This document shows positions 1-64,000 of a stretch of DNA of 64,000 nucleotides, piece by piece. The stretch spans positions 435,430 to 499,429 of the forward strand of contig NW_003314322.1 of the NCBI RefSeq assembly GCF_000143415.4, in the 5' to 3' direction. Under the pieces are notes generated by a model. The model had not been told where the DNA came from. It searched no databases and saw only the letters and a program-made list of their open reading frames with translations. Each line of letters starts with the position of its first letter. The stretch's first letter is position 1. The DNA comes from Selaginella moellendorffii. Taxonomy: Eukaryota > Plantae > Lycopodiophyta. Both the position numbers and the translations under genes were made by a program.

Positions 1-887
1 CTCAAAAAAGTGTAATATACAAATGCAACCTTATGATGACTTCAAATATGCTTCAAGGATTGGCCAAAATTGAGAAAGAAAGAGAGGTAAAAGAAGGGAT
101 GTATTGCCCAAGGGTGGTGTAGAAATGATGAAGGATGGAGTGATATGGTGGAGTGCTTAGATGGTGGTGGCACTTTGAGAAGGTGGCCATCTCTGAAAGT
201 GTTAAGCCCATAGTCTGACGTGTCAGACTAAAGAAACTAGTAGTTGAAAAAGATGGCATAGTCGCTGAATTGCTGGTAAAGAGAGGTGGCATGTGTCCAC
301 TGAGTGTTGGAGCAGGAGAAAGTGGCTCCAGCTTTTATAGCCTTGTCTAAAGATCCACCTAGGTGCCTTGAGTGAACAGGTTCACCTGGTTGGAAGAAGG
401 TCGCTCTAGAAAAACTACCACGTCATTGGCAAATGGTCGTAATGATATCTTGAAAATAGCACATCCAAATGATGTGGTGTCTTCTGCTGCTGGTGCATGT
501 ACATGTATCTGTGGTATGGTGTAAATATGACCTCAAACAAAAATGTGGATGATGGTGAAAGAATGAAAGATACAAGATAGGCATCTAGAGGTAAGTGTGG
601 GCAATGCTATTGGGAGTGATTGGTGATGGATCTATGAGTGTAGATGATATGGAATGGGTGTGGGGAATGTGTGGTAGAGTAATGGTAAGGGAAAGGCCAA
701 AAAACCTAGAACATAGACCGAGCCAAGTGAGGAACATCCATACAAATAGTAATGCAACCTAAGCATAAAATCCAAGGCAAGAGCCATGGTCTAATGTAGA
801 AACACCCTCTGAAAGTAATAAAAGAAGTTATGAAAGTAAAGTGAAAGAAAGGAAGCAAAAGAGAAAAAAGAGAAGAGGAACTCCTCA

Positions 888-1169
888 TCAGATGAAGCGT
901 TTGAGGTGAGAGTGGTTGTGAGCGTATGGGAGCTCACATCCATCAGCATCTACTAGCACGTATGCTCCACCTCCACTATGGAGTTGGACAAAGTAGGGGC
1001 CGGTCCAGCAATGACAAAACTTCAAAGGTGGCAAAGGAGAAAACATTGTTGTTGAACTCAGGGCCTTTGTCCCTTGCTCTTTGACTGTTCCAACATCTGA
1101 GAAGGTTGGCAGATAACTCCTTTCTTGCAAAACATAGAGCTGGGGTCGAGTTAAAGGTGGTTGTGCCAT
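888..1169 (-). mobile_element. Degenerate Ty3/Gypsy integrase C-terminal fragment
   Basis: ORF contains WTGPYFV...GAYVLVDADG...HNHSHLKRF, resembling the GPY/F module at the end of Gypsy integrases; no intact upstream frame. Confidence 0.55.
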
Positions 1170-2329
1170 AACTTGTAGATCTAAGTCACTAGAATCTACC
1201 GAGGATGAAGAAGACTTGACTTGAGAAGGTACCTTGTCATACCTAAGCTGCCTTTGGATGCCAAAAAGTTTACTCCATACTTTAGAGCCTTGAGATATTG
1301 TAAAAGGGAGCCAATTTGCTACATGCTTAGTCTATACTAGCATCAAATACCTTGAATACTACATTGGTAACCCCTTGCTCTTGCTCCTATTCTAGCACCT
1401 ACTTGAGAGCCAACTCCTCCTGTGCCTACTTCAACACCAACTTCTACTCCTACTCCTTGAAGGTTGCTTCTTTCCCAAGAAACTCTCATCAAAGTTTAGC
1501 CCAAAAGAGAAAAATGAGTACTTTGGTCTCGATCTTTTACCATTTTGACTGTAAGGAGGTTTGTTAAAAAGAGCTTAGCCCCATCTACCACACTACTCCA
1601 AGAATTTGTGATGAAAACGCCTTAATATCCTATGAGATCCAAGAAAACATAGCTCAGAACACCAATTTTGTGGAAAAATATATATATATCACTAATCCGG
1701 ATCAATACCAAGGCACTGTTAATATTTTCAGAAAGCCTAGGACCAGAAGCACTTTCAGAAACATATGGCATCCAAAACAAAGCTTGGAGAAGCATGAATT
1801 TCTATTGTAAATATGCCCTTATTTAGCCAGAGAAGAATAACCTTTTACATGCCACAAATTCTCCCAAATCCAACACCAGAAATCACTTCTACTTATAGAT
1901 CTAAATCTACAAACCCATGTCTAGAGAAATTGGGCTGAAAATCTAGACAAGAAAAGAGAAACTAAAATGTTCACTCAATTGAGCCAAAAAACATTGTATC
2001 TCCTCAAATATTGCAAGGCTTGTACCTTGCTGGAAAGAAGAGTTTAAGACCTATCCAATGCACCTAAAATCAAGCAAAACTGCTGCAAGTCAAACAAGAA
2101 ATTGCTCCTAAAAGTCTATGGCTCAAAGAAAAAGAGGAAAATGATGCAATAGAAAGCATTGCATATCATGCCGGATTCACTATTTGTTGGGGGAACGAGG
2201 GGGCACCTCCCCCAATGCTTACTCAAACATGAAAAATGCTCCAATGCTCTTCACAAATGCCCCCTCCTCCCCTTTGGCCTTGTGGGGCAAGGATTTTATA
2301 TAACGAAGATAGGGAATATTTTGAAGATC

Positions 2330-2582
2330 AAAATAGACTCCTTTTTGGACTCATTCCTGACATTTCCATGTGTCATGACACTTGCCATGTGTCAATCCTT
2401 CTTATATCCCTTTTTAGAGACTTATTCACCAATTACTTTGTTCAGAGTTTCACTCCTACTTTCGACCTTCTAAGTTGGAGCTTTTGGTCAAAACATGTAA
2501 TGCTTGTTAAACTTCTACTTTGACCATTATCATGTGGCTTCCTTTTAGGTCCACTTTAGGGCATAGGGATTTGTGTCTCACA
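2330..2582. mobile_element. Degenerate LTR end, same family as the LTR at 55192-56855
   Basis: 2430-2582 aligns by eye with 56710-56855; both end ...tagggat(t)ttgtgtctcaca. Confidence 0.7.
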
Positions 2583-3327
2583 CAAGTAACTTCATAAACA
2601 CATTTCTCATTATCATATGGATATAATATAAAAATCACAATGACTTAATCATCAACCGAGTAATACCATGAACAAGCCTATATTATTATTTCAAAAGTTT
2701 ACGTGAGTATCAAGTGCCAACTTGATTTAATAAAATGCAATATAAATGCCACACCCCACCGATAAAAATTTATAACACTGAACACCACCAACTTTATTCA
2801 CAACATGGACAAACTCATGCCACTCTCTATCCAACTAAACTCAAAATTAATCCAACACCAAACTACTAATTCACAACATCCACATTTCGCAATACTACAC
2901 TCACAACAATGCTACTTTAAGTCTAGTAGCGTTGGGAAAAGGATTTGGCTTACAATATCACTGACCTGGCCAATTGAAGCAGTGCCCCATGTCCAGCCAT
3001 AGTTAGGACCAAGGTACTTGTAGGTGGTTACCTGAAGTAGCTCATGTCTCTGACCACAGCAAAGGGCATGCTCTGTGATTTATTAAGGTTGACACTGAGG
3101 GGCAGGGTTTTCAGTCGTTGCTAGTAGGTCATCCCGTGAATATGAGAGTGTGGGCTTCTAGAATATTTTGAAAGCATCCAAAACTTCAAACAAGGCTTTT
3201 GATGAGAAGAACTAGCTAGAGGTATTTGGAGACATCCAATTAATGCTTGCAGTTGCAAGTGAACAAATTAAGTATATCTGTACGGTAAAGTAAAACGATA
3301 AGAACCTCATTGTAAAATTAATAATAT

Positions 3328-4876
3328 CTATTTTCCACGTCTCTCTCTCACCTGATCTTTGCCTCTATTGCGCTCACGGTAATCCCTCTCTTTGTACCTA
3401 TCACTGTCATACCTTTCTCGGTAACTTCTACGTTGACCCTCGTCACTGCTGCGAGCGCCATTGTGATCTTCTTTGTTGCGTTTGTCCCTTCGAATCTCTA
3501 CGTACCCTAGATCTTCTTTGTCCCAGCCAACGGTACCTAACGACTGACCTGGAGCTTCACCTTGTTTAGACTTGAGGCGAAACTTTTTCTTGAGGTTGCC
3601 AAACTCGTCGTACATTTCACCGTCGTCCTGCGCGCAAGGTGACGTGTATAGAAAATGAGACGAAGCGTGCGTACCTCCTCCAACTCTTTTCGCCGGCGTT
3701 TCGTCTCTTCAATTTCGGCTTCATCGAACTCTTTGTAGCCACCCGCGCGCCCTTCCCTGCCGCAGATGATAGGGGGAGTAAAGCACAAGGTTGACAAAAT
3801 TTTACTTACCGGACACCACCTTCCGTGTGGCCTGGCTTGGTCGTGTTACAAATGTTGCACTTGGTCCGTTTGGCCCAGTTGGTATTTCCACACCTAAGAT
3901 ACCAAACAAGGACAAACCGTGAGAATGAGGAGACGAGCAAAGCAGAGAGCTGACATTGGGCAACTCCAGTCATTTGGGCCGAAAATACTGCCGCGTCCAC
4001 CACGGCCGGCGGAGTCGGCACCACGTCCTCTGCCACGCCCACCTCCACCCCCTCCACTCCCACTCGACGGCCGTGATGCGCCACAGCGGTTGCAGGAGCC
4101 TCGAAACGCAAAGTTTATGTTCCCACAACTGGCAGACCAAGGCACGGCCAAAGGATAAGAAAGTAGCAAGGCAGCAAGCGCGCAGAGATGGATGCATAGC
4201 CACCTATACTTCCCATGCACAGAGACAGAGACAGAGACAGAGACAGAGAGAGAGAGCTGATTGAGCTGCTCACCAAGTTCAACAGACCTTGGATTTGGAC
4301 ATGGCCAATCCCCTTCCTGTTGCCAGCATTTGGCGCTCGCAGCGGCGTCACCACCACGTCCACGTCCTCTGCCGCCATCAGCCGCCGCATCGGACGCGAG
4401 CTCGCCAGCGCCACCAAGCCCGTCACCCACCTCTGGGGCGGCAGGCGGCAGTGGTAGTGGAAGAGTGGGCTCCGCAAGCACCAGGAGTTGCTGCTCAGTG
4501 GCTGCGTCTCTCGCCTTGGACTCGGCAATGGAAACTCGAATCAAGTTCCCGTGGAACTCCTTGTTGTCAAACCATTCTACGGCGGCCGAGGCAGCATGTG
4601 GATCTTCGTAAGTGACAGTGGCATCCCCCTTGGGCTCATTGCTGGCCTTGTCACGGTATATCCAGATCTTGGGCCGTCCGTGCCGCTTGTCCTTCTGCAC
4701 GCACCGCTACCGCTCAACTTAAAGAGGAAAAAAGCCCGTCCGCAATGCACTGTGCCTACCTTGATGACCCCAATCTGTCCAAAGTGCTCTGCCAGCAGCG
4801 CCTCATCGGTCCCGGCAGGCAGGTTACAGACGTAGACGGAGCTGGTCGCTTGCGGGCCTCCCCGGAGCCCGATCAT
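3328..4876 (-). CDS. TAF15: TAF15/FUS/EWS-family RNA-binding protein (RRM + two RanBP2-type zinc fingers), multi-exon
   Basis: RRM SVYVCNLP...PKGDATVTYEDPHAASAAVEWF; zinc fingers [25 protein letters not shown] and NDWSCPM-CGNTNWAKRTKCNIC; RGG linkers; C-terminal MYDEFGNLKKKFR. Confidence 0.92.
4219..4257 (+). repeat. (AGAGAC)n/(AG)n microsatellite in a TAF15 intron
   Basis: Direct inspection. Confidence 0.85.
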
Positions 4877-5113
4877 GGTGCCGCGCCGCGCCGCGCCCCG
4901 CCCCACCCGCCGCTGCCCTAGGAGTGTCTCTAGGGTTCCTATCCCGTTTTGCTACTCAAGAAGATAAAACAACACTGTCTGCGGTGGTGCATCTTCTCCC
5001 CCCTCCGCGCTTTCTGTGTCTAGGTAGCTATAGCAAGACATGCCGTCAAGAAATGCCGTTTTGATTTAACTTGCTACCGCACTGTGCCGTGGGGGCTCAA
5101 GAAAGGTGGTGAC

Positions 5114-5878
5114 ATGCCTGAGAAAAATACAAAGGTTTGTTCCACAGTAGCTCTCCAACCTTTGTTGTGTAAATCTAAGCAGGCACATGGAGATGCAGCG
5201 GCTTTTTTCAATTCCAGTCTTCCAAGAAGGGTTGACATCCTTGTCCCAAATGCAACATTGCCACAAGAACCAAAGAACCCACGCAAAATGCTAGATGCCA
5301 TCACTGCTTTGCTTCATGACGAAATCAAGACCAGGATTGTAAGTGGCTTTTAGTTGCCAAAGTAAGCATAGTATTGAGCGGGTGGCTGGAATTTCAGCAT
5401 GAGCTGAATGCAACTATTGAGCCACGGTTTGGTAGCTTTGAGCGTGCTCTTAAGAGAGCAAGAAAGAAGATGGAGGCAAGTCGTGCTAATCCGCTCCGCT
5501 GGCAGTATTTATGTTGCAATCTTATCAGGCTCAGCTCAGTGGCGCGGAGAGACGCATCCGTCTTCTCGAGGACGTGCTCAATGTAACGTCAGTTGAGTGG
5601 TGGCGTCACTTGTCACTCTTCATGTTGCAGGAGCGGCTCCGTGGCACAGAAAAGAAGAGCGATGAGGGCGGTTCTCGCCGGCTTGATCATGAGCATCACC
5701 GTCGTGTAAGTTCGTTCTCTCTTACAGATATTGGTATGTTGGCACTTTGTGGGCAGAGAGAACTGAGTACCCCAGAGTTGATTGCAACGGTGCGGGCGCG
5801 GTGCAACAAGACCAACGAGGTAGTTCCATATTACACACGCAGAGGCTGATTATATGCTCCATGCAGCTGTTGGTTTGA
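5114..5878 (+). CDS. Uncharacterised small coiled-coil protein, multi-exon
   Basis: Short exons joined in phase by GT-AG introns: MPEKNTK/AHGD...KTRI/HELN...KKME/...LQSYQAQLSGAERRIRLLEDVLN/ERLR.../RELSTPELIATVRARCNKTNE/LLV*. No recognised family; start uncertain. Confidence 0.5.
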
Positions 5879-5910
5879 GGTGACGGCGGGGGCAGCGGCG
5901 CTAGAGCGAG

Positions 5911-6604
5911 TCAGGTAACGAACTTTTGGCACCTGGTGTCATTGTGGACGGTTTGGCAGTGGCAGGAGCAGAAGCGAGCAGCGCAGCGTGGGCATGTGTA
6001 GTTTGCACTGTAGCCACACACCGCGCAAAAGTGACGCCTCGACGCCCGGCTTGGCGGCCCAACGCCAGCCCTCACGTACGACGGGACATGAGGCGGCAAC
6101 GATTCCCCCAGGTTGGCCTAGCGAGAGAGAGCACGCCATGAGAGATTGAGGTGTGAGAGACACCCACCACATACCTCTTCAAGGAGGTCGAGGAACGACT
6201 TGGGCCCTTTGCTGGCACTCCTCTCCAACGCCAAGGATTGCCTCGTCTTGCGCTTGCTTCCTTTGGGTGGTCGCTTGTGGACGAACACTGGAGTGCGCAA
6301 CATTGAGAGCGTGACAAGGGCAGGAGAGAGAGAGAGAGACCACCTGCATCGTCGTCGCCCATGAAGTCATCGTCGTGCTGAGCCTCGGAGGCAGCAGCCG
6401 CGACAGCATCCATTGCAACGTTGTCATTCTCGAGCGCGTCCAGGCGAGCTTGGATGGCCTATACACACATGGGATGAATGCCAAGGGGAGACTGACTACC
6501 TGTTGCCTGGCGTTTGGGTCGAGCAGAGCCTCCTCGAGCCTGACGCCAAGCTTCCGGATCCTGGTGGACGACCTGCGCGGAGTGGCCGCATCCTCGACCT
6601 CCAT
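5911..6604 (-). CDS. SWC6: SWR1 complex subunit 6 (SEF/Vps71/ZNHIT1-like), HIT zinc finger
   Basis: RRSSTRIRK; ARLDALENDN; KSFLDLLEE; PSYVRAGVGPP; C-terminal CAVCG...CPRCAARFCSCHCQTVHNDTRCQKF. Confidence 0.92.
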
Positions 6605-6611
6605 CACAAGG

Positions 6612-6620
6612 AAACCCTAA
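6612..6620 (+). promoter_or_regulatory. Telo-box (AAACCCTAA) in the 20-bp divergent spacer between SWC6 and thiM
   Basis: Exact motif between ATG 6604(-) and ATG 6625(+). The telo-box is an established plant promoter element; function here is inferred. Confidence 0.6.
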
Positions 6621-6624
6621 GGCA

Positions 6625-7517
6625 ATGGCCAGCTTCCGGGACTTGAGCCGGGCGTCGTGGGGCAGTGAGGCGTGGAAGGCGCTGATGCGGGTGCGCGATG
6701 CCGCTCCCGTGGTGCAGTGCATCACCGATTTCTCGGCGTCCATGGAGCTCATGGCTAGCGCTGTCATGGCGACTGGAGCAAGCCCGGCCATGGTGCATGC
6801 CGTGGAAGAGATCCGCGAGTTCACGGCCAGCCGGGCCAATGCCGTGTGCATCAACGTGGGAACGCTGTCGCCCGAGTGGCTCTTCTCCATGAAGGTGGCG
6901 GCTGCGCAGGCTGAGGAGCTCCAAAAGATATGGGTGCTGGATCCAGTGGGCGCTGGTGCCACCAAGTTTCGCACCGCCAAGTGCCTGGAGCTGATCAACC
7001 TGCGGCCCACCGTCATCCGGGGCAACCAGATGGAGATCATGGCCCTCGCCGGGGCCTCGGCGTCGCCCAACAAGGTAGAGCAATAGCTAGCAGCATCTCG
7101 TAACTTGTCAAGTCTTCCCCCTAGGATGGCTCCAACCCCACCAGCGATGGCCTCGAGGCTGCCAAGGAGCTGGCGCGCATTTCTCAATCCATCGTCTGCG
7201 TGTCAGGAGCCATGGACCTGGTGACCGACGGCAAGCGCGTGCTGGGCGTGAGCAACGGCGTGCCCATGATGCACAAGATCACAGCATCCGGGAGTGCCAT
7301 GACTGGCCTCATTGCGGCCTTCGTCTCCGTCCACCCGCCCCCCCGGGCCCTCGAGGCTGCTGCCTTCGCTCTCGCAATCTTTGGCCTCGCCGGCGAGCTG
7401 GGAATGGAGAAAGCCAGCGGCCCCGCCTCGCTCGCCATGCATCTCGTCGATGCACTTCACCAGCTCGCTTCCGAGGAGTCGCTGGTAACATCGCGCATCA
7501 AGATTGGCCAGATCTAG
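6625..7517 (+). CDS. thiM: Hydroxyethylthiazole kinase (ThiM family), one intron ~7074-7124
   Basis: PVVQCIT...GASPAM...INVGTL...WVLDPVGAGATKFR...IRGN.MEIMALAG; VSGAMDLVTDG...NGVPMMHKITASG...GPASL...DAL. Confidence 0.9.
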
Positions 7518-7835
7518 CTGATCTCTCCTCTTCTAAAGAAAACCCACATATATAACTTATATAAAATCCACAGTCTCCGGCTCCTTCACATAGGTACAAG
7601 GAAAAGGCTGTGTTGCGTCCTCTATACATTTCACATGTACGTATGTACCTCTTCCTCTTTGCCTCCGTCTCCGAAAAATTGAAGGCCCGGCTGCCGGCGC
7701 GTCGCGTCGTCTCGCTTCAAAGCCCACTTTACCGATGGATCCAAGCTGCCTTCTCAGCCGGCCTCGCACCCGGCTCATCACAGCAGCACCGCATGCATGC
7801 TGGTTGTCCGCCCGTTTGTGAGTTAGATAGTACAC

Positions 7836-9726
7836 TCATCCTGCAGTGCACTCAATCAGGTGCCCACACGACAAGCAGGCAGGCGTGGCTTACCTGTTTT
7901 CTGAACCGCAACCCACACCTGCTTCTGCACGTAGCACCAAGAACAAGAATGAGCCTTTGGCACCGACATAGAACCCTACCTCTGTGCAGCCGAAGGGTGT
8001 TGACGCTGCACCTCCCCTCTTGGCAGCCACATGCTCAGAGTCTCTAGGACCCTTCCGACGAAATGCACCTGATGAAGCAAAGCCAGCGAGTTAAACAAAT
8101 CAAACCACCGGCTAAGGCTTGTCTACCGTTTTCAACAGCACCATTTCTCCCGTCCGTCTCGTTGTCAAGGTCGCTTCCCAGCCGGGGCCTGGTGTCGCAC
8201 TTTACATCTCCAGGATCACCCTCTGCACGTGTGCGGAGCGTGATAAACAAGCAAGATGAAGATCTCAACGTCTCACCAGAATCCATGGAATCCAGGCGTC
8301 GACGAGGGGTCCAAACAGGACGGTCAGGCCGATCCTTATTTCTCAGCCTCCGACCATCCGTTGTTGCGCTAGAATCTGCTTCCGCCACGGATTGCCTCGC
8401 AGCCTGCAACTTGGACGCCCTGTAGCCCGAATGCTTGTACGTTGAAGGCGACTGCCCAGGAGATACCGGGGGGCGCCCACGTGAATTGTATCCGGAATCC
8501 TGCAAGGCTTGCTCTCAAAACCCACTGCAGGAAGACAAGACAGCTTACAGTCTTGTCCTTGATCGGCCTACGGGTGTGTCTTAGCGCATCTGAGTCCACC
8601 GGCTTGGGATCACCCTCGCCTGCACGTGAAGAATGTTAACAAAGATCTCAGTAACTCCGCTTCAACCTGCTGGTGTTTCATCTGCCTCTTTATAATGACC
8701 ATTCTCGTCCCCTGCTTCGCGGTTCTGCTTCTTTTCCTTGAACTCCCGTTTCTTGTGTTCCCGGCGCACATACGTGGGGGAATCTTTGGCATCTGCTGGC
8801 GGCTGAAAGCACACCCGTAAGTCACAGACGTAATTGCACAAGCGGCAATCATTACCACAGCCTTTCCCTTATCACCACGCTTCTGGATGACGAAGCCCGA
8901 AGGTGGAGGCCCCATGATAGAACCAGCGCGAAATCCTGCTTTTGCTGCTCTCTGTGCATGAAGTGTAAGAGTGTCCGCTAAAGCAGATCAATGCAATCTC
9001 TACCTGGGCAGACTTGGCTGCTCGTTTCTGGCGGACATACTCCATCAAGGGCGTAACTATAACACCTTCTCTGGACGAGCCTGGGAACAAAAGGCACGGT
9101 ATAGTGTTCGCATGAGAATCACATGAAGAAACCTGGCCTTTCCAGCTGGACATCGGCACTCGGCAGAAGCTCGGCTGCTTTACCCAACGTGTCCACAAAC
9201 TCCAAGTAATCCGGGTCTGTCCAGCAGTGTCGCAACACAAATGCCTTGTCAATCGAAAGGTGAGGTACCTCTCAGGATGCTTCCTTCGCGACCGTCCTTC
9301 TTCACTCGCAAATCCGGCACGCGTTGGTAGGGTGCGTACTCCACCATGGCTTTATACTGCGAGCCTGCAAGCTTGACCATTTGGTAAGACCGTGAAAAGG
9401 AGGCGCCCCCACCTTTCTCGTTCACAAAGACATGTCCATGGAAATCCTCATGGAAAGCAAGCACGTCCTCTGGCCTCTCGAACTCGATATAGGCGCGAGA
9501 GTGGATTTGGTTTCTGTGGCTGCAAAAGAAAGGAGGAACCTCTAAACCAGCTCAAGGGAGAAAGCAAACGCGGAATTGGGACTCACGTCGATTTCCCAGG
9601 CCGGAACAGCATCCACAGGTAAGGCCTGGCAAACCTGGTTTGGATCCGAGACACCAAGGCGTCTTCCGAGAGTGTGGGAGGCAGGCGGCGGACCACAACC
9701 TTGGTTCGCGACAGGGGATCCCTCAT
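7836..9726 (-). CDS. UPF3: Nonsense-mediated decay factor UPF3, multi-exon (3' end approximate)
   Basis: MRDPLSRTKVVVRRLPP; SRAYIEF; FHGHVFVNEKG; AMVEYAPYQRVP; KDGREGSI; VTPLMEYVRQKRA; RNKDRPDRPVWTPRRR; C-terminal QKQVWV. Confidence 0.9.
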
Positions 9727-9943
9727 CGCACACACGCTACTGCTCTGCCACTCTTGCTGCTTGGCTAGCAGTGATGAGTAAGCTCCCGCCGCCGCATACG
9801 CTCCCTTGGCCTGCCACTGCTTCTTGTCGCGCTCCCGACCCATCCTTCGGCGGCATCGTCCCGCTCCAAAACCCTAGCCCTTCCCCTACACTCTCAAACC
9901 CTAATCCCCTACTTTTATCTTTTGCGAGTCGAACCCTTTGTTT

Positions 9944-11976
9944 CTACACAACAACGTTTATCTCCCCGATTATATTGACGAGCCTGCCGCTGTAGAGGCG
10001 GGACAGGGCCTCCTCCACGCTGCGCTTGAGCTCTCGCGTCTTGGAGACGAGCTCTTCCTGATGCCAACCCATGCACACGCACAAGCACGGTCAGATTCTC
10101 GTGTGTGAGCCGCCGGAGCGGCACCTACCTGCTTGGGCCATGACGACGACAAAGCGTTCCGAAGCTCCACCTTCTTGTGCTCTACATCCCTCAAGCTGTT
10201 GAGACACTTGGCCTCGCTCTGTTTCTTCTCCTTGAGTGACGCCTCTAGCCTGTCCACAAACCTGCAAAGCAAATCCAAGCAAGCCGTCGCCCACAAAATA
10301 CGCGCTACCCGTACCTCTCCGACGTTAACATGAGCACCAAGTCTCTCGTCCTGCTGCTCGTCACCAAGTCCAGCGCTACGGAGATGTCGCCCCCCATTTC
10401 TTTCAAGACCTGGGAGCTGTATTGCGGTAAAGACGCCGAGGCAACTGCCTGTATCTGGCTCTGCAGTGCTGCTGTCGCACTGTTGTCCAGCTCCTCCACT
10501 CTCTGAACAAGAAATGCTCTCACCTGCAAAACAAAGCAAAGCTTTTGCACGTTAATACACGAGAAACAAGCCAAGGGGCTCACCTCAAGGAGATCACTCA
10601 GAAGATTGTTTCGATACTGGGAGTCCACCAGGCGACAAAACGGAGCAAGAGAAGAGCCATAGCCTTGGACTGCCGAACCAGCCTTTTCGAATCCCAATGG
10701 ATCCTCGTGACCTTCAGCACCCTGTTCCACGTCAATATCCCACACGATTCCCGCGCTCTCCTCGTTGTCGTCACACTTGGACTCCACTAGCCTTGTGTCG
10801 GCCAGATCTATATCCCATTGTATCTCGTCAGTTTCCAGCTGAGTAGCAGCCTCAGGTAGCTGGCCACACTGGACGCCTTGTGCGCCAGGCACTCCTGCTG
10901 CAGGATCAGTGTTATCATGGGGAGGAAAGTCGGTCCCGACCTCCAACGGAGTGTCCCGAACATCCTTCAAAGCTGCCAGAAGGACCGAGCCTTGAACCTG
11001 CAAGGGCGGCGGCGAAATGAGAAGAGCAAGCGTTGCAAGCGCTTTTCACCTGAGCGTGCGTGTGAGCAAACGAGGCATAGACCTCATAGAGGTGCACGGC
11101 GTCATCAACTCTGCGACGACAAAGGATGTCCTTGAGAGTGGAGAGAATCCCAGGCAAAGAGCTGACGCTGGCCAAGAGCTCGCTCCTCACGTTCACTCCC
11201 TGGCACATCGAATGTCAGCCACAAGCGAGGGCGGCGGGAACACAAGTTACTGCGATGCCAAGCTCCCGGCAGGCGTGTTGGTACTTGGAAGCCGATGCAA
11301 GGGCATTGCGCTTGAACTCGGCCTCTTTACGCTCCAGGTCTGCCAGCTGCTGTTGCAGCCTGGCGATCTGCTTCTTTACAAAGGGGCTGCGACGCAAGTC
11401 AGTGGTGGAGCAAAGCTGCTGAGGCTTACATGTCGTAATTCACGTTGTGGAGCATGAGTTGCGCGGCCTCGCCCAGATAGAGATTGTCTTTCTCGTAAGC
11501 ATGCACAATGGCGTCCCATTCCCTCTGCGTGGAAGGTGAGAAGTGTAGCTAGAGTGCATTCCCATACCCCTGGACCGGACGCGGCTAGCCGGGCAAAGAC
11601 ACCCTTGTCTGGTTGGGCGGCGCTTGTGCTGAGGGCGATGTCCCGGATCCTGCGTGCTTCCAGGTATCCCACAGCTGCCATGCCACCGAGGAGAGAGCCT
11701 GTCAAAGGGCGGGGGGGAGTGCGACGGATATACTCACACTCTGGGCTCAAGCTCAGCAGCCATGGGTCGCCCTGCTTGGGCAGGCGAGCAAACGCCGGGG
11801 CGATTCTGGCACGGACCTGCGCGAGTTTCTTCCTCCACTCGCCATGCATCCAGCGGCGATCAACGAGCCAATCTGCGCGCGCAGCCAGCTAGTGGGTCAA
11901 GCAGAGGGCTCAGAGCGTACGCACCCGCTAGCTTGGCGTAGGCGATGTCAATGGGCAGCTCGCGCGATCCATCCAT
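9944..11976 (-). CDS. CDK5RAP3: CDK5RAP3/C53 (UFMylation/ER-phagy-associated protein), multi-exon
   Basis: [16 protein letters not shown]; [12 protein letters not shown]; [13 protein letters not shown]; [16 protein letters not shown]; C-terminal [17 protein letters not shown]. Confidence 0.9.
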
Positions 11977-12115
11977 CCCTGCTTGCCTTGCCCTAGGCCT
12001 AGGTGTAAGGGGAGGGGGGGGTCCTGTTTTTAGGGTTGCGCAGGAATGCGGGGGCGAGCTGCAAGGGCAGGGCGGACACTTCTCGGTAGCTGAGACCGGC
12101 GGGCTGCCCAGTTTC

Positions 12116-15100
12116 ATGTCTCAGAAGCGCAGGCTGGTCAGCCTCAGCAGCAGCAATACCCCTGGCGGCTGTGCGAGTGGCGGCGGCGGCGGCGGCGACT
12201 CCCCCTCCACCATCATCATGTCCGCCACCAAGAAGCCCAAGTCACTCGAGTCTGCCGCCATGGACAAGAATGGGGTGGAAGGCTTGAGCTCGGAGCAGGG
12301 CATGGTTGTGGATGTCAAGGCGACGGGCCACGGGCTGAGCGTGGCCAGCCCCGTCACCGCAGTCGGCCTCGCCGGCGGAAGCAACAGCACCGGGACAACG
12401 GCCAATCTCAGCCGCAAGAAGGCAACGCCGCCCCAGCCGACCAAGAAGCTGGTCATCAAGCCCTTCAAAGGTATCCATTCCATCCTTCAAAGCCTTTCCT
12501 TAAACCCCTGTCGCATTTCTGGCAGACAAGCCCAAGCTGCCGGCCAACTTTGAAGACGCTACCTGGGACAAGATTAGAGCCGCCGTGAGCGCCATCCACG
12601 TAAAGCAGCCCGTCTCTTGTAGTCTCGAGCAGCTCTATCAGGTATCGTATTCGTTCTTCTCCTTCAAAATCTTCTGTTTTGCTTCATCGGGTGTGTCTCA
12701 GAACGTGGAAGATCTGTGCTTGCACAAGCTTTCGGGAAACCTGTACCAGCGTCTGCAACAAGAATGTGAAACGCACATTTCCGCCAAGCTGAATGCTTTG
12801 GTCGGCCAGAGCCCTGATCCCGTCGTCTTTCTCTCCCATGTGGAAAGATGCTGGCAGGATCACTGCGACCAAATGCTCATGATAAGGAGCATTGCGCTCT
12901 ACCTTGACCGCACCTACGTCATACAAAACTCCAGCGTGCGCTCACTCTGGGACATGGGCTTGCAGCTCTTTCGGAAGCATCTCACGTCTTGTCCGGAGGT
13001 TGAGCACAAGACAGTTACTGGGATACTGAGGCTCATTGAGAAGGAAAGGTACGCAAAGCAGTGATAGACATCGAGGAGCACTCTTAACTATCTTTCTGCA
13101 TTGCTCAGGACGGGGGAAACTGTTGATCGCACACTTCTTAAGCATCTCTTGAGAATGTTTAGTGCGCTTGGAACATACAGTGAAAGCTTTGAGAAACCAT
13201 TTATCGACTGCACGGCTGAGTTTTACGCGGCTGAAGGAACACGATACATGCAACAGACTGATGTGCCTGACTACCTTAGGCACGTAGAGGTATGCAGGTT
13301 TTCTGCTGTAGCGCTGGTGTTGATCCTCGAATGCTGAATTATAGGCCAGGTTGCACGAAGAGAACGAGAGATGCTTGCTTTATCTGGACGCCAACACTCG
13401 TAAGCACTTGATATCTACCTCAGAGAAGCAGTTGCTTGAGCGCCATTCTCCCACCATTTTGGATAAGGTTCTTCTTTTCCTTTCGTACGCAACGGCTTAC
13501 TTTCGCGGCCTTTGCAGGGTTTTGGAATGCTTATGGACGCAAATCGTGTCGCGGACCTTCACCGTATGTACCTTTTACTTGCCAGAGTCGGTGCACTGGA
13601 GTCTCTAAAGCAAGCCCTTAGTGCGTACATCAAGGCAACTGGTCATAGCATTATCGTGGACGAGGAGAAGGACAAGGACATGGTTTCTACGCTGCTGGAT
13701 TTCAAGGCCCGGCTTGATATGATCTGGGAGGAAAGCTTTTCGAAGAACGAACCGTTTGCAAACACAATCAAAGAGGCGTTTGAGCATCTTATAAATTTGA
13801 GACAGGTTGGTAATACTTTTACAACAACGTTGTTATTTTTTCTGAGTTTTGTTCTGTGCTGATTTTAGAACCGACCTGCGGAGCTCATTGCTAAATTTAT
13901 AGATGGGAAGCTAAGAGCTGGGAACAAAGGAACGTCTGAAGAAGAACTCGAGAGTATGCTTGACAAAGTTTTGGTCCTTTTCAGATACATTCAAGTGAGG
14001 CTACTCTTTATCTAGAATAGGTTTTATCTGACTCTTTTCTTTGATTTTTGCAGGGTAAGGATGTCTTTGAAGCATTTTACAAAAAGGATCTGGCAAAACG
14101 CTTGCTATTGGGCAAAAGCGCATCTATCGATGCTGAAAAGTCCATGATTTCGAAGGTACTTTTTCATACTTGACTAGTTTCAGCGTTAAGCTTTGTTGTG
14201 TTCCAGCTAAAAACTGAGTGTGGTAGTCAATTTACAAATAAACTCGAAGGAATGTTCAAGGTACGCCTGTATTTTTTTGTATCCAATCAGCATCTTTGCC
14301 GAGCATTGAGTTCCCAGGACATTGAACTTTCAAGGGAAATAAACGAGTCCTTTAAGCAATCCTCACAAGCCAGGACAAAGCTACCAGCTGGAATTGAGAT
14401 GAATGTGCATGTGTTGACCACTGGGTATGAGCAGATCACTTGGTTTTTGCTATTTGACGCCCTTGCATGCACGCAGGTATTGGCCTACGTACCCGCCTAT
14501 GGATATTCGTCTTCCTCATGAACTCAATGTCTATCAGGTGCCTCGTGTTCTGGCTATCAAAATTCGCGTTTTGATTTAATTGTCATTTCTCGCAGGACAT
14601 ATTCAAGCAATTTTACTTGAGCAAGCACAGTGGCAGGCGGCTGATGTGGCAGAATTCTTTGGGTCATTGTGTTTTGAAAGCCGAGTTTCCCAAGGGTAAG
14701 AGGGAACTATCTGTTTCACTATTTCAGGTGAGCTTCCTTTCTGAGCGGTGGTGTGGAAGTTCTAAGCTAAAATTCCCAGACGGTGGTACTTATGCTTTTC
14801 AACGATTCATTAAGGCTTAGCTTTCAAGACATAAAGGACTCAACGGGTATTGAAGACAAAGAGCTCCGCAGGACTCTGCAGTCCTTGGCTTGCGGCAAGG
14901 TTCGAATTTTGCAAAAGGTGGGCACGGAAATCTTCTCTTTAGCTAGACTCATGTTGAGCTACCAGCAACCCAAAGGGAGAGAGGTGGAGGACGACGACGT
15001 GTTTACGTTCAATGAGGACTTCACGGCTCCTTTGTTCCGGATCAAGGTTTTGGACATGCCTAACGCGAAATTGGCCGTCCTCATCCTCCTTTGTTTTCAG

Positions 15101-15498
15101 GTGAATGCAATACAGCTGAAAGAGACGGTTGAAGAGAATGCAAGTACCACAGAGAGAGTATTCCAGGATCGGCAGTATCAGGTTTGCATGGGGGGATGGG
15201 TGCTGCTTGGGGTTCCTCTCACTTGAGAGCTTGATTGCAGATTGATGCGGCCATTGTAAGAATTATGAAGACTAGGAAGGTCCTGAGCCACACGTTACTG
15301 ATAACGGAGCTGTTCCAACAGGTAAGGCCTGGCTGCTGTTGGAATGTGGTGCCGACGCTGTATATGTTTTTTGTGTGTGACCAGCTCAAGTTCCCTATAA
15401 AGCCAGCGGACTTGAAGAAACGTATCGAGAGCCTGATCGACCGCGAGTACTTGGAGCGAGACAAGAACAACCCTCAGGTATACAATTATCTCGCATGA
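12116..15498 (+). CDS. CUL4: Cullin-4, multi-exon
   Basis: [14 protein letters not shown]; [11 protein letters not shown]; [17 protein letters not shown]; [12 protein letters not shown]; [13 protein letters not shown]; [16 protein letters not shown]. Confidence 0.97.
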
Positions 15499-15668
15499 AT
15501 GCCATGGCGACCACGCATTTGTACTCTCTGGGTTGTGTGAGTGTGTACGAGCTCAAGGGCCTCGTGTTGGTGTACATGGTGTGGTTTATAGACATACATA
15601 ATTGGGCAATTTCGGTTAGGAGGGACGATACAACGAAACGGAAGCAGCGGCAGCGCGTGTGGCGAGTG

Positions 15669-17775
<2,107 letters not shown>

Positions 17776-17839
17776 CTTGTTGGATGATGACGATAAACGT
17801 AATAAGAGTTGATTCGCTAGGCTAGGGCTGCAGGGATAG

Positions 17840-18490
17840 ATGGCCGCCGCTGTTCGCAAGCCACGCATCATCTTGGCCGCGAGCGGTAGTGTGGCGGCCA
17901 TCAAGTTTGGGATACTGGCGGAGAGCCTGGCGGACTGGGCCGAGGTCAAGGCCGTTGCCACCAAGTCCGCCTTGCACTTCATCGACAAAAAAGCCCTGCC
18001 GCCGTCGGTGACGCTCTACACGGACGAGGAGGAGTGGTCGAGCTGGCGGAAGCTGGGCGACAATGTGCTCCACATCGAGCTTCGCCAGTGGGCGGATGCC
18101 ATGGTGATCGCACCGCTGTCGGCAAACACGCTGGCCAAGGTTTGTTCCCTCTCCACTGCTTGCCTGCCTAGTGACGCGCGTTTGCTGGGTGCGCAGATAT
18201 CGGCTGGGCTGTGCGACAACCTGCTGTCGTGCATCGTTCGGGCATGGGACTACTCCAAGCTGCTCTTCGTGTCGCCAGCCATGAACACCTTCATGTGGAA
18301 CAGCCCATTTACAGAGCGCCACCTGAGCAGCGTCGAAGAGCTGGGGATGGTGGTCATTTCACCCGTAACCAAGAAGCTGGCGTGTGGGGACTTTGGCAAC
18401 GGGGCCATGGCCGAACCTGGGACCATCGATTCCACCATAAGGTTAGCTCTAGAAAAGAGGATACATCCGGCTAGCATGTCAACCATTTGA
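17840..18490 (+). CDS. HAL3: Phosphopantothenoylcysteine decarboxylase (HAL3/PPCDC), intron 18140-18196
   Basis: RIILAASGSVAAIK; VLHIELRQWAD; APLSANTLAK; PAMNTFMW; KKLACGDFGNGAM. Confidence 0.95.
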   Translation: MAAAVRKPRIILAASGSVAAIKFGILAESLADWAEVKAVATKSALHFIDKKALPPSVTLYTDEEEWSSWRKLGDNVLHIELRQWADAMVIAPLSANTLAKVCSLSTACLPSDARLLGAQISAGLCDNLLSCIVRAWDYSKLLFVSPAMNTFMWNSPFTERHLSSVEELGMVVISPVTKKLACGDFGNGAMAEPGTIDSTIRLALEKRIHPASMSTI

Positions 18491-19234
18491 TGAGTGATGC
18501 GACGGCACCGGGTGCTTGATCAGCAACTTGATCATGAGTAGCAGGGTGGAGGACGCTACAGCCTTGGGCTGCGGCCATTTGGCGTTGAGTGGCACGGGGA
18601 CGCGCCGGTAGCCTTGGCTCTTGTACAGGGTAACGGCGGCGCCATTGCAGGCGTCGCAGTGAAGCGCAATGGAGCGGCAGCCCCAACCCCGGGCAACTTG
18701 TTCCGACTGTGTGAGCAGTCGCTTGGCAATGCCCCTCCGTCGGAACTCGTGGCGAACAGCAACGTTGGAGACGTAAGCAATGCCAGTCCTAGTTATATAG
18801 TAAGGCTCTCACGAGCATCATCTAGCATGGGCATGGGCATGGGTTGATTGTTTACCTCCTGCACCCAGACGGCCTCCTCCGGGGCAAGAAGTCGCCAACC
18901 TTGTCAATGGTGAGGATCCCGGACACCACCTGGACGCCGCCTAGCGTCTCCTCCACCGCAACCAGGTACTTCTTGTGCTCAAACGGGAGGCTCCCGGCCA
19001 GCGCCATGGTCCTGCATACGTGCATCAAACACACAGGCAGCAGCAACCTCGTCCCGCCCACCTGTCCAGCCGGAGAGCAAAGTCCATGACTGCGCCCTGG
19101 TGCGGCAAGAAGCTGCTGCAGTGCGTGTCGGCAATCTGCCACGCATCCTGGATCCGAGCCTCCCGGACGCAGCTCGCACCTGGTGCTGCCCGTGCTTGGC
19201 AAAGAACCATTGGAGCTGTTGGGACCAAGCCCAT
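18479..19234 (-). CDS. GCN5-related N-acetyltransferase (GNAT), 3 exons
   Basis: Exons 19234-19062, 19011-~18856 and 18788-18479 splice in phase. The last exon, missed by the ORF track, reads TGIAYVSNVAVRHEFRRRGIAKRLL...ALHCDACNGAAVTLYKSQGY (acetyl-CoA-binding RxxGxA motif). Confidence 0.88.
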
Positions 19235-19301
19235 CCTCCTGGGTGTTTAGGTAAAAATGCAAGCACGATGGGGTCATTAGGGCAGATCCAGCGGCGCTAG
19301 G

Positions 19302-20886
19302 ATGAGAGGGCGGGGTCACACAGGCGCCCCCCAGCGAGGAAGCATGACTTCCTTGATTCTCATCATGCTCTCCTTCATGGCCTGCTTTTACATCGGTGGG
19401 AGGTATGGTATGCTCTCATCACTTGTGCCACATCCTCCTTTCTGCTCTTCCAGGCTGTGGCAGGATGCCGAGACTCGGCTGCTGCTTGTTGGGCTGATCG
19501 AGAAAAATGAGGGAAAGGTGGTGTGAAAAAAGCCTGGGGTCTCGACGGGTTTCTTACCTCCTTCCTTTATTTTTTCCTCAGGGACAGGCCGTATCGGTGG
19601 ACGAGACCCTCAAGCTGATCGACTGCAAGTAAGGAATGGCTGACAGTTTACAACTTTGAAACATTTTGGTCACAACAGGGACCAGAAGAAGAGAGTGTCG
19701 GCGCTAGAGATGGAGCTGGCGGCGGCCAAGAGCCAAGGCTTCAGTACGCGAAGGCTGCGAGCTGAGAACCAAACAAGGGCTGCAGGACGGCTACATGTTG
19801 TCATGGGCATCAATACTGGATTCGGGCAGCATGCCAGGCGCGATTCCATTCGAAACACCTGGATGCCGAAAGGTATCCAACTCTGTCTATTATCATCTCG
19901 CTCATATCGCTGCTCTGTCTTGCAAGGGACGGCTTTGAAGAAACTGGAGGATGACAAGGGCGTCGTCATCCGTTTCGTTGTGGGGAGAAGGTAAGCAATG
20001 CTTGCTTGCGTGCTTCCTCTCAAGGGTGGTGGATGACAGCGCAAACAGAGGGGACAGCCTAGATCGATTTATTGACGACGAAAACAACAGAACACATGAC
20101 TTCCTTATTCTGGTAACTCGGCTTTGTTCTTGTATGCCTCACTAAAGCTTATCCGTGGCAGGACGACCATGTAGAAGAGCCGGAGGAGATACCGAGGAAA
20201 GCCAAAAAGTTTTTTGCCACTGCCGTCGAGACATGGGATGCAGACTTCTTCTTGAAGGTAGATGACGACGTTTATGTGAATATCGGTAAGCGTTGGCCAT
20301 TACTCTCCTTCCGCAGACTTTTAACTTCTCCACAGATAAGCTAGGCGAGATGCTTGCTCAGCACTGGGACAAGCCCAGGATATACATCGGGTGCATGAAG
20401 TCTGGTGAAGTGTTCTCCGACTCGTAAGTTCTCCCAATTTTGAAACGCTCGGTGGTGATCAGCTTGTATCCCTCTAGAAAGCAGCGGTGGTACGAGCCCG
20501 AGTGGTGGAAGTTTGGCGATCAGAAGGGGTACGTGGCCCTGGATTTCTCTTGTTGATAAACATTGTCTGGATTGGCAGGTATATGCGTCATGCTGAGGCA
20601 CGGATGTATGGCGTGAGCAGGGCCTTGGCTCAGTACATTTCTATCAACAAGTAAGTTTTTGTCTTTGTGTTCTTTGGCCGAGTGCTTTGTCTAGTCCGGT
20701 TTTGCATGTGTATCGGCACGAGGATGTGATGGTGGGATCGTGGATGCTAGGACTAGACGTGGAGCACGTAGATGAGCGACGGCTCTGCTGCTCCAGTGGC
20801 CAAGCTGGTTTGTATCATATAGTTTTTGCGGTGCGGTTGCTTAGTCGTTGCAATATGTGCCAGGTGCTGTTTGTGCTGCCTCGTAA
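19302..20886 (+). CDS. GT31 beta-1,3-galactosyltransferase family protein, multi-exon
   Basis: N-terminal TM; LEMELAAAKSQG; VMGINTGF...RRDSIRNTWMP; IRFVVGRS; FFLKVDDDVYVN; YIGCMKSGEV; HEDVMVGSWMLGLDV. Confidence 0.92.
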
Positions 20887-20967
20887 CACTGCGTTTTTGG
20901 CTGGATACCTTGGTGTTTGTTAAGTAAAGGTTTCATGAGCTCTCTGGTCGTAGGCTTAGGGTTTTAG

Positions 20968-23134
20968 ATGTGGAGAGGACCATCCTCTCTCTTTTGTAGG
21001 TATGTAGCATCTGAAGCTGCCAGATTTTCGGTCCATGTAAGTACGTTTTTTTATCTTCCCCTAGCTCTCACTGGGTTCTTCTGTTTTGGGCCAGCAATCC
21101 GAGGGAGCTATCCAGGAGTTTGACAAGCTGCGTGACAGTGGGGTTGCAGCAAGCACCTACATTCTCCTTGCTTCGCTCAAAGCGTGTTCCAGCTCCAGGG
21201 ATATACAGGCCGGGATGAGAATCCATGCATACGTGACGGAGAGTGGGGACGACCGGGATTTGACTGTAGCCAACACGCTTGTGTATATGTACGCCAAGTG
21301 CGGGAAAATGTGGGAGGCTCGAATGGTGTTTGACAGTATGGCGCAGCGGTCCTTGGTTTCGTGGAACGCGGTCATGTTTGGCTACGCCGAGGCTGGAGAT
21401 GCTGGACAGCCACTACATTTACTTCGGCAGATGCAGGCGGATGGCTTCCGTCCAAACAGCCTGACTTACATGGCGGTGCTCAAGGCGTGTGCAGCCTGTG
21501 GTGCAGAACAGGGTAAAGAGCCGCCTCAGCTCCTGCTACTTGAGACAGGAAAGGCTATCCACAGTGAGTGCCGAGAGTGTGGGCACGAAGAAGACCCCAA
21601 GGTGGCGAGCACCCTGGTTGACATGTACGCCAAGTGCAGGAGCATGGTGGACGCCCGGCGGGTTTTCGACGGGATGAAGCATCGGTCGTTGGTGGCGTGG
21701 AACTCGCTGCTTTTTGGATACGCGGACAGTGGACAGGGAGAACTGGCACTCCAGCTGTTCGCCCGGATGCAAGATGAAGGCCACACACCAGACGCAAGAA
21801 GCTACGTTGCTGCAGTCAAGGCCTGTGGCTGCTGTGCTGAGAAAGAAGAATGGAGGCAAGTTGGTGGAAGTCTGGTGGTGAAGCTAGCGTGGCTGGACAA
21901 GGGCATGGCTCTGCACTCCCAGGTTTCTCGTTGTGGCGACGAAGGCAACACCATAGTCGCCAACACCCTGCTGCACATGTATGTAAGCTGTGGGAGCCTT
22001 GAGGACGCTAGAAAGGTTTTTGACAAGATGCCACGGCACTCGGTTCTGTCTTGGAATGGTGTCATTGCTGGGTGCTGGGACAGGGGTGATCCTGAGCAAG
22101 CGCTCGAGATGACGGCCTCGATGCAAGACTACGGCCTCACGCCCAATGCTGCGACTTACATTGCCGCATTGAAGGCTTGCGTGAGGATTGCGGGCAGGGA
22201 TGGCCTTAGCAAGGGGCGAGCCGTGCACGCCCAGGCCAAGGCAGCGGGGCTTGAGGTGGACAGGCGGGTCTCAAGTACGCTTGTCAATATGTATGCCAAG
22301 TGCGGGAGCATGGATGATGCGTGCCGGGTGTTCGACGGTATGATGTTCCATGATGTTGTGTCGTGGAATGGGTTGATTCTGGGATATGTAGATGTGGGAG
22401 AGGCTGCCAAGGCACTCGAGTGCTATGCGCGGATGCAGCAGCAGGGATCAAGGCCGGATGCCCTCACTTTTGTGTCCGTTCTCAAAGCCTGTGCCCACCT
22501 CTCTCACCTCGAGGCTGGCAAGCGAGTTCACGAGCATCTGTGTAGTCGGGGAGTGGAACAAGAGTTGACGGTGGCCAACTCTTTGGTTGATTTCTATGGC
22601 AAGGCCGGAAGCATGCATGAGAGCCGTGGCATCTTCGAGTGCATGGGATTGCAGAGGGATGTAGTGACGTGGAACGCTTTGATGGCGGGATATGCACAGC
22701 AAGGGGACGCACAGGAGGTGGTCCGCTTGTTTGATCGGATGCAACAGCAGCCAGATCTGCGGCCCAACAGCATTACGTTCTTGTGTGTGATCAAGGCCTG
22801 CAGTCATGCCGGGCTGGTGGACACGGGCAAGCACTGCTTCGATCTCATGCAGCTGGGAGCCTGCCTTGTGCCTGGGATCGAGCATTACAGCGCCTTACTG
22901 GATCTCTTGGCCCGTGCAAACCGACTAGACGATGCGCTAGCTTTGCTCACAGGGATGCCCTGCGCGCCGGATCAGGCCATGTGGATGACGGTCTTGACTG
23001 CTGCTCGCAAGTGGAGTAACCTCGAGGTTGCAAGGGTAGCTTTTGAGTCGATTGCGAGAATGAGAGAGGAAGACTCCGCTGCATACGTCGTTTTGGCCAA
23101 CACGTATGCGGCAGCTGGCGATGTCCCGGATTGA
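20968..23134 (+). CDS. PLS-class pentatricopeptide repeat protein ending in the E domain (no DYW)
   Basis: Repeated (N/S)TLVxMYAKCG...ARxVFD...VSWN motifs; ACSHAGLV, EHYSALLDLLAR, AYVVLANTYA. Short first exon (ATG 20968) joins via intron 21037-21064. Confidence 0.92.
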
Positions 23135-24004
23135 TTCAAGGAAATGCATTATCGGCGTCTCAAGAGCGAAGTACGGCTTCCCGGACAGTAGAACGGCAGA
23201 ATTTGGTGTGATTTCCAGGAGGAACACTGCCACCTCTTGGCCTTTGGTTGGTTCAGAGCCATGCCATGGGAGGTGAAGTTGCTGTCGAATGGTTGTGAAC
23301 GCCGTGGGAGGAATGGTGTCGCCCCCCAACCCCCTGGGAGGAACGGCTATGCCAGCTCTGCTATGAGGAGGTGGAGAGTGACAACCTTCCTCGACTGTCG
23401 AGTACAGTCTGTGTCCGCCTTGCCGTGAGAATTTTTCTTTGTTTCCGGCCAAGCGGCTGTGGTATTTGGGTAGTTTCTTGTATGTCTTGAAGGGTTTTTC
23501 CATCCATAATACTGGGTTGTAAATTGTGTTTTCCAGTAGGAGAGATCCATTGCGTCCAAACCCGCAGTCTGTGCCACCCATAGATGACCAATTTTGGAAG
23601 CTTGTCGTCATCTGAGTGTGCGAGTAAGCACAAGAAATATTGCATGGTGTTCTTCCAGACTTCAAGCTGCACTGGCAGGAATCCCGCGAGATACTTTCGG
23701 GCAGCCGAATTCCTTGAGAATAAACGTATGGATTTTCTCGACTTGCCTCCAGAAGTACTTGGTCAGACCTGCCCAGTTCATGTAGATCGCGAGGAGGAGA
23801 TACGTGGCGATGGCGGGAGCTTGGACGATCCGGCACCAGCGTCGCCACGCTTGGTAGCAGCGCCGTCACCACGTCAGATGTGGAGGTTGGCGGCCTTGGA
23901 CCTCACGGCCTCTCCCGAGAGGTGGTGGTGCCTCAATTGCATCAATACACGGACCACCAATGGTGTTGGTGACCAGCGCAGTCAGTTGGGTGTCCCCTGT
24001 GCTT

Positions 24005-24950
24005 TCAGTAAAGCTTTCTTGATGTACGGTGCGTAGTGGGATCAAGTGACCTGTGCTGGGGGCGAAACCCTGCCTGGGCTGTTATGCGTTTCCCCTCTTG
24101 CTCACCGCGTTTCTCTACCATGGTAGCGAAGGGCTTGGAGAAAATGGAAGAAACCAGTATAGTGCGATAATTCATGGGGAGTAACTCGTTGCCACTCTTG
24201 TGTGTAGGCACTATACGGTTCATAGTCCATTGTCTCGGGAAAGTATCCCATCAAAGATGCATCCTAGGACCCTTCAGGCAGATTTCCTTGCAAGGATCTC
24301 CGCCGTGAGGTCATGCATAGCCGGTCTTTTGCGAGGGAGATTTCCAATAGCCCGAACTAGCTCTTCGACAGTGAAGTGAGTGTGTCCCATTTGTGAATGA
24401 TTGGTGGAAAGACCGGACTGTAGAGCTCTCGGAGGTATGCCACCCAGATTTCCGCGCCTGTCAGTTCAACTGTTCGAGCGTTCTCCCATATACGGCATCG
24501 CATCTAGCTTTTTGCTTCTTTAGCGTGTACCATTCCTTGCATTCCTCATCCCACCATGGAGAGTTGGGAAAGCCAGGGCGTCTTTGGGTGGAATGTCGTG
24601 GACAAGTGAATTGTGCCGCTGTTGTGAGGACTTTGATCAAGAGCTCTGCGTAGTCCTCTTTCCGTGTGACAGGGGCTGAGGCCGCCCAGAGATCGCATAC
24701 CCGTTGAGCATATAACTCTCGACGATCATCCACCAACCTGTATGTGATTTAGGCGGGAAGCTCCCTGGGAGGAGTGACGGCTGGGATCTCTAAGGATGTC
24801 CTTAATGGACAGTGATCTGCCGTTTCCAGAGGTGGAAGTCCACCACAGGGTGGACATAATCCACTGTGCTACTGATCCCCAACTTGTTTGGCATGTGTGA
24901 GGCCATGGCAGCGATTGAAAATAATCATGCCATGCATAGAACACACCTCG
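24005..24950 (-). mobile_element. Degenerate non-LTR retrotransposon (LINE) ORF2 remnant
   Basis: RT N-terminal motifs RIVPTHKSG...NYRTI...QAGFRP (24005-24223) and linker SPWWDEEC (24461-24736); fragmented frames. Confidence 0.72.
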
Positions 24951-25338
24951 ATGAGTTGGCTCCCTGTCGTGATTACCGCCTCATCCTGGGTAAATGTCCG
25001 TGCAAAGTCTGCCCCTCTTGGTCGTGAAGGTTCCCAGTGCGGCGTGAATCCTCACTGGTAAATGCAAATATGCTGGGTGAAACACTGAAAAACACCAGCC
25101 TATTAGAGGAATGTTGGTGTGGAATCTTGAGGGCACCATGGCAATGATAGAAATGAGGACGACAGGCTCGTGGCGTCCACGCGCGGCGTGCGTGCTGAAC
25201 ACGTATGTAGGTACCGAAGCGTGAGGCTGACGTGCTAAACCACGTGTTTGAGCATCCACGTCGGACTGCTCCATCGTTTAGGGCAGCCCGACGATCTGCA
25301 AGGAAAATCCAGCTCAGTGGCAATTGGGGCAGCGAGAC

Positions 25339-26319
25339 ATGACGCAGGAAGTTTGTGAGCAAAGGCCAAGGTTTGATTTCTCCTCCTTGATTTGCAAGTC
25401 ACACAGCTTGTGTCCAGTGGCCCGGCGGGCACGAGCTTGGTGTCCCGGAAAGTACACAAGGCCGACAGAGAGAAATTGAGACGCGACAAGCTGAATGAGC
25501 AGTTCGCAGAGCTAGCAGCAGTCCTAGGTGGGTCTTGTGTTGTGCAATTGCCGTATTCATCGTCCCTTTTTCTTCTCTTGGGCGCAGACCCGGAGAAGCC
25601 AAAGCAAGACAAAGCCAGTATCCTGGGCGATAGCTTGCAAGCGGTAAAGAATCTGCGCGTGGAGATCAAACGGCTGAGGATCGAGCGGGGGACACTGTTT
25701 GACGAGTCGCGAGACGTAAGTGTGTGGGGTATGAGGTATTGTGGGAGGAGCAATCGTGTGTTGCTTGCAGCTCAAGCGAGAGAGGGACGATCTTGAGGAA
25801 GAAAAGGCAGCGCTTGAGAAGCAAACAGATGAGTTGGAGGTGCAGGTGCAGCAGCTATTCAGGTCGGCGGCAGCGGTTCCATGTTTCAAGCAGCCGGCAG
25901 CACCGGGTCCGTCGCCAGCTTTTGCGGCTGCTGCTACCACCTTGCGTCCCCACGTCGCGCCACCCCTTAACACTGCCAATCCCTTCGTCTACTTGACGTC
26001 GCCGTCCTCTTGCATGGGGCGTGTGGAGAGGCCATGTGCACAGTATCCAGTAGCTGATTTCCTCAGCAAAGTGCAGTCTAGCCATGGCTTCCAACCGACT
26101 GGCCGAGGCGCGCCTCCTCTGGGGCCGGGCAGCCGCCGGGGTGACCATCACGTCCAGCAGTGCTGCCTGGGTTGTCGGGACGGCGATAGCGACGACATCC
26201 AGCTCCACCTGGGTCAACCACCCAGTCGCCACGAGATTGACACGGATCTCCATCTGCAACTCAGTTCCAGTCCATCCAGCTCCTCGGCTGCAAAAGGCGC
26301 CAGCTTATGTCCCTCGTGA
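25339..26319 (+). CDS. bHLH transcription factor, subgroup IVb-like (bHLH-ZIP)
   Basis: RKVHKADREKLRRDKLNEQFAELAAVL/DPEKPKQDKASILGDS...; zipper LKRERDDLEEEKAALEKQTDELE; C-terminal LxLxL-type motifs. Confidence 0.88.
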
Positions 26320-28929
26320 GAAGAGTCTACGATTGCTATCCTTTAAAACTCAAAAGCTGCTCCTAGGCTCTTCTGTACCCAAAAAGGCAGCGCACACCAA
26401 GTTGCGACTTTTCTGGAGTATAACAAAGAGTCACGATGTTCATACACGTCCTGGGTTTCGGGACGATTTCCAGAATCAGTTGCTCGGATCTGGATGACAT
26501 TTGTTTTTGTGTGTACGGAGTCAATGCTTGACCCCCCGGAGCCCCAGAGAAAAGAATATGGTTTTGTATTGTGTGTGAAACCAGAGGCTATGGTTGCTGC
26601 AGCGTTGCGAATTGCTGATAAGTATGTGCTACCTACTTTGCATTTGGAGCATCACGTGGCACACACATGAAAAGGATCCATCTTCCATCTCGATTGTTGA
26701 TAAATGAATCCGCTTTTGTTGGGACAGACACAGCATCACTTTTTGAATCACCCTCTTGAGATCCCGGTAACGTTGTTTAGAGCGCAATCCAAGCTGTGCT
26801 GTGCGTGTGATTTTACTTGCTTGCCGATAGCGACCTCGACACATCGTTCATTGGTTCAGGCTTCTTCGCTCTGCACTTTTAAGACACGGAAGTGGATTGG
26901 ATTGGATTCCATGAATTGCCTCCCAGGCACCTATTTTTGCTACGCCTCATGGTCTAACATTGACCGCGCGCGCGCGCCTCTCATGTGGACACTGTGCTTG
27001 GGTTAAAAACCGAACGAGAAGGGGCGGGCAAAGGTGTTTAAAACAAACAAAACTCAGGACCCTCTTTTTGTCTTGCACCTAATCCTCACCTACCGAACCT
27101 CGTTCCGATTCCGATGCTTAGCAACTAAACAAGGCATTTCCCCAGCTTGAATGCGCAAAGCTGATATGGCCAATCAAACGGAAATCCATATATATACATA
27201 TTCTACGAAAAGAGCATATCAGCAGCGAAGAAACGAAAGAAATTGATTCTATGGCAGCAACCCCAACCGGCCAAGCATCCAACTACCTGCTTCATGTGAA
27301 AAGCAGAAGATTTCTTTAGCTGTGGTGGTATCTATAGAAGCAGGGCGCTGGATTTCTCATGGGACAAGTTGTCGCGCGCGCAGCATAGGGAGATAGGGAG
27401 CTCATGCCCTTCTTCTCTTGTGATAGAGCCTCCGGAAAATCTAGGGTAATAGATTTCTCGGGCACCTTTTAGGGAGAGTATAAAAACTCTTGCGATACAT
27501 TGGGTTTGGTCCTTTGTTGTCCTGTGGCACATTATTGGCGATCAAGACGCATGTACTTTTCTTTGTGTCGTTGGCAAAAGATCAGAGTAAGGCATATTCT
27601 ACCTAGAAACAAGCGGGGATATCCCACCTAATCAGCCTGGAAGTCGATCCAAGGCCCCGTGTGCACACACGGATGAAAAACCATACCAAACCAGTCAAGT
27701 GAATCCACATCCGACGCAGCAATGGCCAATGGCATGGATTTAAAAATGACATTCTTATACCAAGGGTTTTTAGGGGGTTGTTAGGTTTTACATGGAGCAA
27801 TAAGTTTGACCGGAGGGTGATGTACGGAAGGGCTAATGATAAGTTAGAGCTTGCACTGCAGCTCTCACCCCACCATGGCAACTAGGTACCTTCCCTATTA
27901 ACACGCCACGCGCCAATGGTAGGTCTACAGGCCTAGTGGTTACCATAGTAGTAGTGTTTCTACGAGAGGCATGTCCAATCGGATAGCTGGCTGGCATGGA
28001 TGATGATGATATGGACCATTGGAATGGAACTCTTTCCTCATATTCACTAACTACATTCTGACTCACAATTCCGTGCATGGGCACCCATGCTCGCCATTCA
28101 AAACATGTCTTTTCGACGCATTGATAACCGGCAGCATAGCACGCATGATCATACGTCCAAGAATGGGCATGCCCCCCATGCATCGGGGGCAACCAAATGA
28201 TTGAACCCCAGCGCAGCACACGTAATTGGTGTCCCACCAACTATTTTACCCATGCAACTTGGCCACCCACTAAACTAATCTCAATCCCCACACGGGGAGG
28301 ATGGAGGTTAACAAGCCCCGGCATGCCGCGTGTCATTAGCGCCAGCTGGGAGGCGACAGTGACAGCTCATACCGCCGGATGACCGGGTTGCAGAATCGAA
28401 CCCTGGATGGATGAGTGAGTATGTGGCAGGTGTGTCGCGTGGCAGCGAGCCGGAGCGTTGGATGCGGCGGAATTGGCGGTGGGAGTGCCGCGACCGTTAG
28501 ATGGTCGATTGCAGTCCACGTAGGCGGGACGGTGCCTCCAGGTGGCGGTGTCGTGGCTTTCCTCTGCCAGCGTGGCAGTGGGCGTTCCATATAAACCCAA
28601 TTTCCGCACATAGGCCTCAGGATGCGTGTGTGCATCTCTTGGACGCTCTCCCGCTGCTGCTTGCCTGGTTTTCATGATTGAAAGGCGCTTCTCTGTCGGG
28701 GGTTTTGTTTTTGGGTTTTGTCGATTTGCGAGAAGCCCAGAGGCCGGATTGTTTGGAGCCGGGGCAGCCAGCGAGTAGCGAGGGCGGTGTGCGTCGCCGA
28801 TCACCACACTCTTGTTTTCTTCTCCACGGGAGCGACATTACGCCGTGCACGCACTCTGGCTTATCCGGGCTTAGTCTTTTAGCTTGGCACGCAGTCTCCT
28901 CCCCCATATTTATTTCTGGCCGATTAAGG

Positions 28930-30466
28930 ATGGCTGGCAGCCCATCCAAATTCAAGCGAATCTGCGTCTTTTGTGGGAGCAGTAGCGGCAGGAAGAGGAG
29001 CTACAGCAATAGTGCTCTGGAGCTGGGCAAGGAACTGGTGCGGAATTGGTGGAAGTTGATTTGATGCCTCGAGCTCACTCGTGCTGCCGTGTGTGCGTGT
29101 GCGTGTGCGTGTGTCAAGGTCGGGCGCAAGATCGATCTGGTGTATGGCGGTGGGAATGTGGGGCTCATGGGCCTCATTGCGCAGGCTGTGCACGAAGGTG
29201 GAGGCCATGTCACTGGGTAAGTTCGCTTTCTCCCCCCTTGTTGCACCCAGCCGCGTGGTGCATCCATCTCTTCGATGCATTCATTAAGGCGCTTGGAACT
29301 TTGCGAGCGGCTGACAATGTGATCACAGAAAAGCCCCTCCAAACAGAGACAGCAGCACACGACAGGGGGATTTTGTGTGTGATCATTGAAGCTTTTACGA
29401 GTCAGATTCATCGGCATTCCATCCATCCCGTGGCACTAGAGTAGAGCATGGCGCACACGTCGTTTAACTATTCCTTTTCATGTCAGTGTACTGATTGATT
29501 TTGTGCCTTGTACGTGCAGGGTGATTCCGAAGGCGCTCATGTCTAGCGAGGTGAGTGATTTCTCTTGCGTTGCGCTCCTCCTTAAATATCATATCCGCTC
29601 TGTGCCGCGCATGTTCTGTGTTGGATCCAGCTGCTGACCATGATCTGCTGCTCGTTTGCTTTTTGTTTTGTTTCTTCTGCGTTGCCAAGTTGTGGCTTTT
29701 CTCATGCCCCTCCGGCGTTCGCTACTTTCGTGCCCGCTCACCTCTCGTCCGGTTGAACAGATATGCGGCCAAACGGTGGGAGAGGTGCGGCCGGTTGCCG
29801 ATATGCACCAAAGGAAAGCCGAGATGGCACGCCAAGCCGACGCCTTCATTGCTCTTCCTGGTATACTGTCACGCAGCGTAGCCTTCATGTGCTTGACATG
29901 CCCCCAATCTCGTTGCTTCTTTCAGGTGGCTACGGAACTTTGGAGGAGCTGTTAGAGGTGATAACATGGGCTCAGCTCGGAATCCACGACAAGCCGGTAA
30001 AGCGATTGGTGCTTATTGTTTGTGTGAGGTCTAAGCTTTGGAATGTTTCTTGTGTGTGTCAGGTGGGATTGCTGAACGTGGATGGCTACTTCAATCCGCT
30101 GCTCAACTTGTTTGACAAGGGAACCGAGGAGGGGTTTATCCAGCCATCTTATCGGCAGATAGTTGTTTCCGCGTCGACAGCTCACGAACTTGTGAATAGA
30201 TTGGAGGTACGTTCCCTCCTTACAACACCGCTTACTTCCCACCTGGTGTCCGGGATCCTTTCATCCTCTTTTGTCGTCACAGCCTTCTAGAACGCAACTT
30301 GCTCGTGTTTCTTTTGTTTCTTGTTTGTCAAATAGCTCCTTACGGAAAACTGGGCTTGTTGTTGTGAATGCAGGAGTACGTTCCGATGTACATCTGTGTT
30401 GCCCCCAAAGAGACATGGGCAAGGGAGAAGCTCGTCTTTTCGAACGTGCCAAGCCTGGCGTCATGA
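28930..30466 (+). CDS. LOG: Cytokinin riboside 5'-monophosphate phosphoribohydrolase (LONELY GUY)
   Basis: [12 protein letters not shown]; [14 protein letters not shown]; DMHQRKAEM; [16 protein letters not shown]; [10 protein letters not shown]. Confidence 0.96.
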
Positions 30467-30830
30467 CTCGCGCGTAATATTATACCAGCTTCATCATGGT
30501 GTACAAATATCCCGTTGCTGGAACGCCATACATAGCTACGCCTTTTAGGGGAGCCCCAATGCATGGACTTTGACAAGCCCAAGAAAAAGTCCATTCACAC
30601 ACACACACACACACTCACCTTCTATAACCCCTTCCATCCATCAGTCTGTCCATCCTTTAAATTTCTTTGTTGCCCATTGGCAACCAACCTCTTTGTTTCC
30701 CCAACCTTCTTTCACACAATGATCCTGGTGTTGCTAGGAAGGAACAAGCACCAATGACACGAAGGGGGGTAGGCAGCAAACTTGATGACCAGCCAAAGGC
30801 TTAAAGTTTTTTTTCTTTTTTTTGTCATAT

Positions 30831-30856
30831 AATATATATATATATATATATATATA
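30831..30856 (+). repeat. (AT)n microsatellite
   Basis: Direct inspection. Confidence 0.85.
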
Positions 30857-31054
30857 CTACACGCAATGAAGATCACAAAATTACAAGATTTTTTATTAGG
30901 GCCCACGCAGCGCATTGTTCAGCTAGAACGGTGCTTTAGCTTGAAGCAGGGGACAACCCGGCTCGATGGGCACTCAACCTGCGCTGGCTGGCTGTCTTCG
31001 CTCCCTTTTGGCTTGCAAGGCCTTGGGCACAGCCACTGCAACCGCCAGCTTTTA

Positions 31055-32215
31055 TTATTCCTCTGCCGCGCCTGATGCCGCTGTGACCTTTGTTGGGAGG
31101 CAATTGAGATGCTTCCTCATCATGTACTGGTCCTGCGCAGCTGGACGCCGTGTCGTAAAGAAGCCCTGCACCATCTTATCCAGCCTCACTAGATGGTGCG
31201 CCAGCCGCTCCTCGCTCGCAGCCGTACCGCGACACGGGCGTTGCTGCGGCATCTGGTTGACGACATCCTCGGCCACCACTAAAGCCCTGGTCGCGTTCGA
31301 CATCCAAACCTGCTCGAACTGCAAGCCGACATTGCACTCGTATTTGGCCTCTGTCTCCTGCCTCTTCCTCATCCTTACCCCCCTGCCCCTCCGCCTCTTC
31401 TCCATGTCCCGTGCATGCCGTCGCACGTCCTCGCTGCTCGTCACCCTGATGGTATTCCCCAGGAACATGGGCGACGCCAGCGTGATGTTGTCGTAGTCGG
31501 CATGGACACGGCGGAGCTCCATGCTGGTGGCGAGGAAGGCCGTAACGTGATCTCGTATGTGCCGAACCAGCGCCTGTGGGCCCTGAACCCCGACGAGGAG
31601 CTGGTCCATGTACCGTATGTACTTGACGCTGTGGATGCCATTCCCTCTGTCCCCGCACCGCTCCGCCCTGGGCGTGCAGTTTGCTTGCATCACCCTCTGC
31701 ACCTCCCTGTCCGCGAAGGTGAGGAAGATGTTGCACAGCAGGGGCGTCAACGCGTTGCGCCGGATCCCCTTGCCCTGCTGGGGATAGAAGCACATGTCCT
31801 TGATGAGACCCACCAGCGCCCTGTCCCGGATTCGGGCGATCAAGCTCTTGGTGAGCAGGAAGTGATCCAGGGACTTGACGCAGTGCAGTATGTGCAGCTG
31901 GAGATACCATTCCACGCCCTGCCACGTGCTCTTTATCTGCCGGAACACGAGCTGGCGGCCGCTGCCCGGCCTCCAGCCCAGCGCCTGGTCTGCGAACCGC
32001 GGCTCAAACAGCCTCTCCACCACCATACGAACAGCCTCGTGGACGATGCGGTCCGTCTGGGCACCAATCTCCACGCGCCTGCTCTTGCGGACTCCAAACC
32101 GCGCCAGGGTTGCCTTGCCATAGGCTAGAGCGCACGCGGGGCCCGTCTGGAACCGGCAGTGCTCCAGCCCGAGGACACCCACCACCACCACCACCCGCCT
32201 GGCGCACCGCAGCAT
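31055..32215 (-). CDS. Intronless nuclear group II intron reverse-transcriptase/maturase-like protein (degenerate RT), 386 aa
   Basis: RT2 DRIVHEAVRMVVERLFEPRF...GWRPG; RT3 WQGVEWYLQLHI...SLDH; RT4 LTPLLCNIFLTFAD; RT5 YIRYMDQLLVGVQG; RT7 FLGNTI. Confidence 0.82.
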   Translation of the reverse strand: MLRCARRVVVVVGVLGLEHCRFQTGPACALAYGKATLARFGVRKSRRVEIGAQTDRIVHEAVRMVVERLFEPRFADQALGWRPGSGRQLVFRQIKSTWQGVEWYLQLHILHCVKSLDHFLLTKSLIARIRDRALVGLIKDMCFYPQQGKGIRRNALTPLLCNIFLTFADREVQRVMQANCTPRAERCGDRGNGIHSVKYIRYMDQLLVGVQGPQALVRHIRDHVTAFLATSMELRRVHADYDNITLASPMFLGNTIRVTSSEDVRRHARDMEKRRRGRGVRMRKRQETEAKYECNVGLQFEQVWMSNATRALVVAEDVVNQMPQQRPCRGTAASEERLAHHLVRLDKMVQGFFTTRRPAAQDQYMMRKHLNCLPTKVTAASGAAEE

Positions 32216-32279
32216 TGTTGGTATTGCGGGGAAGCCCTCGTTGTTGACAAAACACTTACATAAAACCTCTCTACCACCT

Positions 32280-34188
32280 CTACGCGGAGGCGTCCACTCC
32301 CATCTTGTGGCCCAAAACCCCCAGCTGGCGGCTCAACTCCGCGCCCGTCACCACCTCCGTGCAGCCATAAATGATGTTCTTGCCGGGTTGGCACCTCTGG
32401 CCCAGCTCTACAAGGCTCCCATGCTCCAAGTAGTTGCCACCGCCAATCATGAACACGACAGCCTCCTTGAACGGGCCCTTGGTGTGAATTCCCGGCGCAG
32501 AGCCTTTGGGAGCACGCGGATCCAGCGTCATGTAAGACTCCAGCTCGGGAGCCAGCCTTGCCTCCATCAGAGACTCCACGGTTCGTGTAAGAGCCAATTG
32601 TCTTCCCGCGGACAGAAAGTTCTTGACGCCCGCTGTCACTGTTGTGGAGAGCCAGTCCACCAGGTTGCTCTTGCTGCCCGTGTTCACTGACGCCAGCGAG
32701 ATGTTCAAGGACCGTATCCTTTTCACATAAAGAAACGATGTGACGTCCACCCGGGCCTCCCGAAGTGCTGCTTCCACAGATTCGATCTCTGCGCCCGCTG
32801 CGGATTCCATGGACAGCAGATAGACGAGGCCAAGTCGCAATTTATCGTCGCTCGTACCCTTCCCCTTGAGGGCTCCCAGCAGCGCCGTCTTGTCAACCGT
32901 CCCCTTGGTCAGCATGTCCTCCTCCAGCGAGTAGAAGCCATCCAGATTCCGGCTCTTTATCTCCCCCAAGAGCGCCGTCGCGATGTTGGTGTGCTTGTCA
33001 ATCATCTTCTTGCGCTCCGTCAGCTCCGGGAGGGAGTTGACGGCGCTCATCAGGTGCTTGGTGTTCCCCAGCAGCTCTTGCTCGTCAAACGGCACGTCGG
33101 CACGCCCCCCGGTTCTCCTGTTCACCTCCTCCACGTCCTCCTTGTACTTTTTCAGCTGGGCCTCCACTTCTTCCGCCACCTTTGGGAAGGCGGCAGCGTT
33201 GTTGGCCACCCAGAAGGTGTCCGACTCATCCAGCTCGAACGACTTGGCCGCGCCCTTGCCCGCCACGCCGGCAGCCGCGCCCTCCCCCTGAACCACCACG
33301 CGGTTGAGCTTCATGCCCAGGACGTCGTGCACCAGCGGCCTGTACGTCCACACGTGCTGCACGCCCACCGAGAGCTCAAAGTTCCTGTCGAAGATGCAGC
33401 AGAGGGGGCGCTGGAACGAGGTGCCAAAGTGGCCCGGCTCCGTGAAGAGGTTGTTCCTGGAGACGAGGTGGTCTCTGATCCTGGCGTCCAGCTGCGTCGC
33501 CACCATCTCCGCAGGCCCGCCCCGCGCACAGCGCAGCACCGGCACCACCCCGAGCGTGACGAACACCGAGAAGAGGCCGTTGACAATGGCGTCCACGGCG
33601 GTCTCGATGTCCTTGTCCTGGGCGCTAGGATCGTTGAGCCGGACGTACGTGTCGGGCAGCGCCAGCGAGAACATGGCCGTGTCGAGCGTGACGAACTCGG
33701 CGTACTGGTCAAACACCTTGGAGAGGCGGTGCATGCAGTCGTTCTTGAGGGCCCCCATGGCGAGCTCCTCGAGCAGCGCGCGCGGGAGCGACGAGGAGAA
33801 GTTGAGGTGGAAGGACTCGTAGACGCCACGGGCGGCGTCCTGTATGATCCTGTGGATGTTGGGCGCGGTTGGCTGGACAAAGTAGATGGCGGGGGCGTCG
33901 GGGATGTTTTGGCGCTCCACGTCGATCATGAAGCAGATGGTGACCCCGTGCTTGCGCAGCTCGTGGAGGTGGATGAGCGGCGACAGGATGTCCCGGCAAA
34001 ACTTATCCACCACAAGCACCTTGTACACGGCGTCGTCGCCCGTGCCGCCCGCGGGGAGCGGCTGGTTGAGGTTGAGCATTCTCTTGATAACATCTGCGCG
34101 CAGCACCACCACGCTGCTCAGCTACGCCACAAAACCCAACCAGATCGAAGCTCTCACCTAGGTGCTTGTGGCGCAGCGACATCGCCAT
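32280..34188 (-). CDS. SLY1: Sec1/Munc18-family protein SLY1, short first exon plus large second exon
   Basis: MAMSLRHKHL/DVIKRMLNLN; YKVLVVD; LRKHGVT; PAIYFVQPT; HVWTYRPLVHD; LPELTERKKMIDKHTNIAT; VFMIGGGNYLE. Confidence 0.95.
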
Positions 34189-34262
34189 GGCTGCCTCGCT
34201 CCGCTGCGCGCCAAACAAACCCTAGATCTATCTTCGACTGGCTAGGGCTTTGGCCATTACTA

Positions 34263-35476
34263 ATGTCAGCATTGGCGGGGTGCGTGCTCCTTCGCCCCTA
34301 CACCCAGCCCCCCAAGGAGCTGCTTGTTCGCCCCCGGGAGGCGTGGGGAGCGCGGCGCGTGCCGCCGCGCCTCCTTGCTCCCCGTGGAATGGGAAGGCGC
34401 TCCAGCAAGATCGCTGCCAGAAAGGTGGGCTTTTTTTTTTTTGCGCGATAGATACTAGTGGTCAAGGAATGCTATGCTGCCTGCGTGAGCAGGGAGCGCA
34501 AGCGGCAAGGAAGATGAAGAGGAACCAAAGAATTGGCAAGCAGATCGCAAAAGCGTACGTGCACCAGATTGTTGTGTGTTCCCGAGTCGGAGGTTTTGTG
34601 CTTGCACAGCGTTCGCGACGGCGGGCCAAACCCTGCGTCCAATCTGGTGCTGGCGTCGCTGCTGCAACAGGCCAGGGAGTGCAACTATCCCAAGGAGCAC
34701 ATTGACAAGCACCTGAGGAAGGCCACGGACAAGGATCAGCAAGACTACACCGAATGCATCTACGAGGTGCTGCATTTCACTGTCTCCTGTTGTGGCGCCA
34801 TGCTTCAAACGTCTGCGTTTCTCAGGCTTATGGCTTTGGAGGCGTTGGGCTTGTCATGGAGGCCCTCACAGACAACCCCAACCGAGCGTTTGCCAGCATC
34901 CGGGACGTGGTGAAGAAAAGTGGAGCCAAGATGGCGGACTCCGGTTCGGTCATGTTTGGATTCAAGCGAGCAGGAGTAATTGCGGTAAGGCCGGGCAAAG
35001 TGGATGCCGACCACCTCTTGCTTGCAGCAATGGACGCGGGCGCGGAGGATCTCATCGGCCCTGAGCCCTGCCATGAAGAAGATACGGACGAATCGGCAGC
35101 AGAGGAGAGGTATAAAAACTCTCTCCCCCCATCTCTTGCAGCGACCGCTCTCTCTTCGCCTCTCATCGGCTTGGCCCGCCAGACACTACAAGGTTGTGAT
35201 GCCGGTTGAGGAGTTTGGAGCCGTCAAGACGAAACTGAGCGAGGCCGGAATCAGCATGGACCTGGAAAGCTCTGGGCTCGAGTTTTTACCCGTGGCACCT
35301 GTGGAGGTGGGCTTCTCTCTCTCTCACTTTTGCTGCCTCGCTAGGTTGTCAAGCATCGAGTGTTTGAGCAGGTGGACGATGAAGCAATGGAGCTCAACAG
35401 AGCCTTGACAGACATGTTACTGGAGCTCGAGGACGTGGACGCTGTTTATTCCACGCAAAAACAAATAAAATTTTGA
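34263..35476 (+). CDS. YebC/PmpR/TACO1-family protein with organellar-type N-terminal extension, multi-exon
   Basis: MGRRSSKIAARK; GGPNPASN; YEAYGFGGVGLVMEALTDNPNR; MADSGSVMFGFKRAG; LLELEDVDAVYS. Confidence 0.9.
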
Positions 35477-35502
35477 TAAACCCTACCTAGCTTTGCCCTA
35501 GA

Positions 35503-37103
35503 ATGCGAGAAGGGATGTTCCCTCCAGCCGCAGCTCCAGAGGTTATGCGCGCCGCCGAGAAGGACGAGCAATACGCTTCCTTCGTCTGCGAATCGTGCTA
35601 CGATGCGTTTCGCCACGCATTTGGTATGTGCCAAATCGAATTGCAGTGCAGCTCATCCCATCCATGTCAACCAGGAACTCGGCTTGCTGTGGCCTACCAG
35701 AATGAGGTACAGAGCTTTCCTCTTTTGACACCACCGCGGCCACGAGTTGTTTCCCTTTCAGACCAAACTTGCTGGCCGAGCCCTCTACTACCTCCTGACC
35801 ACGGGGGCGGGACTCCAGACCTTGGGCGAGGAGTATTGTGACATCTTGCAGGCAAGAATCTTGCTGTTCTCTGTAGCTTTATGTTGGACTTGTTGCGTAT
35901 CAGGTGGCAGGGGCATCTGGCCTTCCCCCGTCTCCTGCTAGACGTGTTCTTCTCATCTTCTATCAAGCGATTCTCCCATATCTCGGAGAACGTCTCAGGT
36001 AATCAGGGAGATTATTGGTAGTTCTCATGCTACGTGTGCACTTCTCTCAGCTCCAGAGCAGCTGCACGAGGAATCCTGTTAGCAAACGAGGAGGGGAGGC
36101 GCGCACGCTCCTCGCTCTCGGGTGGAGAAAATACACGAGCTACAGCAACCAGTAGTCTTTCTTACACGGGGCTGCTGCAAAAGAGTGATCAAGTGCTCAA
36201 GTGGCTGCAATGTTTATGGTCTGCTGCCCTGCAGGGCTGGGCTGTGGTATGAATAGATTTATCGTCACAGCTGCTTGCTAAGCACTTGTAACTGCAGATT
36301 CTGCCTTCCTTGCGCGAAGCTCTTCTACTTCTTTCACGAGCGAACTTGATGCTCTTCTACTTCGATGGTAACTTGCGAGCTCATTTTCTTCATCCTTCAC
36401 TTTGACCGTCCTTGTCTTCAGGAATATATTATCATCTTGCAAAACGAGCAGCTCGAATACGTTACATCCATATGGGAAAGGCAGCGCAGCAAAGGCCCAG
36501 GTTTTGCGGAATGCTATCGATTGATATTACAGCCATGATCGTGGAAATTTGCAGGTACCACATGCTCGGTATGTTCCTACTTCTTCAACTATCGATTTTA
36601 AGCGGGCATTGGCTACGACGAAGTATTCTACCAGCTGTTGCTCTATCGATGCAATCACCCTCAGTTAACAGTGCCTCTCCTCCCGGAGGTGAAGTTTTTC
36701 CTTTATTTCTTTCCAAATATTTATAGATCTTGTCGTAATACACTATCAGCAACTCATCAAAGGATAACTATTCTGGATGAGGACGGAAACATGCCTCAGA
36801 GAAGCTCATTGGAACTAGAGGTGAGAATCAAACAGTTTGTGTGTAGAAAATAATCCCGTCGTGCAGAAGGAGGCTTCTTCGACGAAATGCCCACTGTGCT
36901 TAAGTCCCCGCCAAAATCCCACGGCAACGCCTTGCGGTCATGTGTTTTGCTGGTATGGACACGCTTTGGGTGTTGATCCTTCTACGGTTTTGACTTTCAG
37001 GACTTGCGTCGCGGAATGGTGCAATGAGAAACCCGAATGCCCACTCTGCCGAGCTCCAGTACTGCACTCTAGCCTTGTCTGCGTTTACCATGCAGATTTC
37101 TAA
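35503..37103 (+). CDS. PEX10: Peroxin-10 RING E3 ligase, multi-exon
   Basis: [19 protein letters not shown]; [12 protein letters not shown]; GIYYHLAKR; [27 protein letters not shown]...CPLCR. Confidence 0.95.
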
Positions 37104-37262
37104 ACAAGAGTGTGCTACGCGCATGCTTTCGAAGCGTCATTGTTGACTGTCATCTTTGAACCAGTCCCAACATTTGTCCTTTGTATCGTCCGGGGATATG
37201 AGGTGCACGCTCTCTGGTTTTTAACTAGTGTTTTGATTGCTCTGGATCTGGTGCAGGCAGTG

Positions 37263-39248
37263 ATGGAGGTGAAAGCGCTTGTGCTGGCATCCCTGCTAAG
37301 TTTTCTTCGTCTTGCTGCGGGACAGAGCTTTACACTGAACTCAGCATCCTTCAGTTCAGAGGAGCGTGGTTATTTAAGTTCAGGGGATGCCACTTACGAG
37401 CCGTCATGCGGCTGTGTGCACCTGACAACAAGCGAGTGGAATCAACAGCCTGTCAACTCTTCCGGCCGGATCGTCTACAGGCACCCCTTTGATTTTCGTG
37501 ACGACTCGCTGCGCGGCGTGGCCTCTTTCAACACCTCTTTCACTTTCCAGATCGTGCGAGTTTTCGAGGATGGCAACTCTGGGATTGGACCTGGGGCCGG
37601 AATGGCGTTTATGCTGGTTCCTGAAGCAAACATGAGGCTACCGAAGAACAGCTATGGGTTTTACATGGGGCTTTTGAACGAAACCATGCAAGGAAACAAC
37701 TCGACGCATATGCTAGCTGTGGAATTTGACGATGTGCTCAACACAGATGTTGGAGATCCCAGCGCCAGTCACGCAGGGGTAGATATCAACAGCGTCATCT
37801 CGGTCGCCACTGCCAACTTGACAGGAGAGTTCAACCTGACGGCAAACTATACGCTGACTGCTTGGATTGAATACGACGCTACGACGGACTGCCTGGAAGT
37901 TAGGATGGCAAGCAACAGTACGGAAAGGCCGCGCGAGTTCCTCCTCAGGACGAACTTCAGCTCCCGGGGCTGGAAACTGTCGGGTGTATTGAATCAAGAG
38001 CGGATGTACGTGGGGTTTTCGGCAGCAACGGGGCAGGATTGTTTCCAGTTTCACAGGCTGTATGCCTGGAATTTTACAATGTCCCGGGTGACGAAGTGCA
38101 ATGGCGTGGACTGTGCAGTGGTGAAGGTTCTGGTCGCGCTTTCGGTGGCTCTTGCTCTGGTCTTGATGGTGGCACTTGCCATGGTTGTCTTTCGACGTAC
38201 CAAAAAGATCGCCTACACCATTCACATGCCAGAGTCCGTTGGCATCACTCGGTTCTCATTCAAGGAGCTTCGGTCTGCCACCAGAGGATTCTCCAAAAAG
38301 CTGCTGCTGGGCCGCGGAGGTTTTGCCAGCGTCTACAAGGGCACTCTAAAGGATAGAACCGCGGTCGCGATCAAGTATTTGAACAGGGACAAGGCGGAAG
38401 CAGACTCGGAAAGCAGCATCGCACAGTTTGTCGCGGAGATACGAGTGATTGGTCAGCTCCGGCACCGGAATCTCGTGGGACTCAAGGGATTCTGCTTCGA
38501 GAGAGCAAAGTTTTGCCTCGTCTACGAGTACATGCCAAATACGAGCTTGGACAAGCACCTGTTTGATCCGAAGGGCAAGCTGGAGTGGCATCAGAGGCTG
38601 GCTATCTTGAGAGGTGTAGCGGAAGGTCTGGCATTTCTTCACGAAGGGTGGCAACAGCGCGTTCTCCATCGAGACGTCAAGGCAGCCAATGTTCTCCTAG
38701 ACGCATCTTTTGGTGCCAAGCTGGGGGACTTTGGCTTCTCCAAGCTGGTAGATCACGGAACGGGCAGCTGGTACATGACAGCAGTGGGAACAACGGGATA
38801 CATGGCACCGGAGCTCTACACGGGAAGAGCAACCGAAAGAAGCGACGTCTACAGTTTTGGGATCCTGGCTCTGGAAGTGGTGAGCGGCCGACGAGCTACG
38901 TCGCTGAGCAAAGACAAGAACGACGAGGACAGCGTGCTACTTGACTGGGTGCGGGAGTTGGCTTGCGATGGGCGGGACATGGAAGCCGTGGATGCCAGGC
39001 TCCATGAAGCAGCAGCAAGAGCGGAGGACATAGTTCGCGCAATTCGCCTGGGACTACACTGCTGTCAGCTGGAGCCGTATAAGCGGCCAACCATGCGGGC
39101 GTGCTGCCAACTTTTGCAGTCGAATGCTGCGTGCCTGGAAGCGCCTCCGATGCCAGCCATCGTTTCCAGCCCTTCCGTCAGAGGCTTGAGCCTCGACGGC
39201 AGCGGCGAAGGCTTCAACGTCGATGATGATGCAAATCACTCGTCATGA
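37263..39248 (+). CDS. L-type (legume) lectin receptor-like kinase, intronless
   Basis: Signal peptide MEVKALVLASLL; lectin ASFNTSFTF, LAVEFD, MYVGFSAATG; TM helix; kinase GRGGFASVYKG, HRDVKAAN, DFG, GYMAPE. Confidence 0.95.
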   Translation: MEVKALVLASLLSFLRLAAGQSFTLNSASFSSEERGYLSSGDATYEPSCGCVHLTTSEWNQQPVNSSGRIVYRHPFDFRDDSLRGVASFNTSFTFQIVRVFEDGNSGIGPGAGMAFMLVPEANMRLPKNSYGFYMGLLNETMQGNNSTHMLAVEFDDVLNTDVGDPSASHAGVDINSVISVATANLTGEFNLTANYTLTAWIEYDATTDCLEVRMASNSTERPREFLLRTNFSSRGWKLSGVLNQERMYVGFSAATGQDCFQFHRLYAWNFTMSRVTKCNGVDCAVVKVLVALSVALALVLMVALAMVVFRRTKKIAYTIHMPESVGITRFSFKELRSATRGFSKKLLLGRGGFASVYKGTLKDRTAVAIKYLNRDKAEADSESSIAQFVAEIRVIGQLRHRNLVGLKGFCFERAKFCLVYEYMPNTSLDKHLFDPKGKLEWHQRLAILRGVAEGLAFLHEGWQQRVLHRDVKAANVLLDASFGAKLGDFGFSKLVDHGTGSWYMTAVGTTGYMAPELYTGRATERSDVYSFGILALEVVSGRRATSLSKDKNDEDSVLLDWVRELACDGRDMEAVDARLHEAAARAEDIVRAIRLGLHCCQLEPYKRPTMRACCQLLQSNAACLEAPPMPAIVSSPSVRGLSLDGSGEGFNVDDDANHSS

Positions 39249-39378
39249 GCTGTTTAGATCTGAAGATGTGTTTTGGACGACGCCGTTGGGTGATGAACAG
39301 TGAGCATTTGTCGCGTTTGAGAGGCTTCTTCTTACCTTGCAAGGGGTTGTATTGCTCGCCGTAATCACAGGGACGGCT

Positions 39379-41312
39379 ATGGCCTCGCCATTGCAAGCCG
39401 CCAAGATGCCATGTCTGCTGTGGAGTAGCTGGACAACCTTGCATTCGCGCGCACAAGAGAAGCAGCAATGGCGTTCTTGGAGAAGCCAGAAGAGCTTTCG
39501 GCCCAAAGCGGTGGAGGTTAGCAACCGCTTGTCAGCCTCACTGATATCTCCTTGCCAAGGCCAGCCACTGTTTTGCTTGATAGCATCCTGTGCCGCGCTT
39601 GCTCAAGTAAGTCTAGTCTTGACTTTGCAAGAGGAGATGTTGTTGCATGGACAGGTATTGGAAGGACGAACAAAGTGGGGTGAGCATCTATCTTCGCCGG
39701 TGCTGTCAATGGCGTCTGGAATGCTTCTTTCGTCCCTTCAAGTCATTCCTACAGCCGCACCGGTCTACGAGAATGTAAGTTCTGGCTCTCTGTTTTTCTG
39801 CTAACATATTGCACGCAGGTACTGAAGATAGCGATGCCAATGGCGGTGGCACTCACTCTTTTGGAAACTGATGTGCAGCGGGCCTTCACAGATGCTGGTA
39901 AGAAGTCGCTACTTTTTTGTGTCTCGATCAATACCCCTAGGCTATCTAGTGGCATGGAAATGCGTTTGCAAGGTTCTACGCTCAAGGCCTTCTGGATCGG
40001 AGCCGCGGGAACGATACTTGGGACACTTGTGGCCTTTTGGATTGTTGGGAGGCATCTTGGACCTGATGGCTGGAAGGCTAGTATACCTGCAACTCCCGCT
40101 TGACTTTTCTAGAATTTCTCTTGTAGCAGATTGCGTCGTGTCTTTGTGCCAGTTATGTTGGTGGCAGCATCAACTATGCAGCCACTGCCCAGGTAAGGAA
40201 GTTGGTTTTTTTTTTTTTTCCTTTCTTTTTCTATCTTCTGACGATTTGGAAGACGAATATAAGGCGCTCGAGCTGAGCTCGGGGAGCACCCTTGCCGCTG
40301 GAATCGCTGCTGATAATCTTGCAATGGTTCTCTACTTCGGCATTATCATGTGGATACCCGCTGACACTCGGAGACCACCTCCACATATTACTCGAGGTTG
40401 GCTGAAATTCTTACTCTGTTTACGAAGACTGACTTGTATTACAGAGGAGGCTTCTGAACTTGACGCAAAACCAACAAGCGAAACAATCATCTTATCTCTT
40501 ACTGTCGCTGCTGCATCATGCACCATTGGCAACGCTCTCGCGGCACTTCTTCCCTCCACATTCGCAGGCAGGTCTCTTCAGCACGCTTGGATCACTCATC
40601 TAATTCTTGAAATGTTTCCAGGTTGTGGCTTGGCCATCATGGCGCTTGTGGCGTCTGCATTTTCAGCAGTTGCAGCGAGGGCGTGCCATTCCCATTCCCA
40701 TTCTCGTTCCGCAAGAGGCACCAGCGTAGCCGTGTTTGCGGGCTCTCAAGTCATTGGTGGCGCTCTCATGCTCCTCTTTTTCGCAGTGGTACGTACGATG
40801 CGCTTTTGTCTCCCGCGCGTCTAATCTTTCGAGAGCGTTTGCAGGTTGGTGCATCCTGCAGCATACGTGACGCCGTTTCAGCTGGCTGGCCTCTCTTCAC
40901 TTTTATCCTTCTTTTGCTCTTGGTAAGAGGCATGAAATCGAGCTCTCTCATCCCGTGACCCCGTGATTCGCAGACTCACCTGGGCTTTACACTCGGCCTT
41001 GGATCGCAGTGCAAGATCCCAATGCGCGCGGTACCTATACATAGGTTTCCTTTGGACGACGCTTCTAACTAGGATTGTCTTTCAGCTATTGGTTGCATCG
41101 AATGCTAATATAGGCGGCCCGGCAACCGCTGCGGCAATGGCGAACGCTCGTTGCTGGAAAGAACTGGTTGGTACACACACAATCAACATCTCTAAGCCTG
41201 TGAGTTGCAGGTTCGGCCTTCAATATTAGTGGGGACGCTGGGATACACGATTGGAACGGTCATTGGATGCGTGCTGGGAACAAGCACGCTGAGAACCATG
41301 ACCCCTTTGTAA
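39379..41312 (+). CDS. DUF819 (YjcL-like) multi-pass membrane protein, multi-exon
   Basis: AFWIGAAGTILGT; IASCLCASYVGGSINY; GIAADNL; LLFFAVVGAS; LVASNANIGGPATAAAMA; ILVGTLGYTIGT. Confidence 0.85.
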
Positions 41313-41680
41313 GTTTTTCTTTCCGACTTTGTACGATACGATGTCAGCATTGCGTCAGTTGCTTTGCACCTCGTGGCTGATCCAACACCAGGCGTTGTCT
41401 TGATTGTGCGGCCTTTTGAAAAAACAATAAAGAGCTCACACCTGTGCATGAGGATCAACCACAGGTTGGACGACAAAGCTTGATATTCATTCCCTTGTCC
41501 CGTTTTAGAGACTTGCCTAGAGCACTTGGGGACGACACTTTCGTTCTCCTTTTCTTCTTCTTTGTCGCCTTGTTCTTGTCAAACGCACCCGGGTCTCGCT
41601 TCTTCCTTCCGCCACAACATCCCCTTCGCTCGCTTCATCAGACACACTGTTAGAGTTTATATACTTCTCGGAAAAGCGCC

Positions 41681-43408
41681 ATGTTGTCGCAGCAAGGACG
41701 GTTGCATGGCTACCTGATGCTCGCCCAGCTCGCCTTTGCAGGGTTTGAGATTCTGTCGCGCATCGCACTCGCTACTGGCACGCATCCACTGGCTTTCACA
41801 TTTTATCGCAACTGCGTTGCATCACTGGTACTTGGAGCCGTAGCAGCCTGGACAGAGAGGTAAGATTCATCTTTGTTTGTGCTCATCCATGTCGATCCCG
41901 GGATATACAGCGAGCACAAGCGGCCACAGCTTGGGACGCTGCTCTACTTGTTTGGACTGGGATTCCTCGGGTGAGTCACGAAACCACGACACAGTGATAA
42001 GAATTAGAGTTCACCATTGGCCTTTCGTTTCCAGCGTCACCGTTAATCAAGTCTGCTACTTGGCAGGGCTCAAGTACACATCGGCCATCTTCGCCTCGGC
42101 CATGCGAAACTCGACTCCAGTCTTCACTTTCGTCATAGCCGCTCTGTGGAGGTGTGTGATACTGGTGTGTGATACTGATAGATCTATATTTTCTTCGTTT
42201 TGACACTAGGCTGGAGAAAGTTGATCTAAAGAGACGAGATGGACAGCTCAAAATTTTTGGGTCTTTGCTGGGACTGTGTGGCTCGCTTATTCTCTCCATC
42301 TATAGGGGACCCGTTGTCATCAAGAGCAATATCTCCATCTCTTCAACTGCAGGGACCACTGGGTCACATATCAAGGCCGACGCCAGGAAAACTCTTCGCT
42401 TGCTGGGGTTTAGCGTTTCCATGTTATCCTGGCAGATCGGAGCATTCTTCTTGACACTCGCTTGCATCGCCTTTGGAGGCTTTCTCATCCTCCAGGTATG
42501 AAATGCCACTCTTTATTTACACTACACTATCTCTAACGTTGTTTTATATGCTCTAGGCGCCAGTGCTGGACAGATATCCATCCCCAGTTTCGTTTGCAGC
42601 GTTTACATGCCTCTCAAGTGCGATCCAGACGCCATTACTGGGAGCTTTTTACAAGTGGAATAACTGGAAGATCACGTCCACTTCAGAAGCTCTAGCCATC
42701 CTGTATGCTGTAAGACACTTCTGATCAAGGCTTCTTTCACTTTCTGCTGATCAAGTATCAACTTTGGCGCAGGGAGTGATTGGTTCTGCTCTCGTGTCTT
42801 CGATCCAGTCATGGGGAGTCCTTACACAGGGACCGGTGATCGTTGCCGCGTACCAGCCACTGGAAACGATTTTCACAGCTCTCTTCAGCATGGTGTTCCT
42901 CAAGGAAGACCTGCAGCTGGGAAGGTACGTGTAATGTTATCACTTTCAAGAAGCAAAACTTGACCAGCGTGATCACCGCAGCATCATAGGGGGGAGCGTT
43001 GTCATCGTCGGCTTGTACGCACTGATTTGGGGGCAGAGCCAGGAGCAGCTCTTGGATGAAGCAGCAGCACATCAACTCCCGGAAACAGTGCTCGGCCTAA
43101 ACATCATTCCACAGTCACTCTTGAAGTATCCACTTCGTAGGTTCTCGTGCGACCTTGAGACGAGGAGAGACGAGCATCGAGCCGATGACGCACAAGCAGT
43201 TCATAGGAGGCATTCGCTCGCAGCTCTCACCAACGACAATGCAGGAGCCCAAGGACCTCTTCGCCGAATGTCGTCAACGTTTCGGAGCCTTCTAAGGGAA
43301 TTTGAAAGAGGTCCAAACCCGAACGATCTAGAGAATCAGCAGCTGCTACGTGAAACCACAGACTCAGCCTCAGTAGTAGATACACAAACTCAAAGAGTCA
43401 CCTTGTAA
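41681..43408 (+). CDS. WAT1/UMAMIT (MtN21/EamA-like) transporter, multi-exon
   Basis: LAQLAFAGFEILSR; FTFYRN; GLKYTSAIFASAM.N.TPVFTF; LEKVDLK; GPVIVAAYQPLET; IIGGSVVIVGLYALIWG. Confidence 0.92.
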
Positions 43409-43475
43409 CCTTGGTGTTGCATGCAAAGAAGTTCCATATATTACATAGACACACTTACAAAACTAGGCACTCGCT

Positions 43476-45926
43476 TCATCTGTAGAAAAGCATCCAGAAA
43501 CAAAGAGCGGCAACTAAGAGACTAGATGGCCTGGCTAGTGCGTATGCTGGAGATGGTGGTGGTGCTGCGACTTGAACGGTAGGAGGTGTGGGTATGGGAG
43601 TTAAGGCTGGGGCTGTTACTGACGAGGGAAGCTTCTTGGTGCAAGTAAAGTTGCACTTGGTGGGGTTGACAACTTTGAAGATGCCAGCCGAAGTGAGCAT
43701 GTACAGGTTTCTGCTGTTATCCTCGCCCCACGCAAACACAAACCCGATATCGGGAAGTGGACTGCCGCTCACATACTTACATGCCAGAGTCGAGCCGGAG
43801 CAGCTGAAGTTCAGTGATGCACTCGTGTAGTTTCCACTGCCCTCGGGAGTTTCAGTGATTCCCCAGATGTTTCCTCCGTATAAATCAGCATAGAGGTACC
43901 TGCGATACCAAAGAATGTGAACTCATCTTACATAAGAGGCCTAGTACCTGCCGTAGAGACACGGATCCTGCAACGATCTCGAAACGGAGCCACCGATGAT
44001 GGAGGCTGAGCCTTGCTCCTTGTTAACGCTGTCGTGGAGGTAAGTTGCAACGGGAAATATAGCTTGCAATGGATTAAGGCTCGTGTTTCCACCTGGTGAC
44101 CACGGGGCACTGTAGTTCGCTACTCCATCAAACGTCCTCCATCCGTAATTCCCTCCTTTGGTAACCAGGTTCACTTCTTCGTAGATGCTCTGCAACCGGC
44201 ACAGAAACGCTTGATAAGCTCGTTTGATAAGCTCAGCAGCCAAAGCAGAGACAGAAATGTACAGACCTGTCCAACGTCCGTGCAGTAGAAGTACTCGGGT
44301 TTTGCGCTGTCAAAACTGCACCGCCAGGGATTCCGAAGGCCCAAAGCCCATATCTCAGGACGTGAATCGTTCTGCCGAAGGAATGGATTAGTTTCCGGAA
44401 TGGAGTATTTTCCCCACAGTCCCAAGGTAGACACCTCCTGATCGGCTGCTCAGAAAGTTCAAGGTAAAAACGCGGCACCTCACGCTTAGAAAGAGAATCG
44501 ACTCACTTGGCGTTTTGTCAATGTCGAGGCGAAGGATCTTCCCAAGTAGAGACTTTTTGTTCTGAGCAAAGTTGAAAGGATCGCCTATGCCACCTCCGTC
44601 TCCCATCATGAAATACAGGTACTTGTCCTGAGGTCCAAAGAGCAGTAAACCGCCGTGGTGAGTTGTGTAAGGAAGGCCCATGGACAGTATCCTCCTAACT
44701 TCGTTCGGGTTCGCTTTCAGAGCCTGGATACTAACAAAGATGAGAAAAAAAGAAAGAAAAAACAACTCTTTCTACCTGCGAAGGTGATATGGTTGCATTG
44801 CCGGCTGAGAATTCAGAGATGACACTCGAGTACTGGCAAGGAAGCGTCCCGTCGGAAGAGCGAACTTGGGAAGGGTCACAACCAACATCAGCGTTGCATG
44901 TACAGCGCGCGCCACCACAACCGGCCCACTTCTGCTTGTCGCAGTTGTAAGACACAAAGAAGCGGCCGTTTTTCACAAACTCGGGATGGAAGGCCACGGA
45001 CATGAGGCCGAACTCTCTGTCAGATATGATGAAGTTGCTGATGTCGAGAAACGGAGCCGCCTTGTCGACTTTGATGCTAGTGTTGGAGCCTTCGTCCGGA
45101 AGAAGAACAAGATATATCTGTCCCGTTTGCATCGCAACAAAGGCCCTGTTGGATCCATCCGGATGAGGAACAAGACCAATGGAGTTGTCCTCCCCAACCT
45201 TGTCAAAGCATACACCTGCGGGAGGCACGTCGTTTTGCTCTACGGTAAAGTTGTACGTGCTCCCATCGAAGCAAAACTGCCCCACCTTTTGAGGCAATCC
45301 CAAAGCCTCACAAAAGCTGGTATTCGACTGCCACTGCTCGATAAGTGTCTCGTTTGCAGACGAGTTCTCCGACAGGCTCGAACCCGGTGGCAGCGTTCCC
45401 ACAAGGCTAGGAGAAAATGGCGAGCCCGGGATGGTGAGGTTCTTGCAAGCATCCCAAACATCGAAGCAGTATCCGCCTCCGCTGGAGGGCCCGGTGCTAG
45501 AGTTGCACAGCAGGGGGACGGATCGGAGTCTCCTTCCACCAAACAAGTCAGCAGCGAAGGAGTCGCATTTCTATCCATGGAAAGAGAGAGCTCAATTCAC
45601 GCAGTTGTTTGAAGAAGCCACGTACCGAGCAAAGCACTTGCTTGATGTAGTTCGCGCAAGTTGCATCGGAGATATTCATACCCGCAAACTGGGATCCAAT
45701 GGCCGAATCGTCCGATGCCGAGCAGCACCCAGTCCCCGAGTACTGGGAGCAAAATCTGAGCTGACCGACATCCCGCAATGGAGCCTCTGTGACGAGAGAA
45801 ACCCCTAAGAAAATTTCAAACTTGGTACCGCTCACCTTGGTTGAGGCAAAGGGGAAGGGCTGAAGCAGTGTGTAGCAGCAGCAGCAGCAGCAGCGGTAGC
45901 AACGAGGATAAGAGCAAAGCCGCCAT
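43476..45926 (-). CDS. HIPL1: HIPL1-like protein (Cys-rich domain + glucose/sorbosone dehydrogenase domain, signal peptide, GPI-like tail)
   Basis: Signal MAALLLSSLLPLLLLLL...LPLC; PHPDGSNRAF; GLMSVAFHPEF; HHGGLLLFGPQDKYLYFMMGDGG; EIWALGLRNPWRCSFD; GGNYGWR; hydrophobic C-terminus. Confidence 0.92.
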
Positions 45927-46189
45927 CTCCCCCGATCCTCCTCCCCCTCAATCCTCCTTTTAGAAGCAATCTGATTTCCTCCCAGAGTCAACTCTCACGC
46001 ATGGGACCCTACAGCCATAACTTTGTCCTGCTACTCACTTGACTCTTGCTTGCAGATGCGCAGTCGTGTTCCCCGTGTTGACTCGCAGCACCAAAGAACC
46101 GCCGCGTTGAATCTCTGAAACTTCTAAACAATGCGCTGGCTTGGTATTTATCTAATGTGAAGCACATTATCTCTCGGATAATGTACCGC

Positions 46190-46470
46190 CTACCATCGTG
46201 TAATCGTACTCAATTGTTGGAATGACCGACGCCACGAACAGACCAAGCAGGGAAAACATAAAAGGGGGTTCTGTGACAACAAAATCGCGATGATCTCTGG
46301 GGATGAAGCTTCCCAGCCATGTGTGGATGGTCCTCAATTGTAAATGTCCAAGAGAAGAATGACTTGTCCATCTAAAACTAAGACGACAATGTCATTTATT
46401 TATGGCGTGATAAACTTTGATCCTGAGCTCTTCTTCGAAGATGTCAGTCAACATCATGCCCGTCGCACGA
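46190..46470 (-). pseudogene. ATG3 3'-end remnant (deleted; one exon piece at ~46415-46468 inverted)
   Basis: 46193-46342 aligns with ATG3 62826-63067; DPELFFEDVSQHHAR is encoded on + at 46415-46468. Confidence 0.8.
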
Positions 46471-48488
46471 CGAGCTTTTCACTAATTCCTGTCATTCTGC
46501 TTCGTCCACTGCAACACTGTAGAGAGGGCTACGAGAGGTCAGCTTGTGTCTGCATCGAAGGGCAGCCGCACTGCTCGAGAGAAAGAGTGGAGGGTCGCCT
46601 TTCCAATCGATTTTAAATATCTCCAAGTTCTTGCTAGAAGTTGCAAGAACAAAAAGGAAGAAAAATACAAACATGACACTAAAAACATAAAGCAGAGCTG
46701 AAAAGGATACAGACCAAGTTGCCCCTACATACCAGATATCATACCTTACCTAGATGTCCGTTCGCCTACCTGTTCGCCTGCAGTTCTTCATCACGTCTTG
46801 CTTTCCCCAACAATCGCTTCCTATCAACTTCCGCTATCAACTTCTCAGGACTAAGTGGATCACATGCCTTCTCGAGCAGGGCAACGTCTCTGGCAGTAGC
46901 TTCATACCACTCTTGGGACAAAACCTCCGTGATCAGGGCACCGCCAAAGCCAACTAGCTTAACATGCAGCTTCCCAGCCTCGTCGACTTTGCTCACAACC
47001 TTGGACGTGTCGATGTCGCGGATGGCAATCCCACGCTTGTGGATCGCGCGCAAGCACTCCATCGCCTGCTTCAGAGTCTCCCCCTCGTCACTTAAGATGA
47101 ACTTCGAAGGATTGGAGCACTGCTCGAGCGCGCTGAAACCACCGTCGGTCATCATAACGAAGACGAACATCGCCCCCTTGAGGAACCCCCACGACAGAAG
47201 CTTGGGAACCGCAGAGCCCTGTACGTTCTCTAGCCTCGTGTAGCAGTCCACCTCCGTAGCAAGCGTGGCCAGACCGTGATTGATACCAGCCTTGTAATGG
47301 CTTGTCAAGTCCCTGATATTCACCACCACGTCTTGTCCAGCATACTTCGCTCGAACAGCAAACACCGTCTGGTTAGCGTTGCCATCGCGATGCAGCGGTA
47401 GCGTATCCACTTGCCTCCTTGAATCCATCGTCCGTGACTGCCTTGTCGACGATCTTGCGTATGTTGCTCAGCTTGCACAAGATCTCAAGGACGGGAGAGA
47501 AGTCGAGCTTGGGCAGCACGCTCCTCACGCCCGTCAGCGGTGGCAGTCCTTCCTTCCACCTCCACTGCGAGCGGATTGTTTGTTTTCAATCCTTTTTCTG
47601 GTGTGACCCTGCGTCCGCGAGCTCCACTGCGTCAGTGGCCTCTGCGACGCCATCGTGCCTCGCAATGCTCTTCTTGGCATCCTTGTATTCGTCCCTGAGC
47701 ATCGCCTTGGCACCCTCGTCCCCACCCCAATCCTTCTTCTGCGTTAACCCCTCACTCGCGTTCTCATACTTCTCTTTAATTCCTGTTTGGTCTCCTCCAC
47801 GCCCACGCGAGGATCCGGCGATTGCGACGAGACCAGGAGCTCATTCGCCGTAGCCCTCTTGCACAGCCACGACGAGTTGAGATTCGTGAGCACCCCAAAG
47901 CGAGCTCCAGTGATCTCCATGTAATTCACGAGCCTGTCTTGCACCAGGTCCAGCTTGTCGGGCAAGTTGAAGAAGTCGAGCAAGAAGGGAGTGGCGACGC
48001 CCCGGCGGAACAAGCATCCTTCCGGCCTCGCAATGGTGCCTGACTCGAAAGATCCAAAGATTTCCTCGTGTTTGTCGCGGAAAAGACCTACCATTTGCGA
48101 GAGGTAGTTCCAGTAATAGATCGTGAAGAACGAGTAGAGGGGGGGTCGATCGGGCAGCTGACCATACCAAGACTGGATGTCCGCTTCGATATCCCACCTC
48201 CCTACACTATAGCCGCCGCGATGCATCAAGTCGCCAAGCGGTGCTAGTAATCAACAACTTCTTGACAGGGTCGGGAACCTTGGGATACGGCATCGTCATG
48301 GCGTGCTTGAGAGGTACCAGGGGAAGCCACGCATGCAAGGTAAGCAGTGGATGCTCCTTTTTCTCTGCCGAGGTGTTGGAAACTAGCTTTGGCAAGCTTG
48401 AGCGCCTCTTGTTTTTGTAGCACCATGCCAGTTAGATTACAAAATATAAATAAAAGATGTAACACATTTAAGACATTTTATGAAACTG
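46193..48488 (-). repeat. Left arm of ~2.2-kb inverted duplication (partner 59521-61668)
   Basis: Near-identical reverse complement over the whole length apart from indels. Confidence 0.92.
46739..48365 (-). pseudogene. Pseudogene copy of the REase-like/kinase-like gene at 59665-61125
   Basis: Same peptides split over ORFs 48207-48395, 47744-48229 and 46766-47428; start codon deleted, frameshifts, 243-bp insertion 47581-47823, premature TAG at 46766. Confidence 0.88.
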
Positions 48489-49134
48489 TGAGTGTTTATT
48501 TTGAGTGGTTGGAATATGGAAAGGGAATATAGAAAATATATATCTTAATTAGCCTAAAAACCCTAATTTATATATAGGAGCATGCAATAACTACCAAAAT
48601 CCCATTATGTTAGTATTAGTATACGGCATCATAGCTGTACACTTGGCCTTTACATTATTCGGGATAATGGAAGACCATCAAAATTCTTTTGTAAATGGGT
48701 TGGGATATAGAGGAATGTCAGGAGGAGGCATTGACAGATCTGTAGGTGGTATTAATTGCTCATGATCCCTTTGTATGAAGCATTTCAATAGCTACATATA
48801 CATAATTTCTGGAGAATTGGCTTGCTGGACATCATGCTGAACCTCATAAACTTGTGGTCCAACTTACTGCAACACCGGATACAGTCCTTTCCACTGAACA
48901 ATAAACCCTTTAAATAAACCATGTATTATAAGATGGGGAAAACAAATTAACACCAAGTCATCCACTTTGTATTCTACAGGTGGATGATGATAAGAGTTGT
49001 AGTGCCATTGTTGTCCCACTTGTACATGGCCTAAGTGTTCGGCAGACTCCACTCGAACAAGTAGAAGAATGCTCGTCAAATACTGATCCCATGACTAGCA
49101 TCGGCAGCTCGTGGCAATTGCAAAGGTAAACCTA

Positions 49135-49757
49135 TGTCGCGAATGTGACTTCGGGTATCGAAAGATACTTGTCGGCCAATCCTTATGGACACTCTTTCCT
49201 TACTGCCATGACGGTAGAAGGTCGGTACAGTTGGTTCCCTTTATTGTTCCCACTTGAGCTAGTTGAGAAACTGGTCAATGACCGTGTACTTAAATCGGAT
49301 AAACATAAGGTATATGTGTTTGTTGCTGAACATATTCGGCCTGGTTTGAGAAACTCTTGTCATTGACTTGCACTTGCTAGTATCAAGAACCCTCGCATAT
49401 TGAGAATAGTCCCTCAATATTGCTGAATGATAGCTTACCGTGTCTACCAAACACCTCACTATCATGCCCTTAGTGTTGGTCTCATTTCGGTCCCAAATGC
49501 TAATTATGGAAAGTGTTTAAATTTGCTCATTTAGCATATCTACAGAATGTAGAAATTGGCCTGAACACAATAGTGTTCGTCCCGTGTCCAAATTCGCAAT
49601 CTAGCGCTATTCTATATTTAATAAGTTTTGAGCTTGTCATAGAGACTAACTCTTGATACTAAGGGAGGCTTGCGGTGAAAGCCCAAAGCATGTGTTCCTC
49701 AAGGGGGGGGGGGGGGGGGGGGGGCATGTTCCTAAAAGGGGTTCCCAAAATATATTA
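49135..49757 (-). mobile_element. Partial LTR (same family as 56981-58058, opposite orientation), cut by assembly gap
   Basis: Begins TGTCGCGAATGTGACTT, the reverse complement of 58042-58058; aligns with ~57480-58058. Confidence 0.8.
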
Positions 49758-49857
49758 NNNNNNNNNNNNNNNNNNNNNNNNNNNNNNNNNNNNNNNNNNN
49801 NNNNNNNNNNNNNNNNNNNNNNNNNNNNNNNNNNNNNNNNNNNNNNNNNNNNNNNNN
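49758..49857. other. Assembly gap (100 N)
   Basis: Run of N. Confidence 1.
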
Positions 49858-50390
49858 GCACTACAACCTAAATCTGTGGGTAATATTGGATCATACCTAC
49901 ATAGGAGTTTATATGGTGAAGCACCAACAGAACTCTGCACCCTTGTGCCTCAATCAAGTGGTGTTCCAGCATTCTTGTCTGGAGCTGATTCTTTCAGATA
50001 ATGGTCCCGGATTTATGGCTGAGGCATTTCATGTTTTGACATCTCGGTTGGGGATACGCCACACTTTCACGAGTGTTTATCATCCACAGTTAGATGGTTT
50101 GGTGGAACGGCTTGTTCGGACATTCAAAGGAATGATCGTGAAGTACGTAAACTTTCAGTATTCGAATTGGGATGGTTATTTGCCATCTCTTCGGTATACA
50201 TATGTCACAAGGGTGTAGAGTTCTGTTGGTGCTTCACCATATAAATTTCTATATAGTCATAATCCAATATTACCAACGGAGCTGGGTTTACCTTCCCAAT
50301 TGCCATGAGCTGTCGATGCTAGGTCGTGGGATTAATATTTGATGAGAATTCTTCCATTTATCCGAGTAGAGTCTGCAGAATGGTGTCAAG
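49858..50390 (+). mobile_element. Gypsy integrase core fragment
   Basis: ILSDNGPGF...TSVYHPQLDGLVERLVRTFK...WDGYLP. The 3' part (50285-50380) is the inverted homologue of ~49040-49132. Confidence 0.85.
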
Positions 50391-50396
50391 CATTTA

Positions 50397-52980
50397 TTGC
50401 TCACCATAGAGGATCCCACGGACCTATCGGACGCCATTAACAAAGTTGTTCAATGTGACAATTGTCTCTTTGAACGTCGTCAGGAAAGTCGCCGTGCCAC
50501 CGTTTTCCCGTCCCAAACTCAGGAATACCAGCTTGAGTCTTTGGGGTATACTTCTGAAACTACTGCTTCGGTCCCGATGGATATTTCTGGTACTACCCGA
50601 CTCATCAAAGGGAAGCTGAGTCCTGCTAAAAAGCAATGTCGAGTATCTCATAATTTTTGCCTCTATTGTGCTGATCCTAATCACAAAGCAGCTGTGTATC
50701 CCAAGAAGCCTCCTCGACTGCTCGAGTTCACTCTGCCTCAAGGTTCACCTCTGTTGCAATTGGGAAATGACCCTGTCCAAATAGAGTAGGAGCTATCTGT
50801 TTGGACTCCCCGAATAAAAATCACTTTTCTTCTTTATCAAGCTCCTCACCACCTTTCATATAAGCCACCACCAATTCCCGCAACTTCTGCATCCCATGTC
50901 TCCTTTCTTTCACCAGACAATCAGGACTCAAGGCTCTGGCGCTATTGGATTCGGGCACAACTTCCTGCTTCATGGACACAGACTTTGCTGCCCAACATCA
51001 CATTCCTCTTTCTCCTACCATACGGGATCTGGACTTAGGGAAATGTTGCCCATTTGAGTACACATCGGATTCACCGTCACCGATATCGCCTTCAACATCA
51101 TCAACAGCAAGTCCTCCTTTGTGGTGCTTGGCCTTCTTTGGTTCCAACTGCACCAGCCTCAGATCTGTTGGAAGGAATTACAGCTTGTCTCTCCCACGTC
51201 ACCATCTCCCATGTTTTCCCCTACTGTTCATTGAGTCTAAATCAGGAAAAATTCCCTAAACTCAAATTGGGGTTTTGTTCCTGACTATACGAAGTTTTCA
51301 CCCTCTTTGCTCCCTATCTATTAATCTTTTTTTCCCTTTCTTCCATCTTACACTGGACAATATCCTTGTCCCATCATTCCATTCAGTCGTACGCCTCCTC
51401 CTATCTCCACAATCACTATGAAAGAACGCCTTCATAGAAAACCTGTTTTCCTTTTTGCTTTGCATGTTTCTCCTGTCAGTCTTCCTGAGAAGTATCATGA
51501 TTTTAGGGATGTGTTTGACAAGAAAAAAGCTAGTGTACTACCTATTCATTGGCCTTACGATTGTCACATTGATTTATAGGAAGAAGCATCACCTCCATGG
51601 TGGCCTGTCTACGGGTTATCCCCGTCCGAGCTTAAGGCCCTCAAAGAGTACGTGGATGAGAACCTTGCATCGGAGTACATTCAGCATTTGCAGTCCCCGG
51701 CTGGAGCGCCTGTCTTCTTTGTTAAGAAGAAAGATGGGAGTTTGTGGCTAGTCATCGACTACCAAGGTTTGAACAAGGTGACTATTCGGAACCGTTATCC
51801 GGTGCCCCTGATATCAGACCTGTTGGAACACCTCGGCGGTGCCCACTTCTTCACCAAGATCGACCTCTGTGGAGCATACAACTTGATCTAGATCCGGTCT
51901 AGCGATGAATGGAAGACTGCGTTCCGAACCCGCTATGACCACTTCGAGAACACTGTCATGCTGTTTGGCTTGACAAATGTTCTAACAGTTTTCCAACACA
52001 TGGCAAACGACGTCTTTCAAGAGTTTCTTGATCAGATGGTAATCATCTACCTTGATGTCATCCTCATCTACTCAAAAACTTAGGAGGAGCACGATGAGCA
52101 TGTGCGCAAGATATTGGTAAAGTTGCAGGAACATGGCATATATGCAAAGCTTGAGAAATGTTCCTTTGATCATGAGTCTATGGAGTTCCTTGGGTACATT
52201 GTCACTTCTAAGGGTATCACGATGGATCCTGCCAAAGCCAAGACTATTCTCGAATGGGAGCCTCCACAATCAATGTCAGACATTTAGGTTTTCCTTGGCT
52301 TCACCAACTTCTACTGCAAATTCATTGATCTCTACTCTGATATTGTTCTTCCTCTCACGCATCTCCCTCGCAAGGATGTTCCCTTCTCTTAGTCTGCTGT
52401 TGCCTAGCAGACCTTTGACACAGTCAAGGCGGCTTTTAGTTCTACTCTGCTAATCCCTTACAACCTTTCTTCATCGAGGCGGACGCCTCCGACTTTGCCA
52501 TTAGTGTTGTGATGTCTCAACTCGGAGCGGATCAGGAATTTCATCCAGTCGCTTTCCATTCTCGGAAATTCTAGCTTGTGGAGATCAATTACGAAATCCA
52601 TGACAAGGAGCTCCTTGCCATCGTGGATTCCTTTGGAGAGTGGTGTCATTTTTTTGAGGGGGCGAGCCATCAAACAACGGTCTAGACAGATCACAAAAAT
52701 CTCAAGTACTTTGCCACTTTCTGAGTTTTGAGCCGTCATCAGGCAAGGTGGGCACAATTCCTAAGTCGGTTTGACTTTATTATCAAGTACAAACCTGGAA
52801 AGCTTCAGGGCCTTCCTAATGCTCTTTCAAAGCACTCCTATCTCAATCTCAGGCCTAGTAATCCTATCTTCGATCAACAGGATCAGGTTATCCTCGGTCT
52901 TGATCAACTTCAAGTTATGGCAATTTCCCTGGTCCCTTAGGACTCCTCTTTGATGGATGCGATTAGAAACGATCTTCAAG
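50397..52980 (+). mobile_element. Degenerate Tf1/sushi-type (chromovirus-like) Gypsy gag-PR-RT-RNase H
   Basis: Gag end PMDIS...CLYCADPNH; protease ALLDSG; [19 protein letters not shown]...NRYPVPLI...FTKIDL; RNase [35 protein letters not shown]. Many stops. Confidence 0.88.
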
Positions 52981-53150
52981 GTGAACTGACAACTTCACCC
53001 CAGACAATTCAAAAGATCAACAGTGTGAAGAAGAGGGTACACATCCAGGATCATCACTTCGTTTAACGGACGATAGTGGATGCAAAAACGAATACTGCCA
53101 TCAGGCTTTATCACAAGATAAGGTTCACATGCCCAAAGACTCTGCGACTT

Positions 53151-54615
53151 TCAAATAACACCCTTCTCTAACATCTCCTTGACGTTTGCACGTAAAATCT
53201 TGATCTCTTTAGGTGACCGACGATGAACAGTAACCTTGATTGGACAAGCATCCCTGGTTGGAATTGGATAATGTGTGGCAATCTTGGCTCCAGATGATAT
53301 GTCAAATTCAAAGAGATCGGCATACTCTTTCATGAGCCAGTCAACCGCTACAACACAAATATTGTAGGAGAGGTCAGAAAAGAGAAGAGTAGAATAAGAC
53401 GGAAACATAGGAGGAAATAATAGGGGGATAAAAGTAATGGATGTAGAGGTAGAAGCAGAGGGACGAAGAGGTACAGAAGTGAGAGAAATAGATGAAATAT
53501 AAAGAAGTATGAGACAAGGGGGAGAAACCTCAAAGTCACATTTAGCATGATTGCATTACAATCAATCTATACCAAGGATGAGGTCAAAAACTTGATTCAG
53601 CACCACCTGTAATAACTACAACCCAAGCTCGAGATCGCCCACATGCACAACTAAATCTGCCTCATCCCATGCACATGCATGTGTGCCATAAAGAATGAAA
53701 ACTTGCTCCGCCGCATGATGCAAGTGTAGACGGCAACATGTGGCAACAAGTCAAGCAAAAACCTGTATCAACCAACACAGAGAGAATAATAGGAGACCTC
53801 TTGTTATAAAAACGAGCTTGGAAAGTAAATACTGGATGAACTAATGCCAAGTGAACCCCTTGATGATACTCCCGAAAGAAATATGGAGGGGTCACTAACT
53901 TATTCGCGCAAGGTCCTTCCGTTACTTATGCGACTCTTCGTTTCTCAAATGCATCTCGGTGTCCAGACTTTCCACTGCAATAGCACCAACAGGACGTTAT
54001 TGACGCTAAGGTGTCCACCCAGGAAATGGTGGCTGCCAATCTGGAAAACGCTGACAATATTAATAAGTGCGACTAACTTCATCACACGCTCAGCAACGAA
54101 CATCACAGCCATGACCACGGCCTTGCCCTTGTCATTGGACTCGAGCAGCAGCAACATCAACCTCCATTGGAACAAGACTATCACCCATAAGAAGTGGAGT
54201 TGAAGGACGTGCTATAAGAAGTGGAAAAGGCGATGTCTTATAACGTTGTGCCAAATGAAGAGCATCATCAAGAGTGGCAAGAGCAAATGCATGCATGACA
54301 AAATCTTGACGAAGTGCTGGCCATAACATTCCTAGCTTGAACCGCTCCGACATATTTGGCTCCGCTCGAAGCAAGAGGCTTCAGAAGCAAACTCCATATT
54401 GCATCATTGACTCAAATGGCCCTTGACAAAGATGATGCAATTGTTGGAAGGCATCATCACAATCGTCAGCATGTCCGAATGCACATTTGAAAATGTCTAG
54501 GAGAACACTCCAATCCCCATGAGTGGCTGTGCTCAAACCATTGTACCACTGCAATGGCATCCCTTAGAGACACGTGGCAAACTCATGCACATGAGGGAAA
54601 CTCATGTCGAGCATC
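53151..54615 (-). mobile_element. Gypsy gag/protease/RT-start remnant; 53743-54615 is repeated at 56856-56980 + 58064-58810
   Basis: TLDDALHLAQ, PMEVDVA, VLVDTG, EMLEKGVI; direct repeat seen by eye. Confidence 0.75.
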
Positions 54616-55176
54616 ATCCCAAGCATTGCCCCTTAGGATTACTTGTCCATGTGATGAGAATACCAACTGATCTCTAAGTACACCCCCAACTCCTTGGGTT
54701 GTTCCAACATTTATTAAAGGTAGCCCCGGCTACCATTTCAAGGACTTGAGTCCTCTTCCATACTTGACCTTCCACGGTCATTAATTATGATCTCAACTTC
54801 ATGAGCACCAACCTCAACTATATAAAGGTAATCTTGTGACTCCTTTATTGTTTTGGAGTCTCTATCTTCCTCGTGATCCCAACTATAGTTGTTTACCACA
54901 ACTATATGAGCCAGTTTGCAAAGTCAAACGCTCATCTGGATCACATCCTCAACTCTACGAGGAAACCCTTAAACTGTTCCCAAGATCCCAAAGTCGTTCC
55001 CTTACTGGCCCTTTTTCCATCCACCACATTGTGCACAAGTTCACTCATGAACTTGAGTGGAGAGCCATGTCCTCTCGACATGCTACTTCTCGAGGATAGG
55101 TCCATATCTAGGACCTTCCAATTCCAATACAAGTGGTGATATACTTAGCCACCAATAAGAGTCGGACTAAGGAACA

Positions 55177-55188
55177 GCTCTGATACCA
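55177..55188 (-). mobile_element. Primer-binding site for tRNA-iMet (TGGTATCAGAGC)
   Basis: GCTCTGATACCA on + strand, 3 nt from the LTR boundary at 55192. Confidence 0.85.
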
Positions 55189-55191
55189 AGT

Positions 55192-56855
55192 TGTAAGCGA
55201 CTAAATTTTCCATTCTATTTTAGTCATTTAACCACACCTCCGACCACTTGGAGGAGTCTCACTCACAACCTCCATAAGTTCCATTTCGGACTTGGGCTTG
55301 CTAGCCCCGAGAATGGCATCCCCGCCACTCAACCTTTGCACTCGGCCCAAGTGCACTATGTTTCCGATCCCGTGATCGACACCCCAAGGTACCATCGACA
55401 TATCAGCCTGTTACACTAAGGCCATGCCCCTTCATCTTGGTCACACCGGTGGTCTAACACCACCTGGATCACAGTCCCGTTTCTCAAGGACAGGGCCATC
55501 TGTCCATGAGTGATCATTCCAAATTCACTCCTTAGCATCCTCAGGATGCCCACAGACATGGGGATTAGCCTTCCCCAATACCCCTTTTCCGGTCCCCACC
55601 AAGTCCCTTTCTGCCCATGGCCGTGTTTGCCAACACTGTCACTGGATCGAGGCCCACAGGTCCGACCGCTAAGTCCCATGGTCCTCGGAGACTACCTCAC
55701 CACCCGACTATATCTTTGGTCACTACACCAGAGGACTACTCCTCCTCCTTTCCACAGTCTGGGCCTTTGGGACAACAGTTTGGAACACCGTGGCTCTACG
55801 CGGGCCTCATGGGTACTCTCCTCGCCTTCCGCCTTTGGGTGCTCTAGCCATGGGCTTAGAGCGAGGTTCCATTGAGCCACGTCAGGTATCCAAGTAGGTA
55901 GTGCCACCCACGCTTGGACTGGGAGCATCGACTAGTCGATCTCCCAGGGGAACTAAAGCCAGCTCTTAAACACTTCACCAAGCTACCCCACTTGTTGGTC
56001 CGTATTCACTCTAGTCTTGGACTTCCCAGTGGTCAGTTCATCACCCAACATTGGGTATGGCCTTCCTAGGCCAAACTAGCCTTTCCTGGGCCAAACTGGC
56101 CTTTCTTGGCCAAATTGGCTCCACTAGGCTCCAACCCCCACACTCTCCCTACTATACTTTTGGAACCCCTTGCAGCCCCCCCCCCCCCCCCTAGGGGACG
56201 ATTGCTTTGGGAGCTTGTAGTAGTATTCGAACTCGGACTCGGGCTCAAACTCGGACTCGGACTCGGTCTCGGTCCTGGTTTTGAACTCGGACTTAGTCTC
56301 GGTCTCGGTTCCATCTCGGACTCCATCTCGGGTCTATCTCAGACTCCATCTCAAGGTCCATTTTGGACTCCATCTCGGACTCCATCTCGGGGTCCATCTC
56401 GGACTCCATCTCGAGTCCATCTCAGACTCCATCTCGGACTCTATCTCGGACTCCATCTCAGGTCCATCTCGGACTCCAACTCAGGTCCATCTCGGACTCC
56501 ATCTCGGGTCCATCTTGGACTCCATCTCGGGTCCACCTCGGACTCCAACTCGGGTCCATCTCAGACTTCATCTCAGACTCCATTTTGGGTCCACCTCAGA
56601 TTCCAACTCGGGTCCATCTCAAACTCCTCCACGTGTCATTTGTTGGTCCTTTTGGGTATCTTTTTGGAGCTTCACTTATTGCTCACTTCATGCTTGTTCT
56701 TTGAGCCCTTCGTTGGGAGTTCCACTCCCGCTCTCGACCTTTGAAGTCGGAGCTTTTAGTCCAAACATGTTACACTCGTTTGGCTTTCGCTTCGGCCACT
56801 ACCACGTGGCACCCTTCTGGCTCCACTTTTGGGCCTAGGGATTTTGTGTCTCACA
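55192..56855 (-). mobile_element. Long (~1.66 kb) 5' LTR of a nested retrotransposon; gag-like remnant at ~54650-55170
   Basis: TGTAAG...CTCACA termini; adjacent iMet PBS; host gag sequence resumes exactly at 56856. Confidence 0.75.
56225..56625 (+). repeat. Minisatellite of GGACTC / CCATCTCGGACT / CCATCTCGGGT units inside the LTR
   Basis: Direct inspection; yields spurious low-complexity ORFs in three frames. Confidence 0.9.
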
Positions 56856-56980
56856 GCAACAAGTCAAGCAAAAACCTGTATCAACCAACACAGAGAGAAT
56901 AATAGGAGACCTCTTGTTATAAAAACGAGCTTAGAAAGTAAATACTGGATGAACTGGTGCCGAGTGAACCCCTTGATAAT

Positions 56981-58058
56981 TGTAGCGCACGTGGTTTTGA
57001 CCCTTTATCCTATGGTGATTTACCATAGGATAACACCACAAAGTGGAACCTAACCCTCTTTGTGCCACGTGACAGATGCCATGTGTCCATGCCACGTGTC
57101 AGTAGGAACTTGAGGTTCAAGGCCTTGGGCCACTGAACAAAGGAACGGTGCCAAACTCCCAAGCACGAAGCCAAGGAGTGACGGAACCGAACTATGGAGC
57201 AACTCCCGAGCATAAAGCCCAAGGAGCAAAGGGACAGGAGCCCGGAGCGACTTGGAATAGTCCTAGAATAATCAGCATCCCAATGCTAGGACCAACAAGC
57301 AAAACGGAGCCAAACAAAGTCTGGCACTATTTCGGCATACCGGTGGCCTAACGCGAGGACATGGGTACTCCACCAGCTAGCATGGTGTGGAACTTGGGCT
57401 TAGACCCAAGCCGGACGCAGAACAAGGACAGGCATGCAAGCGGAAGCTAAACTATGCCTTAGGTTGGTCGGCCATGCCCGACCTACCCCCCCCCCCCCCC
57501 TTGAGGAACACGCCCAAGCCTCCCTTAGTATCAAGAGTTAGTCTCTGGGACAAGCTCGAAACTTACTAAATATGGAATGGCGCTAGATTGCGAATTTAGA
57601 CACGGACGAACACCATTGTGTTCAGGCCGATCTCTACATTCCGTAGATATGCCAAATGAGCAAATCTGGGCACTTTCCATAAATAGCATTTGGGACCGAA
57701 ATGAGACCAACGCTAAGGGCATGATAGCGAGCATGTTTAGCAAACACGGTAAGCTATCATGTAGCGATATTGAGGGACCAATCAATACGTGAGGGTTCTT
57801 GTCAAGCTAGTGCAAGACAGAGCAAAAGAGAACTAAGAGCCAGGCCGAGTATGCTCAGCTAGAAACACATAGGAGTTCCTACCTTATGTCCATCTGGCTA
57901 AGTACAGATGCTAAGCCCAGTAAACTAACACTTGAACAAGAAGGGTTGATAAAGGGAACCAGTAATACCGACCTCCTGCCATCGTGGCAGTAAGGTAAGA
58001 GTGTCCGTAAGGACTAGTCGACAGGTAACTTTCAATACCCAAAGTCACATTCGCGACA
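56981..58058 (+). mobile_element. Solo LTR (1078 bp) with 5-bp target-site duplication ATAAT
   Basis: TGT...ACA termini; ATAAT at 56976-56980 and 58059-58063; empty site visible in the paralogous gag copy at ~53851-53880. Confidence 0.9.
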
Positions 58059-59520
58059 ATAATACTCCCAAAAGAAATATGGAGGGGTCACTAACTTATT
58101 CGCACAAGATCCCTCCGTTACTCATGTGACTCCTCGTTTCTCAAATGCATCTCAGTGTCCAAACCTTCCACTGCAGTAGCACCAACAGGACATTGTTGAC
58201 GCTAAGGTGTCCACCTAGGAAATGGTGGCTGCCAATCTGGAAAACATCGACAATGTTAATAAGTGTGACTAACTTTATCACACGCCCAGCAATGAACATC
58301 ACAGCCATGACCACGGCCTCGCCCTTGTCATTAGACTTGAGCAGCAGCAGCATCAACCTCCATTGGAACAAGACCATCACCCATAAGAAGTGGAGTTGAA
58401 GGATGTGCTATAAGAAGTGGAAGAGGCGATGTCTCATAATGTTGTGCTAAATGAAGAGCATCGTCAAGAGTGGCAAGAGCAAATGCATGTATGACAAAAT
58501 CTTGACGAAGTGCTGGCCATAACATTCCTAGCTTGATCCACTCCGACATATTTGGCTCTGCCCAAAGCAAGAGGCTTCAGAAGCAAATGCCAAATTGCAT
58601 CATCGACTCAAATGGCCCTTGACAAAGATGATGCAATTGTTGGAAGGCATCATCACAATCGTCAGCATGTCCAAATGCACGTTTGAAAATGTCCAGGAGA
58701 ACACTCCAATCCCCATGAGTGGCTGCACTCAAACCATTGTACCACTGCAATGCCATCCCTTAAAGACATGTGGCAAACTCACGCACATGAGGGAAACTCA
58801 CATCAAGCATGATATGTGGCAATCACCGTGAAGTGATTGAACCAATGATACACATCATCCTCGGGATTCCCGCGAAAGAATTCTGGTGAAACGCAAAGAT
58901 TGGCACCAACAGCAAAAGAAGTTGTACCACGTGCCATGAATGCCACCATCAACTGAGTTTAGTTGTTCAATTGCAATCACATAGCATCAAACAATTGTAT
59001 CAACTGCTGCTCCAGAGTCAAAGGAGGAAATTGCTAATCTACCAATGAAAAAGAGGAAAAATGAAAAAAAGCTAGAAGGAAAGGGAAATTTAAACAATGC
59101 AAAAAGTTAGATGTAAACCAAAATCTTAAAAGAAAAGAACAAAAGAAAGGAAATGGAAAAAGTTAAATTTAGACGATGCAAAAAGCAAAATTTAAATCAA
59201 AATCCCAAATCCAAACACTTCTTAAGGACAATCAAAGTTACCCCTTATTTCCACCAATGTGAGTGCATGGAATATGAAAAGGGAATATAGAAAATATACA
59301 TCTAAATTAACCCAAAAATCTTACCTTATATATAAAAGTGAGTGGTTCAGATTGCTAACAGTTACCAAAATCCCATTACGCTAATATTAGTATATGGCAT
59401 TGTAATTATACACTTAAACTTCACAATGCATTTTAAAATTTTCTTTTTATGGATTTTCTATTTGTACTGTATTTAAGAGATCCAAATTATCCAATTAGTT
59501 ATGAGAAAATACTCCAAAAT

Positions 59521-61668
59521 CAGTTTTATAAAATGTCTTAAATGTATTATATTTTGTAATCTAACCGGCATGCTGCTACAAAAACACAAGGGGCCCTCAA
59601 AGCTAGTTTCCAACGCCTCAGTTCTTAAAAAAGCAGAAAGACTCAGGGTTCTTGGTTTTCGACAATGGTGGAGGAAAAGGAGCATCCACTGCTTACCTTC
59701 CATGCGCGGCTTCCCCTGGTACCTCTCAAGCACGCCATGACGATGCCGTATCCCAAGGTTCCCGACCCTGTCAAGAAGTTGTTGATTATGGGGCCACTAG
59801 CACCGCTTGGCGACTTGATGCATCGTGGCGGCTATAGTGTAGGGAGGTGGGATATCGAAGCGGACATCCAGTCTTGGTATGGTCAGCTGCCCGATCGACC
59901 CCCTCTCTACTCCTTCTTCACGATCTATTACTGGAACTACCTCTCGCAAATGGTAGGTCTTTTCCGCGACAACCACGAGGAAATCTTTGGATCTTTCGAG
60001 TCAGGCACCATTGCGAGGCCGGAAGGATGCTTGTTCCGCCGGGGCGTCGCCACTCCAGTCCTACTCTTCTTGCTCGACTTCTTCAACTTGCCCGACAAGC
60101 TGGACCTGGTGCAAGACAGGCTCGTGAATTACATGGAGATCACGGGAGCTCGCTTTGGGGTGCTCACGAATCTCAACTCGTCGTGGCTGTGCAAGAGGGC
60201 TACGGCGAATGAGCTCCTGGTCTCGTCGCCCGCCATGAACAATCCGCTCATGGCGCTCGGCTTCGCAGTGGAGGTGGCGAGGAAGGAAGGACTGCCACCG
60301 CTGACGGGCGTGAGGAGCGTGCTGCCCAAGTTCGACTTCTCTCCCGTCCTTGAGATCTTGGAGCTCGTGTGCAAGCTGAGCAACATCGATCCACGCAAGA
60401 TCGTCGACAAGGCAGTCACGGACGATGGATTCAAGTTCGAAGATCTGAGGCAAGTGGATACGCTACCGCTGCATCGCGATGGCAACGCTAACCAGACGGT
60501 GTTTGCTGTTCGAGCGAAGTATGCTGGACAAGACGTGGTGGTGAAGATCAGGGACTTGACAAGCCAGTTCAAGGCTGGTATCAATCTCGGTCTCGCCAAG
60601 CTTGCTAAGGAGGTGGACTGCTACACGAGGCTCAAGAACGTACAGGGCTCTGCGGTTCCCAAGCTTCTGTCGTGGGGGTTCCTCAAGGGGGCGATGTTCG
60701 TCTTCGTTATGATGACCGACGGTGGTTTCAGCGAGCTCGAGCAGTGCTCCAATCCTTCGAAGTTCATCTTAAGTGACGAGGGGGAGACTCTGAAGCAGGC
60801 GATGGAGTGCTTGCGCGCGATCCACAAGCGTGGGATTGCCATCCGCGACATCAACACGTCCAAGGTTGTGAGCAAAGTCGACGAGGCTGGGAAGCTGCAT
60901 GTTAAGCTGGTTGGCTTTGGCGGTGCCCTGATTACGGAGGTTTTGTCCCAAGAGTGGTATGAAGCTACTGCCAGAGACGTTGCCCTGCTCGAGAAGGCAT
61001 GTGATCCACTTAGTCCTGAGAAGTTGATAGCGGAAGTTGATAGGAAGCGATTGCTGGGGAAAGCAAGACGTGATGAAGAACTGCAGGCGAACAGGCAGGC
61101 GAACGGACATCTAGGTAAGGTATGATATCTGGTACGTAGGGGCAACTTGGTCTGTATCCTTTTCAGCTCTGCTTTATGTTTTAGTGTCATGTTTGTATTT
61201 TTCTTCCTTTTTGTTCTTGCAACTTCTAGCAAGAACCTTGGAGATATTTAAAATCGATTGGAAAGGCGATCCTCCACTCTTTCTCTCGAGCAATGCGGCT
61301 GCCCTTCGATGCAGACACAAGCTGACCTCTCGTAGCCCTCTCTACAGTGTTGCAGTGGACGAAGCAGAGTGACAGGAATTAGTGAAAAGCTCATCGTGCG
61401 ACGGGCATGATGTTGACTGACATCTTCGAAGAAGAGCTCAGGATCAAAGTTTATCACGCCAGAAATAAATATATCGACATCGTCTTCTTAGTTTTAGATG
61501 GACAAGTCATTCTTCTCTTGGACATTTACAATTGAGGACCATCCACACATGGCTGGGAAGCTTCATCCCATCGCGATTTTGTTGTCACAGAACCCCCTTT
61601 TATGTTTTCCCTGCTTGGTCTGTTCGTGGCGTCGGTCATTCCAACAATTGAGGACGATTACACAATGG
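59521..61668 (+). repeat. Right arm of ~2.2-kb inverted duplication (partner 46193-48488)
   Basis: Reverse-complement similarity. Confidence 0.92.
59665..61125 (+). CDS. Intronless 486-aa protein: putative restriction-endonuclease-fold domain + degenerate protein-kinase-like domain
   Basis: Kinase-like: VVVKI, AKEVDCYTRLKNVQGSAVPKLL, LRAIHKRGIAIRDI, VKLVGFGGA. N-half: RPEGCLF...LVNYMEITGARFGVLTNLNSSW, resembling the YxxxxxxxFGVLTN motif of HsdR-N/CR-type REase folds. Confidence 0.75.
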   Translation: MVEEKEHPLLTFHARLPLVPLKHAMTMPYPKVPDPVKKLLIMGPLAPLGDLMHRGGYSVGRWDIEADIQSWYGQLPDRPPLYSFFTIYYWNYLSQMVGLFRDNHEEIFGSFESGTIARPEGCLFRRGVATPVLLFLLDFFNLPDKLDLVQDRLVNYMEITGARFGVLTNLNSSWLCKRATANELLVSSPAMNNPLMALGFAVEVARKEGLPPLTGVRSVLPKFDFSPVLEILELVCKLSNIDPRKIVDKAVTDDGFKFEDLRQVDTLPLHRDGNANQTVFAVRAKYAGQDVVVKIRDLTSQFKAGINLGLAKLAKEVDCYTRLKNVQGSAVPKLLSWGFLKGAMFVFVMMTDGGFSELEQCSNPSKFILSDEGETLKQAMECLRAIHKRGIAIRDINTSKVVSKVDEAGKLHVKLVGFGGALITEVLSQEWYEATARDVALLEKACDPLSPEKLIAEVDRKRLLGKARRDEELQANRQANGHLGKV

Positions 61669-61698
61669 AGTTCCCAGTAGGAGCGTCATGAGGTACAT
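61400..61698 (+). pseudogene. Second ATG3 3'-end remnant, inverted relative to the intact gene
   Basis: 61525-61698 encodes TIEDHPHMAGK... and retains the ATG3 stop context gagcgtcatgaggtacata; 61400-61450 matches ATG3 63127-63173 in the other orientation. Confidence 0.8.
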
Positions 61699-62178
61699 AT
61701 AGCGTGGCCCTTCTTTTGCGGCGCCCTCCAGCCTCGTCACCACATCTGTCCAGGTTTTGTTTGCAGGGCGTGCAGGAGTGCCATGGCGAGCACAGCCACG
61801 GCCACTGGCCAGCCATCCGAGACAGTCATGGGCGCCTTGCAAGCCACTTGCCACGCCGTGGGTAACCACCTTGGCCAGAGATGAGAAAGTTGGAAATTGA
61901 GAGATTTCAACACAACCCAGATGAAGACATTACATAGCAAACTCTCTCAGTAAGAATTTAGGAAGAAAGCAGCTTGTGGCTGAAGAGTTTGGGAGGCCAA
62001 GACCACATGCTAGGGGCAGGATTCAGGTGAGCAATCAAGGAGATGTAGCAAGGCCAAGACCAAGATGAAGCTTATTTGATTGATGAGTTTTTTGTATGCT
62101 GTGCAAGATTCAGGCTGGCATGTAGTTATGCCCAGTAATGATTCATGTGACTACCAGGTTGCAGACAAAGCCATCATT

Positions 62179-62545
62179 TCCTCCTTCGGTAACCAGGTTC
62201 CTTACGCTTGTTTGATAAGCTCAGTAGCAAAAGCAGGGGGACGGATCGCACTCTCCTTTCAGCAGCGAAGGAGTCGCATTTCTACCCATGCAAAGCGAAA
62301 GCTCAAGTCAAGCAGTGAGAAGAAGCAATCCACATACCGAGCAAAGCACTTTCTTGATGTAGTTCGCGCAAGTTGCATCGGAGATATTGGCCGAATCATC
62401 CGACACAGAGCAGCAGAGTACTGGTAGCATTTCTAAAGAACCGACATCCTGCAATGGAGCCTCTGAGACAAGAGAAACCCCACGAGGCAAGAAAATTTCA
62501 AACTTGGTACCTTGAAGCTGAAGCAGAGCAAAGCCGCCATCCTCC
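62179..62545 (-). pseudogene. Collapsed HIPL1 5' pseudogene copy
   Basis: Mosaic of 44151-44248 and 45509-45930 with large deletions; NISDATCANYIK peptide retained. 62545-62790 matches the HIPL1 upstream region 45945-46190. Confidence 0.85.
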
Positions 62546-62802
62546 TCAATCGTCCTTTTGGACGCTACATGGGACCCTACAGCCATAACTTTGTCCTGCT
62601 ACTCACTTGACTCTTGCTAGTAGCTATGCGAATGCGTTGCTCGCAGTCGTGTTCCCCGTGTTGACTCGCAGCCGCTAGGTGCCTACCAAAGAAACGCCGT
62701 CGTGATACCGGAAACTTCTAAAGAATGCGCTGTCTTGGTATTTATCTAGGTGTAAACTGTACAGAACATTATCTCGCCGATAATGTACCGGTTTTATGTA
62801 CC

Positions 62803-64000
62803 TCATGACGCTCCAACCGTGAACTCCATCGTATAGTCGTACTCGATTGTTGGAATGACCGACGCCATGAACTTGAGGAACAGAAAAAGGTACCTGCGCA
62901 AGAATGTCCACTGTCAACAAGCCAAGCAGGGAAATCATACTTATCAACTTCGGGTTCCACTCCTCGTGACAACAAAATGGCGATGATCTTTTTCATAACC
63001 GGGGCATGGCGGCAAGGATGAACTGATGCATGCTTCCCAGCCATGTGTGGATGGTCCTCAATTGTAACCTGTATGCCAATATCAGTTCCAATAAAAATCC
63101 CATCGTTCTCCAACTTACAGTCTGTCGAGCATGATCTTGACTGACATCTTCAAAGACGAGCTCGGGATCCAAAAGCATTCGAGACTGTGAGTTCAAAGTT
63201 ATGTCAGCATGTCAGCAAACTGTATGTAACACAGACGAAAATGCTTAATTACCTCGTCATATCCAGTTAGCCATACTCTTGGAACTTGGAAGTACTGGTC
63301 ATACCTGTAGTGAGTACCTTAAAAGGACTGAACTTGAAACTCTAGAACGTTAGCTTACGTGATGCTTATATCGTAGGTCCGAGTACGCAGGATATTGTTA
63401 TCATCCGGCTCATGAGCTATTAGATAGGGTGCATGTACTGCAGTCTGCGTAATGAACTGAATTTGACAAAAAAAAAGAGAGAGAAGGAATTTTCCAAAGT
63501 GAATACCTCGTCCCGCGTCACAAGGTTATCGGAGCTATCAAAATCGGACATATCCGGAACATCATCCTCGTGATTTACGTATGTATCGTCAGAGATCAGG
63601 ATCTGAGGTCTGTCTTCTGTGTCCGCCATGTCCATGGATGGAACTGTGTCATCGTCGTCCTTAAGAGGTCCTGGAACTTGGCAATCAAAACTTGAGCTAG
63701 AAACGAAACAGCATACCCCCAGGAGCTCCGTGAGTCGCTAGCCAGCCTTCCCCGTCTTCTCCATCGAGCAAAACTTCCCCACCAGCAGCTGCGTATTCCT
63801 CTTCAAACGCGGCCGCTCGTCGCAGGCATGGAACTAAAAAGGAAAAAAAGAATGAAAACTCTATCCAAAAGCTTCTCAAAGGCATTACCATTCCTAGTGA
63901 TCAAAAACTGCTTGTCCTTCGGCAAATGTCCCTTCTGTTTGGAAGGGTCGCCACTCTCCCTGCGAGAAAGAGGAGGAAGAAAATAGGTAAACAAGGGACT
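62803..64000 (-). CDS. ATG3: Autophagy E2-like enzyme ATG3, multi-exon, 5' end beyond window
   Basis: LPKDKQFLITRNVPCLRRA; GWLATH; LRTRTYDISITYDKY; PRVWLTGYDE; EDVSQDHA; ASVHPCRHA (catalytic Cys); FLKFMASVIPTIEYDYT. Confidence 0.95.

Follow-up and report, generated by a model that had tools for sequence, protein, structure and literature searches.

Genomic location of the open reading frame

The open reading frame (ORF) studied here comprises 386 codons plus stop on the minus strand at 31055..32215 of the window, i.e. the 64,000 nucleotides of Selaginella moellendorffii DNA that were analysed. It is uninterrupted, begins with ATG and has its boundaries exactly at 31055-32215. Its product, with 44 kDa and a pI of 10.3, is predicted to be a maturase-derived protein with a dead reverse transcriptase (RT). 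The ORF is located on scaffold GL377626.1 of S. moellendorffii (assembly GCA_000143415.2) between a LOG gene on the plus strand (28930-30466, public gene calls on the scaffold) and its upstream neighbour, a gene of the SLY1/Sec1 family on the minus strand (32280..34188), which encodes 614 amino acids and has a 64-nt intron at 34094-34157 near its 5' end. Its place among ordinary nuclear genes agrees with the nuclear location assumed in an earlier note on this DNA. An L-lectin receptor kinase gene is another neighbour on the scaffold.

The stop codon of SLY1 and the ATG of the ORF are separated by a spacer of 64 nt (32216..32279, minus strand) that contains a mini-ORF (ATG-TAA) as well as a SNP, G>C, at 32230. 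Because gaps of 27-160 nt between coding sequences on the same strand are usual for the ordinary genes of this neighbourhood, the short distance to SLY1 is not odd. On the other side of the ORF, 30866..31054 of the minus strand was assigned to a 3' untranslated region (UTR), with AAUAAA hexamers starting at 31056, where the hexamer overlaps the stop codons, and at 30897. The RNA contigs stop here at 30906 or 30866, next to a masked (TA)n repeat.

Public gene calls on scaffold GL377626.1 were absent over 30466-32280, and an exact look-up in a collection of about 15 billion public proteins did not retrieve the product. When 1.8 billion cluster representatives were searched exhaustively with HMMER, there was no self-match, no orthologue from another species and no protein with more than 34% identity. 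Thus the ORF lacks an annotation, and no close relative is recorded.

The reverse transcriptase core

The ORF product was matched to the NCBIfam model of group II intron RT/maturases (TIGR04416) with an E-value of 5.4e-20 over aa 44-269 and to LtrA (5g2x) with 5.6e-18, and an HMM made from 100 matches scored it with 169 bits over aa 44-278. In the Pfam scan suggested by the earlier note RVT_1 reached only 22 bits, which is under its cut-off, and neither PF01348 (Intron_maturas2) nor PF08388 (GIIM) was matched. According to the HMM alignment, a fingers/palm core with RT1 to RT7 in order extends from aa 28 to 258 (31442..32134, minus strand). The note had listed subdomains 2 to 7; their order was correct, but RT1, a beta hairpin at aa 28-50 with the conserved Asp55, had been overlooked.

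The substitutions at the active site that had been read from the sequence were all seen in the alignments. The remnant of RT3 is LQLHI (31889..31903, minus strand) where the family has EgDI, and the catalytic aspartate is replaced by His108. The remnant of RT4, GIRRNALTPLLCNIFL (31721..31768, minus strand), has lost PQG, which is now IRRN due to the exchange PQ152-153RR, while the LSPLLxNIYL core is retained. RT5 reads YMDQ (aa 202-205; 31601..31612, minus strand) for YADD, i.e. it carries A203M and D205Q and lacks the second catalytic aspartate. Overall the ORF retains 35 of 61 family-conserved columns, i.e. columns with a conservation of 80% or more in 81 relatives, and the columns missed include catalytic and dNTP-binding positions. 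Since two of the three catalytic aspartates and the dNTP-binding PQG are lost, the ORF product is, judged by its sequence, unable to polymerise DNA.

The fold appears to be preserved. An AlphaFold2 model calculated with an alignment had a mean pLDDT of 77.5, with values mostly >90 over aa 50-290 and likewise over most of the fingers/palm core. Superposition by VIA-align on GsI-IIC RT yielded a Z-score of 20.3 (302 aa aligned, rmsd 5.7), that on LtrA a Z-score of 19.2 (316 aa aligned, rmsd 3.7).

The N-terminal leader, the basic helix and the C-terminal region

The position of RT0 is occupied by a leader of 27 residues (32135..32215, minus strand), which by composition is Arg-rich and acid-poor, contains a run of valines encoded by (GTG)5 and was modelled with a pLDDT <50. 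The first 45 residues of the ORF product include eight Arg/Lys and a single Asp/Glu, as expected from the first description of the N-terminus. The leader may be a targeting peptide. Its hydrophobic Val/Gly/Leu run could equally be read as a core resembling that of a signal peptide. RT0 itself is missing from the ORF, because the hairpin of RT1 is preceded by no more than these 27 residues of low confidence. A tblastn search upstream was also blank, and the coding sequence of SLY1 begins after 64 nt.

RT7 is followed by a basic stretch with a pI of 10.8 (aa 259-296; 31328..31441, minus strand), which the earlier note had taken for an insert. However, its sequence RDMEKRRRGRG... aligns to a homologous basic stretch that is conserved in the relatives and in LtrA, and it was modelled as a long helix with a pLDDT >90. 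Thus it is not an insert; sequence and model indicate an ancestral feature, which is probably the first thumb helix.

The remaining residues, aa 297-386 (31058..31327, minus strand), are located at the position of domain X and have a coding-type composition, yet no homology was detectable. An HMM of domain X (76 matches) did not report the true C-terminus of the ORF, and 2000 shuffled sequences reached 7.4 bits. Comparison of the C-terminus with a 10-sequence domain X alignment by hhalign yielded a probability of 0.1. A six-frame HMM search of 30300-31460 revealed no domain X remnant in any frame, nor did a tblastn search of the whole window with 31 relatives. Together with the missing Pfam match this bears out the initial impression that no domain X is recognisable. 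That domain X might be hidden by a frameshift or located on a 3' exon was ruled out by the six-frame HMM search, by tblastn and by RNA free of joints (see below).

In a MAFFT alignment aa 337-367 came to lie on the domain X core RGxxNYY. We do not regard this as homology, since neither the shuffle test nor hhalign lent support. AlphaFold2 predicted helices at approximately aa 335-355 and 360-370 whether or not an alignment was supplied, although at low confidence, and a single-sequence model of aa 255-386 consisted of helices only with a pTM of 0.36. Given the low confidence of the helices and the unsupported MAFFT placement, the resemblance of the C-terminus to domain X is positional only.

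As to the intron from which a maturase would originate, group II intron RNA was detected by Rfam neither in the whole window with the gathering score nor over 29500-33500 with E <=1, in line with the earlier note. Missing intron RNA at the flanks is what one expects of a nuclear copy.

Relationship to other maturases

The named best matches of the ORF were the Selaginella nuclear protein XP_024524942, mitochondrial maturases of Coleochaete and Pellia, and a 'maturase-related' protein of Zygnema. With XP_024524942 it shares 31% identity over 277 aa (E 4e-33). In phylogenetic trees the ORF was located outside a well-supported big clade of the remaining matches. In a quick tree it formed a group with XP_024524942 plus a Rhodosorus transcript (SH-aLRT 83), while a careful tree did not give a supported placement, owing to the long branch of the ORF (1.9-2.7 changes per amino-acid site). 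Constraining the ORF and XP_024524942 to form a clade cost 0.94 log-likelihood units and was not rejected (p-AU 0.44). Furthermore, the two have derived states in common, namely Ser to Ala in RT2, Y[M/L]D[Q/E]...VGV in RT5 and A[D/S]Y in RT6.

In view of the shared derived residues and the unrejected clade we prefer an old duplication, with a maturase gene already in the nucleus as its source, to a separate transfer from organelle to nucleus, and consider the duplication at least as likely. Of the derivation from an organellar maturase that the earlier note had proposed, the descent from the mitochondrial type is suggested by the best matches, while the separate transfer event is probably inexact. 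Word-index searches with XP_024524942 or with a 12-sequence profile listed 3-6 proteins and no angiosperm nMAT among them. The nuclear maturase set of S. moellendorffii is expanded (PMC3927076); reviews put the maturase loci of Selaginella at about eight, of which seven are nuclear and were newly found, several having arisen by duplication within the lineage (PMC3927076, citing Guo and Mower 2013; PMC10012718).

Codon composition and polymorphism

The GC content by codon position was 0.62/0.44/0.82 for the ORF, similar to 0.62/0.40/0.85 for SLY1. The pattern was not confined to the part with homology. It was 0.78/0.48/0.96 in the 27-codon leader and 0.64/0.44/0.72 in the last 90, non-homologous codons (p 4e-4), while the non-coding DNA downstream of the ORF was flat in this respect. 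Relative synonymous codon usage (RSCU) of the ORF and SLY1 correlated with 0.76 in frame, compared to 0.50 and -0.01 out of frame.

Of all point changes that the ORF could undergo, about 3% would generate a stop codon, and the chance that the frame survives 10% of neutral divergence is about 0.03. The frame is still open in spite of a terminal branch with the number of changes per site given above. All three SNPs of the ORF among the runs affect third positions and are synonymous (p 0.014 under neutrality); in SLY1 five out of five were synonymous. The single indel of the ORF is an in-frame polymorphism of 3 nt at 32179 in the (GTG)5 run. Thus neither the broken frame nor the lost codon-position structure that marks a pseudogene or a nuclear insertion of mitochondrial DNA (NUMT) was seen. 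The intact frame, the codon-position GC and the synonymous SNPs speak for a long evolution of the entire ORF, also of its parts devoid of homology, as a nuclear sequence that is translated. The case for present-day constraint is thin, as it rests on three SNPs, and the very long branch fits with relaxed constraint.

Transcription of the ORF

At least part of the sampled words of the ORF was present in 20 runs that name seven studies, and half or more of the words in 15 of these. Contigs of four runs (X1, X2, X4 and X9, each from another study) were aligned to 29300-34300. They carry four GT..AG junctions of LOG as well as the CT..AC junction of the 5' intron of SLY1, which identifies the runs as RNA. 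The whole ORF was covered colinearly in all four, from 30866 or 30906 to the ORF start, and the contigs contained no joints over 30866-34093. Thus the ORF is a single exon, as had been proposed, and no 3' exon is hidden. The earlier note had weighed its reading against an overlooked domain X and against an untranscribed insertion; RNA and all reading frames contained neither a 3' exon nor domain X, and the ORF is transcribed.

In the runs X1, X4 and X9 one contig extends continuously from SLY1 through the spacer into the ORF, and that of X4 includes the splice junction of SLY1. In X2 the two are on separate contigs with a depth of 25 for SLY1 and 8 for the ORF, and the break adjoins a SNP. Contigs cannot tell one RNA from two in this case. 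Given the bridging contigs, the RNA of the ORF may simply be the 3' UTR of SLY1.

Interpretation of the locus

A real, lineage-specific, RT-dead derivative of a maturase is the most likely reading of the ORF. We see an even chance that it is a real, unannotated nuclear protein-coding gene that descends from a maturase of the mitochondrial type, most probably as an old nuclear duplicate.

The strongest competing explanation is a transcribed relic, i.e. a truncated former nuclear maturase that resides untranslated in a long 3' UTR of SLY1 and has recently become free of constraint. Such a relic would account for the continuous contigs of X1, X4 and X9 and for the absence of any AAUAAA-type hexamer between the stop codon of SLY1 and the end of the ORF, the two hexamers of the minus strand being located at and beyond the ORF's own stop codon. 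It would also account for the loss of both ends of the ancestral protein, RT0 and domain X, for the long branch, and for the fact that no annotation pipeline called a gene here and no orthologue turned up among the 1.8 billion representatives. On the other hand, the frame is unbroken across all 386 codons, and captured non-coding DNA is not expected to display the host-like codon-position GC that was found even in regions without homology. The three ORF SNPs are all synonymous, and the family residues that are kept are structural, whereas the catalytic ones are lost. In addition, the separate contigs and unequal depths of X2 do not suggest a common RNA, and given the tight gene packing that is normal here bridging contigs are no proof of one. 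Taken together we regard the relic as possible, but on the doubtful side.

Alternatively, SLY1 and a functional ORF might share a dicistronic mRNA (SLY1-RT), with the ORF as a second cistron that lacks a promoter of its own and is translated by reinitiation or internal entry. The 64-nt gap on the same strand, the spliced bridging contigs in three of the four runs with similar depth in X1 and X9, the restriction of polyadenylation-type hexamers to the region after the ORF, and the coding signature of the ORF are in line with such an arrangement. Yet, the contigs are not evidence of single molecules, and ordinary neighbouring genes have equally small gaps on the same strand. Moreover, reinitiation after an ORF of 614 codons is inefficient in eukaryotic translation, which counts against a second cistron. 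We consider this arrangement unlikely.

That the ORF is the remnant of an intron ORF in a recent NUMT or a corresponding plastid insertion (NUPT), with no tie to a nuclear gene function, is hardly credible, because its maturase ancestry and a GC content of 63%, compared to 68% of S. moellendorffii mtDNA (PMC5654404), are set against the lack of flanking group II intron RNA, an identity of at most 34% to any protein, the absence of a maturase from the listed mtDNA gene set (PMC5654404), a codon-position GC like that of the nuclear neighbour SLY1, a frame that is open without RNA editing while the mtDNA needs 2,139 edits, and ordinary nuclear genes on both sides.

A possible function

If the ORF is a nuclear gene as we favor, its protein would be made from an intronless mRNA and might be imported into an organelle by means of the Arg-rich leader. 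As a basic accessory factor with a pI of 10.3 it could then bind organellar intron RNA by its fingers/palm surface, and a partner might supply the function of the thumb. The mtDNA of S. moellendorffii has 37 introns, the most of any known plant mtDNA. Group II introns account for 35 of these, and the 18 listed protein genes do not include a maturase (PMC5654404). Some of the 35 maturase-less introns would be candidate targets. Since this mtDNA is the richest in introns among those known from plants and no maturase is listed for it, S. moellendorffii is a fitting place for a derivative reduced to the RT core.

A more elaborate version would be a split maturase, where the RT-core-only ORF product and a separate thumb-only protein act in trans on the maturase-less mitochondrial introns, possibly with expression of the ORF as a second cistron. 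We deem this quite improbable; if true, it would be a step toward a spliceosome-like set of proteins. The ORF also adds a gene to the annotation of S. moellendorffii, and, if it is under coding constraint, it would demonstrate that the fingers/palm module may persist in a role of its own. If it were an untranslated relic in the 3' UTR of SLY1, it would be of minor interest.

Comparison with known maturases

The ORF product shares the fingers/palm fold with LtrA and GsI-IIC RT. In contrast to the ORF product, both are active, intron-encoded enzymes that possess RT0 and YADD as well as a thumb (domain X) and a DNA-binding domain, and LtrA has an endonuclease domain in addition. In LtrA, RT0 and domain X both contribute to intron binding. 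As the ORF product has neither, the canonical mechanism of a stand-alone maturase is doubtful in its case.

Q0R4Y3 of the liverwort Pellia epiphylla ('mat-free'/rtl type) is similar to the ORF in being a stand-alone gene outside an intron with a degenerate RT5 (YAGN), and both appear to belong to one broad clade of streptophyte mitochondrial maturases. Yet, Q0R4Y3 is encoded in the mitochondrion, consists of 801 aa and has retained domain X.

The angiosperm maturases nMAT1-nMAT4 (type I and II) are nuclear, derive from mitochondrial intron maturases, deviate in their RT or endonuclease parts and have lost mobility (PMC3927076). They possess N-terminal targeting sequences and are needed for the splicing of mitochondrial group II introns (PMC3927076). 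The ORF resembles them in its location on a nuclear scaffold, in a GC3 of 0.82 like that of SLY1, and in RNA contigs from four studies. However, domain X, which is conserved in nMAT1-nMAT4 (PMC3927076), was not detected in the ORF.

The S. moellendorffii proteins XP_024524942.1/XP_024518366.1 (LOC112344431, 760-788 aa) are, like the ORF product, nuclear-encoded and RT-dead, and they are of mitochondrial-type maturase descent, which is probable for the ORF product as well. In XP_024524942 (760 aa) RVT_1 was also matched below threshold, together with Intron_maturas2. It is annotated, twice as long as the ORF product, and has an N-terminal part of about 200 aa as well as domain X (PF01348, E 1e-12), whereas the ORF is devoid of either part.

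MatK and MatR finally demonstrate that degenerate maturases, on which splicing in plant organelles depends, persist as splicing factors without polymerase activity and mobility. They are encoded in organellar introns, while the ORF is nuclear and free-standing. All characterised plant maturases retain domain X while the RT part decays, and MatK and MatR combine degenerate RT motifs with a well-conserved domain X (PMC3927076). The ORF presents the opposite, an RT core without domain X. Measured against public gene models it would thus be new, a putative nuclear gene derived from a maturase by the inverse pattern of domain loss.

Gene context of the RT ORF

The RT ORF, an unannotated reading frame of 386 codons on the minus strand (31055-32215), lies in a crowded stretch of the window. 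It is convergent with a gene of the LOG family (lysine decarboxylase-like) on the plus strand at 28930-30466, in which joints in the RNA contigs confirm four of the introns (29548/29759, 29859/29925, 29995/30062 and 30204/30372). Between them, where their 3' ends come together, lie two microsatellites, (GT)n at 30587-30625 and (TA)n at 30807-30865.

On its upstream side the RT ORF is separated from the stop codon of the Sec1-family gene SLY1 by a 64-nt spacer, which holds a minimal upstream ORF, ATG-TAA, at 32257-32262 (minus strand). A G>C SNP at 32230 coincides with the point where the contigs of X2, one of the RNA runs, break. Codons Val8 to Val12 of the RT ORF are encoded by a (GTG)5 run at 32179-32196 (minus strand), and an in-frame length polymorphism of 3 nt in this run was seen in X1, another RNA run.

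Beyond SLY1 genes are packed extremely densely from 34188 to 39400 (6926-12117 of locus L002). The gaps between same-strand coding sequences were 27 nt from a TACO1/YebC-like gene to that of a Pex2/Pex12 RING protein, 160 nt from there to an L-lectin receptor kinase and 131 nt from the kinase to a DUF819 protein. The UTRs in this interval must be very short or overlapping.

Two further intronless ORFs were seen on the plus strand. The one at 21086-23134 encodes a PPR protein with an E motif of the type found in organellar RNA-editing factors. The other, at 59665-61125, encodes 486 amino acids; a Pfam search at E up to 0.001 gave no match for it, and no identical sequence was present in the protein collection.

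Further maturase-like proteins

SELMODRAFT_405974 (601 amino acids) is another degenerate maturase paralogue of the S. moellendorffii genome. It shares 55% identity with part of the nuclear maturase XP_024524942 and carries no precomputed Pfam domain, and its match to the maturase HMM is confined to the part from RT5 onward. The two proteins of this comparison, P0002 and P0167, are both encoded on one 4.14-Mb S. moellendorffii scaffold.

In the trees the long-branch Selaginella sequences cluster with maturase-like RTs of the red alga Rhodosorus marinus, a grouping that is possibly due to long-branch attraction. The alga expresses numerous isoforms of such long-branch maturase-like RT proteins (MMETSP transcripts P0077 and P0042).
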